Shown: in pieces, positions 1 through 55,016 of the stretch | Layout of the letters: each line of letters opens with the position of its first letter | Numbering within the stretch: the first letter of the stretch is position 1 | DNA from: an uncultured Thermoplasmatales archaeon | Lineage (GTDB): Archaea; Thermoplasmatota; E2; UBA202; DSCA01 | NCBI GenBank assembly: GCA_964414415.1 | Contig: CAYPWJ010000002.1 | Coordinates: 53,300 to 108,315, forward strand | Direction: 5' to 3' | Length of the DNA: 55,016 nt | Translations under genes and position numbers: made by a program | The notes under the pieces: generated by a model | Database searches by the model: none | The model's input: only the letters and a program-made list of their open reading frames with translations | Told to the model about the DNA's origin: nothing

Positions 1-1250
1 TTCCTCAAAGGAAGATGCACCTACCGAGGACGTTGATGTAACCGTCACCGACAACAACGTAACAGGAAATGAAAACACAACAACGGGTATTCGAGTCCAG
101 GCCGGTGGCTGTAGCTATGAGTATGATGAAAGTATTACGCTTGGAGAAGTAATCATTGAGAACAACAACGTCACCGGAATCGGTTATAGCGAAGGAGATG
201 ATGGTGGTCATGGAGTCCGTGTACATTCGGGCTATTATACCCGTATAGAATCAGTGAAAATTGATAACAACAACGTTTCAGGAGAAAAAGATACTGAAGG
301 ACATGGAATCCGAGTTCACTCGGCTGAGGAGAGTCTTGGCGTCGGCAGTGTAGGCATAACCAACAACGTGGTTGAATATCCTGGGTGCCAGGGAATCAGG
401 GTGCATTTGCACAAAAATTCCTCAAAGGAAGATGCACCTACCGAGGACGTTGATGTAACCGTCACCGACAACGAAGTAATAGGTAATGAATATACGAAAA
501 CAGGTATTCGAGTTCAGGCCGGTGGCCATAAATATGATTACGATGAGAGTATTATGCTTGGAGAAGTGATTATCGAGAACAATAACGTCACCGGAATCGG
601 TTATAGCTCAGAATCTGAGGGTGGTCATGGTGTCCGTGTACATTCGGGCTATTATACCCGCATAGAGTCGGTGAAAATTGATAACAACACCGTTTCAGGA
701 AATAAAGATACTGGAGGACATGGAATCTGGGTTCACTCAGGTTATAAGAGCTTTGGTGTCGGCAGCGTAGATGTTACTGACAACAAAGTTGAATATCCTG
801 GTTGTCAGGGAATTAGAGTGCATTTGCATGGAAATTCCACAGAGGAAGGAGTAACCATCACAGACAACAACGTAACAGGAGATGACTTCACAACTAAAGG
901 AATTAGAGTTGATACTTCCGCTGGTGTGTCAGGTCACAATATTACGTTGGAAGAAGTAGTTGTTGAAAATAACATAGTCACCGAAATCAATGGTAGCGGA
1001 CATACAGTATTAGGGATTCGTGTCCATGCAGGCGGTTCGGGTGAGGCTACCCATATGAAAGATGTTAGTGTAATAGGCAACGAGGTTACCGATGGTGCTG
1101 GAGAAGGAATCCGCGTCCAGACAGGAGGTAGGGACGAGAAAATAAGCACAATGGGGAGAGTAGTCGTAAAAAACAACGCTGTGACTGACAATGAAGACCG
1201 AGGTATTCGTGTTCACGCAGGAGCAGGAGGAGTAGGAGCAGGAGAAGGAT
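1..1250 (+). repeat. Intragenic tandem repeat, unit about 417 bp (139 aa). Copies at 1-417 (partial) and 418-834 are about 85-90% identical, and a more degenerate third copy follows.
   Basis: Exact 55-nt identity between nt 1-55 and 418-472. Protein repeats SVKIDNN(N/T)VSG..GHGIRVHS..VEYPGCQGIRVHLH.. Confidence 0.8.
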
Positions 1251-3373
1251 ACGGGGACTCCGGTACACCTACTGGTTCTAGTATCGATACGGCAATTGTT
1301 GAAGGTAACATTGTTATTGATAATGGTGTTATTGGACTTCGGGTCAGTGCAGGTGATAAAGCCAATGTTGACACGGCAACTATCGAAGACAACTACGTCG
1401 AAGGACACGAGGTAGGAATCTGGGACCGTGCCTGTGGCGAAGGCATCATTAAATCGTTGACCATCGATGAAAACCAAGTCAAGAGAAATACCGAATACGG
1501 TATTTTGCTCGATGACGGATCATGGCCATGTCCCAGAAGCGGTAGGACAAACCCTAGCGGTACTATAGAAAGCGTTGACGTCACAGAAAACACAATTGAA
1601 GATAATGGGGCTGGTGTTTGTGTCTTTGATATAATAAACGATGGAGACACTGAATCAGCAGTCACAATCAGCTACAACAACATTAGCAACAACACCTGGG
1701 GCATTCAGGTGCAGGAGACCTGTGAGGACGACATCGTTGACAACGAGTTCTGGTACAACGGCGGAGGCAGTGGAGGAACGGGGATCGCGCAAGAAAACGG
1801 TGGCGGCAATGGCGGCGCAATCCATCTCTATAAGGCTAACGACACCTATATCTCCGGAAACAACATGACGTACAACTATAACGGCATAGTGATGGAGGAC
1901 TGCGAGGACAACCTGGTGGAGGACAACGACATACACCAAACCCTGCCCGACGCATCGGGAGAAAATATTGGGGTTGTGATAATGGGGGGCGAGTCCTTCA
2001 ATGTCATCCAGCACAACAACGTCTCCGGCTATACTGACGGGATAGCTCTGGTAAACACGGGTCACGAGGAGGTGAGATACAACAACGTCTCCCAGAACGA
2101 CAACGGCATATACCTCTCTGGCTCTGATTACAACAACGTCACCGGTAACGACGTCCACGACAATGACGGCGACGGCATCTATCTCGATCAATCAGATTTC
2201 AACAACCTTACGGCAAACAATGTCTGGGGCAATGACGCGGGAATCTATATCCGGTCACACTCCAACTATAACAACCTTACGGCAAACAACGCCTGGGGCA
2301 ATGGTAAGGGCATCTATATGAGGTTTTACTCACACTACAACAATTTGACCGAAAACTATGCGGCTGACAACGACTACGGCATCTACCTCAAGGGACATAG
2401 CGTGGGCTCGGGCGATGGGCCTACCAATACCACCATACGCGACTGCACTGCCTCCAGCAACGCCATCTATGACTTCTACGCCACCAACTACACCGTCAAC
2501 ACCACCGTCACCAACCTCACCATGAGCAGCTACCCGACATCAGTTGATTTCACCTACGGCGACGGCATAGCGTTGAAGGGCGTGGATGAAAGCCAGGTGG
2601 AGCCATTCGACCAGCATGCGCCGCTCTATCGCTACGTCAACGTCACCAACGTCACCGAAACCTCCTGGATCAACGTCAGCATCCACTACACAGATGGAGA
2701 CCTTACCTACACCAGCGAGGACACACTGGACATGTACGAGTACACTGCATCAGGGTGGGCATCGGTAGGTGGAACCTGCGACGATGCCAACGACCAGGTT
2801 TGGGCGAACCTTTCCTCGTTCAGCATCTACGGCCTCTTCGGCGACATCACGCAGCTGAACCTGTCGCTCTACGAGGGATGGAACATGGTCTCGGTGCCCT
2901 GCAACCAGAGCCTGAACACCGCCGGGGAGCTCGCCGAGCTGGTCAACGGCGAGAGCGAGGGCGTGTGCACCGTCATCACCAGGTGGGACACCGCCAAGCA
3001 GCGGTACGTCAGCTACATCCCGGGCTCCGGCGAGGGCTTCGCCCTGTCCAACGGCACCGGCTACTTCGTCTACGTCACGGCTGATGTCAACGTGAACATC
3101 ACCGGTGACATCGTCACGCCGGACGTCGACCTGTCGCTCGAGGAGGGCTTCAACCTCGTCGGGTGGCCGTATCCCTACGACGCAGAGGCCAGCGACATCG
3201 CCGGCGACATCGACAACTGCGTCAAGGTCTCCATGTTCAACGGGTCGACGCAGACATGGATGGCCGAGTACATCGCGGCGGTGTCTGGAACGTCGTACGA
3301 CTTCGACGTGTTGATGGCCGACGGCGTGTTCGTCTTCGTCAACCCGGGACCGTCTGGCTGGCAGCCGAGATAG
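2..3373 (+). CDS. 5'-truncated giant secreted beta-helix (PbH1/NosD-like) surface protein, paralog 1. N-terminal part is built from about 139-aa tandem repeats. C-terminal about 560 aa are homologous to paralog 2.
   Basis: The frame stays open from window start, and the first 55 nt repeat exactly at 418. Repeated motifs GIRVH/NNVTG/NLTGN (parallel beta-helix repeat, dense N-x-S/T sequons). C-terminal bipartite module (EGWNMVSVP...GYFVYV / EGFNLVGWP...GVFVFVNPGPSGWQPR) shared with the next two genes. Confidence 0.8.
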   Translation, partial: SSKEDAPTEDVDVTVTDNNVTGNENTTTGIRVQAGGCSYEYDESITLGEVIIENNNVTGIGYSEGDDGGHGVRVHSGYYTRIESVKIDNNNVSGEKDTEGHGIRVHSAEESLGVGSVGITNNVVEYPGCQGIRVHLHKNSSKEDAPTEDVDVTVTDNEVIGNEYTKTGIRVQAGGHKYDYDESIMLGEVIIENNNVTGIGYSSESEGGHGVRVHSGYYTRIESVKIDNNTVSGNKDTGGHGIWVHSGYKSFGVGSVDVTDNKVEYPGCQGIRVHLHGNSTEEGVTITDNNVTGDDFTTKGIRVDTSAGVSGHNITLEEVVVENNIVTEINGSGHTVLGIRVHAGGSGEATHMKDVSVIGNEVTDGAGEGIRVQTGGRDEKISTMGRVVVKNNAVTDNEDRGIRVHAGAGGVGAGEGYGDSGTPTGSSIDTAIVEGNIVIDNGVIGLRVSAGDKANVDTATIEDNYVEGHEVGIWDRACGEGIIKSLTIDENQVKRNTEYGILLDDGSWPCPRSGRTNPSGTIESVDVTENTIEDNGAGVCVFDIINDGDTESAVTISYNNISNNTWGIQVQETCEDDIVDNEFWYNGGGSGGTGIAQENGGGNGGAIHLYKANDTYISGNNMTYNYNGIVMEDCEDNLVEDNDIHQTLPDASGENIGVVIMGGESFNVIQHNNVSGYTDGIALVNTGHEEVRYNNVSQNDNGIYLSGSDYNNVTGNDVHDNDGDGIYLDQSDFNNLTANNVWGNDAGIYIRSHSNYNNLTANNAWGNGKGIYMRFYSHYNNLTENYAADNDYGIYLKGHSVGSGDGPTNTTIRDCTASSNAIYDFYATNYTVNTTVTNLTMSSYPTSVDFTYGDGIALKGVDESQVEPFDQHAPLYRYVNVTNVTETSWINVSIHYTDGDLTYTSEDTLDMYEYTASGWASVGGTCDDANDQVWANLSSFSIYGLFGDITQLNLSLYEGWNMVSVPCNQSLNTAGELAELVNGESEGVCTVITRWDTAKQRYVSYIPGSGEGFALSNGTGYFVYVTADVNVNITGDIVTPDVDLSLEEGFNLVGWPYPYDAEASDIAGDIDNCVKVSMFNGSTQTWMAEYIAAVSGTSYDFDVLMADGVFVFVNPGPSGWQPR

Positions 3374-3403
3374 TCCTTCTTTATTTCTCCTCTCGTCTCT
3401 CCT
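3374..3403 (+). terminator. Pyrimidine (CT)-rich tract immediately downstream of paralog 1 stop. Putative archaeal terminator element.
   Basis: tccttctttatttctcctctcgtctctcct directly after the TAG stop. Analogous tracts follow paralogs 2 and 3. Confidence 0.35.
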
Positions 3404-3514
3404 GGATGCCCTGCCGCCTGTGGCGGCGTAGCCTGGGCTGTCGTCGCTGTCTGGCCATCCTGCTTTGTTAGCCATACCCTTTGAATGATTGCTCGCTGCT
3501 GCAGGCATTAAAAA

Positions 3515-3536
3515 TTTTAGACAAATATTTATACCA
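3515..3536 (+). promoter_or_regulatory. Putative BRE/TATA promoter of paralog 2 (TTTTAGACAAATATTTATACCA), about 65 nt upstream of the ATG. A GGAGG RBS sits about 10 nt upstream of the ATG.
   Basis: 22-mer conserved (19/22) upstream of paralog 3 (9223-9244). The core (A/G)TATTTATACC recurs upstream of the F390-synthetase-like gene (about 31922). Confidence 0.55.
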
Positions 3537-3600
3537 TGGGCTTATTATAACGTAATTCCATAAACCATGGAGATATATAGGATATAGGAGGAATAAAACC

Positions 3601-6600
3601 ATGAAACGAGCAACACATATTTTAGCGATAGCAGGAGCGGTGGCGGTGGCGGCCCTGGCAGTGATGGCGTTCGGCGCAGCGCAGGCAGACGCGGTCGGAG
3701 CAGACATCTCATCCTATGAGGGACCTGCCCCGGGAGATGTTGACGTGGTTGTCGATCCAACCACCACTACGAACCCGGATTATATAATGGAGGCGGTCCT
3801 GCCGATGACTCATACGTTCGGAACCGACGCTGCGGTAACGAGAGACTACGATGTAGGTGCAGATAAAGCTACGTTCAATATAAGCGGTTTAGCTGGAGAC
3901 TCAGGAGCGATTTTCTTCGATAACGACAGCGACGGGATAGCTGATTTCCAGCTCGGATTCCGAGATACAGATCATTCCGGAGGGCCCGCAGCAACTGTTT
4001 GGGTAAATCAGGGAGGAACATGGACAGAGGATACTGCATTCAGAAGCCTGACTGATTCTGATAGTGACGGCGTATACGAGTTTGGAGCCAATCCTATAAC
4101 GTCAGGTGGGAGACTTGGCACAATGCCGGATGTTTTCGATGGTGAAATCGCTAGTGATTATATTTTCATCGAGGTAGAGGAATCCGCCCTCGACTGTGAC
4201 TTCAAGTACGGAATCAGGGACCCTGCTGGAGATAACTACAATTTCGATGTCAGCACCAGTGGATGGGATTTTGACGCTACCAACGATATCGTCACAGGCA
4301 GCACCGTCCCGACAGGTAAAGGCATAAACACTGTCGGTGTAAATCCTGGCACCTATACAGAGCAGGTCACTATAGACAAGTCATTGACGCTGGTTTCCAT
4401 GGAAGGGCCTGAGGAGACGGAGATATCGTTGACAGAGAAGATGAATATCGGAGCCGACGATGTGACTGTTAAGGGATTCAATATAACCCGGGAAAGCGAC
4501 ATTAACATTATATACTTAACTGGGGCTGATGCTACAGTCGAGTGGAACATCTTTGAAGGCACAATCGATGGTTATGCGATAAGATTGGAAGGCCCCCCTG
4601 CCAACGGAGCTAAGATAGTGAACAATAAGTTTATTGGGACTAGGCATGCTGTTATGGATGCAGGTGCCAGCCAGGTCGGGATTGAAAATAATACAATTAT
4701 AGGCACGGGCGTGACAGGTGTACTGATAACGGACGGGACAGGAGGAACCGCGGCTAACGTTGACAATGTCAAAATAAAATACAATCTTTTCGAGAACATC
4801 GAAGGCGAGGATGTTTTCTCAGCAGTCGGTGTTTACGTAGGAGCGGGTAAAACGATAGACGGCCCCGGTATAGAAGTCAACTATAATCATTTCATTAACA
4901 ATAAGATGGGTGTTTATGCTTTAGAAGATACAGGCGATTTGGTGGACAAGGTTGACGCCACCTGCAACTGGTGGGGTGATGCATCCGGGCCGAACCATAC
5001 GAGCAACCCGCTTGGAAGCGGTGATAATGTCAGTGACAAGGTTGAATTTGTCCCGTGGCTCAATGCAACCTATCCTGATGGAGAGTGTATCGGTGGTACA
5101 TGCAAGACAGATATATGGGTTGACAACGACTATGACAGCTCTACACCGGGCTGGAACATAGACCATTTCGCAACCATACAGGACGGCGTGGACAGAGTTT
5201 GCGACGGTGGCACGGTCCACGTTGCAGCGGGAGCCTACAATGCGTCACTTCTCATAGATAAACCTCTAACATTGCAAGGAGCCGGAGCATCTCAGACCAT
5301 TATAAATGGATCCTCTAGTACTAAAGCTATGAAATTGCTTATAGAGGTGTACGGTAATCTTACTGTTGATGGATTCACTATCAATGCATCTGAAATCTGG
5401 GGAACAGTCTACGGTAGAGATGAACCATCTCTGCACGATGATAACCCAGGTCAATGGAACTTTACGAACAATACATTTGAACTGGGGACAATGTATTTTG
5501 ATCATACGGACGCCGATATAAAAATCTGTAACAACACGTTCAATACAACATGGGAGGCGGTTGGCACAGAGGAATGCACTGGAGCAATGGAAATCGGCCA
5601 TAACAAGATGAATTACGTTGATGACGATAATGAGGGCAATCCCGGACTCATCAAAATCTCTAACTGGCCTAAATACTGGGAAAACAGCAGCGGGAGTTTC
5701 CTTATACCGAACAATGCCACCGCCAAACAATGGATACACAACAATACCATGAACTGCAATGGTGCCATCGGGATAACGTATCATAGCTATCCTTCTGCCG
5801 AAAATTGGCAATCTTGGGGAGGCCCACAGGTTGTCGACAGTGCTGCCGTATTTAGCGATGTTGTCATAGAAAACAACGAAATCTCCGGCGTTGGCGATCT
5901 CAATGCTGCCGCCTATCCTGGCGTCTTTAATGAGTCTCCCTATCCTAACGCTGGCATTTTGTTAAAGAGAAATGGCAGTGGCACCGGGTTTGAAGACACA
6001 GTTATTTCCAGCAATACCATCACGGCAGATGCTGGCGCCGCCGAGGTGAACCAGGGAATCCATCTATCTGGAAACTGTACCGATACAACAATCACTGAAA
6101 ACTCGATAACGGGCTTCGACAATGCTGTCTACCTCAACACCACCACTGGCGAATACCCCTCCAGTACAGCAATTCATTACAACAATTTCGGTGGCAATAC
6201 CTACGGCGTCTACACCGAGGACCCCATCAATATGACCGACGCCACCTGCAACTGGTGGGGTCATCCATCCGGGCCGAACCACACTGACAATCCGTCCAAA
6301 GACCATGGGATAGGTGACAACGTGAGCGACAACGTCGACTTCTCGCCGTGGCTCAACGCGCCATATCCCGGCGGCAAAGCCATCGACTACTGGAACCCCA
6401 CCTCTGTTGATGGCGAGGCAGACATTGACGAAAAAGCGAACGCAGACACCACGGTAAATATCACGACTACCGAAGAGCAAAACGTCACCGTGCAGAACTA
6501 CGTGGGCGACCCCGAGCCCGGTGCAGGATCACCGCAGGGCATCGGCCCGATCGGCAAATACGTCGACGTGGCCGTCGAAAACGAAACGGCGGTTGAATGG

Positions 6601-9168
6601 CCCGTCAACATCACCATCTACTACACGCAGGCGGACCTCGACGCGGCTGGCATCCCCGAGACGTCATTGACAGAGATGCTCTACTACGACGAGACATCCG
6701 GTGAGTGGGAGGCATACAACGACACCGGCGTCAACACCGCAAACACCGACGGATACGAGGGCTACGTCTGGGCGAACGCCTGGAACGGCTACCAGCTCTC
6801 GCCGAAGGCACCGAGCGGCTTGATGGACGTCTGGGTCGACGACGATGCAGACCCGGGGTGGTATGACGCCGCGCATGTCAGGACCATCAAGGAGGGCATC
6901 GACAACGTCACCGCGGGCGGCACCGTCCACGTCTGGGACGGTACGTACCATGAGGAGAACATTTTCGTCAACAAGTCTATCAGCATCATCGGCAACACCT
7001 CTGTTGATGCCCGGAACAAGGCCGTTGAACTGAACACCAATGTTAGCTACACAGATAAGGGCTTCATCGTCCAGGCGGACCACGTCAACATATCGGGCTT
7101 CAACATCACCAACTGGGGTGGCATATATCCCTGCGGCGGCGTGCTCGTCAATCATTCCAGCCGCTGCAACATCTCAGGGAATGTCATGGCGGGTGACTAC
7201 GACGGTGTCAAACTCAACGCATCAGATGAAAACGTTGTCTATAACAATATCATCCTGGAATCCACGTATGGTGTCTGGATGGCCAACGGAAGCAGCCACA
7301 ACGTCATCGATTCGAACTTTATCAGAGACACACAGATTGGCATACTATATTACACCGAGGAACCTGCCTGCTGGAACACCATCGTCGGTAACAACATATC
7401 CCACAACCTCCTCTGGGGCATAGCTATGGAGTATACCTATCAGGATGAGATCATCGACAACGAGTTCTGGTACAACGGCGGAGGCAGTGGAGAAATGGTG
7501 ATTGCGCAAGAAAACGGTGGCAGCAATGGCGGCGCAATAGGCCTCCGGGGGGCCAACGACACCTACATTGGAGGAAACACCATGCGGTACAATTATCACG
7601 GCGTAGTGATGGACACTTGCGAGGACAACCTGGTGGAGTCCAACGACATCCAACAAACGCTGCCCGGTTGGAATCCCTCTGACCCATTGGAGGGAGATCC
7701 TCCTCCAATTGGCGTTATGATTGTGGAGGGCCGCTCCTATAACGTCATCCAGCATAACAACGTCTCCAGCTATCCTATTGGAATAGCTCTGGTGGGCACG
7801 ACTCACGAGAAGGTGAGATACAACGACATCTCTGCCAATGGATACGGCGTGAGCTTGGGTGGCACTGTTTTCAGCAACATCACTGGAAACGAGATATACA
7901 GCAACGCCGGATACGGCGTGCGCCTTGACAGCTCTGGTTACAACAACCTGACTGGGAACGAGATATACGACAACACCGACGACGGCATATATTTCCATAG
8001 CTCCCGTTACAACAATATCACTGGAAACGCCATCTGGGGCAACGACAACCGGGGAATCAATCTGTTGGACTCTCCCTGCAACAACCTGACCGGCAATTAC
8101 ATCTGGAACAATGCCGATGAAGGCGTCTACCTCGATTATCGGTCCAGCTACAACAACCTCACCGAGAACTACGTCGCCGACAACAGCCACGGCATCTACC
8201 TCGAGGGCTCCTCGGGTACGCTCCTCGAGAACACCACGGTACGCGACTGCGTCGCATCCGGCAACGCCATCTATGACTTCTACGCCACCGACTACACCGT
8301 CAACACCACCGTCACCAATCTCACCGTGTCGAGCTACCCGACGCCAGTCGATGTCGCCTACGGCGGCACCGTTGCGGTGAAGGGCGTCGACGAGAGCGAG
8401 ATAACGCCGTACGACGAGCACGCGCCGCTCAACCGCTACGTCAACGTCACCGGCAGCTCCTGGGTCAACATCAGCATCCACTACACAGATGGAGACCTCA
8501 CCTACACCAGCGAGGACACCCTGGGAATGTACGAGTATACCGGAACCAGCTGGTCAGAGGTGACGACAGCGGACCATTACCCGGATGACAACTATCTACA
8601 GGTGAACATCTCCTCGTTCAGCATCTACGGCCTGTTCGGCGACATCACGCAGCTGAACCTGTCGCTCTACGAGGGATGGAACATGGTCTCGGTGCCCTGC
8701 AACCAGAGCCTGAACACCGCCGGGGAGCTCGCCGAGCTGGTCAACGGCGAGAGCGAGGGCGTGTGCACCGTCATCACCAGGTGGGACACCGCCAAGCAGC
8801 GGTACGTCAGCTACATCCCGGGCTCCGGCGAGGGCTTCGCCCTGTCCAACGGCACCGGCTACTTCGTCTACGTCACGGCTGATGTCAACGTGAACATCAC
8901 CGGTGACATCGTCACGCCGGACGTCGACCTGTCGCTCGAGGAGGGCTTCAACCTCGTCGGGTGGCCGTATCCCTACGACGCAGAGGCCAGCGACATCGCC
9001 GGCGGCATCGACAACTGCGTCAAGGTCTCAAAGTTCAACGCGTCGACGCAGACGTGGCTGCCCGAGTACGTGCCAGGGCTCCCCGCCTCCAACGACTTCG
9101 CCGTCCGGATGGGCGAGGGCGTGTTCGTCTTCGTCAACCCGGGACCGTCTGGCTGGCAGCCCAGGTAA
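3601..9168 (+). CDS. Giant secreted beta-helix surface protein, paralog 2 (1855 aa). Has a signal peptide, PbH1 repeats, two CNWWG...GP...PWLNA modules, and the shared C-terminal bipartite module.
   Basis: N-terminus MKRATHILAIAGAVAVAALAVMAFGAAQADA (signal peptide). Repeats NNxxxGN / GIxL. Two copies of the motif ATCNWWG(D/H)xSGPNHT..GDNVSD.V.F.PWLNA. Last about 540 nt identical to 2830-3373. Confidence 0.9.
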   Translation: MKRATHILAIAGAVAVAALAVMAFGAAQADAVGADISSYEGPAPGDVDVVVDPTTTTNPDYIMEAVLPMTHTFGTDAAVTRDYDVGADKATFNISGLAGDSGAIFFDNDSDGIADFQLGFRDTDHSGGPAATVWVNQGGTWTEDTAFRSLTDSDSDGVYEFGANPITSGGRLGTMPDVFDGEIASDYIFIEVEESALDCDFKYGIRDPAGDNYNFDVSTSGWDFDATNDIVTGSTVPTGKGINTVGVNPGTYTEQVTIDKSLTLVSMEGPEETEISLTEKMNIGADDVTVKGFNITRESDINIIYLTGADATVEWNIFEGTIDGYAIRLEGPPANGAKIVNNKFIGTRHAVMDAGASQVGIENNTIIGTGVTGVLITDGTGGTAANVDNVKIKYNLFENIEGEDVFSAVGVYVGAGKTIDGPGIEVNYNHFINNKMGVYALEDTGDLVDKVDATCNWWGDASGPNHTSNPLGSGDNVSDKVEFVPWLNATYPDGECIGGTCKTDIWVDNDYDSSTPGWNIDHFATIQDGVDRVCDGGTVHVAAGAYNASLLIDKPLTLQGAGASQTIINGSSSTKAMKLLIEVYGNLTVDGFTINASEIWGTVYGRDEPSLHDDNPGQWNFTNNTFELGTMYFDHTDADIKICNNTFNTTWEAVGTEECTGAMEIGHNKMNYVDDDNEGNPGLIKISNWPKYWENSSGSFLIPNNATAKQWIHNNTMNCNGAIGITYHSYPSAENWQSWGGPQVVDSAAVFSDVVIENNEISGVGDLNAAAYPGVFNESPYPNAGILLKRNGSGTGFEDTVISSNTITADAGAAEVNQGIHLSGNCTDTTITENSITGFDNAVYLNTTTGEYPSSTAIHYNNFGGNTYGVYTEDPINMTDATCNWWGHPSGPNHTDNPSKDHGIGDNVSDNVDFSPWLNAPYPGGKAIDYWNPTSVDGEADIDEKANADTTVNITTTEEQNVTVQNYVGDPEPGAGSPQGIGPIGKYVDVAVENETAVEWPVNITIYYTQADLDAAGIPETSLTEMLYYDETSGEWEAYNDTGVNTANTDGYEGYVWANAWNGYQLSPKAPSGLMDVWVDDDADPGWYDAAHVRTIKEGIDNVTAGGTVHVWDGTYHEENIFVNKSISIIGNTSVDARNKAVELNTNVSYTDKGFIVQADHVNISGFNITNWGGIYPCGGVLVNHSSRCNISGNVMAGDYDGVKLNASDENVVYNNIILESTYGVWMANGSSHNVIDSNFIRDTQIGILYYTEEPACWNTIVGNNISHNLLWGIAMEYTYQDEIIDNEFWYNGGGSGEMVIAQENGGSNGGAIGLRGANDTYIGGNTMRYNYHGVVMDTCEDNLVESNDIQQTLPGWNPSDPLEGDPPPIGVMIVEGRSYNVIQHNNVSSYPIGIALVGTTHEKVRYNDISANGYGVSLGGTVFSNITGNEIYSNAGYGVRLDSSGYNNLTGNEIYDNTDDGIYFHSSRYNNITGNAIWGNDNRGINLLDSPCNNLTGNYIWNNADEGVYLDYRSSYNNLTENYVADNSHGIYLEGSSGTLLENTTVRDCVASGNAIYDFYATDYTVNTTVTNLTVSSYPTPVDVAYGGTVAVKGVDESEITPYDEHAPLNRYVNVTGSSWVNISIHYTDGDLTYTSEDTLGMYEYTGTSWSEVTTADHYPDDNYLQVNISSFSIYGLFGDITQLNLSLYEGWNMVSVPCNQSLNTAGELAELVNGESEGVCTVITRWDTAKQRYVSYIPGSGEGFALSNGTGYFVYVTADVNVNITGDIVTPDVDLSLEEGFNLVGWPYPYDAEASDIAGGIDNCVKVSKFNASTQTWLPEYVPGLPASNDFAVRMGEGVFVFVNPGPSGWQPR

Positions 9169-9213
9169 CCCCTTTCTCTCCCTTTTCCCTTCTTTTTCTA
9201 TCCTGTTTTTTTG
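9169..9213 (+). terminator. Pyrimidine-rich tract downstream of the paralog 2 stop (putative terminator).
   Basis: cccctttctctcccttttcccttctttttctatcctgttttttt. It ends in an oligo-T run, which is typical of archaeal termination. Confidence 0.4.
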
Positions 9214-9222
9214 CGCCGGATA

Positions 9223-9244
9223 TTTTAGATAAGTATTTATACAA
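9223..9244 (+). promoter_or_regulatory. Putative BRE/TATA promoter of paralog 3 (TTTTAGATAAGTATTTATACAA), about 47 nt upstream of the ATG. The RBS is GGAAGGAGG.
   Basis: Near-identical to the element at 3515-3536. Confidence 0.55.
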
Positions 9245-9290
9245 ATGACGGTTATCTTTTTTACTCCAACAGAGGAAGGAGGCACGGATT

Positions 9291-12200
9291 ATGAAAGCAA
9301 GACATGCATATATTCTTGGAATTGTAGGGATAGTCGCGTTTGTCGGATTCATGTCGATGAACGCCGACGCAAACGGGACAGATGTCATCTATGAGGAGGA
9401 CTTCGAGGATAGCTGTCCGCCATCCGGCTGGACGATCGGCGAGAAGCCTGCAAACGGCGATACATGGGCCTGTAGCACCGTTTTGCCGGGCATCTGTGTT
9501 CAGGGGGGCGCCAGTGGTACCTTTATGGCGTTTGACGATGACGATTACGGCCCGGGCAGCGACAATCCACAGGAGTGGCTTGTTTCGCCTGCTGTCAACT
9601 GTGGTAACTACGAGAATATAGCCCTGTCGTGGACCGGAGACTTCCAGGACTTCGCCGGTCACGGCGAATTCTGGGTGAACGTCTCCAACGATGCCGGCGT
9701 GACGTGGACAAACGTCTATCATGCAGACATGGATGTCGGGGGGTTTGACACTGACTCAGCCATCCCGGTGGATATCTCCGCCGTGGCCGACCATTCCAGC
9801 CATGTCATGGTCAATTTTACCTACAGCGATACAGATTCCACGGGGACTTCAGACAATGCGTGGGGGGCGCTGGTTGACGACGTCACCCTGACGGGAACAC
9901 CGACGGGGTTTGTCTATATCGACGAAAACCACAACGGCTCGTATGACGACGGCGAGTGGCACGGCGTCTTCATTGCCGATGCGGTGGACAACGCCGAACG
10001 CGGCGACACCATCTACGTCTGGAACGGCAGCTACTGGGAGACCAACATCACCATCGACATGCCGCTGACTGTCATCGGGAACACGTCCGTCGACGCTCTC
10101 GCAGGCATCGACATGCCGCGGACCACGTACCTGAACTATACCGACAAGGGCTTCATCATCAACGATACAAGCCACGTCAACATCTCCGGCTTCTACCTTG
10201 TAAACAAAGGGAGGATGGAGATGTGCGGCGGCGTAAGCCTGAACCACTCCAGCCACTGCAACATCTCCGGCAACATCATCATGGGTGACGCGGACGGCAT
10301 CTACCTCAACGACTCGCACTACAACACCATATATAACAACTTCATCTATGACAACAATTTTGTGGGTATCTGGATGGTTGGGTCCAGCAACAACACCATC
10401 GAGATGAACAATCTCACCGGCAATTACTACGGCATCCTCTACGAGCCGTACGAGGCCATGCAGCTCAAGTTTTCTTGGAACACCATCCGGCACAACAACA
10501 TCTCATATAATGGCGGGTGGGGGATTGTCATGCGCGGCACAGACAACGAGACCATCGAATATAACGATTTTTACGGCAACGGCCTGGATGGCGGGGGCGC
10601 CATCCATTTCATTGGCGTCAACGACGGCATCATTGCTCACAACACCATGATGTACAACTACCCGTGGGGCGTCTGGCTGGAGCACTGCGAAGAGGTCACC
10701 GTTGAAGATAACACCATCCTGGGGGGAGAGACCGTAAACGACAATGGAAACGCACACACCTACCACGTCTATCTAAAGGAATCTGAGGGATGGCATCTCC
10801 ACGACGAGGTGCATTTCTCCCATCGATACGGCCGAGAAGTAATTGATCTGCCGCTTCCCGACGTCGACGGCGAATACAAGGTGCGTATATCCCAGTCTGG
10901 CGGAACGGCGGCTCACATCGACTACGTGGCGCTGCTCGACGGCGGGGAGACGCCGCCCGCCGGTGCTTCATACGTGGACGGTGGGGACATCCTCCAGAAA
11001 GTCGTGGCTGCGGACAACGACGTCGCCGACGCCTGGGGGAAGACCATCGAGCTTTCGTGGGATGGAACGTTTACGTCGACTCGCCTCGTCCTGGTGGCCA
11101 ACGAGGAGCAGCCGATACCTGAGATTCCCCATCGGACGCCGTCGGTCATGTTTCCGTCGTTCATGGAGCCCTACCGGATAGAGGAGACGGGCGCTGTCGA
11201 CGTCGACGGAACCCTCGATGACCTGGGGGATGCGGATTTCCGGGCATACTGGATCCCGACGACCGGTCATCCCCGCGGGTACACGTACGTCTGGCTTCGC
11301 TCCGACGGCGAGTACCTCTCCGGCGCGATGGAGGTCACCGGGGACAACACCTACGATGACACGGGATGGGGCTCGCTGTACATCGCGACTGGCCGCGAGG
11401 TGCAGGAGTTCCGCGTCACCGCCACCGATCATGCTTACGGCGTCGACTCCTTCGTCTACACCGATGCCGTCGGATGGCAGCACATGCTCTACGAGTTCCG
11501 GATCCCGCTGGACGAGATCGGGGCAGCAATCGGCGACACTGTCCGCGTGGGCTACGGCAGCTACGGTACCTTTGGGCCAATGACAGGCCCGACTGGGGTC
11601 TACATTAGCAACGGCATGTACCTTCCGCCCAACACTGACGAATGCTTCAACACGCTGGAGGACAACACCATATCCGGCCATGACTACGGCGTCCTTCTTT
11701 CAGGCACGGACAACGAGACACTCGCCGGCAACACGATAACCTATAACTTTGAGGCTGGTGTCTACTCGATGTATAGCGAAAACATCTCCATCATAGACCA
11801 CAACAATTTTTCTCATAATGGACCGGTGTCAGGATGGGAGTACCATACTGGCGGCGTTGTTTTCGAACATACGCATCACAGCGACGTCGCCGGCAACTTT
11901 TTCACCGACAACAGGGGAGGTGCCATCAATTTCATTGCTTCCCGGCACAACGACATCATCGACAACGACATCATCGAAAACTGCGGCTGGCTGCACGGGA
12001 TAGGGATAATAGAGAACGCAAACCATACCTACATCGCCACAAATAATATACGAGACAACACAGGGCCGGGGATAGAAATCTTGCATACGGGATACACCCG
12101 GGTAGAGGACAACAACATCACCGGCAACGCATTTGCTGGCATATACATGTATCGCGCTCCATATACCGACATCAACCGCAATTTCATCGCAGACAACATA

Positions 12201-13079
12201 GACGGCGAAAGCGGCATACATATCGGGAAGGAGTCAAATCACTCCAGCATCACGAACAACACCATCAAGGCCAACGGCGTCGGCATCTACATCAACGGTG
12301 GACCAAACACCACTGGCTATTATTGGAACGTCGATACACAGATACACTGGAACCAGATATACGACAACACGGAATACGGCCTCTGGTACGAGATGTCCAC
12401 CGGCGGGACGACGCCCTACGTCAACGCGACGTGGAACTGGTGGGGTGCCGCCAACGGCCCGAGCAGCGACAGCGGCAACATGCAGGACCCCGTCACCAAT
12501 ACGTATGCCACCGGGTCCGGCGACGAGATCAACGGCAGCGCCGCATACGCCAACATCCACTTCGACCCCTGGATGGGCCTCTATCTCTACCAGGGCTGGA
12601 ACATGGTCTCCCCGGGCTTCATCCCCGAGGTGGGCACAGCCGGTGACCTGGCAGACCTGATCGGCGACAACTGCACCGTCATCACCAGGTGGGACAGCGA
12701 CAAGCAGCGCTACGTCAGCTACATCCCGGGCTCCGGCGCGGGTTTCACGCTGCGTGACGGCGAAGGCTACTTCGTCTACGTCACCCACGACACCAACGTA
12801 CAGTTCACCGGCGGCCTCGCATCGCCGAGCATCGACCTGACGTTGAGCGACGGGTTCAACCTGGTCGGATGGCCCGACGTTGGCTACCGGCAGGCCAGCT
12901 GGTTCGCCGGCCAGATCGACAACGCCGTCAAGGTGTCCATGTATGACGCTGAGACGCAGACGTGGCTGCCCGAGTACATCGCCGCGCTGCCCATCTCCAA
13001 CGACTTCGACGTGCTGATGGGCGACGGCGTCTTCGTGTTCGTCAACCCGGGACCGTCGAACTTGGGCGGGGGAGCGTAG
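9291..13079 (+). CDS. Giant secreted beta-helix surface protein, paralog 3 (1262 aa). Has a signal peptide, an N-terminal choice-of-anchor-J/MAM-like domain, PbH1 repeats, one NWWG module, and a divergent copy of the shared C-terminal module.
   Basis: N-terminus MKARHAYILGIVGIVAFVGFMSMNADA. YEEDFEDSCPPSGWTIGE..GDTWA. Repeats NISGN/NLTGN/NNITGN. TWNWWGAANGPSS. C-terminus QGWNMVSPG...GYFVYV...GFNLVGWP...GVFVFVNPGPS. Confidence 0.9.
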   Translation: MKARHAYILGIVGIVAFVGFMSMNADANGTDVIYEEDFEDSCPPSGWTIGEKPANGDTWACSTVLPGICVQGGASGTFMAFDDDDYGPGSDNPQEWLVSPAVNCGNYENIALSWTGDFQDFAGHGEFWVNVSNDAGVTWTNVYHADMDVGGFDTDSAIPVDISAVADHSSHVMVNFTYSDTDSTGTSDNAWGALVDDVTLTGTPTGFVYIDENHNGSYDDGEWHGVFIADAVDNAERGDTIYVWNGSYWETNITIDMPLTVIGNTSVDALAGIDMPRTTYLNYTDKGFIINDTSHVNISGFYLVNKGRMEMCGGVSLNHSSHCNISGNIIMGDADGIYLNDSHYNTIYNNFIYDNNFVGIWMVGSSNNTIEMNNLTGNYYGILYEPYEAMQLKFSWNTIRHNNISYNGGWGIVMRGTDNETIEYNDFYGNGLDGGGAIHFIGVNDGIIAHNTMMYNYPWGVWLEHCEEVTVEDNTILGGETVNDNGNAHTYHVYLKESEGWHLHDEVHFSHRYGREVIDLPLPDVDGEYKVRISQSGGTAAHIDYVALLDGGETPPAGASYVDGGDILQKVVAADNDVADAWGKTIELSWDGTFTSTRLVLVANEEQPIPEIPHRTPSVMFPSFMEPYRIEETGAVDVDGTLDDLGDADFRAYWIPTTGHPRGYTYVWLRSDGEYLSGAMEVTGDNTYDDTGWGSLYIATGREVQEFRVTATDHAYGVDSFVYTDAVGWQHMLYEFRIPLDEIGAAIGDTVRVGYGSYGTFGPMTGPTGVYISNGMYLPPNTDECFNTLEDNTISGHDYGVLLSGTDNETLAGNTITYNFEAGVYSMYSENISIIDHNNFSHNGPVSGWEYHTGGVVFEHTHHSDVAGNFFTDNRGGAINFIASRHNDIIDNDIIENCGWLHGIGIIENANHTYIATNNIRDNTGPGIEILHTGYTRVEDNNITGNAFAGIYMYRAPYTDINRNFIADNIDGESGIHIGKESNHSSITNNTIKANGVGIYINGGPNTTGYYWNVDTQIHWNQIYDNTEYGLWYEMSTGGTTPYVNATWNWWGAANGPSSDSGNMQDPVTNTYATGSGDEINGSAAYANIHFDPWMGLYLYQGWNMVSPGFIPEVGTAGDLADLIGDNCTVITRWDSDKQRYVSYIPGSGAGFTLRDGEGYFVYVTHDTNVQFTGGLASPSIDLTLSDGFNLVGWPDVGYRQASWFAGQIDNAVKVSMYDAETQTWLPEYIAALPISNDFDVLMGDGVFVFVNPGPSNLGGGA

Positions 13080-13143
13080 GCTCTCCTCTCTTTCTCCTCT
13101 CTCCCTCTCTTTCTCCCTTTGCTCCCCCAAAACCTTTTTTAAG
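13080..13143 (+). terminator. Long (CT)n-rich tract followed by an oligo-T run, downstream of paralog 3 (putative terminator).
   Basis: ctctcctctctttctcctctctccctctctttctccctttgctcccccaaaacctttttt. Confidence 0.4.
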
Positions 13144-13162
13144 GCGCGCTTGATGTCGTAGC

Positions 13163-13738
13163 ATGGCCGACGAGCAGGAGTTACAGCATCTCAGAGTCGT
13201 TCTTGATTATCTTCCCTGCGAGGACTGCGAGGACCGCGTTCCCTGGGAGGAGCGCGAGTATCTGTGCTCGGTGTGCGGCAGAATCAGCAGAAACGTCTCC
13301 GCGGAGATAGCGGTGCCCCGCTGGCGGACGGAGAACGGCGACGTCGTCGCCGTCGAAGGCCGTGACATCGAGGAGCTCCGCCCCGAGGTCTCCATGGTGG
13401 AACAGGAGCCCGAGGAACCCGTGGAGCCCGAGGAGCAGGAGCCGATGGAGGACATCGAGGTGCTCGAGATCGGCGTCGAGGTCCCCGAGGCGGAGGCAGA
13501 GCCCGAGGAGGACGAGGAGCTCCCCGAGTGGGAGACCGTCGAGGAGACGCCGTACACGGTCGGCGAGTACACGCTCCACACCAAGGAGGCCACCCTGCGA
13601 GGCGGCCGGAAACAGCAGATCTATTTTTTCGCAAAGAAAGAAAAAAAAGATGCGACTCCCTGCGCCAAGCCGGAGGGCTACGACGTCAAAGTCAACGAAA
13701 AAACAGGGCTGCCCGTGCTCAAGCGAAAAAAGAAATAG
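13163..13738 (+). CDS. Hypothetical protein: N-terminal CxxC...CxxC zinc-ribbon-like region, a long acidic (E/P-rich) linker, and a basic C-terminal domain.
   Basis: CEDCED...CSVCG. The acidic run EPEEPVEPEEQEPMEDIEVLE. C-terminus YTLHTKEATLRGGRKQQIYFFAKKEKK...PEGYDVKVNEKTGLPVLKRKKK. No family recognised. Confidence 0.5.
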   Translation: MADEQELQHLRVVLDYLPCEDCEDRVPWEEREYLCSVCGRISRNVSAEIAVPRWRTENGDVVAVEGRDIEELRPEVSMVEQEPEEPVEPEEQEPMEDIEVLEIGVEVPEAEAEPEEDEELPEWETVEETPYTVGEYTLHTKEATLRGGRKQQIYFFAKKEKKDATPCAKPEGYDVKVNEKTGLPVLKRKKK

Positions 13739-13744
13739 CCGACG

Positions 13745-14749
13745 ATGCACATCGAGGAGTTCGACTACCAGCTGCCGAAGGACGCCATCGCGCAGCAGCC
13801 CGCCGTCCCCCGTGACAGCTGCCGCCTGCTCGTGATGGACGACGGCATCCGGCACCACCGGTTCACCGGCATCCTTGGATATCTGCGTGAGGGAGACGTC
13901 CTGGTGCTCAACGACACCCGGGTGCGGTACGCCCGCATCCACGCCCGCAAGGACACCGGCGGCAAGGTCGAATTGCTGGTGCTCGGTGAAGAGCGCAGCG
14001 GATATCGATGCATGGTCAAGGGCCGCGTCCGCGAGGGCACCGTCATCGAGCTGCCCGACGACACCGCTGCCACCGTGACCAGGAAGGACGGCGGCGTCTG
14101 CCGCCTCGACATCCCGCTGGAGATGGAGCAGCTGGAGGCGATGGGCGAGATGCCGCTGCCGCCCTACATCACCGCCGACCTCGACCCGGCGACGAAGGAG
14201 CGATACCAGAGCGTCTACGCCGACGAGAAAGGCTCCGTCGCAGCGCCGACCGCCGGCCTGCATTTCACCCCCGAGCTGCTGGAGTGCATCCACGAGGCAG
14301 GCGTCGAGATCGTCACCCTGACGCTTCACGTCGGCATCGGGACCTTCCTGCCCGTGCGGAGCGACCACGTCGAGGAGCACGACATGCATCCCGAACGCTT
14401 CACCATCGACGCCCGGGCGGCGGAGACAATCAACGAGGCCGAGGGCGACGTCGTCGCCGTCGGCACCACCACCATCCGGGCGCTGGAGAGCGCCTCCCGC
14501 GACGGCGTCGTCGCGCCCATGGAACGCTGGACCGACCTGTTCATCTACCCCGGCTACCGCTGGCAGTCACCCGTCACCGGGATGCTCACCAACTTCCATC
14601 TGCCGCAGTCAACGCCGTTGCTCATGGTCTGTGCCTACGCCGGCAGGCAGCGCGTCGTGCAGGCCTACCGGGAGGCACTGCAGCAGGGCTACCGGTTCCT
14701 CAGCTTCGGGGACGCGATGTTCATCAGGGGGCCACCGTGTTCGAGGTAG
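13745..14749 (+). CDS. queA: S-adenosylmethionine:tRNA ribosyltransferase-isomerase (QueA), bacterial type.
   Basis: Near-colinear match to bacterial QueA: FDYQLP..IAQQP..RDSCRLLV, MPLPPYI, VAAPTAGLHFT, GTTTIRALES, LTNFHLPQST, RFLSFGDAMFI. Confidence 0.9.
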   Translation: MHIEEFDYQLPKDAIAQQPAVPRDSCRLLVMDDGIRHHRFTGILGYLREGDVLVLNDTRVRYARIHARKDTGGKVELLVLGEERSGYRCMVKGRVREGTVIELPDDTAATVTRKDGGVCRLDIPLEMEQLEAMGEMPLPPYITADLDPATKERYQSVYADEKGSVAAPTAGLHFTPELLECIHEAGVEIVTLTLHVGIGTFLPVRSDHVEEHDMHPERFTIDARAAETINEAEGDVVAVGTTTIRALESASRDGVVAPMERWTDLFIYPGYRWQSPVTGMLTNFHLPQSTPLLMVCAYAGRQRVVQAYREALQQGYRFLSFGDAMFIRGPPCSR

Positions 14750-15795
14750 CAGCCCGGCAGGGCACCGCACGGGCCGGCGTGCTCCACATGCCACACGGCG
14801 ACGTCGAGACACCTGTCTTTCTGCCCGTTGCGACCAAGGCAGCCGTCAAGACGCTGACGCCGGAGGAGACATGGACGACCGGCAGCCGGATGCTCATCGT
14901 CAACGCCCTCCACCTCTACCGGCGGGGCATCGAACGCGTCACCCGTGCCGGCGGCATCCACCAGTTCATGCAATGGGACGGCGCCGTCGTCAGCGACAGC
15001 GGCGGCTTCCAGCTCATCAAGCAGTTCCCCTGCGACATCGAAAGCGACGGCGTCCGGTTTACCATGCCCGACGGCACCCGCGACCTGTTCACCCCCGAGA
15101 AATCCATCAGGATGCAGGAACAGCTCGGCGTCGACATCGCATTGACGCTCGACGACTGCCCCTCCCATCCCGCGACGCCGCAGCGCGTCGCATCCGCGGT
15201 CGACACCACCATCCGATGGGCGGAGCGCTGCCAGGGACCCGGCCGGTTCGCCATCCTGCAGGGCGGCACCGTCGAGGCGGAGCGCGTCCGATGCGCCCGC
15301 GCCGTCGCCGACATGGACTACGACGGCTACGCCATCGGCGGCCTCTGCATCGGCGAGCCGAAGGAAGCGATGCACCGGATGGTCGAGACAACCCTGGAGC
15401 ACCTGCCGCCCGGGAAGCCGCGGCATCTCATGGGCGTCGGCTCACCGGGGGACATCTGGCGGGCCGTCAGGGCCGGCGTCGACATCTTCGACAGCGCCTA
15501 TCCAACCAGGAACGCCAGGCACGGCACCATTTTTACCTCCCGCGGCAGAGTCAACCTCGGGCGAGCGAAGACCACCGGCGACGTGATAGACGACAGATGT
15601 GACTGCTACACGTGCCGGCGGTTCAGCCTCGACTACCTCAACCACCTGTTCCGGGAGAAAGACCCGCTGGGCCCGCGCCTCGCCACGATACACAACCTCA
15701 CCCACGTCAACCGCGTCGTCACGGCGGCCAGGGAGCGCATCCTGGCGGGAAAAACGCTTAAAACAAACGAGGGCATACAGTTTGATGCTGTTTGA
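14737..15795 (+). CDS. tgt: Queuine/preQ1 tRNA-ribosyltransferase (bacterial-type Tgt, about 352 aa, no PUA domain). GTG start overlaps the queA stop by 13 nt.
   Basis: QFMQWDGAVVSDSGGFQ (catalytic DSGGFQ), YDGYAIGGLCIGEPK, PRHLMGVGSPGDI, FDSAYPTRNARHG, zinc motif CDCYTCRRFSLDYLNHL. The length fits the bacterial QTRT rather than arcTGT. Confidence 0.85.
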   Translation: MFEVAARQGTARAGVLHMPHGDVETPVFLPVATKAAVKTLTPEETWTTGSRMLIVNALHLYRRGIERVTRAGGIHQFMQWDGAVVSDSGGFQLIKQFPCDIESDGVRFTMPDGTRDLFTPEKSIRMQEQLGVDIALTLDDCPSHPATPQRVASAVDTTIRWAERCQGPGRFAILQGGTVEAERVRCARAVADMDYDGYAIGGLCIGEPKEAMHRMVETTLEHLPPGKPRHLMGVGSPGDIWRAVRAGVDIFDSAYPTRNARHGTIFTSRGRVNLGRAKTTGDVIDDRCDCYTCRRFSLDYLNHLFREKDPLGPRLATIHNLTHVNRVVTAARERILAGKTLKTNEGIQFDAV

Positions 15796-16498
15796 AACCA
15801 ACCACGGCGTCATCGTCGCCTGCGACGTTGACACCATCGACGCCTACGCGTCGCTCGTCCGGCGGACCTGTCACGTCGACGGCGTCGTCGGCTACAAGAT
15901 CGGCTCCACCCTCGCCCTGACATATGGACTGCAGCCGCTGACCGACGTCGTCGCCGACCACTGCAGCCTGCCGGTCATCTACGACCATCAAAAAGCCGCG
16001 ACGGACATCCCGCAGATGGCTGACCCGTTCGCCCGCGTCTGCCGGCGGGGAGACGTCGACAGCGTCATCCTGTTTCCCCAGGCCGGCCCGGAGACCGAGA
16101 AGGCATTCATCCAGGCTGTCGCCGAGCACGGCATGGAGCCCATGGTCGGCGGCGAGATGACGCATCCCGGCTACCTGGCAGACGAGCAGGGTTACCTCCG
16201 CCGCGACGCGCCACCCGACATGTACCGGCTGGCCGCCCAGCACGACGTGAGATACTTCATCGTCCCCGGCAACCGACCCGGGGCGCTCCAGCGCTACCAC
16301 GACCTGCTCACCGGTCTCATCGACACGCCGGCGTTCTGCATGCCCGGCATCGGCCGGCAGGGCGGCTCCATCACCAGCGCGTTCAGCCAGCTTGGCAGCG
16401 CCGCTGCATACGCCATCGTCGGCTCAGCGATCTACAGGAGCGACGACCCCGCCGCTGCGGCGCGTGAACTGGCCCGGGAGGCCCTCCAATTCGAGTGA
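15785..16498 (+). CDS. OMP-decarboxylase-fold (PyrF-like) protein, divergent. Overlaps the tgt stop by 11 nt.
   Basis: ACDVDT / GYKIG / IYDHQKAATDIPQ resemble the OMPDC Asp/Lys/DxKxxD motifs, but with altered spacing (D-x-x-K-x-x-x-D). Confidence 0.55.
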   Translation: MLFETNHGVIVACDVDTIDAYASLVRRTCHVDGVVGYKIGSTLALTYGLQPLTDVVADHCSLPVIYDHQKAATDIPQMADPFARVCRRGDVDSVILFPQAGPETEKAFIQAVAEHGMEPMVGGEMTHPGYLADEQGYLRRDAPPDMYRLAAQHDVRYFIVPGNRPGALQRYHDLLTGLIDTPAFCMPGIGRQGGSITSAFSQLGSAAAYAIVGSAIYRSDDPAAAARELAREALQFE

Positions 16499-16502
16499 TA
16501 CC

Positions 16503-17219
16503 ATGGAGGCACAGGACATCCTGGCCGGTTTATACGAACGTGGCCTCATCAAGACCTGGCATCGCGACCGCCCCGAGGGCTGGACGCTGGTGTCCGGCCT
16601 CTGGAGCCCCTTCTACATCAACCTCCGCGCGCTCCCCAGCCACCCCCGGCTGCTGATGGCGGTCGGCGAACGCCTCGGCGAGCTCGTCCTGGAGCGATGC
16701 GACCCCGACAGCGTCATGGGCATCGCCATGGCCGGCATCCCGCTTGCATCGGCGGTCGCGGTGCAGCACGGCGTCCCGATGCTCTACACCCGGAAGCTCC
16801 AGGGCGTCAAATCGCTGGAGGCGCTCCGCGCAGCCGCCGAGCAGTACGGGCAGCATTCCCTGGTCGAGGGCGCCATCGAGGACGGCGACCACATCGTCGC
16901 GCTCGACGACCTTGTCACCCGATTTGACAGCAAGCTCGTCGCCGTCGAGCAGCTGGCGATGGAGGCCGACCGCCGGGACGTCGATGTTTCCTGCAGCGAC
17001 GTGGCGGTGCTCATCGACCGGGAGCAGGGCGCCGGCGACATCGCCGCCCGGCACGGCATGGACCTCCACGCGCTGATACCCTTCAAGAGCCGCGGCGTCC
17101 AATGGCTCCGCGAGGCATTCACCGAGGTCGAGTACCAGGTCATCAGCGACTACCTCCGGGACAGCGACCCCTATCAGGACGAGCAGCGCCGCCGGGAGAT
17201 CATCGCCTCCTACGAGTAG
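16503..17219 (+). CDS. Type I phosphoribosyltransferase-like (orotate PRTase-like) protein with a degenerate PRPP/PPi loop and a C-terminal extension.
   Basis: YERGLIK..SGLWSPFYINLR..GIAMAGIPLASAVA..IVALDDLVTRFDS is OPRT-like. However, the TTGGS PPi loop is replaced by TRFDS, there is an insertion of about 20 aa in the flexible loop, and an extra C-terminal tail of about 40 aa. Confidence 0.55.
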   Translation: MEAQDILAGLYERGLIKTWHRDRPEGWTLVSGLWSPFYINLRALPSHPRLLMAVGERLGELVLERCDPDSVMGIAMAGIPLASAVAVQHGVPMLYTRKLQGVKSLEALRAAAEQYGQHSLVEGAIEDGDHIVALDDLVTRFDSKLVAVEQLAMEADRRDVDVSCSDVAVLIDREQGAGDIAARHGMDLHALIPFKSRGVQWLREAFTEVEYQVISDYLRDSDPYQDEQRRREIIASYE

Positions 17220-17223
17220 CACG

Positions 17224-18252
17224 CTACCGGTACCGGTGCATCGTCCATCGCCGCACGAGTTTTTTGAGCAACCCGGGCAGCCGCCCGTCCAGGCTCACCC
17301 CGCGCCACGACAGGATGCCGCGCCGCCCGCCGAGGCTGACGGCCAAGGCCGTCGACCGGGGCCGGTAGACAGCCAGCTTCGCCGGGCTCCGGACGATGTT
17401 TTTTGCGATGACCCCGGCATGGCGCTCGGCGTTCTGCGCTGTCTTTTCCTCCGTGATGTCGGTGACGTCGCCGCCGGCGTAGATGTGTGGATGGCCGGGC
17501 AGCTGCAGATGCCGGTTGACCCTGACGGCGTTGCGCTCATCGAGCGCCCCGTCCATCGCAGCGAGGTAGCCGGGCTCATGGCGGATGCCCGTACACCAGA
17601 CCACGACGTCTGCAGCGACCGCCCGCCCTGCATCTGTAAAAAAGAGCCCACCCCGCCGGTCGACGACTCTCTCCCCGAGCAGGAGGCGGGCGTTTCGCTG
17701 CTCGAGGAACCGACGGGCGTGCCGCGATGCAGATGGAGGGTTCCGCTCCAGCAGCCGGTCATGCGAATGCACCAGCGTCACCTCCAGGCCGGGCAGCCTG
17801 TCCACCAGCTCAGCGGCGAGCTCCGTCCCGACGAGACCGCCGCCGACGACCAGCACCCGGTCGGCGTCGCGGAGCGCGTCAGCCAGCGCCGCTGCCTCCG
17901 CCACGGACGTGAGCGTATACACATCGGTGGCATCGTCAAGCAGAACGGGATACGTGACGCCGGTGGCGACGACCGCCCGGTCAAACCGCACCTGCTCACG
18001 GCGTGTTTCAACACGGTGCGGGGTCATCCGGACGACGTCACCGGTGACGATATCGGTCTCGGGCAGAAAATCCCGGTAGGGTACCGTTAACGGAAGCTCG
18101 CGCTCCGGCTCGCTCACCAGCCGATGGACACCCGGCGTGTACTCAAAGCACGGCGTCCGGTCTACCAGCGTGACCTCCACGTCACGCCGCCGGTCCAGCT
18201 TCCGTGCCACCAGGGCTCCGCAGAAGCCGCCGCCGACGACCGTGACATCCAT
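17224..18252 (-). CDS. FAD-dependent pyridine nucleotide-disulfide oxidoreductase / type II NADH dehydrogenase-like.
   Basis: N-terminal VTVVGGGFCGALVA (Rossmann GxGxxG) and a second VLVVGGGLVGTELA NAD-binding motif. C-terminal YAGGDV. Confidence 0.75.
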   Translation of the reverse strand: MDVTVVGGGFCGALVARKLDRRRDVEVTLVDRTPCFEYTPGVHRLVSEPERELPLTVPYRDFLPETDIVTGDVVRMTPHRVETRREQVRFDRAVVATGVTYPVLLDDATDVYTLTSVAEAAALADALRDADRVLVVGGGLVGTELAAELVDRLPGLEVTLVHSHDRLLERNPPSASRHARRFLEQRNARLLLGERVVDRRGGLFFTDAGRAVAADVVVWCTGIRHEPGYLAAMDGALDERNAVRVNRHLQLPGHPHIYAGGDVTDITEEKTAQNAERHAGVIAKNIVRSPAKLAVYRPRSTALAVSLGGRRGILSWRGVSLDGRLPGLLKKLVRRWTMHRYR

Positions 18253-18292
18253 ACCCGGGTAACCCCGCAGTGCTTAAAAATATGTGGCAGCG

Positions 18293-19687
18293 TCAGCGGC
18301 CGTGCCGGTAGCGGTTCAGCGTCTTGACGTTGACGAACTCACGGAGGCCGTAGCGGGAGAGCTCCCGGCCGACCCCGCTCTTTTTTACGCCGCCGAACGG
18401 CAGCCGGGGATCCGACTTGGTGATGTGGTTGACGAAGAGGCAGCCGGCCTCAACTCGCCGCGCGACCGCCATGCCTCGCTCGCCGTCGCGGGTCCACACG
18501 CTCCCGCCGAGACCAAACCTGGAGTCGTTGGCCAGCGCCACCGCCTGCGCATCATTAGTTACGGTGAACACCGGCGCGACCGGGCCGAAGACCTCCTCAC
18601 TGGCGACGCGCATGTCCCGGGTGACGTCGGTGAGCACCGTCGGCTCAAAAAAGAAGCCCGGTCGCTCCAGCCGGCTGCCGCCCGTGACCATCGTAGCGCC
18701 TTTCTCGACAGCGTCCGCGACGAATGACTCCATCTGTCCGACCGCCTCCTCGTCGACCAGCGGGCCGACCTCGGTCGCCTCATCGGACGGGTCACCCACC
18801 GTGAGCTGCGCCATCCGCTCTGCAAACGCCTCGACGAAGCTGTCGGCGACGGCCTCGTGGACGATGAAGCGCTTCGCGGCGATGCAGCTCTGCCCGGAGT
18901 TCAGCATCCGTCCTCTCGTCGCCTGCCCGGCAACGAAATCAACGTCGACGTCGTCCAGCACGATGAACGGGTCGCTGCCGCCGAGCTCCAGCACCATTTT
19001 CTTGAGATGCCGGCCCGCCTGCGCTGCGACGGTCTGCCCCGCCGCGACGCTGCCGGTCAACGAGACACCCTGTATCACGCTGGAGGCGATGAGCTGATCC
19101 ACCGTGTCATGCCCGGCGATGACGGTGCGGAAGACATCCTCCGGGAACCCGGCCTCCTGGATCGCTGCCTCGACGGCGAGGCCGCTGCCCGTGCAGGCGC
19201 TGGCGTGCTTGAGCAGCACCGCGTTGCCCGCCAGCAGCGCCGGGACACCGCAGCGGAGCGCCTGCCAGAACGGAAAATTCCAGGGCATCACGGCCAGGAT
19301 GACACCCAGCGGTTGAAAGACAACGCGGTGGTCCAGGCCGTCCGCCTTCACTGTCTCGTCGGCCAGCCACCCCGGGGCGTCGTCGGCGTAGACGTCGGCC
19401 ATCCAGGCGCATTTCTCTATCTCGCTGCGTGCCTCCCGGATGGGCTTCCCCATCTCCCGCGTCATCAGCCCGGCATACTCCTCCGTGTTGTCCCGGAGCA
19501 CGTCGGCCAGCCGCCGGACATATGGCGCTCGCTCCGCCACGCTCAGCTCACGCCACCTGGCGGCGGCTTCCCCCGCCCGCTCCGCCACCTTGAACGCCTC
19601 CCGCCGCGACATCGTTTCATAGCTGGCGATGGGTTTCCCCGTTGCAGGGTTCACGGTTGCAAACGACATCGTCTCCTCCCTTTGCAT
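18293..19687 (-). CDS. NAD(P)+-dependent aldehyde dehydrogenase (succinate-semialdehyde dehydrogenase-like). The true start may be the Met at 19669.
   Basis: ALDH motifs: VNPATG..., catalytic region ELGGSDPFIV, SGQSCIAAKRF (catalytic Cys), FGPVAPV, GLGGSVWT. Confidence 0.85.
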   Translation of the reverse strand: MQREETMSFATVNPATGKPIASYETMSRREAFKVAERAGEAAARWRELSVAERAPYVRRLADVLRDNTEEYAGLMTREMGKPIREARSEIEKCAWMADVYADDAPGWLADETVKADGLDHRVVFQPLGVILAVMPWNFPFWQALRCGVPALLAGNAVLLKHASACTGSGLAVEAAIQEAGFPEDVFRTVIAGHDTVDQLIASSVIQGVSLTGSVAAGQTVAAQAGRHLKKMVLELGGSDPFIVLDDVDVDFVAGQATRGRMLNSGQSCIAAKRFIVHEAVADSFVEAFAERMAQLTVGDPSDEATEVGPLVDEEAVGQMESFVADAVEKGATMVTGGSRLERPGFFFEPTVLTDVTRDMRVASEEVFGPVAPVFTVTNDAQAVALANDSRFGLGGSVWTRDGERGMAVARRVEAGCLFVNHITKSDPRLPFGGVKKSGVGRELSRYGLREFVNVKTLNRYRHGR

Positions 19688-20232
19688 ATCCAGGTGACCT
19701 CATTTAATGGTTTGTTTTTTCCCCGGCGGCCGGTGGAAGGATTATATACACCCGGCGTGTTGAAGAGACAGGAGGCGCCATGGCCCGGAAAAACGCGCTC
19801 GCTCGCCTGCTGACCGGCCGCCGGCCAGCCCACGCCGGAGCGCTGCAGAAACATGGATGGCGACGGCGGGACGTCTACCGGGCACGGGCAGACAGCTCCT
19901 CCCTCCCGCCGTCTGACGGGCCATGCAGAGAGTGTGGAGAAACACACAGGAACCCCTACGAGGGCGACCCGCACTACGTCACCCCGCGGGTGCCCACCCG
20001 GGTGGCCACACACTGGGCACGCCACCACGGCATCGTGGCGCACGTGGAAACACGAGCGGCGTACGTCCACAAAAAAACGCGGACCCAGGTGGACCGGGTG
20101 CAGCTCGTCCCCTACACCGACTGGGAGACACTCCGCGTCATCCGGCCGTGACCCACGGCGTGCACCCGACAGCTGCAGGAGTCAATAGCAGGAGTCAATA
20201 CATTTTAATATTTTCAGGCCATTTTACGGGCA

Positions 20233-20739
20233 ATGAAACCGCTGGAAGACGTCTTTCCACTGCTTGGAGACATCGAAAACAAGGAACTGCGAGACAAGGT
20301 AGCGTCATGCTGGCAGCTGGCGATGGAGCGCGGCGGCTGGGACACCCTCGAGGGCATCCCGTTCACGCTGCTTTTGCCGGATGCAGGGGCGTTCACCGGT
20401 CACGTCAACCGCGTCACCGCGATGGCCGCCGCCGTCGCCGGGGAACGCGACGACCTGGACCGCGACGTGCTCATCGCCGGAGCGCTGCTCCACGACGTCG
20501 GCAAGCTCCTGGAATACGAGCGGATTGACGGCCAGGTGCGCAAGTCAGCGATGGGGCACATCATCCGGCACCCGGTGAGCGGCGCCGCGCTGGCAAGCGA
20601 AGCCGGCCTGCCCGACAGCGTCGTCAGCATCATCGCCGCGCATTCCAAGGAAGGCGAGTTCGTCGAGCGTATCCCCGAGGCAGTCGTCGTCCACCACTGC
20701 GACTTCATCGACTTCCACATCGCCAAGGGGAAACGATGA
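20233..20739 (+). CDS. HD-domain (HDIG-type) metal-dependent phosphohydrolase.
   Basis: LLHDVGK..H.....H motifs (ALLHDVGKLLEY, GHIIRHP, AAHSKEG). The stop overlaps the start of the downstream CitD-CitE fusion. Confidence 0.8.
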   Translation: MKPLEDVFPLLGDIENKELRDKVASCWQLAMERGGWDTLEGIPFTLLLPDAGAFTGHVNRVTAMAAAVAGERDDLDRDVLIAGALLHDVGKLLEYERIDGQVRKSAMGHIIRHPVSGAALASEAGLPDSVVSIIAAHSKEGEFVERIPEAVVVHHCDFIDFHIAKGKR

Positions 20740-21851
20740 TCCGCAGCGACGGCGCCGCCGGCACGGAGAACAAGCGCGACTGCCGCGTCACGGTGAGCGA
20801 GGGCTCGGGCGTCGAGATAGAGAGCAAATACGCGGGCATGTTCGGCGACCACATCGAGGCATTGATACAGCGCCGCCTCGACGAGCTGGAGACCACCGCC
20901 GCCGTCACCATCGAGGAGCGCGGCTGCTACGACTACGTCGTCCTGGCGCGGCTGGAGGCGGCGCTCCGCCGGGCCGGCGTGGAGCAGCTGTCCAACGGGA
21001 TGGTTGACCGCTCGCCGCCGCAGCGGCAGATGCGGCGCAGCCGGATGTACGTGCCGGGCAACAACCCCCGGATGCTGAACAAGGCCGGCATGTACGACGC
21101 CGACTGCCTCGTCCTCGACCTTGAGGACTCGGTCGCGGTCGACCACAAGCTCGATGCACGCTACCTCGTCAAGAACGCGCTGCAGCAGCTTGACTATGGC
21201 GGGACGGAGCTGTGGGTGCGCATCAACAAGTCGACGGCGAAGGAGGACATATCCGTCGTCAAGTACGGCAACCCGCACGGCATCTGCCTGCCCAAGGCCG
21301 AGGACCCCGAGGACGTGGTCATCCTGGAGAACATGCTCGAGGAGGAGGACCTCGATGCCCTCATCATGCCGATCGTGGAGACCGCCGCCGGCGTCCAGAA
21401 CGTCGAGGCGATCGCCGGGGCGAGCGACGCCGTTGCTGCTCTTGCCTTCGGCGCCGAGGATTACACCGCCGACGTCTGCGGCCGCCGATCCCAGGAGGCG
21501 TTGCTGCATCCACGCAGCCGCCTCGTCGTGGCGGCCCGCTCCCATGACGTCCAGCCGCTGGACACCGTCTACCCGGACGTCAACGATCTCGACGGCCTGC
21601 GCGAGGAGACCATACACATCATGGAGATGGGCTTCGACGGCAAAGGCGCCGTCCATCCCAGGCAGCTGCCGGTCATCCATGCATGCTTCACGCCGACCGA
21701 CGAGGAGGTCGAGGAGGCCAGGGATGTCATCGCCGCCGTCGAGGAAGCCCGGGAGAAGGGACTGGGGAGCGCGTCGCTCCACGGCACGATGATCGACCTG
21801 CCGGTGGAAAAACGAGCCAGGCGTATCCTCCGGCGCGCCGGCGTCGCGTGA
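20736..21851 (+). CDS. Fusion protein: N-terminal citrate lyase acyl-carrier (CitD-like, about 85 aa) plus CitE/HpcH-family citryl-CoA or malyl-CoA lyase beta-subunit domain.
   Basis: N-terminus AAGTE..FGDHIEALIQRRLDELETTAAVTIEERGCYDYVVLARLEAALRRA parallels CitD (FGD...[21 protein letters not shown]). The rest (MYVPGNNPRMLNKA...DCLVLDLEDSVA...ELWVRIN...PKAEDPEDV...IVETAAGV..FGAEDY) is CitE-like. No citF, citC, citX or citG in the window. Confidence 0.65.
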   Translation: MIRSDGAAGTENKRDCRVTVSEGSGVEIESKYAGMFGDHIEALIQRRLDELETTAAVTIEERGCYDYVVLARLEAALRRAGVEQLSNGMVDRSPPQRQMRRSRMYVPGNNPRMLNKAGMYDADCLVLDLEDSVAVDHKLDARYLVKNALQQLDYGGTELWVRINKSTAKEDISVVKYGNPHGICLPKAEDPEDVVILENMLEEEDLDALIMPIVETAAGVQNVEAIAGASDAVAALAFGAEDYTADVCGRRSQEALLHPRSRLVVAARSHDVQPLDTVYPDVNDLDGLREETIHIMEMGFDGKGAVHPRQLPVIHACFTPTDEEVEEARDVIAAVEEAREKGLGSASLHGTMIDLPVEKRARRILRRAGVA

Positions 21852-21981
21852 CCCTCTGCAAAGAGATCAAGCAGCGGACCGGCAGAGACGATATTCCCTC
21901 CTATCAGCCGGGGTGTCGACCGCGACATACGCCATGGGGCGATGAGCCAACGTTTAAATATGCCTGTATCCATGTATCACT

Positions 21982-22746
21982 ATGATTATCCCGCTCCCCG
22001 TGCTGGCGCTGCTCGTCCTCATCGTGGTTATCATCCTGGCTGCAGCCATCAAAATCGTCAGGGAATACGAGCGCGGCGTGATCTTCCGGCTGGGGCGACT
22101 CCTCGGCGCGAAAGGACCCGGCGTGTTTTTCATCATCCCCATCTTCGACAACATGATCAAGGTGGACCTCCGGGAGCACGTGCTGGACGTCCCGGCGCAG
22201 GAGGCCATCACGTCTGACAACGTCCCCGTGCGGGTCAACGCGGTCGTCTACTTCCGGGTGATGAATCCCGAGGATGCCGTGGTGCGCATCCAGAACTACA
22301 TGCAGGGCACCCAGCAGATGGCGCAGACGACCCTGCGGAGCATCATCGGCCAGGCGGAACTCGACGAGATCCTCAAGGAACGCGACCGGATAAACCAGCA
22401 GCTGCAGAGCATCCTGGACGAGGCAACCGACGAGTGGGGCGTCAAGGTCACCGCCGTCGAGATAAAGGACGTCGAGATACCCGAGTCTATGCAGCGCGCC
22501 ATGGCCAAAGCAGCCGAGTCGGAGCGCGGCCGACGTGCACGCATCATCGCCGCCGAGGGCGAACTCCAGGCGTCGGAAAAACTCGCTGAAGCGGCACGCG
22601 TGATATCGCAGCAGAAGGGCGGACTGCAGCTCCGCTTTCTGCAGACCGCGTCGGACATGGCCGAGGAAAAAAACACGACGACCATTGTGTTCCCCATCCC
22701 GGTCGAGCTCCTCCGGTTTTTTGAGAGTAAAAGCAAGGAGAAGTGA
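21982..22746 (+). CDS. SPFH/band-7 (stomatin-like) membrane protein.
   Basis: N-terminal TM segment, then [16 protein letters not shown]...[12 protein letters not shown]...[15 protein letters not shown]...[15 protein letters not shown]. Coiled-coil C-terminus. Confidence 0.85.
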
Positions 22747-22772
22747 GACCTCCAGGGCCGACAGCACCGCTG

Positions 22773-23438
22773 TTATGGCAGCAGCACGAACGACGCCGCG
22801 GCGAGGACGGCGCAGCACCCAGCGGCAGCGTAGTGCCCCAGGCGGCTGTACGACCGCTCCACCGTTCTTTTTTCCTGTGATGCATGCCACAGCAGCGGAA
22901 TCGACAGCGCCGTGACGGCCGTCGTGGTGGACAGGAGATGCCACAGGGTGAACGGCAGCGCCACGGTGTAACAGGTTGCCATGCCCGTCATGCTGTGTGG
23001 ATACCAGCCGAGCCAGCAGCCCAGGTTGGTCCATGCATCGTAGAGTAAAACGCTGCCGACGCCTATGCCGGCGATGCCGACCGGCGTCCGGGCGACGCCA
23101 TGTCGCTTTGCCGTTGCCCCGAGCAGCCCGATGAACGCGAAGCCCGTCCAGGTGAACAGAAAGATCGACGTGTTGCCGTAATACAGGTCGGTGATAGCCA
23201 TGACCGCCAGGGGGACAACGAGGCTGTAGAGGCCGCCGAGCAGGATGCCGCTGAACAGCGCCACTGCTGCAACGACGAAGAACACGTCGAGCATGAAGAC
23301 AGGCTGCGTGATGCCGTTGAGCGTCATGGTGAGCTGCGGCGCCTGAGGCAGCAGCTGGCTGAGCAGGATGCGGCCGATGACGCCTGCAGCTATGATGAGG
23401 CAGGCGGCCAGTATTTTGTGGCGTGTCTCGTCCATCAT
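22773..23438 (-). CDS. Polytopic membrane protein, possibly an ECF-transporter S (substrate-binding) component.
   Basis: About 6 predicted TM helices, Gly-rich membrane helices. Adjacent to a DUF4430-like secreted protein, a recurring pairing around ECF/cobalamin uptake systems. Confidence 0.4.
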   Translation of the reverse strand: MMDETRHKILAACLIIAAGVIGRILLSQLLPQAPQLTMTLNGITQPVFMLDVFFVVAAVALFSGILLGGLYSLVVPLAVMAITDLYYGNTSIFLFTWTGFAFIGLLGATAKRHGVARTPVGIAGIGVGSVLLYDAWTNLGCWLGWYPHSMTGMATCYTVALPFTLWHLLSTTTAVTALSIPLLWHASQEKRTVERSYSRLGHYAAAGCCAVLAAASFVLLP

Positions 23439-23478
23439 GGTTCCTCCGATATGATGAATTCAGTGTGCATATTAAATA

Positions 23479-23931
23479 TTATCCTTCAAACTGCGAGGCT
23501 TTGAACGTCCATCTGACATGGTCGCCGTTGGCAACCGGGTGCCTGTCTGCCCCGACCTCTCCGGCTGTCCCGTTGACCGTGTACTGCCAGTAGCTGTCGT
23601 TCTGGCCGTTGGCGACGCCGCCGATGGCCGTTATAAGGTGGCTGTCGTACTGGGGGTAATATGTGCTCGATATGGGGAAGGTGCCTGCCTCAGCTGCTTT
23701 GAACGTGAGTTTGTAGACGGTGGCGTTTGCGACGCTGATGGAGACGTTGTCGTAGCTCCAGGTGGTTCCGTTACCGAACGCGATGGTGACTGAGGCGTTC
23801 ATTGTCTGGTTTGCTCCTCCGCTGGAGCCGTTGTCGCTGCCGTCGTTGCTGAGGGCGTAGATGCCGACGATGACAGCCATGGCCACAAGCAGGATGACTG
23901 CTGCCGCGAGGACGCTTTTTCTCCCATCCAT
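23479..23931 (-). CDS. Small secreted or membrane-anchored DUF4430-like protein.
   Basis: N-terminal signal/anchor MDGRKSVLAAAVILLVAMAVIVGIYA, then a domain with YWQYTVNG...VANGDHVRW characteristic of DUF4430. Confidence 0.55.
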   Translation of the reverse strand: MDGRKSVLAAAVILLVAMAVIVGIYALSNDGSDNGSSGGANQTMNASVTIAFGNGTTWSYDNVSISVANATVYKLTFKAAEAGTFPISSTYYPQYDSHLITAIGGVANGQNDSYWQYTVNGTAGEVGADRHPVANGDHVRWTFKASQFEG

Positions 23932-24030
23932 CCAATCACCGTAAACTTTTTTTTACAAACGTAAAATAAATTTTTTATTTAAGGTTTGTGCTCCGGAAAC
24001 ATTTAAGAGCACCCCACCGTTGGAAGCACG

Positions 24031-24828
24031 ATGGACATCCTCCGAGAGAAATCACTGGCAACCCGGGTGCTCATCCTGCTGGAGGTCACCACCGGCCGCC
24101 ACTCACGGCTGGCATCCATCGCCGAACAGATCGGCATCACCCGGCAGGCCGTCTCCGACTACCTCAAAAAAATGCGGAACGAGAACCTCGTGCAGGCCAC
24201 CGACGGCCACTACAAGGCCACCATCAAGGGCACACAGTTCATGCATCGACACCTCCTCGACCTCAAACAATTCCTGGACGACAGCCTGGCAAAGCTCAAC
24301 ATCGTTGAAAGCGACGCAGCGCTCGCCGGCGACACAATCGCTACGGGAGACACCCTCGGTCTCTTCATGGAAGACGGCGTCCTCACCGCCTACAGCGCTC
24401 GCTCATCGACGTCGACGGGCACCGCACGCCACGACGCAGCCCCCGGCGAGGACCTTGCCATCGACGACATGGAGGGCATCATGCAGTACGAGCTCGGCGT
24501 CATCCACCTCTACGAGCTTCCCGGCCCACCTCAAGGCGGCACCCGGGCCCTGGACATCGACGGACTCACAGCGGCAGTGGACAGCGCCGCCCCGGACCGC
24601 ATCGCCACCGCCGACGTCATCGCCCGTGCAGCCCTCACCAAGGCAGGCATGTCTCCTGACATCGAGTTCGCTCCCCACCAGGCGGCCATCGAGGCTGCAC
24701 AGCGCGGCCTGGACATCGCCATCCTCGGCTGGAGCACATCCATCGAGGCAGCGCTGACCGCCATCCAGGATTTCAACAGTTCCTCGGTCGAACGCATCGC
24801 CTACCATGTCACCTCGTTCTGCCCATAA
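24031..24828 (+). CDS. Winged-helix transcriptional regulator (archaeal). N-terminal HTH with an uncharacterized C-terminal domain.
   Basis: RVLILLEVTTGRHSRLASIAEQIGITRQAVSDYLKKMRNENLV (HTH). Rest unassigned. Confidence 0.55.
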   Translation: MDILREKSLATRVLILLEVTTGRHSRLASIAEQIGITRQAVSDYLKKMRNENLVQATDGHYKATIKGTQFMHRHLLDLKQFLDDSLAKLNIVESDAALAGDTIATGDTLGLFMEDGVLTAYSARSSTSTGTARHDAAPGEDLAIDDMEGIMQYELGVIHLYELPGPPQGGTRALDIDGLTAAVDSAAPDRIATADVIARAALTKAGMSPDIEFAPHQAAIEAAQRGLDIAILGWSTSIEAALTAIQDFNSSSVERIAYHVTSFCP

Positions 24829-24857
24829 ACGTAAAAAGCCGTCGGTGATGTAGCACT

Positions 24858-26399
24858 ATGATGCTGCCTGACGTGCTTAAGGAAAGCGCCGCGTTGCACG
24901 GCGACGACCCGGCCGTTGTTTTCGATGACCGCACGATGAGCTACCGGCAGCTGGCTCACTGCGCTCGCTCCATCGCCGGGTCGCTGCACGAGATGGGTAT
25001 CCGGCACGGCGACCACGTCGCGGTGTGGATGCCGAACAACCTGGAGTATCTCCCCATCTATTTCGGCATCGCGGCGGCCGGCGCGACGATGGTGCCGATG
25101 AACACCCGCTATCGGACGCACGAGGCACGCTACATCCTCACCGACTCCGACGCCAGAGCCATCTTCATGGTCCCCCGGTTCCTCAAGATGCGGTACGACG
25201 AGATGCTCCGGGATGTAGCGCCGTCGCTGCAGCAGCTGGAGCAGGCCGTCGTGCTCGACGGCGGAGAGACGGATGTCGGGGTCCCATCGACGACCTACGA
25301 GGCCTTTCTATCCACAGGGCGGGATGCAGCGCTGCCTGACATCTCCGAAGAGGACATCTCGCAGATGCTCTACACGTCGGGCACCACCGGAAAACCAAAG
25401 GGCGTCATGCTGAGCCACGCCAATGTGTGCGACAACGCCCGGGTGACCGGCGAGGTCATGGAGACACGCCCGGGTGACCGCTACTTTGTGCCGCTGCCTC
25501 TCTTTCATTCCTTCGGGCTGGTCCTGGGCTGCCTGACACCGCTGACCTTCGGGGCGACCATCGTCCTCCAGGATGTCTTCGATGCCGAGGAAGCGCTGCG
25601 GCTCATGGAAACGCACCGGTGCACCATGAACTTCGGTGTTCCCGCCATGTTCATGATGGAGCTCGAGGCATATCGCTCCGGTGACTATGACCTTGCACTG
25701 CGGAGCGGCATGATGGGCGGTGCCCCCTGCCCCATCGAGGTCGTCAAGGGCGTCCGCCGGGAGATGGACTGCGACGTCTGCATCGGCTACGGCATCACGG
25801 AGACATCGCCGCTTATCTCGCTGACCAGGTTCGGCGACGACGACCAAAAGCGGGCGGAGACCGTCGGCCTTCCATTGCCGGGCGTCGAGGTCAAGGTGGT
25901 CGACGAGCAACGCCGGCCGCTGCCGCCGGGCGAGATCGGAGAGATCGCCATCCGCGGCAACGTCATGCAGGGCTACTACGGGATGCCCGAGGCGACCGAG
26001 GAGGCAATCGACGATGAGGGCTGGTACTACAGCGGCGACCTCGGCGTCATCGACAGCGACGGCTACCTGTCCATCACAGGGCGGAAAAAGGACATGATCG
26101 TCGTCGGCGGGTTCAACGTCTACCCCCGGGAGATAGAGGAGCTCCTCTTCGAGCACCCCCGGGTCAAAAATGCCGCCGTCGTCGGGGTGCCCGACGACCG
26201 CCTCGGCGAGGTCGTCACGGCCTACGTCGTGCCCGACGGCGACCTCAGCGAGAAGGCAATACAGGATTTCTTGGCGGAGAGAGTCGCCAACTTCAAGGTG
26301 CCCCGCCATGTGGCCTTCATGGAATCGCTGCCCATGACCGCCAGCGGCAAGGTGCAAAAATACAAGCTCCGGGAGAACCATGACACATCCGAGCAATGA
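24858..26399 (+). CDS. AMP-dependent synthetase/ligase (acyl-CoA synthetase, FadD-like).
   Basis: YTSGTTGKPKGVMLSHANV (AMP-binding motif), GYGITETSP, GEIAIRG, YYSGDLG, GRKKDMI, KVQK. Confidence 0.9.
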   Translation: MMLPDVLKESAALHGDDPAVVFDDRTMSYRQLAHCARSIAGSLHEMGIRHGDHVAVWMPNNLEYLPIYFGIAAAGATMVPMNTRYRTHEARYILTDSDARAIFMVPRFLKMRYDEMLRDVAPSLQQLEQAVVLDGGETDVGVPSTTYEAFLSTGRDAALPDISEEDISQMLYTSGTTGKPKGVMLSHANVCDNARVTGEVMETRPGDRYFVPLPLFHSFGLVLGCLTPLTFGATIVLQDVFDAEEALRLMETHRCTMNFGVPAMFMMELEAYRSGDYDLALRSGMMGGAPCPIEVVKGVRREMDCDVCIGYGITETSPLISLTRFGDDDQKRAETVGLPLPGVEVKVVDEQRRPLPPGEIGEIAIRGNVMQGYYGMPEATEEAIDDEGWYYSGDLGVIDSDGYLSITGRKKDMIVVGGFNVYPREIEELLFEHPRVKNAAVVGVPDDRLGEVVTAYVVPDGDLSEKAIQDFLAERVANFKVPRHVAFMESLPMTASGKVQKYKLRENHDTSEQ

Positions 26400-27558
26400 C
26401 ATTCGCGGCACCCTGTCCCGTCACCTCGACGGAAAAACCATCGTGCTCGGCGTGACCGGCAGCATCGCCGCCGTCGAGACCGTCAAGCTCGCCCGGCAGC
26501 TCATCCGGCACGGCGCCACCGTCATCCCCGTCATGACTCAGGCCGCCCGCGAGATACTGCATCCCTACGCCCTGGAGTTCGCAACCGGCATGCCGCCCGT
26601 CACGGAGCTGACCGGCGCCGTCGAGCACGTCGAGCACTGCGGCGTCCGCCCCGACAGCGCCGACATGATGCTCGTGGCGCCCTGCACGGCCAACACGCTC
26701 TCCAAGATAGCCCTCGGCATCGACGACACACCGGTAACCACCTGTGCCACCACGGCTCTGGGCTCATCCATCCCGCTCATGGTGGTCCCAGCGATGCATG
26801 CATCGATGTACGACGACGCCTTCGTCACCGACAACCTGGAGCGACTGCGCGGGCAGCACGTGGCAATCATCGACCCTCGCATGGAGGAAGGCACGGCCAA
26901 GGTCGCCACGGTCGACGCCATCGTGGCGGAGGTGCTCCGCGAGCTGGGCCCACGTGACCTGGCAGGCAGACGGGTCATCATCGTGGGCGGCGCCACCGCC
27001 GAGCCCGTCGACGACGTCAGGGTGCTCACCAACCGCTCGTCAGGCACGATGGCGCTGGCCCTCGCCACCGCCGCCCATCGACGGGGCGCCGAGGTAGAGC
27101 TCTGGCACAGCGGGCTTGCAGCGCCGGATTTCATTGGATCGCGGCGGTTCACGACCCACCGCGACGTCATCGAGCTCACAGGGGAAGCCACCCCCTGCGA
27201 CGTCCTCGTCAACTGCGCCGCCATCTCGGATTTCGTTCCCGAGCGGCACGACGGCAAGCTTGCATCAGGCCATCCCATCGACCTGCATCTCACGCCGGCG
27301 GAGCGCGTCAACCCGCATCTCCGAGACATCGCCGACGTCGCCATCTCGTTCAAGCTCGACACGTCAAAGGAGCGGGCCATCGAGCGGGCCAGGCAGCGGC
27401 TCCAGGAGGACGACTTCGATGTCATGGTGGCGAACACCACGGCGTCGCTCGGCAGCGACCGGATGGAGGCATGGCTCGTCGACTGCACCGGTCAGGTCAC
27501 GGAGGTCGAAGGCGACAAGCACATCGTCGCCGAGCGGCTGCTCGACCGGGTAGCATGA
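26380..27558 (+). CDS. coaBC: Bifunctional phosphopantothenoylcysteine decarboxylase / phosphopantothenate-cysteine ligase (CoaBC/Dfp).
   Basis: N-terminal flavoprotein domain (GKTIVLGVTGSIAAVETVKLARQL, PCTANTLSKIALGIDD). C-terminal CoaB domain (GGATAEPVDDVRVLTNRSSG). Confidence 0.85.
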   Translation: MTHPSNDIRGTLSRHLDGKTIVLGVTGSIAAVETVKLARQLIRHGATVIPVMTQAAREILHPYALEFATGMPPVTELTGAVEHVEHCGVRPDSADMMLVAPCTANTLSKIALGIDDTPVTTCATTALGSSIPLMVVPAMHASMYDDAFVTDNLERLRGQHVAIIDPRMEEGTAKVATVDAIVAEVLRELGPRDLAGRRVIIVGGATAEPVDDVRVLTNRSSGTMALALATAAHRRGAEVELWHSGLAAPDFIGSRRFTTHRDVIELTGEATPCDVLVNCAAISDFVPERHDGKLASGHPIDLHLTPAERVNPHLRDIADVAISFKLDTSKERAIERARQRLQEDDFDVMVANTTASLGSDRMEAWLVDCTGQVTEVEGDKHIVAERLLDRVA

Positions 27559-28394
27559 GCGTGACGGCATTTGCGCCGGGCCACGTCACCGGTTTCTTCG
27601 AGATATGCAGCGCCGACGATCCCGCCAGGGCGGGCTCCCGCGGTGCCGGCATCTGCCTCTCGAGGGGCGCCATCTCGGTCGTTGAACGCCGTGCCCACCG
27701 CACCACGGTGACGGTCGACGATGTGCCGGGCGCCCCCGTCACACGTGACGCCATCCGGCTGCTCACCGACCGCCATGTCGAGGCGCATGTAACGCTGCAG
27801 CTGCCCCAGTCACAGGGATTCGGCATGAGCGCTGCGGGAACACTGGCGACGACCGTCGCCACGGCGGCGCTGCTCGACCTTTCCAGGGATGCGGCGATAC
27901 GAGCCGCTCACCTTGCGGAGGTGCAGCACGCGACGGGCCTCGGCGACGTCGCACCTGCCGCCCGGGGCGGCGTCGAGATACGGGAGCAGCCGGGAGCCGC
28001 CGGCAACATTCGTCACATCGACAATGGCGGCGACATCGTCGTTGCCACGGTCGGCCCGCCGCTGGAGACATCATCGGTGCTGCACGATGCAGAGCAGCGG
28101 GCGAAGATAACACGCGTCGGCCGGCGATGCATGGAGGAGCTGCTTGCCGAGCCGTCACTCGAGCGGCTGATTACGCTGTCGAGGCGCTTCGCCGTCGAGA
28201 CAGGGCTGTTGACTCCAAGGCTGCGGGAGGTGCTGGAGGCCGTTGCGCCGCACGGCATGGCGGCGATGTGCATGCTGGGCAACGCCGTCTTCGCTAGGGG
28301 TGACACCGCTGCGCTTGTAGACGCGCTTTCACGCTCCGGCAGGGTCTGGACCTGCGAGATAGACACATCGGGCGCCCGTCTCTTGGAGCGATAG
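27555..28394 (+). CDS. Pantoate kinase (archaeal CoA pathway, GHMP-kinase fold). The ATG overlaps the coaBC stop (ATGA).
   Basis: VTAFAPGHVTGFF... and GFGMSAAGTLATTVA (GHMP-like motif). Archaeal PoK genes characteristically neighbour coaBC. Confidence 0.65.
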   Translation: MSVTAFAPGHVTGFFEICSADDPARAGSRGAGICLSRGAISVVERRAHRTTVTVDDVPGAPVTRDAIRLLTDRHVEAHVTLQLPQSQGFGMSAAGTLATTVATAALLDLSRDAAIRAAHLAEVQHATGLGDVAPAARGGVEIREQPGAAGNIRHIDNGGDIVVATVGPPLETSSVLHDAEQRAKITRVGRRCMEELLAEPSLERLITLSRRFAVETGLLTPRLREVLEAVAPHGMAAMCMLGNAVFARGDTAALVDALSRSGRVWTCEIDTSGARLLER

Positions 28395-28427
28395 ACACCT
28401 TTTTATAGCCGCTCTTTATCATGTCAC

Positions 28428-28616
28428 ATGGCCATATCCATCCTCGGCGTACAGATTCCGCTCTGGCTGCTGTTCCTCATCGTTATCGTCGTGTTGTTCG
28501 TCGGATGGAAGCTCATCAAGTTCGCGGTGAAGCTCCTCATCATCCTGGTCCTGATATTCGGCGTCCTGATGATCGGCGACCTCATATGGCCGTTTATCGC
28601 GTCGTGGCTGCCGTAG
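28428..28616 (+). CDS. Small two-TM membrane protein (62 aa), hypothetical.
   Basis: MAISILGVQIPLWLLFLIVIVVLFVGWKLIKFAVKLLIILVLIFGVLMIGDLIWPF gives two clear hydrophobic helices. Sits in an otherwise empty intergenic slot. Confidence 0.4.
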   Translation: MAISILGVQIPLWLLFLIVIVVLFVGWKLIKFAVKLLIILVLIFGVLMIGDLIWPFIASWLP

Positions 28617-28652
28617 AGTAAACCTTTAAACCATCGAGGTCTTCTTTTTTCC

Positions 28653-29822
28653 ATGTTGCTCGTCAAAGACGCTGCCGAGGTCTTCCTGCCTGACGGCTGC
28701 ACCAGCGATGTCTCCATCCTGGTGAAGGAGGGACGGATAGCGCGCATCGACAGCGACATCGATGCAGGCGACGCCGACGTTATCGATGCCGCAGGCAAGA
28801 CGGTGCTGCCCGGCTTCGTGGACTGCCACACCCACGCGGTCTTCGCTGGCTCCCGCGCGTTCGAGCTCGAGATGAAGCTCAAAGGCGCCAGCTACCGGGA
28901 GATAGCCGATGCAGGCGGCGGCATCGGGTATACGGTGCAGTGCACCCGCGATGCATCGCGTGAGGAGCTGTACGGACAGTCCCGCCGCCGCCTCGACGTG
29001 ATGCTCCGCCACGGCACCACGACGGCCGAGGTCAAAAGCGGGTACGGCCTCGACGTCGAGACAGAGATGAAGATCCTCCAGGTGGCCCGGCAGCTCGACG
29101 ACGCGCACTCCATAGACATCGTCCCGACCTTTCTCGGCGCCCACGCCGTCCCCGGCGACATGGAAAAAGAGGACTACATCCAGCTCGTCGTCGAGGAGAT
29201 GATACCCCGGGTTGCTGAGCGGCAGCTCGCTGTCTTCTGCGACGCATTTTGCGAGGAGGGCTACTTCACGCCCGACGACACGCGGCGCATCCTCAACGCC
29301 GGCGTCGAGCACGGCCTCACGCCCAAGGTACACGCAGACGAGTTCACCGACATCGGCGGGGCAGCGCTGGCAGCCGAATGCAACGCAGCCAGTGCAGACC
29401 ATCTCCTCATGGCATCCCGCGAGGGCATCGAGGCCATGGCCCATGCAGGCGTCGTGCCGGTGCTGCTCCCGGCAGTCCCGTTCTCCATGATGCAGGAGCG
29501 CTACGCCGACGCCCGCGCCATGCTCAAGGAGGGACTGCCCGTCGCCCTGGCGACTGATCTCAACCCGAACTGCTGGACGGAAAACATGCAGCTCGTCATC
29601 CAGCTCGCCTGCCTCCAGATGGGCATGACCCCGCGGGAGGCCATCGACGCCGCGACGATAAACGCAGCCCGCGCCGTCGGTCTGCATGAGCAGCTCGGGA
29701 GCATCGAGGTCGGCAAACAGGCGGATCTGCTCGTCCTGGACGCGCCCTCACACCGCTACGTTCCCTACCACTTCGGCGTCAACCTCGTCGACACGGTCAT
29801 CAAGGCCGGGGCCGTGGTATGA
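28653..29822 (+). CDS. Imidazolonepropionase-like amidohydrolase (HutI family).
   Basis: GFVDCHTHAVFAGSRAFELEMKLKGASYREIADAGGGIGYTV parallels HutI (G.IDCHTH.VF.G.RA.EFE..L.G.SY.EI...GGGI.STV). KVHADE..., HADE-type metal ligands. No other hut genes nearby. Confidence 0.7.
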   Translation: MLLVKDAAEVFLPDGCTSDVSILVKEGRIARIDSDIDAGDADVIDAAGKTVLPGFVDCHTHAVFAGSRAFELEMKLKGASYREIADAGGGIGYTVQCTRDASREELYGQSRRRLDVMLRHGTTTAEVKSGYGLDVETEMKILQVARQLDDAHSIDIVPTFLGAHAVPGDMEKEDYIQLVVEEMIPRVAERQLAVFCDAFCEEGYFTPDDTRRILNAGVEHGLTPKVHADEFTDIGGAALAAECNAASADHLLMASREGIEAMAHAGVVPVLLPAVPFSMMQERYADARAMLKEGLPVALATDLNPNCWTENMQLVIQLACLQMGMTPREAIDAATINAARAVGLHEQLGSIEVGKQADLLVLDAPSHRYVPYHFGVNLVDTVIKAGAVV

Positions 29823-30445
29823 ACGCCGTCGCGCTGCTCTCCGGCGGCATCGACTCGCCCGTCGCATTGTACGTCATGGCCCGACGGATGGACTGCACCG
29901 CCCTCTTCATGGACATCCAGCCCTACGGCGGGGAGCCCCGGGACAAGCTGCCGCTGCTCGTCCGCCGGGTGGAGCAGGCCACCGATGCCTCGATCCCGCT
30001 CTGGGTGGCGCCGTTCGGCCGGACCGTCCAGCGGGAGATACAGCGACATCCACGACGGCGGTACCGCTGCCTGCTCTGCAAGCGCATGATGTACCGCGTT
30101 GCCGCGCGGCTGGCCGACGCCGTCGGCGCCGATATACTGGTCACGGGGGAAAACCTGGGGCAGGTAGCCTCCCAGACGCTCGCCAACCTCCGGGCGATCG
30201 ACGATGCCGTGTCGATGCCGGTCATCCGGCCGCTCATCGGGCTGGACAAGCAGGAGATCATCGACATAGCGCGGCGCATCGGGACGTACAGCCGCTCGAT
30301 CGCCGGCGGCGCATCATGCAGCCTGGTGCCATCCCGGCCGGCTACCAGGTCGACCCCCGGGGCGCTCCGGGAGGAAGAAGCACAGCTGGACGTACAGCCA
30401 CTGGTTGCAGCCGCCGTGGAGCAGCTCACGCGAGAGAAACTTTAA
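29819..30445 (+). CDS. ThiI-like PP-loop ATP pyrophosphatase domain protein (tRNA 4-thiouridine / sulfur-carrier adenylyltransferase family) lacking a THUMP domain.
   Basis: LLSGGIDSPVA (PP-loop), TGENLGQVASQTLANL (ThiI signature), PVIRPLIGLDKQEIIDIARRIGT, CxxC pair RYRCLLCKR. Only 208 aa. Confidence 0.7.
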   Translation: MNAVALLSGGIDSPVALYVMARRMDCTALFMDIQPYGGEPRDKLPLLVRRVEQATDASIPLWVAPFGRTVQREIQRHPRRRYRCLLCKRMMYRVAARLADAVGADILVTGENLGQVASQTLANLRAIDDAVSMPVIRPLIGLDKQEIIDIARRIGTYSRSIAGGASCSLVPSRPATRSTPGALREEEAQLDVQPLVAAAVEQLTREKL

Positions 30446-30471
30446 AAAATACGCCTCCATTACCCCACGTT

Positions 30472-30545
30472 GGGCTCTTGGTCTAGCTGGTTATGACGTC
30501 GCCTTGACATGGCGGAGGTCCTGGGTTCAAACCCCAGAGAGCCCA
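30472..30545 (+). tRNA. tRNA-Val (anticodon GAC).
   Basis: Cloverleaf: acceptor GGGCTCT/AGAGCCC, anticodon stem CGCC-loop TTGACAT-GGCG, T-arm CTGGG TTCAAAC CCCAG, discriminator A. Coordinates +/-1. Confidence 0.8.
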
Positions 30546-30553
30546 CTCATCCG

Positions 30554-30638
30554 GCAGGGGTAGCCAAGCCAGGTTAACGGCGCAGCGTTCAGGGCGCTGT
30601 CCTGCAGAGGTCCAAGGGTTCAAATCCCTTCCCCTGCA
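30554..30638 (+). tRNA. tRNA-Leu (anticodon CAG), class II with a long variable arm.
   Basis: Acceptor GCAGGGG/CCCCTGC, anticodon stem CAGCG-loop TTCAGGG-CGCTG, long variable arm TCCTGCAGAGGTCC, T-arm AAGGG TTCAAAT CCCTT. Coordinates +/-1. Confidence 0.8.
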
Positions 30639-30673
30639 TTTTTGCTCCCGAGCAGCGACGGCAAAAATAGCAA

Positions 30674-31729
30674 GTGTTAAGAAACAACCCGGCGTTGCAC
30701 TACACCATGGATCTCGACGACCGGCAGGGCATGGCGTCGCTCGACCCTGCAGGCATGCTCGACGAGACAGCCGCGTTCCCACGGCACATCCGCGATGCAG
30801 CCCGGCTTGGTGCGGCAGCGCCGGCCATAGAGGGAGAGATTGACGAGATGCTCTTCGTCGGCATGGGTGGCTCGGCCATCGGCGGCGAGCTGCTGCAGCA
30901 GCTGCTCATCGACAGCTGTCCCGTCCCCATCATGGTGCACCGCGGCTACGAGCTGCCGGCCTGGGCCGACGAGACAACGCTGGTTGTGGCGACGAGCTAC
31001 AGCGGCAACACCGCCGAGACGTTGTCCTGTTTCCGGCAGGCGCTCAAGCGCGGCTGCGCCACCATGTCGATTTCCTCCAACGGCGCTCTGGAGCAGCTCT
31101 CCGGCAGTGCAGACTGCCACGTCGCGATTCCACAGGGAATGCAGCCCCGTGCCGCCATCGCCTACCTCATGGTGCCGCCGTTGAAGGCCATCGAGCGATG
31201 TGGCCTGACACCACTGCCCGACATGCAGCAGCTCGCCGACGACATCGCTGCATATAGCGAGCGACTGACCCCGGATGTGCCGCAGGCCGGCAACCCGGCG
31301 AAGCAGCTCGCCGACGACATGCATGGTTTGCCCATAATTTACGGCCACGGGTACCTCGGGGCCGTGGCGACCAGGTGGCGCCAGCAGTTCAACGAGAACG
31401 CACAGATAGCGGCCGCCGACTTCGCCGTTCCGGAGGCGAACCACAACGAGCTCATGGCCTGGGCCGGCGGGCAGCAGCGGGACGTCACCTGCCTGTTTCT
31501 ACGCCAGCCTGACGAGCCGGACGCAATCGCCAGGCGCTTCGCGTACATGGCGGACACCTATGGAGGACATGCCCACATTATCCGGGTGACGGCCCAGGGA
31601 AAGAATCGGCTCGCCCGGCTGCTTTCCACGGTGCACCTTGGCGACTGGGTCAGCGTCTACCTGGCGCTCCGCCGCGACGTCGACCCGACGCCGGTGTCGC
31701 TCATAGAGGACTTGAAGCGCCATCTGTAG
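30674..31729 (+). CDS. Bifunctional phosphoglucose/phosphomannose isomerase (archaeal PGI/PMI, SIS domain). Alternative ATG start at about 30707.
   Basis: LFVGMGGSAIGGELL, VATSYSGNTAETL (SIS motifs), C-terminal HLGDWVSVYLA. Confidence 0.8.
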   Translation: MLRNNPALHYTMDLDDRQGMASLDPAGMLDETAAFPRHIRDAARLGAAAPAIEGEIDEMLFVGMGGSAIGGELLQQLLIDSCPVPIMVHRGYELPAWADETTLVVATSYSGNTAETLSCFRQALKRGCATMSISSNGALEQLSGSADCHVAIPQGMQPRAAIAYLMVPPLKAIERCGLTPLPDMQQLADDIAAYSERLTPDVPQAGNPAKQLADDMHGLPIIYGHGYLGAVATRWRQQFNENAQIAAADFAVPEANHNELMAWAGGQQRDVTCLFLRQPDEPDAIARRFAYMADTYGGHAHIIRVTAQGKNRLARLLSTVHLGDWVSVYLALRRDVDPTPVSLIEDLKRHL

Positions 31730-31754
31730 GGTGATCAGCACTCAAGATCTTCAT

Positions 31755-31850
31755 CATTGAACCCTTTCTTTCCGGCGGCAACGGATGGCTGCACCGGAGC
31801 GAACGTTTCTTTCCGATGAAACGCTTTCTTTTTAAAAGAAAGGGTTCTCA
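31755..31850 (+). promoter_or_regulatory. Cluster of GAAC(C/G)YTTCTTTCC-like repeats (3 direct, 1 inverted) upstream of the F390-synthetase-like gene. Candidate operator array or structured leader.
   Basis: TGAACCCTTTCTTTCC, GAACGTTTCTTTCC, GAAACGCTTTCTTTTT, and the inverted copy AAAGAAAGGGTTC. TATA-like AAGTATTTATACC at about 31922. Confidence 0.35.
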
Positions 31851-31959
31851 GCAAGGGTTCGCTCATCACCATCCTGCAATAGACACGGCGCTTAAAATGC
31901 TTTCTCCTTCTTGGCCGCTCAAAGTATTTATACCGACACATGGTTCATAGAAACGGCGT

Positions 31960-33336
31960 ATGCATACCCTCCTCAACCCCCGGGTCATGTACTGTCTGCT
32001 CAAGGGGTATCTTCGGGATAAAGACCGGGTGTGGCGGGCCAGCCAGCGGGACATCCGGCGTCTGCAGGACAGGGCGCTGCAACGCATGGTGCGCTACGCC
32101 TACGAGGTTCCGCTCTACCGGCGGAAGTACCGCGATGCTGGCGTCCATCCCGACGATATCTCAGGCGTTGCAGACATCAAACAACTGCCCTTTGTCTCGA
32201 AGGACGAGCTGCGTCGTCACTTCCCTGACGGCGTCGTCCACCCCAGTTTTGATAGGGACAGCGGGCACCTGGTGAGCACCTCCGGGTCGACGGGCCAGCC
32301 GGTGTCGCTCTACACCGACACGACGGCCATCATCAGGGCCCTCCTCGGTTTTCTGCGGGAGATACAGGAGTACGGCGTCGACTGGCGCCGCACACGGATG
32401 AGCGTCATCGCCGACATCGAGGAACACGCGGTGGAGGAGGCCTACCTGCAGGGCAGCGTCATGCCGGCCATCCGGAAGCTCTTTCCCCTCGACAACCTCC
32501 AGATCCTGCATGTTGGCGACGACCCCCGGCACCTCATCCAGCGTATCGACGACTTCGAGCCTGAGTTCCTGGGCGGCTACCCGGGCGTGCTCCGCGCCCT
32601 GGCGGTATTGAAGCGGAAGGGCTACGGGGAGCATATAGCGCCGCGGACGGTGTCATCCTCCGGAGCCGTGCTGGACGACTACACCCGGCGGTACATCGAG
32701 GATGCCTTCGCCGCGCCGCTCTACGACGTCTACGGCTCCACGGAGGCCGGGCCGGTGGCCTTTGAATGCCGGAACCATCACTATCACATTCACTCTGACC
32801 TCGTCTATCTCGAGCTGCTGGATGAAGACGGCAGCGACGTTCCACCCGGTGAGCCCGGCCGGCTTGTCATCACCCGTCTCTACGGGCGGGGCACACCGGT
32901 CATCCGCTACACGGGCATGGATGACATCCTGGTGCCGCTGGAGGAGCGATGCCAGTGCGGCATCAACACCCCCGTTATCGGCCGGCTGGGCGGCCGCAAG
33001 GTCGACGCCATCGTGCTGCCCGACGGCGACATCATCCCGCCGTTTTCCATCACGGGCATCCCCGGCGAGGTCATGAAGCAATATGAGACCGACAAGATAA
33101 AGCAATTCCAGATCGTGCAGGAAAGCTTCGACGAGCTGACGTTCCGCCTGGTCATCGACGACGAGCTCCGCGACGCCGGCCCATCGCTGGAGACAATCAG
33201 CGAGCAGATAACACGTGAATGCCGGCACAGGGTCGGCCCGAACATGAAGATAACCGTGCAGGAGGTCGACGCCATCGGCGACGCCGGTGCCTCGAAGCCG
33301 CCCGTGCTGGTCTCGAAGGTAAACGGCGAAGCATAA
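31960..33336 (+). CDS. Coenzyme F390 synthetase / phenylacetate-CoA ligase family adenylate-forming enzyme.
   Basis: VSTSGSTGQPV (AMP-binding P-loop), DVYGSTEAG, RYTGMDDI. Domain order typical of PaaK/FtsA-like ligases. Confidence 0.75.
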   Translation: MHTLLNPRVMYCLLKGYLRDKDRVWRASQRDIRRLQDRALQRMVRYAYEVPLYRRKYRDAGVHPDDISGVADIKQLPFVSKDELRRHFPDGVVHPSFDRDSGHLVSTSGSTGQPVSLYTDTTAIIRALLGFLREIQEYGVDWRRTRMSVIADIEEHAVEEAYLQGSVMPAIRKLFPLDNLQILHVGDDPRHLIQRIDDFEPEFLGGYPGVLRALAVLKRKGYGEHIAPRTVSSSGAVLDDYTRRYIEDAFAAPLYDVYGSTEAGPVAFECRNHHYHIHSDLVYLELLDEDGSDVPPGEPGRLVITRLYGRGTPVIRYTGMDDILVPLEERCQCGINTPVIGRLGGRKVDAIVLPDGDIIPPFSITGIPGEVMKQYETDKIKQFQIVQESFDELTFRLVIDDELRDAGPSLETISEQITRECRHRVGPNMKITVQEVDAIGDAGASKPPVLVSKVNGEA

Positions 33337-33354
33337 CTGTTTTTATAGCGTCGT

Positions 33355-33921
33355 GTGCATTGCACGTTCATGCATGCAATCGCGTTTACCGGTCTCCCCG
33401 GCTCAGGCAAGAGCGAGGCTGTCGCCGTCGCAGAGCGACAGGGATGGACCGTCATCCGGATGGGTGACGAGGTCCGGGCGGAGGCACAGCGCCGGGAGGT
33501 GAAGCCCACCGATACAAACCTGGGGAGCATCGCCGACGAACTCCGCCGTCAGGCGGGCATGGACATATGGGCCCGCCGGTCGCTGCCGAGCGAAGCGGAC
33601 AGGGCTGTCATCGACGGCATTCGGAACATCCAAGAAGTCGAGTTCTTCCGCGAGCAGCTCGACGACTTCGTCCTCGTCGCCGTCCACGCCTCGCCGTCCA
33701 CCCGATACCGGCGCTTGCGACAACGCGGCCGATCTGATGACGCGACGTCACGGCAGGCGTTCAAAAAACGCGACGAGCGGGAGCTCCGCTGGGGCATCGG
33801 CAGCGTGGTAGCCATGGCCGACGTTGTCATCGTCAACGAAGGCAGCCTGGAGGAGCTGCGAGAGAAGGTGGAACGCCTGATAGCAGATGTGGAGGCGGAG
33901 GAGCCGGGCAAAACTAATTAA
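33355..33921 (+). CDS. P-loop nucleotide kinase (UPF0200 / dephospho-CoA-kinase-like / adenylate-kinase-like family). The start is probably the Met at about 33370.
   Basis: IAFTGLPGSGKSE Walker A, DGIRNIQEVEFF. Confidence 0.6.
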   Translation: MHCTFMHAIAFTGLPGSGKSEAVAVAERQGWTVIRMGDEVRAEAQRREVKPTDTNLGSIADELRRQAGMDIWARRSLPSEADRAVIDGIRNIQEVEFFREQLDDFVLVAVHASPSTRYRRLRQRGRSDDATSRQAFKKRDERELRWGIGSVVAMADVVIVNEGSLEELREKVERLIADVEAEEPGKTN

Positions 33922-33943
33922 ACGGGTTTTTCTTGCCTCCCCC

Positions 33944-35194
33944 ATGGAGTACAAGGTCAAGGACATCGAGCTGGCCGACGAGGGCCGCCGGCTCATCGGC
34001 TGGGCCGAGGACCACATGCCCGTCCTGATGGACATCCGGGAGGATTTCAGGCAGCGCAGGCCGCTGGAGGATGTCACCGTTGGATGCTGTCTGCACGTCA
34101 CCAAGGAGACGGCAGTGCTGATGAAGACGCTGCACGCCGGCGGCGCCACGGTGGCACTGTGTGGCTCCAACCCGCTCTCCACGAACGACGCGGTGGCTGC
34201 TGCGCTGGCCGACGAGGGCATCCATGTCTACGCGTGGCGCGGGAACAGCGACGAGTACTACTGGGCGGTGAACAAGACGCTTGACTACCGGCCGCAGGTA
34301 ACGATGGACGACGGCGGCGATCTGGTTACCACGTTGCACACGGAGCGGCAGGAACTGCTTGAGCACGTCGTCGGCGGGACGGAGGAGACGACGACGGGTG
34401 TCAACCGGCAGCGGGTCATGGCCGAGCAGGGCGACCTGCGTTTCCCCTTGGTGGCGGTCAACGACGCGATGACCAAGCATTTCTTCGACAATCGCTACGG
34501 CACCGGCCAGTCAACCATCGACGGCATCCTCCGCGCCACCTCTCTGCTGCTCGCCGGCAAGACGTTCGTCGTGGCTGGCTACGGCTGGTGCGGCCGCGGC
34601 CTGGCGATGCGCGCCGAGGGGATGGGTGCCAACGTCGTCGTGTGCGAGGTGGACGAGATCCGGGCGCTCGAGGCCATCATGGATGGCTACCGGGTGATGC
34701 CGATGGTGGACGCTGCCCGCATAGGTGACATCTTCGTGACGGTGACCGGCAACAAGCACGTTATCAGCGAGGCGGCCATCGATGCGATGCAGGACGGCGC
34801 CGTCGTCGCCAACGCCGGCCACTTCGACAACGAGATCAACGTTCCATATCTGCATGAGCAGGCGGTGCAGGAGCACGACGTGCGCGAGAACACGCGACAA
34901 TATATCCTCCCGGACGGCCGGAGCATCTATCTGCTGGCCGAAGGTCGCCTCGTCAACCTTGCATCGGCGGAGGGCCACCCGAGCGAGGTCATGGACATGT
35001 CCTTCGCCAATCAGGCGCTGGTCGCCCGCTGGCTCACTTCGGAAGGCAGCGAGCTCGACACCCAGGTGTATCCGGTGCCGGATGACATCGACCGGGAGGT
35101 CGCCCGGCGCAAGCTCGCGACCATGGACGTCGCCATCGACACGCTGACCGCGGAGCAGCGGAGCTACATGGACGACTGGCGTGAAGGAACATGA
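33944..35194 (+). CDS. ahcY: S-adenosyl-L-homocysteine hydrolase.
   Basis: MEYKVKDIELADEGRRLIGWAEDHMPVLM, HVTKETAVLMKTL, NPLSTND, VVAGYGWCGRG (NAD-binding), HFDNEI. Confidence 0.9.
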   Translation: MEYKVKDIELADEGRRLIGWAEDHMPVLMDIREDFRQRRPLEDVTVGCCLHVTKETAVLMKTLHAGGATVALCGSNPLSTNDAVAAALADEGIHVYAWRGNSDEYYWAVNKTLDYRPQVTMDDGGDLVTTLHTERQELLEHVVGGTEETTTGVNRQRVMAEQGDLRFPLVAVNDAMTKHFFDNRYGTGQSTIDGILRATSLLLAGKTFVVAGYGWCGRGLAMRAEGMGANVVVCEVDEIRALEAIMDGYRVMPMVDAARIGDIFVTVTGNKHVISEAAIDAMQDGAVVANAGHFDNEINVPYLHEQAVQEHDVRENTRQYILPDGRSIYLLAEGRLVNLASAEGHPSEVMDMSFANQALVARWLTSEGSELDTQVYPVPDDIDREVARRKLATMDVAIDTLTAEQRSYMDDWREGT

Positions 35195-35937
35195 ACCAGG
35201 CAATCGAGCGTGCCGCCCGTGACCTCGTCGCCGCCGATACAGCCATCGCGCTGACCGGCGCCGGCGTATCGACGGAGTCCGGCATCCCTGACTTCCGGAG
35301 CAAGGACGGGCTGTGGAGCCGCTACGACATCCACGAGTACGGGCACATCGACGCCTTCCGGCGGAATCCGGGCAAGGTCTGGCGGATGCTGCGTGACATG
35401 CTCTCGATGCTGGATGCGGAGCCAAACCCGGCGCATTGTGCGCTTGCCGGGCTGGAATCGATGGGGCACCTTGACGCGGTCGTCACGCAGAATGTCGACA
35501 ACCTCCATCAGGAAGCCGGCAGCCAGACCGTCATCGAGTTCCACGGCAACTTTACCCGCGTGGTGTGCCAGCGCTGCGGACAACAACAGCCAGCGGAACA
35601 TCTTTCACTCGACGAGCTGCCGCCCCGGTGTGACTGCGGCGGTGTCCTGAAACCCGACGGTGTGTTTTTCGGCGAAGCGATTCCCCCCAAGGCGTATCGG
35701 CGGGCGATGGCGCTGGCGCAGGACTGCGACGTGCTGCTCGTGGTCGGCACCTCGGCGACGGTGTCGCCGGCGAATCAGCTCCCCTATCTGGTCAAAGCTG
35801 GAAACGGGACGGTCATCGAGGTCAACACGGAGGCTACGGAGCTCACCGGCGGCCTGTCCGACTACCTCATCCAGGGAAAAGCGGGCGAGATACTGCCCTG
35901 CATCGCCGACGCGGTCACTCGGGCCAGCCGCCAGTGA
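35191..35937 (+). CDS. cobB: NAD-dependent protein deacylase (Sir2 family).
   Basis: LTGAGVSTESGIPDFRS, QNVDNLH, Zn ribbon CQRCG...CDCGG, LVVGTSATVSPA. Confidence 0.9.
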   Translation: MNQAIERAARDLVAADTAIALTGAGVSTESGIPDFRSKDGLWSRYDIHEYGHIDAFRRNPGKVWRMLRDMLSMLDAEPNPAHCALAGLESMGHLDAVVTQNVDNLHQEAGSQTVIEFHGNFTRVVCQRCGQQQPAEHLSLDELPPRCDCGGVLKPDGVFFGEAIPPKAYRRAMALAQDCDVLLVVGTSATVSPANQLPYLVKAGNGTVIEVNTEATELTGGLSDYLIQGKAGEILPCIADAVTRASRQ

Positions 35938-36616
35938 TTTTTTCTGCTGCCCCGCGCTCGATCAGGATGTCGGCTGTTTTTTCAGGCAGGACGACCACGT
36001 CCTCCTCTGCAAGATCGTAGTTGTTCATGTCGCTGCCGACAAAGGACGGCATGTCCTGCAGCATCCGGAGCGTGACATCTGGCTCTGTCGGCTCCGCTGT
36101 CTCCCCGCCGGGTTTTGTTTCTGACTCTTCGGGCTCCTGCTGCCTCGGTTCCTCCGCGGTTGACTCCCGGGATGCTCCTTCCCCTGTATGTACCTCATCC
36201 GCCGGAGATGCCGCAGCTGGCTTCTCATCCCGCGAGAGCTTGCCTTCGAGTATATGCTGCCTATTTTCTCGGAGGAGCGCGACGAGGCGGTCGTAGAACC
36301 GACGCTCCTGCCTGGTGAGATGTTTTGGGGTGTTGGTCCCGCCGCGCGCCACTGACAGGGCGGCCTGCACCACCTTTTTTTCCCGCCGCTCAAAGATGCT
36401 CTTCCAGATGCGCTTGGTGTTGCGCAGCTCGTCGGAGATGAGCAGAACTTTCTTCGACGACGGGTTTTCCCGCCGTTCGTCCTCCAGTCGTCCCTCGAGC
36501 TCATGGATGTGCTGGAGGACTCCCTCGAAAAAGTCATCGCCGATGTTCATCAGTTCCGGCGACTGGCGCTCCCGCCGCTCAAGGCTGCGCAGCTTCGTGT
36601 AGTCAAACGTGCCCAT
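35915..36616 (-). CDS. Putative GINS subunit (Gins51/Gins15-like): alpha-helical A domain, an acidic linker, and a small C-terminal beta domain.
   Basis: N-terminus LRSLERRERQSPELMNIGDDFFEGVLQHIHELE resembles archaeal Gins51 (ER.SPEL..LP.DFY....YI). Located near priSL. Confidence 0.4.
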   Translation of the reverse strand: MGTFDYTKLRSLERRERQSPELMNIGDDFFEGVLQHIHELEGRLEDERRENPSSKKVLLISDELRNTKRIWKSIFERREKKVVQAALSVARGGTNTPKHLTRQERRFYDRLVALLRENRQHILEGKLSRDEKPAAASPADEVHTGEGASRESTAEEPRQQEPEESETKPGGETAEPTEPDVTLRMLQDMPSFVGSDMNNYDLAEEDVVVLPEKTADILIERGAAEKITGGWPE

Positions 36617-36725
36617 TCACAGCCACATCACCATCCCGATATTTATGTTTTGAGTGCCACGCCGCCGTCAGGAAACACAAGGCATTATGCTTATATAGTC
36701 TGTTCATTATATCGGTTGTGAAATA

Positions 36726-39700
36726 ATGAAACTCATGAAGCGCTTCGGCTGGATGCTGTCACTTTTCGTCGCCGCTCTCTTGCTTTCAACTCCATTGTTT
36801 TCGCTTGCCAACGACGTGCAGGAGGTGCCATCCGGGTTCACTGGCGCCTCCTGGAACCGCGTCGTTCCCATAAACAAGGCCACCCTGGTGCAGCACGACG
36901 AGAACAGCTACCTTGACGACCTCGCCTACATGGCAGCCATTCCGTCGAGCGTGTTCTACGACCACAACACCGACAAGCTGTATTCCAATCCATTACTCTT
37001 CTACGAGGAGGGGCAGGAGCTCGACCGGAAGAACCGGACGCTCAACGCCCATCAGAGCCTCGAATACTTCATGGAGGACTGGCAGACCTACACCGGCGGC
37101 GTCAAGAAGATAGAGACCATAAACATGGGCGACACGGAGCCGTGGAAGGCGAAAAACTACACCCACATCAACGGACAGGACCCCTATGATATTGCAGCGC
37201 AGATGGCCCTGCAGGACTGGTCATATGCCGACAGCGCCGTCGTGGCAACTCTCGGCGACATGGCTGGTGAGGACACCACCACCGAGGGCACTATCACCGG
37301 GAGCATGTCAGCTGAGTCCATCAAGCATATCAGCCAGACGGCGGTGAAGCAGGACTCCATCGCCCCGCAGTACAACGACTTCTACGTCCCCGACGACTAC
37401 AAATACGTCAAAGCCAACCTGACCTGGCCGTCGAAGAGCTGGCTGCCGACGCTCTCCTACCTCGCCACGCTGGGGTTGTTGCAGGGGGGCCTTACCATTC
37501 CCTCAGCTGACCCCGACCTGCATCTCTACTGCAACTACGATGGGCTCATGCAGGTCGCCTCATCCCAGAACTGGAACGTGATGGCCGGCGCCCAGGAGAG
37601 CTGCGAGAGCTACATCTACTCGTCCGGCAACTGGAAGTCATCGGTCGTCGACATCCCCACCAAGGGCCCGCTCGGCGAACGCCACGGGACCATCATGCAG
37701 CGCATCCGTGATATCATCACCGGCCAGGTGCACTACCTCATCGACATCTCACTCTACCCCGGCACAGAGATAGAGATACCCGAGCGGACGCCCTTCATGT
37801 GCCGGAATGTCTCCTTCGAGCTCAGCTGGAAGAGCGGCGGCCCGCTCGGACTCGTCATCGTCGACGAGAACAACGTCGCGGTCGGCGAGGCCGTCGCGAC
37901 CAACGTGTCAAAGCAGACGCTGGAGCTCGACCAGCTCGGCGAGGGTGACTACCGGGCCTGCATCGTGCAGCTCGGCAAGGCAGAGCGCGAGATATCCTAC
38001 ACCCTCGAGTATTCCTGGAAGCAGTCCATGCGGAAAGACAGCGCCAACTCGCTGATGAACGCCGCCGAGGGCGCCGTCCTGGCATCGCTCACCAACTCGC
38101 CGCTGCTTTACACGCCTGCCGGCAAGCTCTATGGAGACATCGAGAACGTGCTGACGACACTCGGCGTCGACCACGTCTACCACGTTGACGTCGGCAACCA
38201 GTCCGACGACGGCGTCACGCAGGGACTCCGAAGCATTTGCCCCATCAAAAAATCATACCATGCACTCGAGGAGCTCTACCACGACATCAGGGGCAGGAGC
38301 GAAGAGAACGACATCGTCTTCACCACCCTCGACCCCTGGACGACGTGGCGTGCGGAGGAACTCAAGCCCGCCGAAGAGCGGGACAAAGCCCTCTACATCG
38401 GCTCCGCTGCCTATCTGGCCGCGCATCACGGCGCCCCGCTCATGGCCGTCGACATGCACCCGCCGCTTTCCCGCGCCGTCGTCTGGCACACCGAATGGTG
38501 GAAGGAACACGCCGTCCGCGACGACGAGCCAAACGTCGGCGCTATGTATCTCACCAGCAAGGAGGCATATGACTTCCTCGACGAAATCGGCTTCGACCGG
38601 CCGGGAGAGCGGGAGAGCATTATAACGGTTGCAGGCCAGTTCGACATCGGTATCTCCTGGGACCGCGCGTTCGTGGGAGCCGCAACGCCCGGCCGGCTCA
38701 TCGGGACACCCGTCGACACGGCGCAGTGGGCGTCACGGAGCGCCTTCTATCCCGCCATGATCTATGCAAATCCCGCCGTCAGCCAGGAGACCGTAGAGCT
38801 CATCAACGGCAGCAGGAGCACCCGGCAGGCCAGCGGGCTCCTCAACATCCAGAAGCCCAGCCAGGAGGAGTCATTCCACGCGCCGGTGCTCGCCTCCTAC
38901 ATGACCTACGCGCACCGGTTCAACGAACGCGCCGGCAAATACTGGGACTTCCAGTACACCACCAATACGGGCATCACGCCGTTCTACCAGCCGTCGACCA
39001 ACCCCATCGACCAGGGCGTGCTGGCCGACTACGGCAAATACGGCTCCTATTATCCCGACCTCTCGGAGACGGAGGTCGTTCCCTTCTACCTCAAAAAAAG
39101 CGGCTACGAGATGGCCTACGCCACGAACTTCAGCGCCACAATGGAGGACCTCAACCGCGGCGTCGTCGCCTGGTTCGAGACCACCCATGGCTTCATGGAA
39201 AACTCCGGCAGCCTCGCCTTCTGGAATCCACACGGAGCGCCGGGCTTCTTCGGCGTCAACATGAGCCTGCCGACCATCGAGCCGAACCCGTGGCGCGGAT
39301 ACGAGGTCTATCTGCCGGGCCCGCTGGACGGCTCAACCGCGGAACCGGACGTGCTGTCGCAGAGCAAGCGCCTCGGTCTTGACATCGTCCCCGCCAAGCT
39401 CAAGGATCTCCCGTTGTCCGACCTCATCCCGCTGGTGCGCCGCGCCGGCTACGACGGCATCATCATATCGGTGCTGTTCGGCCGGCTGCGCACCAAGGAC
39501 TACACCGGCTACGAGATGGAGGAGGAGATGGAAAACCTGCACTCCATGGGATTCAACGCGCTGAGCTGCCTCATCTCGAACACCTACCTGCATCTCTCGC
39601 TCATCCGCCACGGCTGCGTCTGGCAGGTCATCGACCCCTGGGAGACATCGTGGTATTCAGCGTTCGCCAGCGAGATGTTCGCCCGCGACCTCGCCCTGGG

Positions 39701-40025
39701 CAAAGACGTCGGTCAGGCCTACACCAACAGCATCCTCCACACCGGCATCGGGTATCTGACGAAGCAGTGGTGGTGGGACATCAAGGAAAACCTCTGCTAC
39801 TTCGGCGACCCCGACCTCTCGATGTGGTCGCCCAAACACGGCTGGGATAAACCCGAATCGCTGGACAGCGGCACCGTCCACGGCCACGCGCCGTTCGGCG
39901 CCACCGAGTACCCCCAACAAAAGGAGGAAGGCGGCTTTTCCATGATCATCGGCGTCGCCCTCGTCATCGTCGTCGCAGCAGCGGGTGCCTACCTCGGCTG
40001 GAAGTACCGGCAGCGGACGAGCTAA
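36726..40025 (+). CDS. Large secreted protein (1099 aa) with an N-terminal signal peptide and a C-terminal TM anchor plus basic tail. Function unknown.
   Basis: MKLMKRFGWMLSLFVAALLLSTPLFSLA (signal peptide). C-terminus FSMIIGVALVIVVAAAGAYLGWKYRQRTS. Internal ETTHGF / NPHGAPG / ALSCL motifs of unknown meaning. Confidence 0.7.
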   Translation: MKLMKRFGWMLSLFVAALLLSTPLFSLANDVQEVPSGFTGASWNRVVPINKATLVQHDENSYLDDLAYMAAIPSSVFYDHNTDKLYSNPLLFYEEGQELDRKNRTLNAHQSLEYFMEDWQTYTGGVKKIETINMGDTEPWKAKNYTHINGQDPYDIAAQMALQDWSYADSAVVATLGDMAGEDTTTEGTITGSMSAESIKHISQTAVKQDSIAPQYNDFYVPDDYKYVKANLTWPSKSWLPTLSYLATLGLLQGGLTIPSADPDLHLYCNYDGLMQVASSQNWNVMAGAQESCESYIYSSGNWKSSVVDIPTKGPLGERHGTIMQRIRDIITGQVHYLIDISLYPGTEIEIPERTPFMCRNVSFELSWKSGGPLGLVIVDENNVAVGEAVATNVSKQTLELDQLGEGDYRACIVQLGKAEREISYTLEYSWKQSMRKDSANSLMNAAEGAVLASLTNSPLLYTPAGKLYGDIENVLTTLGVDHVYHVDVGNQSDDGVTQGLRSICPIKKSYHALEELYHDIRGRSEENDIVFTTLDPWTTWRAEELKPAEERDKALYIGSAAYLAAHHGAPLMAVDMHPPLSRAVVWHTEWWKEHAVRDDEPNVGAMYLTSKEAYDFLDEIGFDRPGERESIITVAGQFDIGISWDRAFVGAATPGRLIGTPVDTAQWASRSAFYPAMIYANPAVSQETVELINGSRSTRQASGLLNIQKPSQEESFHAPVLASYMTYAHRFNERAGKYWDFQYTTNTGITPFYQPSTNPIDQGVLADYGKYGSYYPDLSETEVVPFYLKKSGYEMAYATNFSATMEDLNRGVVAWFETTHGFMENSGSLAFWNPHGAPGFFGVNMSLPTIEPNPWRGYEVYLPGPLDGSTAEPDVLSQSKRLGLDIVPAKLKDLPLSDLIPLVRRAGYDGIIISVLFGRLRTKDYTGYEMEEEMENLHSMGFNALSCLISNTYLHLSLIRHGCVWQVIDPWETSWYSAFASEMFARDLALGKDVGQAYTNSILHTGIGYLTKQWWWDIKENLCYFGDPDLSMWSPKHGWDKPESLDSGTVHGHAPFGATEYPQQKEEGGFSMIIGVALVIVVAAAGAYLGWKYRQRTS

Positions 40026-41173
40026 AGCGAGGCAACGCCGCGTCCTACGAGCAGCACCGCCAGGTACTCGGGCACTGCAGCAGAGCCTTTTTGCAGGGAG
40101 AATGACTGCTCCATCACCGTTATCTCCACCGGCCGCTGCAGCTCCACCTCGACTACGTTGTCATCGAAGACCACGGCGTCCCGCAGCGGGTCAAAGCCGT
40201 CGATGTCGTCCAGCGCGACCGGATGCACGCGCAGGCCTGTCTTGCCGTGCAGCGACCCCGGCTGGCGGATGAGCCGCTTGACGTCACCAGTGACGGGCTC
40301 GTCGGGCTCACCGCGAAGTTCCACCGCGCAGCGCTTCACCAGCTGCGGCATGATTTTTTTGATGTACGTCGACTGGTCTATCTTCCCCCGGCGGATACGC
40401 CGGATGCGCTCCCCGGTGACGTCGTCGATGATACCCCGGGCTGTTTTGTCGCCGATGCCGTCAAACGAGGTTAGCAGCTCCATCGCCTCCTGATGCTCCA
40501 TCTCCTGGAGCTCCCGGAAAAAGGCGACGATGTCCCGGCTGATCTTGCCCCGCCAGCCCGGCGCCGACGGCGGCGCTATCTCCAGCGCCGTCTGCGTCCT
40601 TCGTCCCTGGCGTGAGATGGTTTTTTCACGCAGCACCGCATCGAGGTCGAGCCCCCGTCCGGTGATGTAGTCGACGATCTCCCGGCGCTGCTGGCTCTCC
40701 AGCGGGAGCACCTCTGGATGCACCACATGGCAGTGGTAGCCCCGGCCGCCGCTGAAATACAGCGAGAGTTCCTCGCCGGTGAAGCCGAAGTCGTCGGTCA
40801 AAAACGCGACGAGCTTCTGCAGCTCTGTTTTAACGGCGGCGAGCATCTCCTCGTACCGCATGTCTTCTGCCCCTGGCAAATGATCCGCGTCGAGGTCGAA
40901 GATGAGGTCGGCGCCCATCCAGTCTTTCTCCTGCATCGACGCCGCATCCGGCTGCTCGTAGTAGGCCGACGAGTGGTAGACGTGTGCAGGTGCACGCTCC
41001 CGCAATAGCTCGAGCAGCTCGTCCTGTCGTTTGAATGACACGTGGCGGGTCATCCCTGGCTGGTCGAAGAACACGAAGCCGTACTCGCGGCGGGTGAAGC
41101 GACGCGGCGGCGGCACATCTGCGCTGCTGTAGTAGCGCCGGAAGCGCTCCTGCAGGAAGCTACTGCTGTCCAT
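40022..41173 (-). CDS. priS: DNA primase small (catalytic) subunit PriS.
   Basis: ADLIFDLDADHL catalytic motif, archaeo-eukaryotic primase fold signatures. Upstream on the same strand is priL (overlap). Confidence 0.85.
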   Translation of the reverse strand: MDSSSFLQERFRRYYSSADVPPPRRFTRREYGFVFFDQPGMTRHVSFKRQDELLELLRERAPAHVYHSSAYYEQPDAASMQEKDWMGADLIFDLDADHLPGAEDMRYEEMLAAVKTELQKLVAFLTDDFGFTGEELSLYFSGGRGYHCHVVHPEVLPLESQQRREIVDYITGRGLDLDAVLREKTISRQGRRTQTALEIAPPSAPGWRGKISRDIVAFFRELQEMEHQEAMELLTSFDGIGDKTARGIIDDVTGERIRRIRRGKIDQSTYIKKIMPQLVKRCAVELRGEPDEPVTGDVKRLIRQPGSLHGKTGLRVHPVALDDIDGFDPLRDAVVFDDNVVEVELQRPVEITVMEQSFSLQKGSAAVPEYLAVLLVGRGVASL

Positions 41174-42179
41174 TGTTCCTCCTCGCCCGGCTCTTGATAC
41201 GGTAGTAGCCGAGCGGATGCTTTACTTTTTTGCAGATGCGGCCGGTTTTGTCAGATGGGCAGAGCCCCCATGTCTTGATGGATGAGCAGCTTGGCGGCGT
41301 GTACTCGGTGCCTGAGACCTTGCCCGTGATGTGCTCGATCTGGTAGCGGGTATGCCCCCGGCTGAAGTCCGGGGAGCCGCCGAATATGGCGACGATGTCG
41401 TCAGTGTCCATCCCGACGGCATGGAGAAACGAGACAAGGGTAAAGCGCCCGACGTGCGGGACGTTGACACCTGACTGCGCCGCCGCCAATAGCTGACGGA
41501 TGCAGGGCGGCAGCTTCGCCACCGTCACCTCGCCCATGTCGGCCTCACGCTGCATCTGCCGTTCCTCCATCAGGGTACGCAGCCTGGTAACCTCTTCCTT
41601 GAACACGTTGCGGACTTCGGACGGTGGCTTCATGGCCCTGACCTCGCGGTAGATGGCATCCTGGATGGCGTTCTGCAGCAGGCGGGCAAGCTGCCGTTTC
41701 TGCAGCGGTATCCATCCCTCCTGGAGGGGCATGTTGACGAGCTTCCAGCTGTCGCTCCACGTCGGCGCGTGCTCCAGGTAGTCGGTGAAGTAGACCGCCA
41801 TGTCGTCCCTGATGGCGAGGTCGAACTCGCCGGCGATGGCAACGAGCAAGCCGTCGTCCTCGTCTTTGAGCCGCTCATACGCGCGTTTTGCCTCCGCCAG
41901 CGCGTAGCGGCCTGTGGCGTAGCCGCTGTTGACGCTGGCGACGATGATCCTGGCGATGGGATACGAAAAAACATTCATAAGCGCATCTGTCTCAGAAGCG
42001 GAGGGATAGTCGCCGACGACGCCGTCTTTGACGGCATCGTTGACCCGCTGCCGGGCGAGCGCCCTTGCACGCTCATAAATGGAATCGTGGAGTATCTCGC
42101 CGGTCCGGACGCCTTCTTCTTTTACCAGCTGCCGCGCCTCGTCGAGGAAGGGATACCGGGCCAGCTGGGTGACATCCAC
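41160..42179 (-). CDS. priL: DNA primase large subunit PriL.
   Basis: C-terminal Fe-S domain with Cys ligands (PPCIRQLL..., SCSSIKTWGLCPSDKTGRICKK). Operon with priS. Confidence 0.8.
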   Translation of the reverse strand: MDVTQLARYPFLDEARQLVKEEGVRTGEILHDSIYERARALARQRVNDAVKDGVVGDYPSASETDALMNVFSYPIARIIVASVNSGYATGRYALAEAKRAYERLKDEDDGLLVAIAGEFDLAIRDDMAVYFTDYLEHAPTWSDSWKLVNMPLQEGWIPLQKRQLARLLQNAIQDAIYREVRAMKPPSEVRNVFKEEVTRLRTLMEERQMQREADMGEVTVAKLPPCIRQLLAAAQSGVNVPHVGRFTLVSFLHAVGMDTDDIVAIFGGSPDFSRGHTRYQIEHITGKVSGTEYTPPSCSSIKTWGLCPSDKTGRICKKVKHPLGYYRIKSRARRNNGQQ

Positions 42180-42241
42180 GTCATGACATCCCCGGACTTA
42201 TTTAATGTTTTATGGACGGGGACAGCCGGGGCTTAAAAGCG

Positions 42242-42724
42242 TTATGCCACCTCGACGATGAACGACGCCCGCGCCTCGTTTATCGCCAGGAGCGACGGCA
42301 GGACGGTGGTCTGTCCCTCGACCTCGATATCGACCAGGCCGACGGCGCCCGTCTCCACGTCGTCGGTCAGGGCGAACACGATGTTATCTGTCTGTGTTTC
42401 TCCCTTCTGCAATGGAAACTGTGTCTGCGAGGGTGAGACGGTCAGCCACGAGGGCGACTGCACGACTGACACCTCGACCCAGACGGGGAAATACTGGAAG
42501 AAGTACGGCTCGTATGAGACGGTCATCTGCGCATTGCCGCCTCCATGTTCGGTGGCGGTGACTTCCTGCTCGGCCATCTCTGCCTGCATCTGCCCCCAGG
42601 ATATCTGGATGATTGAGTTTCCATTGTCCGTGACAGCTGCTGGACCAGATGAGGGCGATGCCGCCAGGATGACGGGGCTGACGAGTACACATACGGCTAC
42701 GGCCACCGGTACCACATGTTTCAT
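42242..42724 (-). CDS. Small secreted hypothetical protein (signal peptide).
   Basis: MKHVVPVAVAVCVLVSPVILAASPSSG, then a beta-rich, Thr/Val-rich domain. Confidence 0.5.
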   Translation of the reverse strand: MKHVVPVAVAVCVLVSPVILAASPSSGPAAVTDNGNSIIQISWGQMQAEMAEQEVTATEHGGGNAQMTVSYEPYFFQYFPVWVEVSVVQSPSWLTVSPSQTQFPLQKGETQTDNIVFALTDDVETGAVGLVDIEVEGQTTVLPSLLAINEARASFIVEVA

Positions 42725-42919
42725 TTTTCCACCTCTAAATCATACAACCAAAATTGATTTAAATACCTTGTTCTCATTGGCATGGATATACATCGCGAAA
42801 CGGTATATATATCTATCGGACGTGATACGTGATTCGCCGTTCGCTGCCGCGATATCCCGCTCTTGGCGGGCGTGACGTGGCAAACGTTAAATACAGGGTC
42901 GATATTTATGGCGCTACTT

Positions 42920-43393
42920 ATGGCCGCTGAAGAAGATGACTTTAAATACATCGTACGCATCGCCGCGACCGACGTCGACGGTGGCAAGCCCGTCCGCTAC
43001 GCCCTGACGCAGGTCAAGGGCGTCGGGGACACCCTGGCGCACATCATCGCCCGGGAGGCCGACGTCGACGAAAACCTCAAGATCGGGAATTTACCCGAAG
43101 AGCACATCGGGCAGCTCAGCGACCTCGTGGTCAACGCCGCCGACGTCGTTCCGCCCTGGATGCGGAACCGCCAGCGGGACATCGAGACCGGCGAGGACAG
43201 GCACCTCATCGGCCCCGAGATAGACACGACGCGGCGTGACGACATCAACCGCCTCAAAAAGATCAAGTCCTACCGTGGCCTCCGCCACGAGAAAGGCCTG
43301 CCGGTGCGCGGACAGCGCACCAAGGGCAACAAGCGCTCCGGCCTCGCTGTCGGCGTGTCACGACGGCGGCTGCGGCAGGAAAAGAAGGAATAG
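42920..43393 (+). CDS. rps13: 30S ribosomal protein S13 (uS13). The start may be 42908.
   Basis: FKYIVRIAATDVDGGKPVRYALTQVKGVG, C-terminal basic tail KGLPVRGQRTKGNKRSG. Confidence 0.9.
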   Translation: MAAEEDDFKYIVRIAATDVDGGKPVRYALTQVKGVGDTLAHIIAREADVDENLKIGNLPEEHIGQLSDLVVNAADVVPPWMRNRQRDIETGEDRHLIGPEIDTTRRDDINRLKKIKSYRGLRHEKGLPVRGQRTKGNKRSGLAVGVSRRRLRQEKKE

Positions 43394-43403
43394 GTGACGA
43401 ATC

Positions 43404-43976
43404 ATGGGAGATCCAAAGTTTCCGCGGAAGAAATACGAGACGCCCAGTCATCCCTGGGAGGCCGAGCGCATCGAGCGCGAGGGCGACCTCATCCACAAGT
43501 ACGGCCTCAAAAACAAGAAAGAAGTCTGGAAGGCGGAGACGTTCCTCAGGAAGATACGCGGCCATGCCAGGGAGCTCTTTGTGGGTGTCGAGGAAGCGCA
43601 GACTAAGAAGGAAAAAGAGGAGCTGCTGCGACACATGGTCTCGCTTGGGCTCCTGCCGCCTGACTCCGCCCTCGACGACATCCTGGCGTTGACCATCGAG
43701 GATGTCCTGGCGCGGCGGCTGCAGACCCAGGTGTACTATCACGGCCTCGCCTATACGCCAAAGCAGGCTCGCCAGCTCATCGTCCACGGCCACATCGTCG
43801 TCAACGGCCGGAGGGTTCGCGTGCCGTCATACATGGTCCGGACGGCGGAGGAGGACACCATCCAGTATGCCGAGTCGTCGCCGCTCGCCGACGACGTCCA
43901 CCCGATGCGCCCGAAGGTGGAGGAGGCCAAGGAGCAGCGCATGGCGATGCACAAGCAGGGCCAGGAGGAGAGATAG
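43404..43976 (+). CDS. rps4: 30S ribosomal protein S4 (uS4).
   Basis: [46 protein letters not shown]4 RNA-binding domain [11 protein letters not shown]. Confidence 0.9.
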
Positions 43977-43977
43977 G

Positions 43978-44361
43978 ATGGGAAAAAAAGCCATCACTCA
44001 CATCTTTGCGTCGCACAACGACACCATCATCACCGTCACCGACCTGACGGGGGCGGAGACACTGGCGAAGTGCACCGGCGGCATGGTTGTCCGCTCCGAC
44101 AAGGACGAGGGCTCTCCCTACGCTGCGATGCGCGCCGCCCAGAAGGTCGCCGACGACCTCCGCGAGAAAGACATCGATACCGTCAACATCAAGGTCCGCG
44201 GGAGAGGCCGCGGCCGCTCAAAGCATCCGGGACGTGGAGCGCAGGCCGCCATCAGGGCGCTCGCGCGTGCCGGCATCCGCATCGGTCGCATCGAGGATGT
44301 CACACCGGTTCCCCACAACGGCTGCCGGGAAAAAGGCGGAAAACGAGGACGACGGGTATGA
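43978..44361 (+). CDS. rps11: 30S ribosomal protein S11 (uS11).
   Basis: [21 protein letters not shown]...[41 protein letters not shown]. Confidence 0.9.
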
Positions 44362-45137
44362 AGGCCACCGTGCTGGAGGAGGAGGACCAGTTTATCAGGG
44401 TGCTGTTCGAGGACATATCGCCGGATGTGGCCAACGCCATCCGACGCACCATCATGCTCGACGTGCCGACGCTGGCCATCGAAAACGTTACCATCTACGA
44501 CAACACCTCGGCGCTGTTCGACGAGATCGTCGCGCATCGCCTCGGGCTGCTGCCGCTGCCGACTGACCTGCAGTCGCTGGTGTTCCGCGAGGAGTGCGCC
44601 TGCGACGGCGAGGGATGCCCCAACTGCACCGTGCATTATACAGTCAGCAAAGAAGGAGCATGCACCGTCTACAGCGGCGACCTCGACGCCGAGGAGTCAT
44701 CTTGGGCGGTCGTCGACGAAAAAATCCCGCTGCTGCGGCTGAACCAGGACCAGCGTATCATCCTGGAGGCTGAAGCGATCCTGGGCAGGGGGAAGCAGCA
44801 CGCCAAATGGCAGCCTGCATCCGGCGTCGGCTACAGCTATTATCCCGAGATAGATATCAGCGACGAGTGCAACGGGTGCAGGGCCTGCGTTGACATCTGC
44901 CCGCGTGACGTGCTCGGGATGCAGGGCACCACGGCTGTCGTCAAAGACCTGGAGGCCTGCAGCCTCTGCAGGAGCTGCATGGAGGAATGCGAACGCGACG
45001 CCATCACGGTGGAGGGCGACCCCACCCGCATCATTTTTTCATTTGAGACAGACGGGTCGCTGCCCCCGCGAGAGGTGCTGACCGAGACGCTCGACATCCT
45101 GCACTACAAGTACGACACCCTGGCCGACCAGCTGTAG
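44358..45137 (+). CDS. rpoD: DNA-directed RNA polymerase subunit D (Rpo3) with an inserted 4Fe-4S ferredoxin-like domain.
   Basis: Start overlaps the S11 stop (ATGA). Two CxxCxxC-type clusters ([23 protein letters not shown]) as in methanogen Rpo3. Confidence 0.85.
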
Positions 45138-45239
45138 TGGCCCAGGCCGTCTCTCCGTATCCTTGACCGGAATATCCAGTGCTACCCCTATCAATATATC
45201 GGGCAGTCCATCCTCGCCGCTCTCACTGTCTATACCGTT

Positions 45240-45659
45240 TTGCTGTTCCTCGACGTGTTCGCCGAGATGGCTATCATTGCATCGCTGGGCGCCACCGCGT
45301 TCACCGTGTTCTCCATGCCGCGGAGCTACGCTGCGGAGCCACGCCGGGTCATCGGCGGCTACGGCTTTGGCATCGCCGTCGGCTTGCTCTGCCATCTCTC
45401 TATGCGATGGAGCACCTCATTGGTGGCTGAGGAGACGACCCTCGTCGTGTTTGGCTCGCTGGCCGTCGCCCTCGCCATCTTTGCCATGGCTGCCACCAAC
45501 ACGGAGCACGCCCCTGCAGCAGGTATCGCCTTGGGTCTGGTCGTCAACACGTGGAGCACCGGCACCCTTGCCTTTGTCGTCGCGGCGATGCTTTGGATGG
45601 CAGCCGTACGATATCTGCTTCGCAGTCACCTCATGAACCTGACGGCGCTGCATCCGTAG
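45240..45659 (+). CDS. HPP-family integral membrane protein (TTG start; no ATG/GTG/TTG upstream in frame).
   Basis: 4 TM helices, TNTEHAPAAGIALG motif resembling the HPP family signature. Confidence 0.55.
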   Translation: MLFLDVFAEMAIIASLGATAFTVFSMPRSYAAEPRRVIGGYGFGIAVGLLCHLSMRWSTSLVAEETTLVVFGSLAVALAIFAMAATNTEHAPAAGIALGLVVNTWSTGTLAFVVAAMLWMAAVRYLLRSHLMNLTALHP

Positions 45660-45662
45660 CCG

Positions 45663-46478
45663 TTACTGCTCCTGGACCGGGGAGCGCCAGTCAAGGCCGA
45701 TGGTCCGGGCGCCGAGCTTGGCGACGAGCGGCAGGCTGCGCTTGTGCTGGCTTCGCTTCCGCATCTGCTGCACCCGGTGTACCTCGCTTTCCGCGATGTC
45801 CGCCCTGCCGGCGATCGTTTCGACCGGCCATTTCCGCTCCAGCCCGTAGAGGATACGGTCCAGCTTTTGATAGGAGATGCCGAGTTCCTCCTCGTCTGTC
45901 TGCCCCTTCCACAGCCCGGCGGTCGGTGGCTTCTCGATGATGGGTTCGGGGATGTCGAGATGCCGCGCAAGCTGGTAGACCTGCGTCTTGTAGAGATCGC
46001 CAATCGGCAGAAAATCGGTGCCGCCGTCGCCATATTTGGTGAAGTAGCCGATGAGCAGCTCCGTCTTGTTCGAGCAACCGCATACCAGGCTGTCCTTGAC
46101 GTTCGAGTAGCCGTACCAGAGCAGCATGCGAAGCCGGGACTTGATGTTGCCCAGCGCCACGGCGTCCATCTCGTGGGGATAGATCTTCCGGATGGAATGG
46201 ATGAAGGGTGATATGTCGATGGTCTCGTAGTCGATATCGACCTCGTCGGCCATCACCCGGACGTGCTCGATGTCCTCTATCGGCGTTGACACCTCCGGCA
46301 TAAAGATAGCGTGGATGTTTCCGTTGCCCAGCGCCATGCTGGCCAGCTTCGCCGTCACCGCCGAGTCGATGCCGCCTGACAGTCCGATGACCACGCTGTC
46401 CACGCCTGCATTGGATGTGTAATCGCGGATGAACGTGGTGATCAGCTCTGTCGTCTCCTCCGCATCTATATCGAGCAT
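45663..46478 (-). CDS. nadE: NH3-dependent NAD+ synthetase (NadE).
   Basis: VVIGLSGGIDSAVTAKLA (PP-loop SGGxDS), YGDGG, overall NadE architecture. ORF track start 46547 trimmed to the internal Met that matches NadE N-termini. Confidence 0.85.
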   Translation of the reverse strand: MLDIDAEETTELITTFIRDYTSNAGVDSVVIGLSGGIDSAVTAKLASMALGNGNIHAIFMPEVSTPIEDIEHVRVMADEVDIDYETIDISPFIHSIRKIYPHEMDAVALGNIKSRLRMLLWYGYSNVKDSLVCGCSNKTELLIGYFTKYGDGGTDFLPIGDLYKTQVYQLARHLDIPEPIIEKPPTAGLWKGQTDEEELGISYQKLDRILYGLERKWPVETIAGRADIAESEVHRVQQMRKRSQHKRSLPLVAKLGARTIGLDWRSPVQEQ

Positions 46479-46524
46479 ATGGATAACGTTATATGCAGGG
46501 CTGATATATTGTTTTGGGATTTGT

Positions 46525-47637
46525 ATGCAGCTCTCACTCGTCAACATTCATCCGGCAGTCGGCAACAAGAAAAAAAACCTCAAAAAGATGCGGAGGACAC
46601 TCGACGACATCGATGCAGACATGACCGTCTTTCCGGAGCTCACCGCCACGGGCTACACCTGCCGCGACGAGTTCCGGGACCTGGCGGAGCCACTCGCCGG
46701 GCCGACGGTCCATGCGGTGCAGGAGATGGCCGACGGGCATGACACGGCCATCGTATACGGCATGCCGCTTGAAGAGCACACCGGCCTGATCCACAACGCG
46801 TCGCTCATCGTCCATCCGTCGGGCGAGGTGCAGGCATACCGCAAAGCGTTCCTGCCCACCTTCGGTCCCTTCGAGGAGCGTTTTTTCTTCACACCCGGCG
46901 GTGAGCTGCCAGTGTATGACACCCCGTATGGCAGGATAGGCATGTGCATCTGCTACGACCTGTTTTTCCCCGAGCTCGTCAAGGGCATGGCGTTGAAGGG
47001 CGCCGACATGATCATCTGCATCTCAGCGTCACCATCCATCAGCCGCGAGTACTTCGAGCAGGTGCTCCCCGCACGGGCTATCGAAGACACCGTCTTCATG
47101 GCCTACGCCAACCTGGTCGGCACGCAGGAAAACTTGGTGTTCTGGGGTGGCAGCCAGCTCTACAGCCCGAAGGGAGAGCTCCTTGGCAGGGCGGCCTACA
47201 ACGAGGAGGACACCGTCACCATCGACGTCGACCCTGACATGATAGCCGAGGCGCGCGCCGCCCGGCCGACGCTCCGTGACACCAGAGCCGAGCTGTTCGC
47301 CGACCTTCACCGCATCGCCAGGGCAGAGCCACTTCATCACGACTACGCGGCCATCGCGGTCAGGATGGGTCGCTACGCTGCAGCACGAATGAAGGTCGAA
47401 GCAGTCGAACTGCACGGTCCAGACGAGATGGTTGACGGTATCATGTACGCGGCGGCCTGCCCCCGGGATGACGTCTCCCTGCAGCAGGACGACGAGATCA
47501 GCGCCACGTTTTCGTCGGGTGGCGAGACGCTGACGGTGACGCTGCAGCCTGCCGTGCAGCAGCTCATCGAGCAGGGGATGGATCCGGCGATGCTTCGCTC
47601 CGTCGATGCAGAGGAACTCTTCGACGTCTCGGGGTGA
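46525..47637 (+). CDS. Carbon-nitrogen hydrolase (nitrilase superfamily) with a C-terminal extension of about 110 aa. Divergent from nadE.
   Basis: Catalytic triad context: VFPEL (Glu), ...KAFLP (Lys), IGMCICYDLFFPE (Cys). Extra C-terminal domain HHDYAAIAVRMG...MDPAMLRSVDAEELFDVSG. Confidence 0.75.
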   Translation: MQLSLVNIHPAVGNKKKNLKKMRRTLDDIDADMTVFPELTATGYTCRDEFRDLAEPLAGPTVHAVQEMADGHDTAIVYGMPLEEHTGLIHNASLIVHPSGEVQAYRKAFLPTFGPFEERFFFTPGGELPVYDTPYGRIGMCICYDLFFPELVKGMALKGADMIICISASPSISREYFEQVLPARAIEDTVFMAYANLVGTQENLVFWGGSQLYSPKGELLGRAAYNEEDTVTIDVDPDMIAEARAARPTLRDTRAELFADLHRIARAEPLHHDYAAIAVRMGRYAAARMKVEAVELHGPDEMVDGIMYAAACPRDDVSLQQDDEISATFSSGGETLTVTLQPAVQQLIEQGMDPAMLRSVDAEELFDVSG

Positions 47638-48539
47638 ACGCGGAAGCGAAAATTATAAGATATCCATCGCAATTACAGTACTGTATGGATTTCACCACGC
47701 TCACGATATTGGCGGTACTATCATTCATCCTGGCTTGGTTCGGCATAATGATTTTTACCACGGAGACCAAGGATGAAGACGATGAAGCGCAGCCCCCGCA
47801 GCAGCCCGCACAGCAGCCAGCCGGGCGGGAAAACGACGGCGAGGTAGAAAAGGTCGCCCACGTCGCTGGATCTCCACCGGCTGCCGAGGCGAGCGAAGAC
47901 GAGGTCGTGATGTACCAGAACATGGTCGAAAAATACCGGGGCATGGTGCAGCAACTGCGGCAGAAGGTTGAACGCCTCGAGCAGACCGGAAGCACATCCG
48001 GGATGTCCAACGACCAGCTCATCGACTGGATAGCGGATCTCCGCCGCGAGAACAAATACCTCAAAAACAAGCTGACGGAGCTCGAAAACGAGCCCGCGCC
48101 CGAGATAGCGACTGATGCATCATCGGACGCCATTTCCGAGCTCAAGCAGGAAAACGAGCACCTGCGGCAACGCCTCGAAAGCTACCGGGCGAGAGTCACC
48201 CAGCTCGAGGACGAGATAGAGGAACTCAAAAGCGACCTCCACTACTATCGGGACATGGTCAACAAGCTCCAGGGGAACTACACCGTCATCAACAAGTACA
48301 ACTACCGGGCCTGCATCCGCGACCCTGAGACGGGCGAGTTCCACTACGAGCTCGTCAAACTCCCACCCGACTTCGACCCCTTCAACCCCACCTACATCAG
48401 CCAGGACGGCACCGAGATATACGAGCAGTACGGCATAAAGATACCCACCAAGCTCGGCGACCTCGTCAGAAAAGAATTCAAAAAACGTGCCGCCGAGCCA
48501 TGGGAAGAAACTGAAGTCGACTGGAACGTCGGCCGGTAG
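47634..48539 (+). CDS. Membrane-anchored coiled-coil protein, function unknown (likely start is the Met at about 47685).
   Basis: TM segment FTTLTILAVLSFILAWFGIMIF, an acidic/Q-P-rich linker, a long heptad region (LRQKVERLEQ...LKNKLTELENE...LRQRLESYRARVTQLEDEIEELKSDL), and a C-terminal globular domain. Confidence 0.5.
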   Translation: MNAEAKIIRYPSQLQYCMDFTTLTILAVLSFILAWFGIMIFTTETKDEDDEAQPPQQPAQQPAGRENDGEVEKVAHVAGSPPAAEASEDEVVMYQNMVEKYRGMVQQLRQKVERLEQTGSTSGMSNDQLIDWIADLRRENKYLKNKLTELENEPAPEIATDASSDAISELKQENEHLRQRLESYRARVTQLEDEIEELKSDLHYYRDMVNKLQGNYTVINKYNYRACIRDPETGEFHYELVKLPPDFDPFNPTYISQDGTEIYEQYGIKIPTKLGDLVRKEFKKRAAEPWEETEVDWNVGR

Positions 48540-48547
48540 CGGTATCG

Positions 48548-49888
48548 ATGGAAAACTGGACCGAAAAATACCGACCCCGCCATCTCGACGACGTTGCAGG
48601 CAACGACAAAGCACTACGGCAGCTTCACAACTGGGCGCAAAACTGGCGACAGGGTCAGCCGGACCACAAGGCAGTTATCCTCTCCGGCAAAGCCGGCGTC
48701 GGAAAAACCTCTGCAGCGCATGCCCTCGCCAACGACCTCGGCTGGCAGACCATCGAGCTGAATGCATCTGATGCACGAAGCAAAGACGTCATCCGGCGCA
48801 TCGCGTTTTCCGGAGCGGTCAACGAAACATTCTCCAGCAACGGCGCATACCATCCATCCAGCGAGGGCGGCGCCACCCTTGTCATCATCGACGAGGCCGA
48901 CAACCTGTATGAAACGAAGGGCGACCGGGGCGGCACCGGCGCGATCATCGACACCATCCGGCAGTCCCGGCAGCCAGTCATCCTGATCGTCAACGACTAC
49001 TACCAGCTGACGCGAGGCGCAGGAAAGCCACTCAGGTCGCTGTGCCGACACATCAAGTTCACGCCCGTCGACCGCGGGATACGCGACGTACTGCAGCGCA
49101 TCTGCCGCGCCGAAAACGTGCAGGTCGACAGCGACGTCATCCGGTACATCGCCAGCCGCGCCGAGGGCGACGTCCGCGGCGCCGTCAACGACCTCCAGAC
49201 CATCTGCCAGGGACGGGGGCACGTCGACATGAGCGCCGTCGCCAGCATCGGTGACCGCAACCGCGAGCAACAGATTTTTTCCGGCCTCCGCCGCATCCTC
49301 AGAGCCCGCAGCATGCAGGACGCGACCGAGGCAGCCCGCGGCATCGACGAGGCCCCGCCGCAGATGATCCTCTGGATAGATGAAAACCTGCCCATCGAAT
49401 ACCAGAAACCCCGCGACCTGGCCCGTGCCTACCGGTATCTCGCCGCGGCAGACATGTTCCTCGGGCGGACCCACCGGCGGCAGCACTACGCCCTCTGGAA
49501 ATACGCCTGCAACCTCATGTTTGGCGGCGTGGCTGTCGCCAAGACACGACTCTACCGCGGCTACACCCGTTACGATTTCCCCTCCTGGCTCCGCAAGATG
49601 AGCGCGAGCAAGGCACAACGTGGCCGCCGTCGCCGCGTCACCGGCAAGATCGGCCGCCATACACACATGTCAGGCGAAAAAACCAGGGGCATCATCCCCT
49701 ACCTCGAGGCCATGCTCGCCCGCGACGAGGAACTCGCCGCCGTCCTCGCCAGGCGGCTTGACCTCACTGCTGACGACCTTACGCCGCTCGTCGGCAGCGC
49801 GACAGCCAAAACCATCATCAGCCAGGCCGAGGCGGGTGACATCCCGACGGGTAACGGCGACCGCCAGCAGAGCCTGTTCGACTACTGA
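48548..49888 (+). CDS. rfcL: Replication factor C large subunit (RfcL).
   Basis: WTEKYRP, Walker A ILSGKAGVGKTS, LVIIDEADNL (DEAD), sensor/arginine-finger regions. Confidence 0.9.
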   Translation: MENWTEKYRPRHLDDVAGNDKALRQLHNWAQNWRQGQPDHKAVILSGKAGVGKTSAAHALANDLGWQTIELNASDARSKDVIRRIAFSGAVNETFSSNGAYHPSSEGGATLVIIDEADNLYETKGDRGGTGAIIDTIRQSRQPVILIVNDYYQLTRGAGKPLRSLCRHIKFTPVDRGIRDVLQRICRAENVQVDSDVIRYIASRAEGDVRGAVNDLQTICQGRGHVDMSAVASIGDRNREQQIFSGLRRILRARSMQDATEAARGIDEAPPQMILWIDENLPIEYQKPRDLARAYRYLAAADMFLGRTHRRQHYALWKYACNLMFGGVAVAKTRLYRGYTRYDFPSWLRKMSASKAQRGRRRRVTGKIGRHTHMSGEKTRGIIPYLEAMLARDEELAAVLARRLDLTADDLTPLVGSATAKTIISQAEAGDIPTGNGDRQQSLFDY

Positions 49889-50073
49889 ACAGCTATCCTG
49901 CTCTCGTCGTTATCCCGGAGCTGTTTTGACCGATGTTTTACCTCGATGAAGGGCTCCTCTGCTCCCACATCGGGTTAACCGGGTGAGGCACTAGGTGGTA
50001 TCCGTCAGAACATGAAAACCTGATATCCAAATGTATTTAACTTTCGTTAATATTAGGGTAGCAGGGATTGACA

Positions 50074-53000
50074 ATGAGGGGCACAGCAGGCAGTAAGCAT
50101 GTAATGATAGGATTAGCTATAATAGCTGCTCTCATCCTCGTTTTTTGCTGGTCGCCATCAGCAGAGGCAAAGCCACACGAAATCAGCCTGACAATCGATG
50201 CGCCAGACGCAGTGAACGTCTGTGAACCGAGCTCCTATATATTTCACGTCAACAACACCGGCGACCAGCCGCTCAACAACCTCACGGCAAACGTCACCAT
50301 GCCCGCCGACTTCGAGTACATGAAGGGGAGCGCCGTCGTCAACTACAGCGGCGGAAACATAACACAGGAGCCCTCCATCCAGGGGCGCAACCTGAGCTGG
50401 GACCTCAGCAGCGTCGTGAACCCACTGGCGGTCAACGCCACCGTCAGCATACGGTTCAATCTTACCGCCCGCTGCGACGCAGCGAGCGACGTTCAACTGA
50501 CAGCTGCGGCCATATCCGACGAGACAACGGCCACAGCCACGTCATCATCTATCCTGGTAAACAGGGGCCTCATCTTGCTGGAAAAACTGCCGCAGAGCCA
50601 GGATGCATCCATCGGCGACATCGTCAACTTCACCGTCAACGTCACCAACGTCGGTACCGGACCCCTGTTCAACGTCACGGTCAACGACACCTTGGGTGAC
50701 GGCCTGTCACTTATCTCCACAAATGCATCCGACTGGCCGGAATGGCGGTACAGCCGCATCGAGGTCGATGAAACAAGGACCGTCAACGTCTCCGCCGAGG
50801 TCGACAGCTGCCAGGGGCTATACAACGACGTATACGCGACATGGGGATGCAATGGACAGATATGCCATACCACCTACGCTCAGGCCTCCATCAAACTGAT
50901 ATATCGGGAGCCACAGCTCACCTATACAGTTGAACCCAGCCCCATCTCGCTTCCCTACTGCGGCAGCACCCGTGTATATATCAACATGACCAACACAGGT
51001 GACGGCGGCGCCCACGACATCTACCTCGCCATGGAGGGAATGCCAGCGGCATATCCCGTCAGCGACGTCACAAACGCCACCTATTACCCCGGGAACACCA
51101 CCCTGTACGTGGGCACCCTTCAACCCCATTCAGCCAAAAACATCTCCTTCAACATGACGGTGCCCTACGGCACCTGCAACGGCCCGACCGGCGGCTCCAT
51201 CACATTCAACCCCCGATACAAGGACGAATGCGACAACACGTGGGCACCCCCTGTCAACTATATCTCATACACGCGAGAAACAGGTCCATCCATTTCCGCC
51301 AGCAAAACCGGCCCCGACCGGGTGCGACACGGAGAAAACATCACCTACACCATCACCGCCACCTACAACAAAAACGAGTGCAGCCTCGACAGCGTCACCA
51401 CCAACATCACCGACACCTACCCAGACGGCTTCACGATACAGGATGCAGCCGGCGGCACCATCAACGCCACCAACAACACAATCACATGGAAAAACGTGAC
51501 ACTCACCGACGGCACACCATGGACAGCAAATGTCTCCTTCACCAATGAGCACACCTGCGGCGACATCGTCACCAACACCGTCAACGTGGAAGAGACCCTC
51601 GACTGCTGCGGCTGCCCAATGGACGGGAGCGCAACCGCCAGCACCGCCAGCGTATGCGACGAAAACTACACCGGCGAGGAGCCGTTCACATGGAACAAGG
51701 AAGCATCCCACTACCTGCGAGAGAACTCCAACAACATCAGCTACTACAACAACATGACATTCCACTTGGAAGAAGCATCGTGGAGCGACATCTGGTTCAG
51801 AGAGCAGGGAAACAACGGACAGACTGCCCCCAATGGCTCCACCACTGTGAACGCTACATTCGTCATAAACGGCACTCTCTCAACCACCCGGAACATCACC
51901 CTCAACAGCTATACCTCGCTGGACTTTCTGGCTGGACTTGCTCCACTCGCCAACGGCACAAATCTCACCATCAGCTACAGCCTTCACCAGTGGAACACCG
52001 GAACGTTTTTCGCATGGTCAGACGTCAATATCACCGGCCATCCAAATCCCGCGTCGGACGACAACGCATATCACCAGGGACAATGGATAACAGTTGAACG
52101 AGCAGCCTATGGAATCGACATCGACATCCCGTCTATCGTCAACAGCTGCGGCATCTACCAGGCATCCATCAACCTCAACCACGGCAGCGACTGGGATGCC
52201 CACGACATGGTCATCGTGCTCAACGGCACAAACTACCGGTACGTCAACGGCACCGCCACGATAACGGGCCTCCAGTACAATAGTTCAAGCGGCTCCTACC
52301 AGCCGGTGCCGACGTTCGAACCCACGCGAAATGGCACCCGCTACATATGGAATCTGAGCTCATACGGCGAGATACGCTCCGACGGCACGATAACATTCAA
52401 CGTGTCAAAGTCCTGCGACCTTACCAAGCCCATCGGTGCCTCCCTCACCTACAGGGACAACTGCGAGAATGAATACAACAGCACAGCCAGCGACGAGCCG
52501 CGCCTCATCACAACAGGAGACATCTGCATCAGCAAATTCCCCGAAGAACAATTCGCCTACACGCGAGAGCTCAGCTGGCGTATCTGCGTCCCCAACAAGG
52601 GAAACGGCACCGCATACAATCTTACGGTTTCCGACATGATGGGAGAAGACCTCAGCTATGTCAACTCGACCATCGACGGCGAATGGGACCCCGCCAACAC
52701 CACCGTCGGCCCCAACGGGAGAAACATCACATGGGCCATCGGCAACGCCACCCCGAACCAAAAGGTAGTGATAGAGATAACCGCTAACTTGACGGGATGC
52801 GAAAACCTATCCAACGACGTGACCGCCAGCTGGGGATGCATCTACGGGGAAACCTGCCAAGAGGTCCACGACTCCGCCATTGTTTCCCTTGAAACAGGGC
52901 AGATACTCGTCACCAAGCACGACATCGACGACATCGATCCCTGCGGAGACGAAGCACAGGGCACCATCACCATCAAAAACGGCGGCGTTGACACGTATGA

Positions 53001-55016
53001 CGTCAACGTGACGGAGCAGCTGCCGGCAAACCTGACCTACATCCCCGGCACAGCAGCCGTCACCGGTGCAACGCCATCCTCGTTTACACAATCGGAAAAT
53101 AATCTCACCTGGCACTTCGACACCCTCCCACGTGGAACAGAGGTCACCATTACCTTCAATGTCACCACCATCAGCCCCTGTGCGACGTTCCCCGACCCTG
53201 CCAGTGCAACCGTGAACTACACGCTGCCCTGTACAGCCTACGGAGCCGAAGACACAGAAACCATTGAAATAGAGAAAACAAGCCCACATCTCTCCATTAC
53301 CAAGCAGCCAGCAATGACCATCGCCGAGCCCGGCGACGCCGTCAACTGGACCATAACCGTAACAAGCGACGGCGACTACGAAGCAAAGAACATCACAGTG
53401 CAGGACAGAATGCCAGCCAACGTCGCCTACCTGAACTCCACCATCGACGACGTCTGGGACCCCGACAACACAACGATAGCAGGGCAGAACATCACCTGGC
53501 ATCTCTCCAACATGACGGTAGGAGAGATCCATTACGTCAACATAACCGTAAACGTCACCGGTTGCACCGTCAACGACACCAACAATACCGCCACCGTCAC
53601 ATGGGGATGCTGTCCATATACAATGGAAACCAGCACAGACACAGCGAACCTGCGGACATCTCCCCGCATCAACGTTACCCAGACACACGGCGACATCATC
53701 CCCTGCGGCGGAAATTTTACCATCACCATACACAACAACGGCTCACGGGCCAACGTCACCACCATCGAGGACACCATACCTGTCGGCTACCTATACAAAA
53801 CCGGCTCCGCGACCATCACCAGCAGCAACAGCAGCAGAAGTTTCGCCGATTCGGAGCCAACTGATTACTCCTCTAGCAACCGGACGATTGTGTGGGACCA
53901 GAGTAACATCGACTACATCCACTATAACGAGACGATTACCATATACTTCGAAATCACCGACAACGGCACCGGCTGTGACGAAGACATTCCCTCATTTAAC
54001 AACATCACTTTCCACTACACAAATCCATGTGGACATACCTTTACCACCAACAGCAGCCAACCCATCGATCCACTCTATCCCGAGCTCACCGTCACCAAAA
54101 CCCCCTTCACCCAGGTGGTCAACCAAGAAGGAGACACAGCCACATGGCAGATATCCATCAGCAACACCGGAGATACCGCGGCACGAAACATCTCCATCGT
54201 CGACATCCTCGGCAGCGCATACCGCAACAGCAGCATCGTGGTAACCGAATACGGCGCCATTGATTTCGATGCAAAGATAGAAAACAACGTTATATCATGG
54301 AGCAACCAAACCATCACCACCACAGAGACATGGGAGCGAACCATCAACGCCACGATGGCTGCCGGCGGTGGGGGCAACAATACCCTCTGGGTGAACGGGA
54401 CATGCGATTCAGGATGCCAATATACCTCCGTTAACCTCACGACCTACACGGCACGCCACAACATCACCAAATTCCCCGACATGGAGCGAACCATCGGTGA
54501 ATACGCCAACTTCACCATCAACGCCACCTTCTGGGGCAACGGCGAACAATACGTCAACGCCACCATCAATGACACGCTGCCGTCGGGACTCAATTACGTT
54601 ACATCATCCGCCACCGATGACAAAGGTAACTCCTATGAGGCCAATCTTACCACTATCTCGGCCGGCGACGACACTATCTATTCATGGTACATCGGCAACT
54701 TCACCGGGCCGCGGAACATCACCATCAACGTCACCACCACTGTCGCCGATGTTGCCACAAACCAGAACGGTACATATCTCACCAACAATGCTACCATGCA
54801 TCACCAGGATGCCTGGGAAAATGACTATACGTCCCACAACGATTCCACGGTGCTCATCCGGGAGCCAGATCTCTCCATCGAGAAGCAGGCCGGTACAGCC
54901 GTTGTGCAGGCGGGTGACACTGTCACGTATACGATCTGGGTGAATCAGACGGCGGCGAGCACGTGGCCGGCGTATGACGTCTGGGTGAATGATACGATCC
55001 CGGACGGCTTGACTTA
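50074..55016 (+). CDS. Giant secreted surface protein (3'-truncated at window end, more than 1647 aa) built of DUF11/CARDB-like Ig-fold repeats with recurrent (S/T)WGC...C motifs. Heavily sequon-rich.
   Basis: Hand translation from ATG about 50074 is open to the window end. The ORF track omits it because there is no in-window stop. Signal peptide MRGTAGSKHVMIGLAIIAALILVFCWSPSAEA. Repeated blocks like GENITYTITATYN, GDAVNWTITVTSDGD, GDTATWQISISNTGD, GDTVTYTIWVNQT (DUF11-type x-Y-T-I-T-V-x-N-x-G). WGCNGQICHT / WGCIYGETCQE / WGCCPYTMET. Confidence 0.75.
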   Translation, partial: MRGTAGSKHVMIGLAIIAALILVFCWSPSAEAKPHEISLTIDAPDAVNVCEPSSYIFHVNNTGDQPLNNLTANVTMPADFEYMKGSAVVNYSGGNITQEPSIQGRNLSWDLSSVVNPLAVNATVSIRFNLTARCDAASDVQLTAAAISDETTATATSSSILVNRGLILLEKLPQSQDASIGDIVNFTVNVTNVGTGPLFNVTVNDTLGDGLSLISTNASDWPEWRYSRIEVDETRTVNVSAEVDSCQGLYNDVYATWGCNGQICHTTYAQASIKLIYREPQLTYTVEPSPISLPYCGSTRVYINMTNTGDGGAHDIYLAMEGMPAAYPVSDVTNATYYPGNTTLYVGTLQPHSAKNISFNMTVPYGTCNGPTGGSITFNPRYKDECDNTWAPPVNYISYTRETGPSISASKTGPDRVRHGENITYTITATYNKNECSLDSVTTNITDTYPDGFTIQDAAGGTINATNNTITWKNVTLTDGTPWTANVSFTNEHTCGDIVTNTVNVEETLDCCGCPMDGSATASTASVCDENYTGEEPFTWNKEASHYLRENSNNISYYNNMTFHLEEASWSDIWFREQGNNGQTAPNGSTTVNATFVINGTLSTTRNITLNSYTSLDFLAGLAPLANGTNLTISYSLHQWNTGTFFAWSDVNITGHPNPASDDNAYHQGQWITVERAAYGIDIDIPSIVNSCGIYQASINLNHGSDWDAHDMVIVLNGTNYRYVNGTATITGLQYNSSSGSYQPVPTFEPTRNGTRYIWNLSSYGEIRSDGTITFNVSKSCDLTKPIGASLTYRDNCENEYNSTASDEPRLITTGDICISKFPEEQFAYTRELSWRICVPNKGNGTAYNLTVSDMMGEDLSYVNSTIDGEWDPANTTVGPNGRNITWAIGNATPNQKVVIEITANLTGCENLSNDVTASWGCIYGETCQEVHDSAIVSLETGQILVTKHDIDDIDPCGDEAQGTITIKNGGVDTYDVNVTEQLPANLTYIPGTAAVTGATPSSFTQSENNLTWHFDTLPRGTEVTITFNVTTISPCATFPDPASATVNYTLPCTAYGAEDTETIEIEKTSPHLSITKQPAMTIAEPGDAVNWTITVTSDGDYEAKNITVQDRMPANVAYLNSTIDDVWDPDNTTIAGQNITWHLSNMTVGEIHYVNITVNVTGCTVNDTNNTATVTWGCCPYTMETSTDTANLRTSPRINVTQTHGDIIPCGGNFTITIHNNGSRANVTTIEDTIPVGYLYKTGSATITSSNSSRSFADSEPTDYSSSNRTIVWDQSNIDYIHYNETITIYFEITDNGTGCDEDIPSFNNITFHYTNPCGHTFTTNSSQPIDPLYPELTVTKTPFTQVVNQEGDTATWQISISNTGDTAARNISIVDILGSAYRNSSIVVTEYGAIDFDAKIENNVISWSNQTITTTETWERTINATMAAGGGGNNTLWVNGTCDSGCQYTSVNLTTYTARHNITKFPDMERTIGEYANFTINATFWGNGEQYVNATINDTLPSGLNYVTSSATDDKGNSYEANLTTISAGDDTIYSWYIGNFTGPRNITINVTTTVADVATNQNGTYLTNNATMHHQDAWENDYTSHNDSTVLIREPDLSIEKQAGTAVVQAGDTVTYTIWVNQTAASTWPAYDVWVNDTIPDGLT

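Follow-up and report, generated by a model that had tools for sequence, protein, structure and literature searches.

Concerted evolution of a widespread C-terminal module in a tandem array of beta-helix protein genes from an uncultured Thermoplasmatales archaeon, as suggested by comparative sequence analysis

At one end of a 55,016-nt stretch of DNA from an uncultured Thermoplasmatales archaeon (GCA_964414415.1, CAYPWJ010000002.1:53300-108315; the window), three giant genes for beta-helix proteins, here called g1, g2 and g3, follow one another on the same strand; their 5' parts are distinct and their 3' ends are related, in g1 and g2 to the point of nucleotide identity. The locus thus raises the question of how the tails came to be so alike and what the proteins may gain from a common tail. 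The explanation favoured here is that g1-g3 form a tandem family whose three members are transcribed independently and encode large secreted right-handed beta-helix proteins, each a mosaic of its own passenger and a common C-terminal module whose copies evolve in concert and would serve for docking; a probability of about 0.7 is given to this explanation as a whole (tandem family, mosaic, concerted tails, and docking role jointly).

The tandem arrangement reported in a preliminary description, which had been drawn up from the sequence alone, is real: the open reading frames and their translations agree on three consecutive genes on the plus strand (Table 1), and the remaining 40 kb of the window holds housekeeping genes. 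g2 is present in a public collection as P0001. For g1, the contig's database gene call (P0002, 939 aa) begins only at nt 554, at an ATG inside the frame, a hint that the g1 ORF may have an interruption farther upstream. Both g2 and g3 come with a promoter-like box, a Shine-Dalgarno-like GGAGG, an ATG start codon, and a signal-peptide-like N-terminus of their own; the box has only two matches in the window and none in 100 shuffles. Conservation with the region ahead of r3, a gene of the related array considered below, extends over most of the approximately 85 nt between this box and the g2 start codon, and a 177-nt stretch reaching into the region coding for the g2 signal peptide is 89% identical there. 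Signal peptides had been assigned to all three proteins; this stands for g2 and g3, judging from their translations, while the N-terminus of g1 lies outside the window.

Table 1. Positions of the array genes and of their repeats, domains, and candidate expression signals in the window
Feature	Position (nt)	Strand	Basis or remark
g1, beta-helix gene	2..3373 (ORF 2/254-3373)	+	5' end beyond window edge; 1123 codons visible
g1 internal tandem repeat, 417 nt (139 aa)	1..848	+	2 copies 84-88%, third weaker copy; within beta-helix
Older g1/g2 homology block, g1 side	1655..3373	+	62-85% nt identity outside tract
Putative recent gene-conversion tract, g1 copy	2813..3231	+	419 nt, 3 mismatches; exact 2837-3206
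C-terminal module of g1, two ~78-aa repeats	2876..3370	+	alignment, profile search, AF2 model
Pyrimidine-rich tract after g1 stop	3374..3402	+	direct reading; putative terminator
Promoter-like box TTTTAGACAAATATTTATAC, BRE/TATA-like, upstream of g2	3515..3534	+	box search and r3 conservation
g2, secreted multi-beta-helix, 1855 aa	3601..9168	+	ORF, Pfam, NCBIfam
g2 signal-peptide-like N-terminus MKRATHILAIAGAVAVAALAVMAFGAAQADA	3601..3693	+	translation read; kept in r3
g2 beta-helix segment, aa 990-1350	6568..7650	+	38% to g3 aa 129-476
Older g1/g2 homology block, g2 side	7360..9168	+	62-85% nt identity outside tract
Putative recent gene-conversion tract, g2 copy	8611..9029	+	exact 8635-9004
C-terminal module of g2	8674..9165	+	alignment, profile search, AF2 model
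Pyrimidine-rich tract after g2	9169..9213	+	direct reading; putative terminator
Promoter-like box TTTTAGATAAGTATTTATAC upstream of g3	9223..9242	+	box search, conservation in relative
g3, secreted beta-helix, 1262 aa	9291..13079	+	ORF, Pfam, NCBIfam
g3 signal-peptide-like N-terminus MKARHAYILGIVGIVAFVGFMSMNADA	9291..9371	+	translation read; kept in r2
g3 beta-helix segment, aa 129-476	9675..10718	+	38% to g2 aa 990-1350
C-terminal module of g3	12588..13076	+	alignment; 62% aa identity to g1/g2 modules
Pyrimidine-rich tract after g3	13080..13130	+	direct reading; putative terminator

Profile searches on the three proteins returned beta-helix repeats above curated cutoffs, in keeping with their description as PbH1/NosD-like: Pfam Beta_helix (PF13229) matches g1, g2, and g3 with E values of 1e-40 to 1e-47 and scores of 136-159 bits (cutoff 25.9) over four to five stretches, NosD (PF05048) also matches, and the parallel beta-helix repeat TIGR03804 scores 73-102 bits in all three (cutoff 19.45). 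NosD proper (TIGR04247) is ruled out by scores of 53-133 bits against a cutoff of 300, and there are no nos genes in the 55-kb window. The disaggregatase and choice-of-anchor J models that had been suggested for these proteins found no match, either at E <= 0.01 with the whole proteins or at E <= 10 with N-terminal and middle fragments; PDB sequence searches with g2 and g3 gave no significant match. The C-termini, which end in ...VFVFVNPGPSGWQPR or ...NPGPSNLGGGA, have no hydrophobic helix and no NCBIfam match, so that an archaeosortase substrate (PGF-CTERM) is rejected. The reported richness in N-x-S/T sequons holds, with 2.2-3.2 per 100 aa in g1-g3, about twice the expectation from shuffling (z ~4-8), as against at most 0.8 per 100 aa in neighbouring cytoplasmic proteins; from their sequences, the g1-g3 proteins are probably N-glycosylated. 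The N-terminal regions had been taken as unrelated, which fails for one pair of beta-helix segments, aa 990-1350 of g2 and aa 129-476 of g3, that are 38% identical.

Homology between g1 and g2 had been placed over the last ~560 aa, from nt 1738 and 7456 onwards, which is close to the boundaries found here: it starts at about 1655 and 7360 and continues to the stop codons (~570 aa). The final ~540 nt are not 100% identical, as had been claimed; the exact match covers 370 nt, inside a slightly longer tract with few mismatches (Table 1), and the last ~140 nt of the two genes are only ~78% identical. Positions 3240-3296 are strongly diverged between g1 and g2 (~40 mismatches and a 3-nt indel), and identity is high again across the last ~70 nt. 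The identical tract is discrete, has sharp borders, and exceeds chance: among codons that specify the same amino acid in both genes, synonymous differences are found at 2 of 139 inside the tract versus 98 of 308 outside (log10 P ~ -23). g3 has a diverged copy of the module, as the preliminary description stated, with 62% aa identity to both g1 and g2, and its tail has a stretch of 67 nt with 3 mismatches in common with theirs. Strong purifying selection combined with codon bias may account for some of the short stretches conserved in nucleotides, the one of 67 nt among them, but cannot account for the 370-nt tract. Gene conversion between the g1 and g2 tails, already proposed in the preliminary description, is well supported by this tract lying inside flanks of 62-85% identity, and a syntenic array, when compared with this one, lends it greater support still. 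In the latest event, ~400 nt were probably copied between g1 and g2 by non-reciprocal recombination of neighbouring direct repeats.

The syntenic array is carried by a related metagenome-assembled genome (MAG), GCA_964514975.1, in the order FEN1-r1-r2-r3-192aa-QueA-TGT; its housekeeping neighbours are 66-85% identical to those in the window. r1 (1620 aa) is the ortholog of g1 (54% over 1094 aa) and r2 that of g3 (44% over 989 aa). The 5' part of g2 resembles r3 (58% over 621 aa), and its 3' 600 aa resemble r1 and g1 (53-55%) and, less closely, r3 (33%); compared with the MAG, the genes of g2 type and g3 type have changed places. Exchanges on a larger scale have probably given g2 its chimeric make-up, with a 5' part of r3 type and a 3' part of g1/r1 type. 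Modules are 62-90% identical to one another within the window and 95-98% within GCA_964514975.1, and 41-46% between the two genomes; paralogues are thus closer within a genome than orthologues are between genomes. The array of GCA_964514975.1 also has exact tracts of its own (491, 117, and 70 nt). These comparisons show paralogous modules that evolve in concert, apparently through gene conversion.

The module itself, of ~165 aa, is a tandem of two ~78-aa alpha/beta units. Its AF2 model, based on a 15-sequence alignment, has a pLDDT of 86.9 (31.7 for a model from 3 sequences); no match to the module turned up in Pfam, NCBIfam, or the PDB. The module has two conserved cysteines, which might pair in a disulphide. 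Finding its relatives needed an exhaustive profile search: a word-index search with the tail alone gave 0 matches, and with a 30-sequence alignment 12 proteins, while the exhaustive search gave at least 1,253 cluster representatives (50% identity) with E <= 1e-3, of which 324 also pass E <= 1e-10. The module ends no more than 15 aa from the C-terminus in 142 of 162 proteins, with the internal duplication visible, and the passengers ahead of it include NosD/Beta_helix, PKD, Big_13, FG-GAP, Peptidase_C25, S8, and cohesin domains. Of 117 members that are 300 aa or longer, a crude hydrophobicity test found signal-peptide-like N-termini in 70 and a TM-like C-terminus in only 1. The module thus belongs to a large family that has no curated model and is nearly always found at the extreme C-terminus; named members are almost all from Thermoplasmata or Thermoplasmatota MAGs. 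A scan of genome contigs with the module found only an ANME-1 half-module, and a metagenome scan found 5 short loci, none with an array. Three other module loci (L004, L008, and L009) encode single copies, so the family as a whole is not characterised by tandem arrays. Scans of viral contigs and tblastn against phage records found no relatives; the module's lone fold match is a marine viral protein (BFVD A0A8D9C8P8; annotation putative). Nothing relevant came out of literature searches by motif and topic.

Could the identical segment be an artefact of assembly, two diverged tails having been collapsed or joined into a chimeric consensus? Its source is a MAG, where assembly across repeats longer than k is prone to error; the assembly of run ERR5414699 in Logan breaks at the g1/g2 repeat, and searches of other assemblies turned up neither g1 nor g2, as called, as an intact gene. 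However, both copies of the tract are bordered on both sides by distinct sequence within one contig, so that an artefact would need two switches. A contig of the independent Logan assembly (L001, k=31) is 100% identical to 9132-13483, and its start coincides with the first 31-mer that occurs in the g2 tail alone, as a real two-copy repeat predicts; the break lies exactly where shared 31-mers end, which points to the presence of both continuations in the reads. The independently assembled GCA_964514975.1 displays the same pattern in different sequences, with its 491-nt exact tract and its highly similar tails. An assembly artefact is thus an unlikely cause of the tract, and a merged consensus of this kind has a very slight chance of being the explanation. 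Cassette shuffling and a possible surface-variation locus were also suggested in the preliminary description. In a programmed form of such a locus, as in pilE/pilS, vls, or diversity-generating retroelements (DGRs), frequent shuffling between donor cassettes and expression sites would alter the cell surface. Homologous 3' cassettes in direct orientation with a very recent exchange, the swapped gene order and chimeric g2 relative to the related MAG, and the fast divergence of tails between genomes would fit such a system. Its expected parts are missing, however: the start signals of g2 and g3 mark both as complete genes and not silent cassettes, and the 55-kb window has no recombinase, transposase, or reverse transcriptase, and no inverted repeats of the invertible-promoter type. 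Moreover, the part exchanged is the conserved tail and not the exposed, variable passenger, and there is one recent tract only; a divergence of 15-38% over the remainder of the shared region suggests that exchanges are rare. A variation locus is accordingly very improbable.

Base composition could instead point to domain capture, as opposed to divergence in situ, as the source of the mosaic: g1 and g2 would have gained their unique 5' parts by recent horizontal transfer from a low-GC donor, and these parts would have been joined to tails already resident. GC3 is low there, at 0.35-0.52 over nt 2-1800 of g1 and 0.43-0.58 over nt 3601-6000 of g2, whereas the shared 3' regions reach 0.85-0.95 and neighbouring genes 0.62-0.88 (mostly at least 0.8). 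The orthologous segments of r1 and r3 are, however, equally low in GC3 at ~75-80% nt identity, so that any transfer would be older than the split of the lineages, and a database search gave no close foreign donor; recent horizontal transfer of the low-GC3 parts is rejected on the ground that the related MAG has the same pattern, and the capture scenario is improbable. The remaining alternative concerns function: the module might not be an envelope anchor at all, and might act as a secretion or quality-control signal, in oligomerisation, or in binding a ligand (glycan or metal/haem), with gene conversion a by-product of adjacency. Nothing speaks directly against this; the strict C-terminal position behind unrelated passengers and the homogenisation within genomes are more easily reconciled with one common partner in the cell than with a range of external ligands, and a non-anchor role is considered rather unlikely.

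The position of the module, its modularity, and its concerted evolution suggest an envelope-docking role. Under the favoured mosaic explanation, each protein would join a lineage-specific passenger (one to three NosD/PbH1-type beta-helices plus unassigned domains) to the common module, which would act in docking, sorting, or attachment by holding the different passengers, without a covalent bond, to a single lineage-specific partner in the envelope. Homogenisation would keep every copy of the module compatible with this partner, and the passengers would act as adhesins or as polysaccharide-binding or -cutting enzymes. A broader proposal, which is put forward tentatively and at less than even odds, is that the module is an unrecognised surface docking domain found throughout the Thermoplasmatota, with a role like that of SLH domains or dockerins, and fastens secreted proteins of many kinds to a lineage-specific receptor in the envelope; divergence between genomes and homogenisation within them would then reflect co-evolution with the receptor, perhaps driven by viruses. 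Viruses perhaps use the same interaction of module and receptor, a hint of this being that the module's only fold match is the marine viral protein.

Several known systems offer parallels. Archaeal PbH1/NosD-like surface proteins, such as the 'adhesin-like' and PbH1 proteins of methanogens, resemble the array proteins in having several beta-helix segments, a signal peptide, large size, and dense sequons; the array proteins differ in that they have no disaggregatase, PGF-CTERM, or TM anchor, and their module lies outside the described beta-helix families. Like SLH domains, type I dockerins, the T9SS CTD, and PGF-CTERM, the module is strictly C-terminal, follows unrelated extracellular passengers, and occurs several times per genome, but it resembles none of them in sequence or fold and is a globular two-repeat alpha/beta domain with neither a TM helix nor a sortase-type motif. 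Dockerin copies within one genome are reported to be more alike than orthologues, and the module behaves likewise. Gene-converted families (bacterial tuf and rRNA genes, chlamydial pmp genes and other paralogous surface-protein genes) also have long identical tracts in diverged paralogues, greater identity within than between genomes, and tandem direct orientation; the array differs from them in being homogenised in the 3' domain only, the 5' passengers staying distinct. With pilE/pilS, vlsE, and DGRs the array has in common recombination between repeated segments of surface-protein genes, but it has no silent cassettes, dedicated enzyme, or invertible element, and the conserved rather than the variable part is exchanged.

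Gene conversion at this locus is a textbook case in an archaeal MAG and involves no new mechanism; it acts on an undescribed tail domain. To our knowledge, homogenisation confined to the 3' part of surface-protein genes has not been described in an uncultured archaeal lineage. Module tails are also sites where metagenome assemblies break. Some Thermoplasmatota have no classical wall; the module is a testable candidate for a general archaeal surface-attachment domain, and its family deserves a profile model.

The first 13.1 kb of the window is occupied by three + strand genes (g1, g2, and g3), whose proteins all score well over the cutoffs of the Pfam Beta_helix and NosD models and also match the TIGR03804 repeat, in agreement with the same-strand beta-helix array of the preliminary description; all three fall below the cutoff for NosD subfamily membership. 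N-x-S/T sequons, also noted there, occur at 2.2-3.2 per 100 aa, about twice the frequency in shuffled sequences and far above that in cytoplasmic neighbours. Of the signal peptides assigned to all three proteins, those of g2 and g3 are borne out by typical signal-peptide-like N-termini; g1 begins beyond the window edge. The database call for g1 (P0002, 939 aa) opens at an internal Met (ATG at nt 554), so the g1 ORF may be interrupted farther 5', perhaps inside a 417-nt repeat array. This 417-nt (139-aa) tandem repeat lies within the g1 beta-helix, with two copies (1-848) at 84-88% and a third, weaker copy at 851. The N-terminal regions, described as unrelated, are indeed mostly different, yet g2 aa 990-1350 matches g3 aa 129-476 at 38% identity. 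The locus thus encodes a tandem paralogous family of secreted, sequon-rich beta-helix proteins, the passengers of which would be adhesins or glycan-binding or glycan-cutting modules.

Coordinates of the array, its counterpart in a related genome (locus L010), and other features
Feature	Locus	Position	Strand	Length (aa)	Description
g1	window	open from 2, stop at 3373	+		ORF, beta-helix
g2	window	3601-9168	+	1855	ORF, beta-helix
g3	window	9291-13079	+	1262	ORF, beta-helix
acidic protein	window	13163-13738		191	directly downstream of array
QueA	window	13745-14749
TGT	window	14008-15795		595	longest ORF
two tRNAs	window	30472-30638
large ORF	window	36726-40025		1099	no Pfam match
DUF11-repeat protein	window	50095-55014 (off 3' end)		>1640	giant secreted protein
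r1	L010			1620	module-bearing beta-helix gene
r2	L010			1225	module-bearing beta-helix gene
r3	L010			2115	module-bearing beta-helix gene
half-module protein	L002 (ANME-1)	9218-10249			ends in a single module unit

Homology between g1 and g2, claimed from about 1738 and 7456, respectively, is clear from near 1655 and 7360 to both stops. Exact identity had been put at about 540 nt; the exact run is 370 nt (2837-3206 = 8635-9004), or 419 nt with three mismatches, and the earlier observation is sound with imprecise numbers. On the 3' side of the tract, 3240-3296 is diverged, with g1, g2, and g3 at roughly equal distances from one another, and a conserved end follows. Among codons for identical amino acids, g1 and g2 differ synonymously at 98 of 308 outside the tract and at 2 of 139 inside it (log10 P about -23). 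An assembly artefact, through collapse or chimerism, could produce such a tract; this is unlikely, because three observations together argue against it. A Logan (k=31) assembly of run ERR5414699 contains one contig identical to window 9132-13483, which begins exactly at the first 31-mer separating the g2 tail from the g1 tail, as expected if the reads contain both tails; copy-specific sequence borders the tract in both genes; and a second MAG has like tracts.

This second MAG (GCA_964514975.1) was found with g2 as query, through protein P0019 on a 172-kb contig. Its locus L010 is syntenic with the window (FEN1, r1, r2, r3, a 192-aa acidic protein, QueA, TGT, OMP decarboxylase, and further genes), and the neighbour proteins of the two loci are 66-85% identical. 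The counterpart of g1 is r1 (54% over 1094 aa). In promoter region, signal peptide, and N-terminal sequence, r2 is of the g3 type and r3 of the g2 type (g2 and r3 share 89% nucleotide identity over a stretch that begins shortly before the start and reaches into the signal-peptide codons), so that the order of g2-type and g3-type genes is reversed between the two loci. Over its 3' 600 aa, g2 is 53-55% identical to r1 and g1 and 33% to r3, which makes it a chimera of an r3-type 5' part and an r1/g1-type 3' part. Judged from these similarities, rearrangement of the array took place after the two lineages diverged (L010 1118-16348 vs window 2-13079). Tail identity is high inside each genome (62-90% in that of the window, 95-98% in the relative) and only 41-46% between genomes; the relative has exact tracts of its own (491 nt in r1/r3, 117 nt in r2/r3, and 70 nt in r1/r2). 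Such a pattern marks concerted evolution driven by recurrent gene conversion, and it is seen in two genomes assembled independently of each other. Conversion, proposed initially among these surface-protein genes, is thus upheld by the identical tract, the synonymous contrast, and the greater likeness of tails within than between genomes.

The further suggestion of a surface-variation locus is not sustained. A promoter-like box, TTTTAGAYAARTATTTATAC, stands upstream of g2 and g3 (two occurrences in the window, none in shuffles), each of which also has its own GGAGG, ATG, and signal peptide; g1, g2, and g3 are each followed by a pyrimidine-rich terminator-like tract. Inverted repeats of the invertible-promoter type were not found, and the window contains no recombinase, transposase, or reverse transcriptase. 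It is the conserved tail that has been exchanged, and not the variable passenger. These features support occasional homogenising recombination over evolutionary time and disfavour a programmed switching device.

GC3 is 0.35-0.58 in the unique 5' parts of g1 (2-1800) and g2 (3601-6000), 0.85-0.95 in their shared 3' parts, and mostly at least 0.8 in neighbouring genes. A chimeric contig or recent transfer is rejected as the source, since the orthologous parts of r1 and r3 (L010 2618-4100 and 10001-12100) share the dip; the pattern is old and real. It could mean that the passengers came from a foreign source long ago, that conversion of the exchanged parts is GC-biased, or both.

The window is a piece of archaeal chromosome. 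Housekeeping functions encoded include QueA-like and archaeosine-type TGT proteins, OMP decarboxylase, both DNA primase subunits (small and large), Gins51, the RFC large subunit, RpoD with a ferredoxin insert, and ribosomal proteins S13 and S4. In the public collection g2, g3, and the shortened g1 call lie together on one NCBI contig (122,059 bp), and relatives of the array proteins that bear names come nearly all from Thermoplasmata or Thermoplasmatota MAGs. At 90% identity the large ORF clusters with proteins from MAGs that bear the name Thermoplasmatota archaeon, and roughly a dozen proteins from Thermoplasmatota MAGs and metagenomes are ≥90% identical; one record calls a fragment of it 'ferrous iron transport protein A'. 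The highly acidic protein, without a Pfam match, has two CxxC pairs near its N-terminus (zinc-ribbon-like) and is 81% conserved in the related MAG, where it likewise comes right after the array. The TGT ORF carries an arginine-rich N-terminal extension that is probably spurious; the 352-aa TGT of the related MAG aligns to 14737-15792. A fourth giant secreted protein has DUF11 repeats (8 stretches, E 5e-70) and 5.85 sequons per 100 aa, three times the shuffle expectation and denser than in g1-g3; no C-terminal module is visible because the window end cuts the gene.

The shared tail comprises the last ~165 aa (GWNMVS...CTVITRWD...GYFVYV / GFNLVGWP...CVKVS...GVFVFV), an internal duplication of a ~78-aa unit. 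The diverged copy described in g3 is confirmed, at 62% aa identity to the g1/g2 module. The tail sequence has no match in Pfam, NCBIfam, or PDB, and an exhaustive HMMER search with a three-sequence profile gives 1,253 cluster representatives at E <= 1e-3 and 324 at E <= 1e-10; it is thus a large C-terminal domain family without a curated model. Of the 162 proteins retrieved, 142 have no more than 15 residues between module and C-terminus, and some carry three ~78-aa units or two modules. In 78 members, no Pfam model covers the module, and the preceding domains are NosD/Beta_helix (19), PKD (12), Big_13, FG-GAP, Peptidase_C25, subtilase, cohesin, and others. Among the 117 members of at least 300 aa, a crude test of hydrophobicity finds a signal-peptide-like N-terminus in 70 (many others are fragments) and a TM-like C-terminus in only one. 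A protein of a Methanophagales/ANME-1 MAG (JAPVWK010000012.1) ends in half a module, 45% identical to module residues 1-77, so the repeat unit occurs beyond Thermoplasmatota too.

AlphaFold2 with 15 sequences gives a confident two-lobed alpha/beta model of the tail (m622be6b37308, window 8668-9165; pLDDT 86.9, pTM 0.82). Its sole significant fold match is BFVD A0A8D9C8P8 (Foldseek E 2.8e-5, TMq 0.62, 16% identity), which comes from an uncultured marine phage and is annotated as 'putative hemin binding protein'; the source may be a virus of marine Thermoplasmatota with this fold. This domain family is the most interesting by-product of the analysis. The tail may instead serve as a secretion signal, in oligomerisation, or in ligand binding; we infer that it would dock or sort its various passengers through one envelope partner specific to the lineage.

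Follow-up and report, generated by a model that had tools for sequence, protein, structure and literature searches.

Archaea retain secreted proteins at the cell by means of transmembrane helices, lipoboxes and archaeosortase signals, and PGF-CTERM/archaeosortase is the known C-terminal anchoring route (PMC6098224). In the PGF-CTERM/archaeosortase A system of Euryarchaeota, a short signal composed of a motif, a transmembrane helix and a basic tail is a C-terminal feature common to many surface glycoproteins of one genome. This signal is cleaved, and a lipid is put in its place. GW modules, for example those of Listeria InlB and Ami, and the SLH domains of bacterial S-layer proteins are tandem repeats of ~55 to 80 aa found at the protein end, and tether secreted proteins to the envelope of the producer through non-covalent binding of wall polymers. 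The type I dockerin (PF00404), a ~60-aa Ca-binding helical domain whose docking is non-covalent, is short, internally duplicated, usually C-terminal and present on many unrelated secreted enzymes, and its sequences are homogenised within species and divergent between them. In Bacteroidota, the T9SS CTD (Por_Secre_tail, TIGR04183), a beta-rich domain folded as a single ~80-aa Ig-like sandwich, forms the very C-terminus of varied secreted proteins, gingipain-type C25 peptidases among them. To our knowledge, no description exists for Thermoplasmatota of a C-terminal retention module that is folded and acts non-covalently.

The module described here is found at the C-termini of three giant secreted proteins encoded in a 55,016-nt stretch of DNA (the whole stretch that was analysed, referred to as the window), and is a new domain family in a familiar functional category. 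We propose a functional analogy with dockerin, SLH and GW domains, to which it is unrelated in sequence and fold; the Gly-Trp at the start of each module repeat is a coincidental likeness to GW modules. Unlike the dockerin, the module is ~170 aa long and mostly beta, and no cohesin-like partner was found for it. It differs from the T9SS CTD in being archaeal, a twin repeat and sometimes N-terminal, and from the PGF-CTERM signal in being a folded domain without a transmembrane helix or PGF motif.

The three giant genes are co-oriented in tandem on the forward strand in the left 13 kb of the window. Gene 1 (2-3373) encodes p1, of at least 1123 aa, and because the frame is open from base 2, its N-terminus is cut by the left window edge; gene 2 (3601-9168) encodes the 1855-aa p2 and gene 3 (9291-13079) the 1262-aa p3. 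The assignments are based on the translations, on the ORF list for genes 2 and 3, and on Beta_helix/NosD matches: the bodies of p1 to p3 are right-handed beta-helix/NosD-type repeats (Pfam PF13229 and PF05048; NCBIfam TIGR03804). Predicted Sec signal peptides, with putative cleavage sites, are encoded at the start of gene 2 (3601-3687, forward strand; MKRATHILAIAGAVAVAALAVMAFGAAQA, followed by D) and gene 3 (9291-9371, forward strand; MKARHAYILGIVGIVAFVGFMSMNADA). N-x-S/T sequons number 28 to 59 per giant protein, with 59 in the gene 2 product, and the giant proteins are candidates for extracellular glycoproteins. The ~120 aa preceding the module (window:2504-2860 and window:8299-8655) were considered as a possible PGF-pre-PGF domain (TIGR04213) and matched 0 NCBIfam families at E ≤ 1.

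Searching the window by tblastn with each module returned exactly three copies (E 1e-61 to 1e-125), at ~2852-3370, ~8650-9165 and ~12570-13076, and no fourth, in agreement with an HMM scan of all six-frame ORFs. The ~170-aa module consists of two homologous ~80-aa repeats and is C-terminal in all three giant proteins. In copy 1, repeat A spans 2852-3121 and repeat B, which ends ...VFVFVNPGPSGWQPR, spans 3122-3370; the corresponding positions are 8650-8919 and 8920-9165 in copy 2, and 12570-12827 and 12828-13076 in copy 3, where repeat B ends ...VFVFVNPGPSNLGGGA. All six repeats are on the forward strand and were delimited by translation, tblastn, half-versus-half scoring and HMM scan, with the addition of hhalign for copy 1 and of AlphaFold for copy 3, whose modelled sequence begins at 12543. 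The window copies match the 34-sequence family HMM at E ~1e-59 to 1e-65, and the matches stop 3 to 7 residues before the stop codon. When scored as single sequences, repeat A against repeat B gave z=6-11 over shuffles, and hhalign of the half profiles gave a probability of 99.85% (E=1e-30, 74 columns).

These results bear out the first-pass annotation of this DNA, which had described a bipartite C-terminal module shared by the three proteins and made of tandem halves, each opening with (E/Q)G(W/F)N(M/L)V(S/G) and closing with G(Y/V)FV(Y/F)V: the module is seen in the translations, and both motifs are present in each half. Its coordinates, 2860-3373, take in copy 1 alone. The module had also been said to end in PGPS, which was incorrect: the window proteins end PGPSGWQPR or PGPSNLGGGA, 6 to 7 residues past PGPS, and beyond close relatives PGPS is not conserved. 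Across the family the end is marked by a Trp at a median distance of 4 residues from the C-terminus, with W-x-G in 95 of 122 family members; the gene 3 product is without the terminal Trp. The window copies show the features by which the family is defined, namely twin ~80-aa repeats, a GWN-type opening and a GxGxFV closing (GWN...G-x-G-(Y/F)-F-V). Conserved positions of the module are chiefly Gly, aromatic and hydrophobic, and may be purely structural. A conserved additional tail, WxGGRxxLxLPPP, is carried by one subfamily, and in one subgroup the module is preceded by a conserved junction motif, NWWG...(F/D)xPW.

The window modules had no match in Pfam-A (2025 copy) or NCBIfam r20. No consistent Pfam family match was obtained for any of 34 diverse modules, the same was true of PHROGs, and the Pfam matches in full-length members all fall outside the module. 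No description of this domain was found in the full-text literature searched. With no Pfam, NCBIfam, PDB or literature counterpart, it is near certain that this is a genuine domain family not yet annotated. The first-pass annotation, too, had been unable to assign the module to a named family. That annotation had also excluded a C-terminal transmembrane helix and a PGF-CTERM or other archaeosortase signal, correctly so: there is no hydrophobic helix in the sequences, and the last 35 aa of the window proteins contain no TM-like segment and match no such signal in NCBIfam. A T9SS sorting domain was rejected on the basis of no Pfam or NCBIfam match on the module, no PDB fold match and a host in Thermoplasmatota, and a dockerin because PF00404 was matched by 0 of 34 module sequences. 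For SLH, GW, LysM and CWB-type cell-wall binding repeats, neither a Pfam model nor the fold was matched. Ig-like spacers (PKD, Big, CARDB, FN3) were matched by single members only, at E ~0.07-0.09; the module has a helix per repeat and is terminal, with one pair, and the spacer-domain reading is ruled out by passenger diversity together with terminal placement.

An AlphaFold2 model built from the 34-sequence alignment reached a pLDDT of 93.2 and a pTM of 0.86, with all five models at 91 or above; an earlier AlphaFold run with 5 sequences (pLDDT 63) was set aside. Each repeat of the model comprises two strands forming the hairpin that bears GWN, one helix and four strands. The beta-sandwich-like character predicted by the first-pass annotation is therefore right as to the mostly beta content and wrong as to the alpha helix present in each predicted half. 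The pTM indicates that the two repeats are probably packed into one rigid unit. Foldseek comparison of the model with 350,542 PDB chains returned nothing at E ≤ 1e-3 (TM ≤ 0.24), profile searches of PDB sequences gave no significant match, and the PDB fold search thus provided no structural analogue backing any binding mode. In BFVD there was a single fold match, to a 'putative hemin binding protein' (E=6.6e-4, TMq 0.57). Taken alone, one repeat can be superposed on several RCK_C, HPr or YAM domains (~60-65 residues, 2.3-3.3 Å); the likeness to such small RCK_C/TrkA_C-like alpha/beta domains, which also act as dimers, is weak and one of fold only. We conclude that the fold predicted for the module is without a solved relative.

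When 1.84 billion cluster representatives at 50% identity were searched exhaustively with an HMMER profile, 2190 carried the module at E ≤ 1e-3, of which 541 passed E ≤ 1e-10 and 36 passed E ≤ 1e-30. The module, nearly always C-terminal, thus extends well beyond these three genes, and its absence elsewhere, which the first-pass annotation had named as a refuting outcome, is clearly contradicted. Word-indexed homology searches, with only 2 and 22 matches, badly underestimated the family. Among the best 151 of the 2190, 134 have the module no more than 15 residues from the C-terminus, exactly one repeat pair is present in ~90%, and protein length spans ~150 to 5867 aa. The passengers are mutually unrelated and include Beta_helix/NosD, PKD, Peptidase_C25 (gingipain type), Peptidase_M28, S8 subtilase and FG-GAP domains, as well as InlB B-repeats plus dockerin, OmpL47-type barrels and SBBP propellers. 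Signal-like N-termini were found in 71 of the 96 members of at least 400 aa, and a C-terminal TM helix in only one of them. In ~10% of members the repeats are internal or directly follow the signal peptide, and some proteins contain three or more repeat units. P0056 has the module at 476-638 and a separate C-terminal dockerin match at 1114-1163, and P0031 carries modules at its N-terminus and is itself anchored by a C-terminal TM helix.

Module copies 1 and 2 are 90% identical, and copy 3 is 62% identical to both. In comparison, p1 and p2 are 67% identical over the last 605 aa, and p3 is ~35% identical to p1 and p2 over ~520 aa. To judge from these sequence comparisons, the module is under dynamics different from those of its passengers. 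A 394-nt tract on the forward strand at 2813-3206 has one mismatch to the forward-strand tract at 8611-9004, and its flanks have just 60-70% identity, which indicates a recent gene conversion that took in repeat A and the first part of repeat B in copies 1 and 2. Modules from four genomes or contigs share 59-94% identity when they come from one genome and 26-44% when they come from different ones. One protein of the Thermoplasmatales locus L001, which matches p3 over its first 950 aa (44%), bears a neighbour-like module, with 94% identity to that of its neighbour and only 43% to that of p3. Tandem module genes are present in four of four loci with context (the window, L001, L002 and L005). Downstream of the giant genes, L001 and the window are not syntenic. 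The within-genome similarity of modules could arise from recent tandem duplication and recombination alone. Sugar-nucleotide epimerase genes occur near P0166 and in L005, an association too weak to use.

We propose, with a probability of about 45%, that this is a non-covalent cell-surface retention or docking module. Anchoring or docking is suggested by the signal peptides, the terminal position, the diversity of passengers and the within-genome homogenisation. A partner shared within the cell is suggested by the greater conservation of the module than of its passengers, the conversion tract, the within-genome identity, the module swap in L001 and the tandem genes. The module would fold autonomously, its two repeats packing as a compact pseudo-symmetric unit; the protein would be exported by Sec and its signal peptide removed, and the C-terminal module would bind a cell-specific envelope component non-covalently, thereby keeping the protein on the cell. 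The candidate ligands are of two kinds, envelope glycans or lipoglycans and membrane-anchored receptor proteins, and the outcome would be display of adhesin-like beta-helix proteins and peptidases at the surface. No receptor, ligand or conserved neighbour gene was found in the module-gene contexts examined. The N-terminal and internal cases, the dockerin of P0056 and the TM anchor of P0031 imply that the module does not have to be the end by which a protein is anchored, and a general binding domain would account for such placements as readily as an anchor would. The first-pass suggestion of surface anchoring or assembly is therefore partly supported: the domain is uncharacterised and lies outside the cell, and anchoring is plausible. 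A more specific possibility, rather unlikely, is an as yet undescribed surface-display system of archaea whose cargo is tagged by the module. As a dockerin- or CTD-like address domain, the module would fit secreted peptidases and adhesin-like beta-helix proteins into a cognate, genome-specific receptor (a membrane-anchored protein with the same repeats, like P0031, or a lineage-specific envelope glycan), and cell-bound degradative or adhesive complexes would result. If true, such complexes would exist in Thermoplasmatota of sediments and the subsurface and in other archaea, built with a fold that has no solved relative.

The module might instead bind a substrate or ligand in the manner of a CBM, a lectin or an adhesive tip, with an external polymer or the surface of another cell as its target, so that secreted peptidases and beta-helix proteins would be directed to their substrate rather than to the producer cell. 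This is possible but somewhat doubtful. An internal module with a separate C-terminal dockerin, as in P0056, is a typical CBM position, and P0031, which is TM-anchored, bears the module at its distal, N-terminal end. The conserved aromatics (the W of GWN, W50, Y57, Y60 and Y76/F77) could make a glycan-binding platform, and hydrolase- or adhesin-like passengers suit substrate binding. However, the module matches no Pfam CBM or lectin family, nor the fold of any solved CBM, its strict terminal placement with exactly one pair in most members does not favour substrate binding, and homogenisation within genomes coupled with such low identity between them would be unexpected for a binder of a common polymer. 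That near-identical modules are kept in co-encoded paralogues from tandem genes is also compatible with homotypic or heterotypic oligomerisation, in which the pseudo-dimeric domain would pair with its paralogues or with a TM-anchored repeat protein to form surface complexes or lattices. P0031, with N-terminal repeats and a C-terminal TM anchor, is a possible membrane partner, and the proteins with at least three repeat units agree with such pairing. We consider it unlikely, as only one P0031-type architecture was found among the best 151 members and the pTM of 0.86 suggests that, within one molecule, each repeat already has its partner in the other.

In lying at the very C-terminus of varied cargo, gingipain-type C25 peptidases included, the module recalls the T9SS CTD, and it could be a folded C-terminal sorting tag, possibly cleaved, for a dedicated export or attachment machinery. 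The conserved Trp close to the end, the prevalence of W-x-G and the conserved WxGGRxxLxLPPP tail of one subfamily would suit a sorting tag. We know of no T9SS-like sorting machinery in archaea. This reading is quite improbable: no dedicated machinery was seen beside the module genes, N-terminal and internal placements also occur, the module resembles T9SS CTDs neither in sequence nor in fold, and the gene 3 product has no terminal Trp. A module that served solely as an intramolecular chaperone or cap for folding the beta-helix passenger would account for its position directly after beta-helix regions in the window and in the closest relatives, and for the junction motif conserved before it in one subgroup. 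The diversity of passengers disfavours this reading, since the module also follows PKD, FG-GAP, S8, M28 and C25 passengers without a beta helix, and we regard it as very improbable.

More than 2000 protein clusters are tagged with the module, including gingipain-type, subtilase and M28 peptidases, classes to which the breakdown of protein by sediment archaea has been attributed. Should the module prove to be a surface anchor, it would explain the cell association of the extracellular enzymes of these organisms, its HMM would predict their surface proteome, and it would provide a portable display tag. Whatever its function, the family is a candidate for a new Pfam/InterPro entry with a confidently predicted fold.

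The named sources of the module are all archaeal and mostly Thermoplasmatota: Thermoplasmata archaeon DRN21, two Thermoplasmatales MAGs and a Thermoplasmatota archaeon, in addition to Candidatus Altiarchaeales IMC4 and Thermofilum sp. ex4484_79. Because so few of the thousands of metagenomic proteins come with an organism name, bacterial members are possible. The module was absent from two viral-contig scans, a tblastn search of phage genomes, and PHROGs. A genome scan for the module yielded 3 loci, and a metagenome scan with close alignment yielded 8 short contigs. The window itself comes from an uncultured member of the Thermoplasmatota: it encodes an adenosylhomocysteinase (AdoHcyase) with 89% identity to that of a 'Thermoplasmatota archaeon' MAG, and an archaeal-type primase small subunit (PriS). 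Relatives of the giant proteins are held by Thermoplasmatales MAGs, and a protein identical to the gene 3 product is present on a Logan contig from run ERR5414699.

Genes 1 and 2, two of the three giant secreted beta-helix proteins that end in the module (the ~170-aa C-terminal domain built of two homologous ~80-aa repeats, A and B), differ by one mismatch across 394 nt (positions 2813-3206 versus 8611-9004), whereas the sequences flanking this tract are only 60-70% identical. Such a near-identical tract between divergent flanks indicates, from the nucleotide alignment, recent gene conversion centered on module repeat A of the two genes. The intergenic region upstream of gene 2 (window 3480-3600) is AT-rich and contains a TTTATA-like box, with GGAGG immediately 5' of the gene 2 ATG; judged by sequence, these features suggest a separate archaeal promoter for every giant gene. 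The G+C content, calculated per 2 kb, is 0.47-0.58 in the giant surface-protein genes (window 1-13000), markedly below the 0.60-0.69 of the housekeeping part (14000-50000). The low G+C could be due to the N/T/I/Y-rich amino acid composition of the giant proteins, or else to foreign origin of their genes.

An unannotated motif, NWWG-x(3)-GP...(F/D)xPW, recurs in the giant proteins, with two copies encoded within gene 2 (window 4966-5058 and 6250-6351) and one directly 5' of the module in gene 3 (12435-12572). Its role may be to cap the beta-helix. A (F/Y)DPWxG junction is common to 13 of the 151 best-scoring module family members examined.

Outside the window, the module is prolonged in one subfamily (P0018, P0032, P0034, P0036, and P0041) by a conserved tail, W-x-G-G-R-x-x-L-x-L-P-P-P, which could be a second terminal signal. 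The reverse architecture is found in family member P0031 (823 aa), where a signal peptide is followed by at least three module repeats (residues 35-347), a C-terminal transmembrane helix and a basic tail, making this protein a candidate membrane-anchored partner in module-module docking. Peptidase_C25 genes, one with the module and one without, adjoin module genes at locus L005 (6752-13410; ENA ERZ27252208) and at locus L014. Genes for sugar-nucleotide epimerases or aminotransferases lie close to module genes in two unrelated loci.

Sequence relatives of the module were sought in viral contigs and phage genomes, and none was found. The only fold match at E<1e-3 anywhere was between the predicted module structure (mb0aefc1457f1) and BFVD entry A0A8D9C8P8, with E=6.6e-4, TMq 0.57 and 14% identity; this entry comes from an uncultured marine phage and is named "putative hemin binding protein".

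Elsewhere in the window, a 1099-aa ORF (36726-40025, + strand) has no Pfam match at E<=1e-4, and two adjacent tRNA genes (30472-30545 and 30554-30638, both +) match Rfam RF00005 with 62 and 48 bits. A fourth giant secreted protein of at least 1648 aa, possessing a signal peptide and built from DUF11 repeats (eight stretches, E=5e-70), is encoded at 50062-55014 (+) and crosses the right edge, its C-terminus lying beyond the window.

Follow-up and report, generated by a model that had tools for sequence, protein, structure and literature searches.

Gene organization of the queA-tgt locus

The window, meaning the whole stretch of 55,016 nucleotides that was analysed, carries a cluster of co-oriented genes in which queA and tgt lie side by side. 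Both had been described as overlapping ORFs in the initial annotation, and both were found to be intact on the plus strand. The cluster is composed as follows.

13127..13144, plus strand: BRE/TATA-like element CCAAAACCTTTTTTAA, a putative promoter element whose centre lies about 24 nt before the hyp191 ATG
13163..13738, plus strand: hyp191, an uncharacterised 191-aa putative zinc-binding protein, the first gene of the operon, ending 6 nt before queA
13745..14749, plus strand: queA, tRNA preQ1(34) S-adenosylmethionine ribosyltransferase-isomerase, 334 aa, ATG start, intact ORF
14737..15795, plus strand: tgt, bacterial-type tRNA-guanine(34) transglycosylase, 352 aa, GTG start, intact ORF
15785..16498, plus strand: pyrF, orotidine-5'-phosphate decarboxylase family (PF00215), 237 aa, overlapping tgt
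16503..17219, plus strand: phosphoribosyltransferase-like gene, 238 aa, with a weak PF00156 match, at the end of the co-oriented cluster

The reading frame of tgt overlaps that of queA by 13 nt and that of pyrF by 11 nt, and a GGGGG Shine-Dalgarno-like run precedes its GTG start. Seven relatives show the same BRE/TATA-like motif at an unchanged distance from the ATG, amid flanking intergenic DNA that has diverged. This element is a predicted promoter, which would probably drive a leaderless or short-leader operon transcript. The pyrF gene is probably part of the same transcript as tgt and lies outside the queuosine (Q) function; it adjoins tgt in the close relatives L002-L005, L009, L016 and L018 and not in L010, L028 and L029, and the phosphoribosyltransferase-like gene is kept after pyrF in close relatives.

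In hyp191, an acidic linker joins an N-terminal four-cysteine domain (CxxC...CxxC) to a C-terminal beta domain, which is basic and spans about 55 aa. No Pfam family was found for this protein, and the matches at E <= 10 were limited to marginal zinc-ribbon hits. The AF2 model of the C-terminal domain had a pLDDT of about 96, and no fold match to this model was found in the PDB. Fusions of the basic beta domain to HhH repeats, to zinc ribbons and to a Trm13-type zinc finger occur in other proteins. A full-length hyp191 homologue was located directly upstream of queA in every one of the 14 clade-1 loci (14/14).

Family assignment of QueA and Tgt

QueA matched Pfam PF02547 with 382.8 bits at full-length coverage, and it exceeded the curated cut-offs of the NCBIfam equivalog NF001140 (386.9 bits; cut-off 324), in which residues 1-328 were aligned to profile positions 1-343 of 346, and of TIGR00113 (343.1 bits; cut-off 267.45). 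The best PDB matches of QueA were solved bacterial enzymes, with 284 bits for B. subtilis QueA (1yy3). By homology, QueA is predicted to carry out the SAM-dependent conversion of preQ1-tRNA to epoxyqueuosine-tRNA. Tgt matched PF01702 with 398.9 bits and the bacterial equivalog TIGR00430 with 352.8 bits (cut-off 306.75), and its best PDB matches were likewise solved bacterial Tgt enzymes. The E-values of the QueA and Tgt family matches ranged from 1e-105 to 1e-119, far beyond chance.

Other queuosine-pathway genes

In Pfam scans of about 40 ORFs in the 55-kb window, neither QueG nor QueH was found, as the initial annotation had noted, and the same scans returned no QueF, QueC/D/E or arcTGT. Within 10 kb of the pair, six Thermoplasmatota relatives likewise carried none of these genes, and salvage transporters were found neither in the window nor at that distance in the relatives. 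In Methanoperedens, by contrast, QueH lies 9 kb from the queA-tgt pair, and when this QueH (L012) was used as query, all 120 proteins among the matches listed belonged to Methanoperedens/Methanosarcinales. The missing QueG, QueH and QueF and the contrast with Methanoperedens speak for a pathway in which both enzymes are active and modification ends early, at preQ1- or oQ-tRNA, or in which preQ1 is salvaged from bacterial neighbours. Absence over about 20-55 kb, however, tells little for a genome of roughly 2 Mb, and Q genes in bacteria are often scattered. Such a pathway is considered possible, though somewhat doubtful.

Active site of Tgt

Tgt residue numbers, such as D102, C158 and I233, follow Z. 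mobilis Tgt numbering. The catalytic residues Asp102 (general acid/base) and Asp280 (nucleophile) correspond to Asp 87 and 252 of the window Tgt, and the zinc ligands C318/C320/C323/H349 are kept as C288, C290, C293 and H319. The residues D102, D156, C158, Q203, G230, L231, E235, M260 and D280 are kept, as are the dimer-interface aromatics. All positions checked in the preQ1 pocket were identical to those of Z. mobilis Tgt except V233I and A232C, position 233 being Ile in the window Tgt and Val in Z. mobilis. The substitutions L68I, A232C/S, V233I and C281S are common to the archaeal Tgt copies, and the window Tgt and its relatives share an MFE[IV] N-terminus.

Positions Cys158 and Val233 of Tgt have been reported to govern the specificity for preQ1 versus queuine, the queuine-using eukaryotic enzymes having Val at 158 and Gly at 233 in a pocket enlarged for queuine, and an Ala232Ser variant of the Z. 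mobilis enzyme had a 100-fold lower kcat (PMC3660597). With Cys at 158 and Ile at 233, the window Tgt differs from queuine-inserting, QTRT1-like enzymes. Judged by these residues, its pocket is of the bacterial preQ1 type, indicating that the earlier label of "QTRT-type" was imprecise. The other Tgt traits given in the initial annotation, namely the DSGGFQ motif, the CxCxxC...H zinc site, a length of about 352 aa and the lack of a PUA domain, were all recovered; the protein ends at residue 352, and no C-terminal C1/C2/PUA domains were found in it.

The TIM-barrel TGT fold is common to the window Tgt and arcTGT, and the nucleophile Asp of the window Tgt lies in an FDSA motif, which would be another trait of arcTGT. 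Both points would fit a truncated or split archaeosine TGT, consisting of the catalytic domain only and acting on G15 with preQ0, next to which QueA would be incidental. Nevertheless, the arcTGT model TIGR00432 gave 135.6 bits against a cut-off of 350, well below the result for the bacterial model, and the bit scores to known enzymes were 280 for Z. mobilis/E. coli Tgt, 234 for QTRT1 and 90 for P. horikoshii arcTGT, so that Tgt is set apart from arcTGT, as had been expected. In addition, Tgt retains Cys158 and the Leu231/Glu235 switch specific for preQ1, and in the examined loci it was always paired with QueA, whose sole known substrate is preQ1(34)-tRNA. It is very improbable that this Tgt is a truncated or split arcTGT.

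Archaeal context and origin of the pair

The surroundings of the locus proved to be archaeal, in agreement with the initial annotation. In addition to an S13/S4/S11/Rpo3 block and a GHMP pantoate-kinase-like gene, the window contains the following archaeal context genes.

35915-36616, minus strand: Gins51
40022-41173, minus strand: PriS
41160-42179, minus strand: PriL
48548-49888: RfcL

The region at 50-55 kb of the window covers the first part of a giant surface protein.

The closest homologues of QueA and Tgt all came from MAGs of Thermoplasmatota/Thermoplasmata, and GCA_905333405.1 contains a QueA identical to that of the window. The gene order hyp191-queA-tgt(-pyrF) recurred in independent assemblies from NCBI, Logan and JGI, with archaeal flanks encoding eRF1, Hjc, FEN1, RadA, PolB and ribosomal L13/L18e; in the relative L009, the neighbours were eRF1, Hjc, FEN1, RadA, PolB and GGGP synthase. 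The GC, GC3 and codon usage of queA and tgt were indistinguishable from those of host core genes (codon-usage distance of the genes to the host core 0.15-0.18; core range 0.125-0.26). The dN/dS values were 0.21-0.29 for queA, 0.18-0.24 for tgt, 0.11-0.20 for hyp191 and 0.12-0.16 for pyrF, indicating that queA and tgt (0.18-0.29) are under purifying selection, similar to pyrF.

The source of the window is a metagenome-assembled genome and the queA and tgt families are otherwise bacterial, which would suit bacterial contamination or an assembly chimera in which the queA-tgt segment was joined to archaeal DNA. Because of the host-like codon usage, the dN/dS values and the gene order repeated in independent assemblies, the segment is, on sequence grounds, considered to be neither, as the initial annotation had presupposed; the reading frames also overlap those of their neighbours, and the probability left to this explanation is negligible.

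QueA is not known to have a role in DNA modification. TGT-family enzymes have repeatedly been re-used for DNA modification (PMC5699537), but recruitment of the pair to a non-tRNA target, for example 7-deazaguanine insertion into DNA as in DpdA systems, is just as improbable as contamination, with 19.4 bits for Tgt against the DpdA model NF041059 (cut-off 200) and no dpd/defence genes adjoining the pair.

In small, unrooted NJ trees with bootstrap support computed as bipartitions (only 4 Tgt and 8 QueA as bacterial references), the window QueA and Tgt were each placed in a clade with 100% bootstrap, within which Tgt identity went down to about 54%. After their own group, the Thermoplasmatota proteins were most closely related to the Tgt of Methanoperedens/ANME-2. 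Nesting of QueA and Tgt within bacterial clades had been anticipated; at this tree size, archaeal clades were obtained instead, and nesting inside a particular bacterial group was not seen. The horizontal acquisition proposed in the initial annotation is upheld in that bacterial-type proteins occur in an archaeal host, but not as an event specific to the window genome. Since the queA/tgt pair is shared by a deep clade of Thermoplasmatota, the transfer dates far back and concerns the whole lineage; its direction would be from Bacteria.

Proposed function of the operon

With a probability of roughly 80%, bacterial-type tgt and queA are functional and stable components of this Thermoplasmatota genome, located within an archaeal operon in the order promoter, hyp191, queA, tgt, pyrF and phosphoribosyltransferase-like gene. 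The two genes would have entered the lineage long ago, followed by vertical inheritance under purifying selection. Tgt, which probably forms a homodimer as in bacteria, is predicted to exchange G34 of GUN-anticodon tRNAs (Asp, Asn, His, Tyr) for preQ1 via a covalent intermediate at Asp280, and QueA would then move the ribosyl moiety of SAM onto the preQ1 aminomethyl group and isomerise it, yielding epoxyqueuosine (oQ). The reduction of oQ to Q would require QueG or QueH, encoded elsewhere, and preQ1 could be supplied by the archaeal preQ0 (archaeosine-precursor) pathway together with QueF, or by salvage. Activity of Tgt and QueA on archaeal tRNA and the final nucleoside are both predictions from sequence. 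When the window and 13 loci were scanned for tRNA genes, none with a GUN anticodon was found.

As a tentative extension, hyp191 may be a dedicated partner in a three-gene Tgt/QueA cassette, and the tRNA of the clade may carry Q/oQ34 alongside archaeosine. In that role, hyp191 could serve, for instance, as an adaptor that binds tRNA or as a regulator, enabling the bacterial-type Tgt and QueA to work on archaeal tRNAs. Queuosine is by the textbook view a modification of Bacteria and Eukarya, and archaeosine that of Archaea. A widespread archaeal clade that has long kept tgt and queA under selection would argue for the reading of NAU/NAC codons by a Q-family wobble base in some archaea.

Comparison with known systems

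The window QueA matches bacterial QueA (B. subtilis 1yy3, T. maritima 1vky; NF001140/TIGR00113) over its full length above the equivalog cut-off, with about 48-50% identity to Bacillota QueA. In many bacteria, tgt is the immediate neighbour of queA, and the same is seen at the window locus. Unlike the bacterial proteins, the window copy falls in a Thermoplasmatota-specific clade; the order of the genes, with queA preceding tgt and the two frames overlapping, is a further difference.

The window Tgt is 40-43% identical to solved bacterial Tgt enzymes and shares with bacterial Tgt (Z. mobilis, E. coli; TIGR00430) the length class and the TIM-barrel with zinc subdomain, as well as, V233I/A232C apart, the catalytic, preQ1-pocket and zinc residues and the dimer-interface aromatics. 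It differs in the substitutions of its own clade (L68I, A232C, V233I, C281S and Y258H), in its archaeal host and putative archaeal-type promoter, and in an operon shared with a lineage-specific putative zinc-binding protein. Compared with arcTGT (TIGR00432; P. horikoshii 1iq8), the catalytic TIM-barrel is homologous and the zinc motif and nucleophile Asp are the same, whereas the window Tgt is without C1/C2/PUA domains (352 aa versus about 580), falls far under the family cut-off and has a pocket of preQ1 type rather than the preQ0 type of arcTGT.

Bacterial QueA, QueH and Tgt have been reported in 34 archaeal genomes by Castelle et al. 2021 (PMC8204110). There, co-localised bacterial-type QueA and Tgt are read as laterally acquired, the archaea named are DPANN and Methanosarcinales, and QueH is co-localised; the host of the window belongs to Thermoplasmatota, and no QueH lies nearby. 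Relative to the single Methanoperedens locus examined, from which hyp191 is absent, the Thermoplasmatota cassette has this extra gene. Thermoplasmatota QueA and Tgt proteins are already named as such in GenBank by automatic annotation.

The pair is therefore a known oddity and not a new one, because an archaeal clade has inherited it throughout and other archaea are reported to carry it, and the gain is incremental, since the phenomenon is published for DPANN/Methanosarcinales and annotated automatically in GenBank. What is added to the known cases is a probably new lineage, evidence for vertical inheritance, and a conserved partner gene encoding a candidate accessory protein.

Identity of QueA and Tgt

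The initial annotation of bacterial-type queA and tgt genes was confirmed, as both are intact open reading frames whose products pass equivalog cut-offs. From ORF listing and translation, their extents are:

13745..14749, queA, 334 aa
14737..15795, tgt, GTG start, 352 aa

A GGGGG run lies just 5' of the tgt GTG start, and the N-terminus of Tgt (MFEV...) is the same as in all close homologues. QueA matched Pfam PF02547 over its whole length (382.8 bits), passed the NCBIfam equivalogs NF001140 (386.9 bits, cut-off 324) and TIGR00113 (343.1 bits, cut-off 267.45), and scored 284 bits against the solved structure of B. subtilis QueA. Tgt matched PF01702 (398.9 bits) and exceeded the cut-off of the bacterial Tgt equivalog TIGR00430 (352.8 vs 306.75). 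Tgt failed the models for three other identities, namely the archaeosine enzyme arcTGT (equivalog score 135.6, cut-off 350), ArcS (model not passed) and the DNA 7-deazaguanine transglycosylase DpdA (19.4, cut-off 200). Against solved structures, Tgt scored about 280 bits with Z. mobilis and E. coli Tgt and 234 bits with human QTRT1 but only 90 bits with P. horikoshii arcTGT, indicating that it does not group with arcTGT.

Active site of Tgt

The window protein was aligned with Z. mobilis Tgt, E. coli Tgt and 17 archaeal homologues (Z. mobilis numbering). Catalytic D102 and D280 are retained, as are S103, Q107, D156, C158, Q203, G229, G230, L231, E235, M260 and G261 in the pocket, C318, C320, C323 and H349 as zinc ligands, and F92, Y330 and H333 at the dimer interface. 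Cys158/Val233 marks the bacterial enzyme that uses the precursor preQ1, and Val/Gly at these positions marks the queuine-using eukaryotic enzyme (Biela et al., PMC3660597). Because the window Tgt has Cys at position 158 and Ile at position 233, where Z. mobilis has Val, its pocket is predicted by this residue rule to be of the preQ1 type, which agrees with the neighbouring QueA, whose substrate is preQ1-tRNA. Relative to Z. mobilis Tgt, the differences L68I, A232C/S, V233I and C281S were common to all archaeal members aligned.

Archaeal context and residence of the genes

When about 40 ORFs from the window were scanned against Pfam, PriS, PriL, Gins51, RfcL, CoaBC, a GHMP kinase, SAH hydrolase, Sir2 and an S13/S4/S11/Rpo3 block were matched, which bears out the archaeal surroundings first described; no queuosine-pathway gene besides queA and tgt was found among these ORFs, in line with the reported lack of queG and queH. 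An identical QueA is present in the metagenome-assembled genome (MAG) GCA_905333405.1, and species-representative MAGs named 'uncultured Thermoplasmatales archaeon' and 'Thermoplasmatota archaeon' carry Tgt proteins 82-85% identical. The gene order hyp191-queA-tgt-pyrF-PRTase is kept in relatives, and in one of them (L009, Tgt 67% identical) the cluster lies amid eRF1, Hjc, FEN1, RadA, Trm5/TYW2, GGGP synthase and PolB.

Since queA and tgt have host-typical GC (0.67) and GC3 (0.86-0.91), a codon-usage distance to the host core of 0.15-0.18 (core range 0.125-0.26), and dN/dS against three relatives of 0.21-0.29 (queA) and 0.18-0.24 (tgt), compared with 0.12-0.16 for pyrF, they are judged to be resident, long ameliorated genes. 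Pseudogenisation was also excluded. A bacterial contaminant or chimera was likewise excluded by the archaeal synteny in relatives and the host-like GC and codon usage.

Operon, promoter-like element and hyp191

Five genes from 13163 to 17219 share orientation, with gaps of at most 6 nt or overlaps. The features at the head of this operon are:

13127-13144, BRE/TATA-like element CCAAAACCTTTTTTAA, about 24 nt before the hyp191 ATG, conserved in relatives
13163-13738, +, hyp191, 191 aa, directly 5' of queA
13540-13735, C-domain of hyp191, about 55 aa, YTLxTKxxxLRGGxxQxIYFFxKK...PxGYxVxxNxxTGLPxLKK, also in L021-L027

Because CCAAAACCTTTTTTAA and its spacing to the ATG are invariant in seven relatives while the surrounding intergenic DNA has diverged, the element suggests an archaeal promoter giving a leaderless or short-leader transcript.

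The Pfam scan assigned hyp191 to no family. Its 4-Cys N-domain is conserved, the acidic linker after it varies, and the C-terminal beta domain is basic; dN/dS of the gene is 0.11-0.20. In each of the 14 loci examined (L001-L004, L009, L010, L015-L020, L028 and L029) of the Thermoplasmatota clade that includes the window (clade 1), a full-length homologue immediately precedes queA; L015-L020 are six JGI metagenome loci retrieved with hyp191 as query. This linkage persists at 54-56% Tgt identity, where all other neighbours have changed, and neither the clade-2 locus (L011) nor the Methanoperedens locus (L012) has hyp191. Since the linkage to queA is strict, hyp191 may be a functional partner of QueA and Tgt. 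Among 1.8 billion representatives, the N-domain was found in only a handful of clusters and the C-domain in 428 representative proteins, many of them stand-alone (about 60 aa) and others fused to HhH repeats, zinc ribbons, a Trm13-type CCCH finger or DUF2188. The C-domain motif is a widespread module that lacks a Pfam model; its structure is confidently predicted to be four-stranded, and the model had no solved structural homologue.

Distribution and phylogeny

Among Tgt clusters, the 57 best (identity of 52% or more) were unnamed metagenomic proteins or labelled Thermoplasmatota, Thermoplasmata or Thermoplasmatales, and the same held for the 29 best QueA clusters. For Tgt these were followed by Methanoperedens/ANME-2 together with a second group of Thermoplasmata, and for QueA by Hydrothermarchaeota, Aenigmarchaeota, Thermoplasmata and Bacillota-like bacteria mixed together, each at 47-51% identity. 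The two genes are neighbours in every archaeal locus examined, including:

L008-L011, L028 and L029, queA-tgt adjacent, all Thermoplasmatota
L011 among these, closed 2.5-Mb genome of the second Thermoplasmata clade
L012, queA-tgt adjacent, Methanoperedens, QueH 9 kb away

In neighbour-joining trees with bipartition bootstraps, the window QueA and Tgt each fell in clade 1 with 100% support. Archaeal Tgt of the bacterial type clustered apart from the four bacterial sequences included (100%), a weak test with so few bacteria, and monophyly of archaeal QueA was not recovered. In these small trees, the nesting within bacterial clades expected by the initial annotation was not shown for either protein. 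Of its proposal of horizontal acquisition, we conclude that acquisition was probably ancient and followed by vertical inheritance; a bacterial source is inferred from distribution, because both families are near-universal in bacteria and patchy in archaea, and is not demonstrated by the trees.

Other features of the window

254-13079, +, three tandem genes (1039, 1855 and 1262 aa) with signal-peptide-like N-termini
24858-28394, +, CoA-related run of AMP-binding ligase, CoaBC (Flavoprotein and DFP) and GHMP-family kinase
30472-30638, +, adjacent tRNA-Val(GAC) and tRNA-Leu(CAG)
36726-40025, +, 1099-aa ORF with N-terminal hydrophobic segment and host-like codon usage
44358-45137, +, Rpo3/D, after S13, S4 and S11, with Fer4 matches between the RNA_pol_L halves
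about 50074-55016, +, 5' part of a surface protein of >2,200 aa running off the window end

The three tandem genes have a GC of 0.51-0.57 (0.62-0.68 in the rest of the window) and clearly different codon usage, and their counterparts in L008 bear NosD/Beta_helix repeats. The kinase, for which the GHMP N-domain alone was confirmed, fits the earlier naming as pantoate kinase. The two tRNAs are the only ones in the window, and neither is a Tgt substrate. The 1099-aa ORF had no Pfam match at E <= 1e-5, and in Rpo3/D a 4Fe-4S ferredoxin-like domain is inserted. The surface-protein region is strongly skewed (AT up to +0.35, GC down to -0.27) and yielded only spurious short ORFs in six-frame lists; CLIPPER domains occur in this protein on the matching contig L014.

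Comparison with known systems

In recent reviews, queuosine is still described as bacterial and eukaryotic, and archaeosine as archaeal (PMC13329287). Bacterial queuosine pathways, whole or in part, with co-localised QueA, QueH-like and Tgt genes, were reported in 34 archaeal genomes, 12 of them DPANN, with Methanosarcinales also in the figure (Castelle et al. 2021, PMC8204110), and the NCBI pipeline already labels Thermoplasmatota proteins QueA and Tgt. Archaeal queA-tgt is therefore already known, and the Thermoplasmatota pair appears to add a lineage to it. Full-text literature searches found no paper on queuosine genes in Thermoplasmatota or Methanoperedens and no chemical evidence of queuosine in archaeal tRNA.

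In the Methanoperedens locus (L012 293-11104, GCA_040223915.1), a SAM hydroxide adenosyltransferase-family gene (PF01887) precedes queA-tgt, and QueH (PF02677), upstream of the pair, adjoins a radical-SAM gene; the local queuosine set is fuller than in Thermoplasmatota. Overall, the observation of queA and tgt is upheld and its interpretation supported, and the known picture is extended by evidence of long vertical retention and by a conserved putative partner gene, hyp191.
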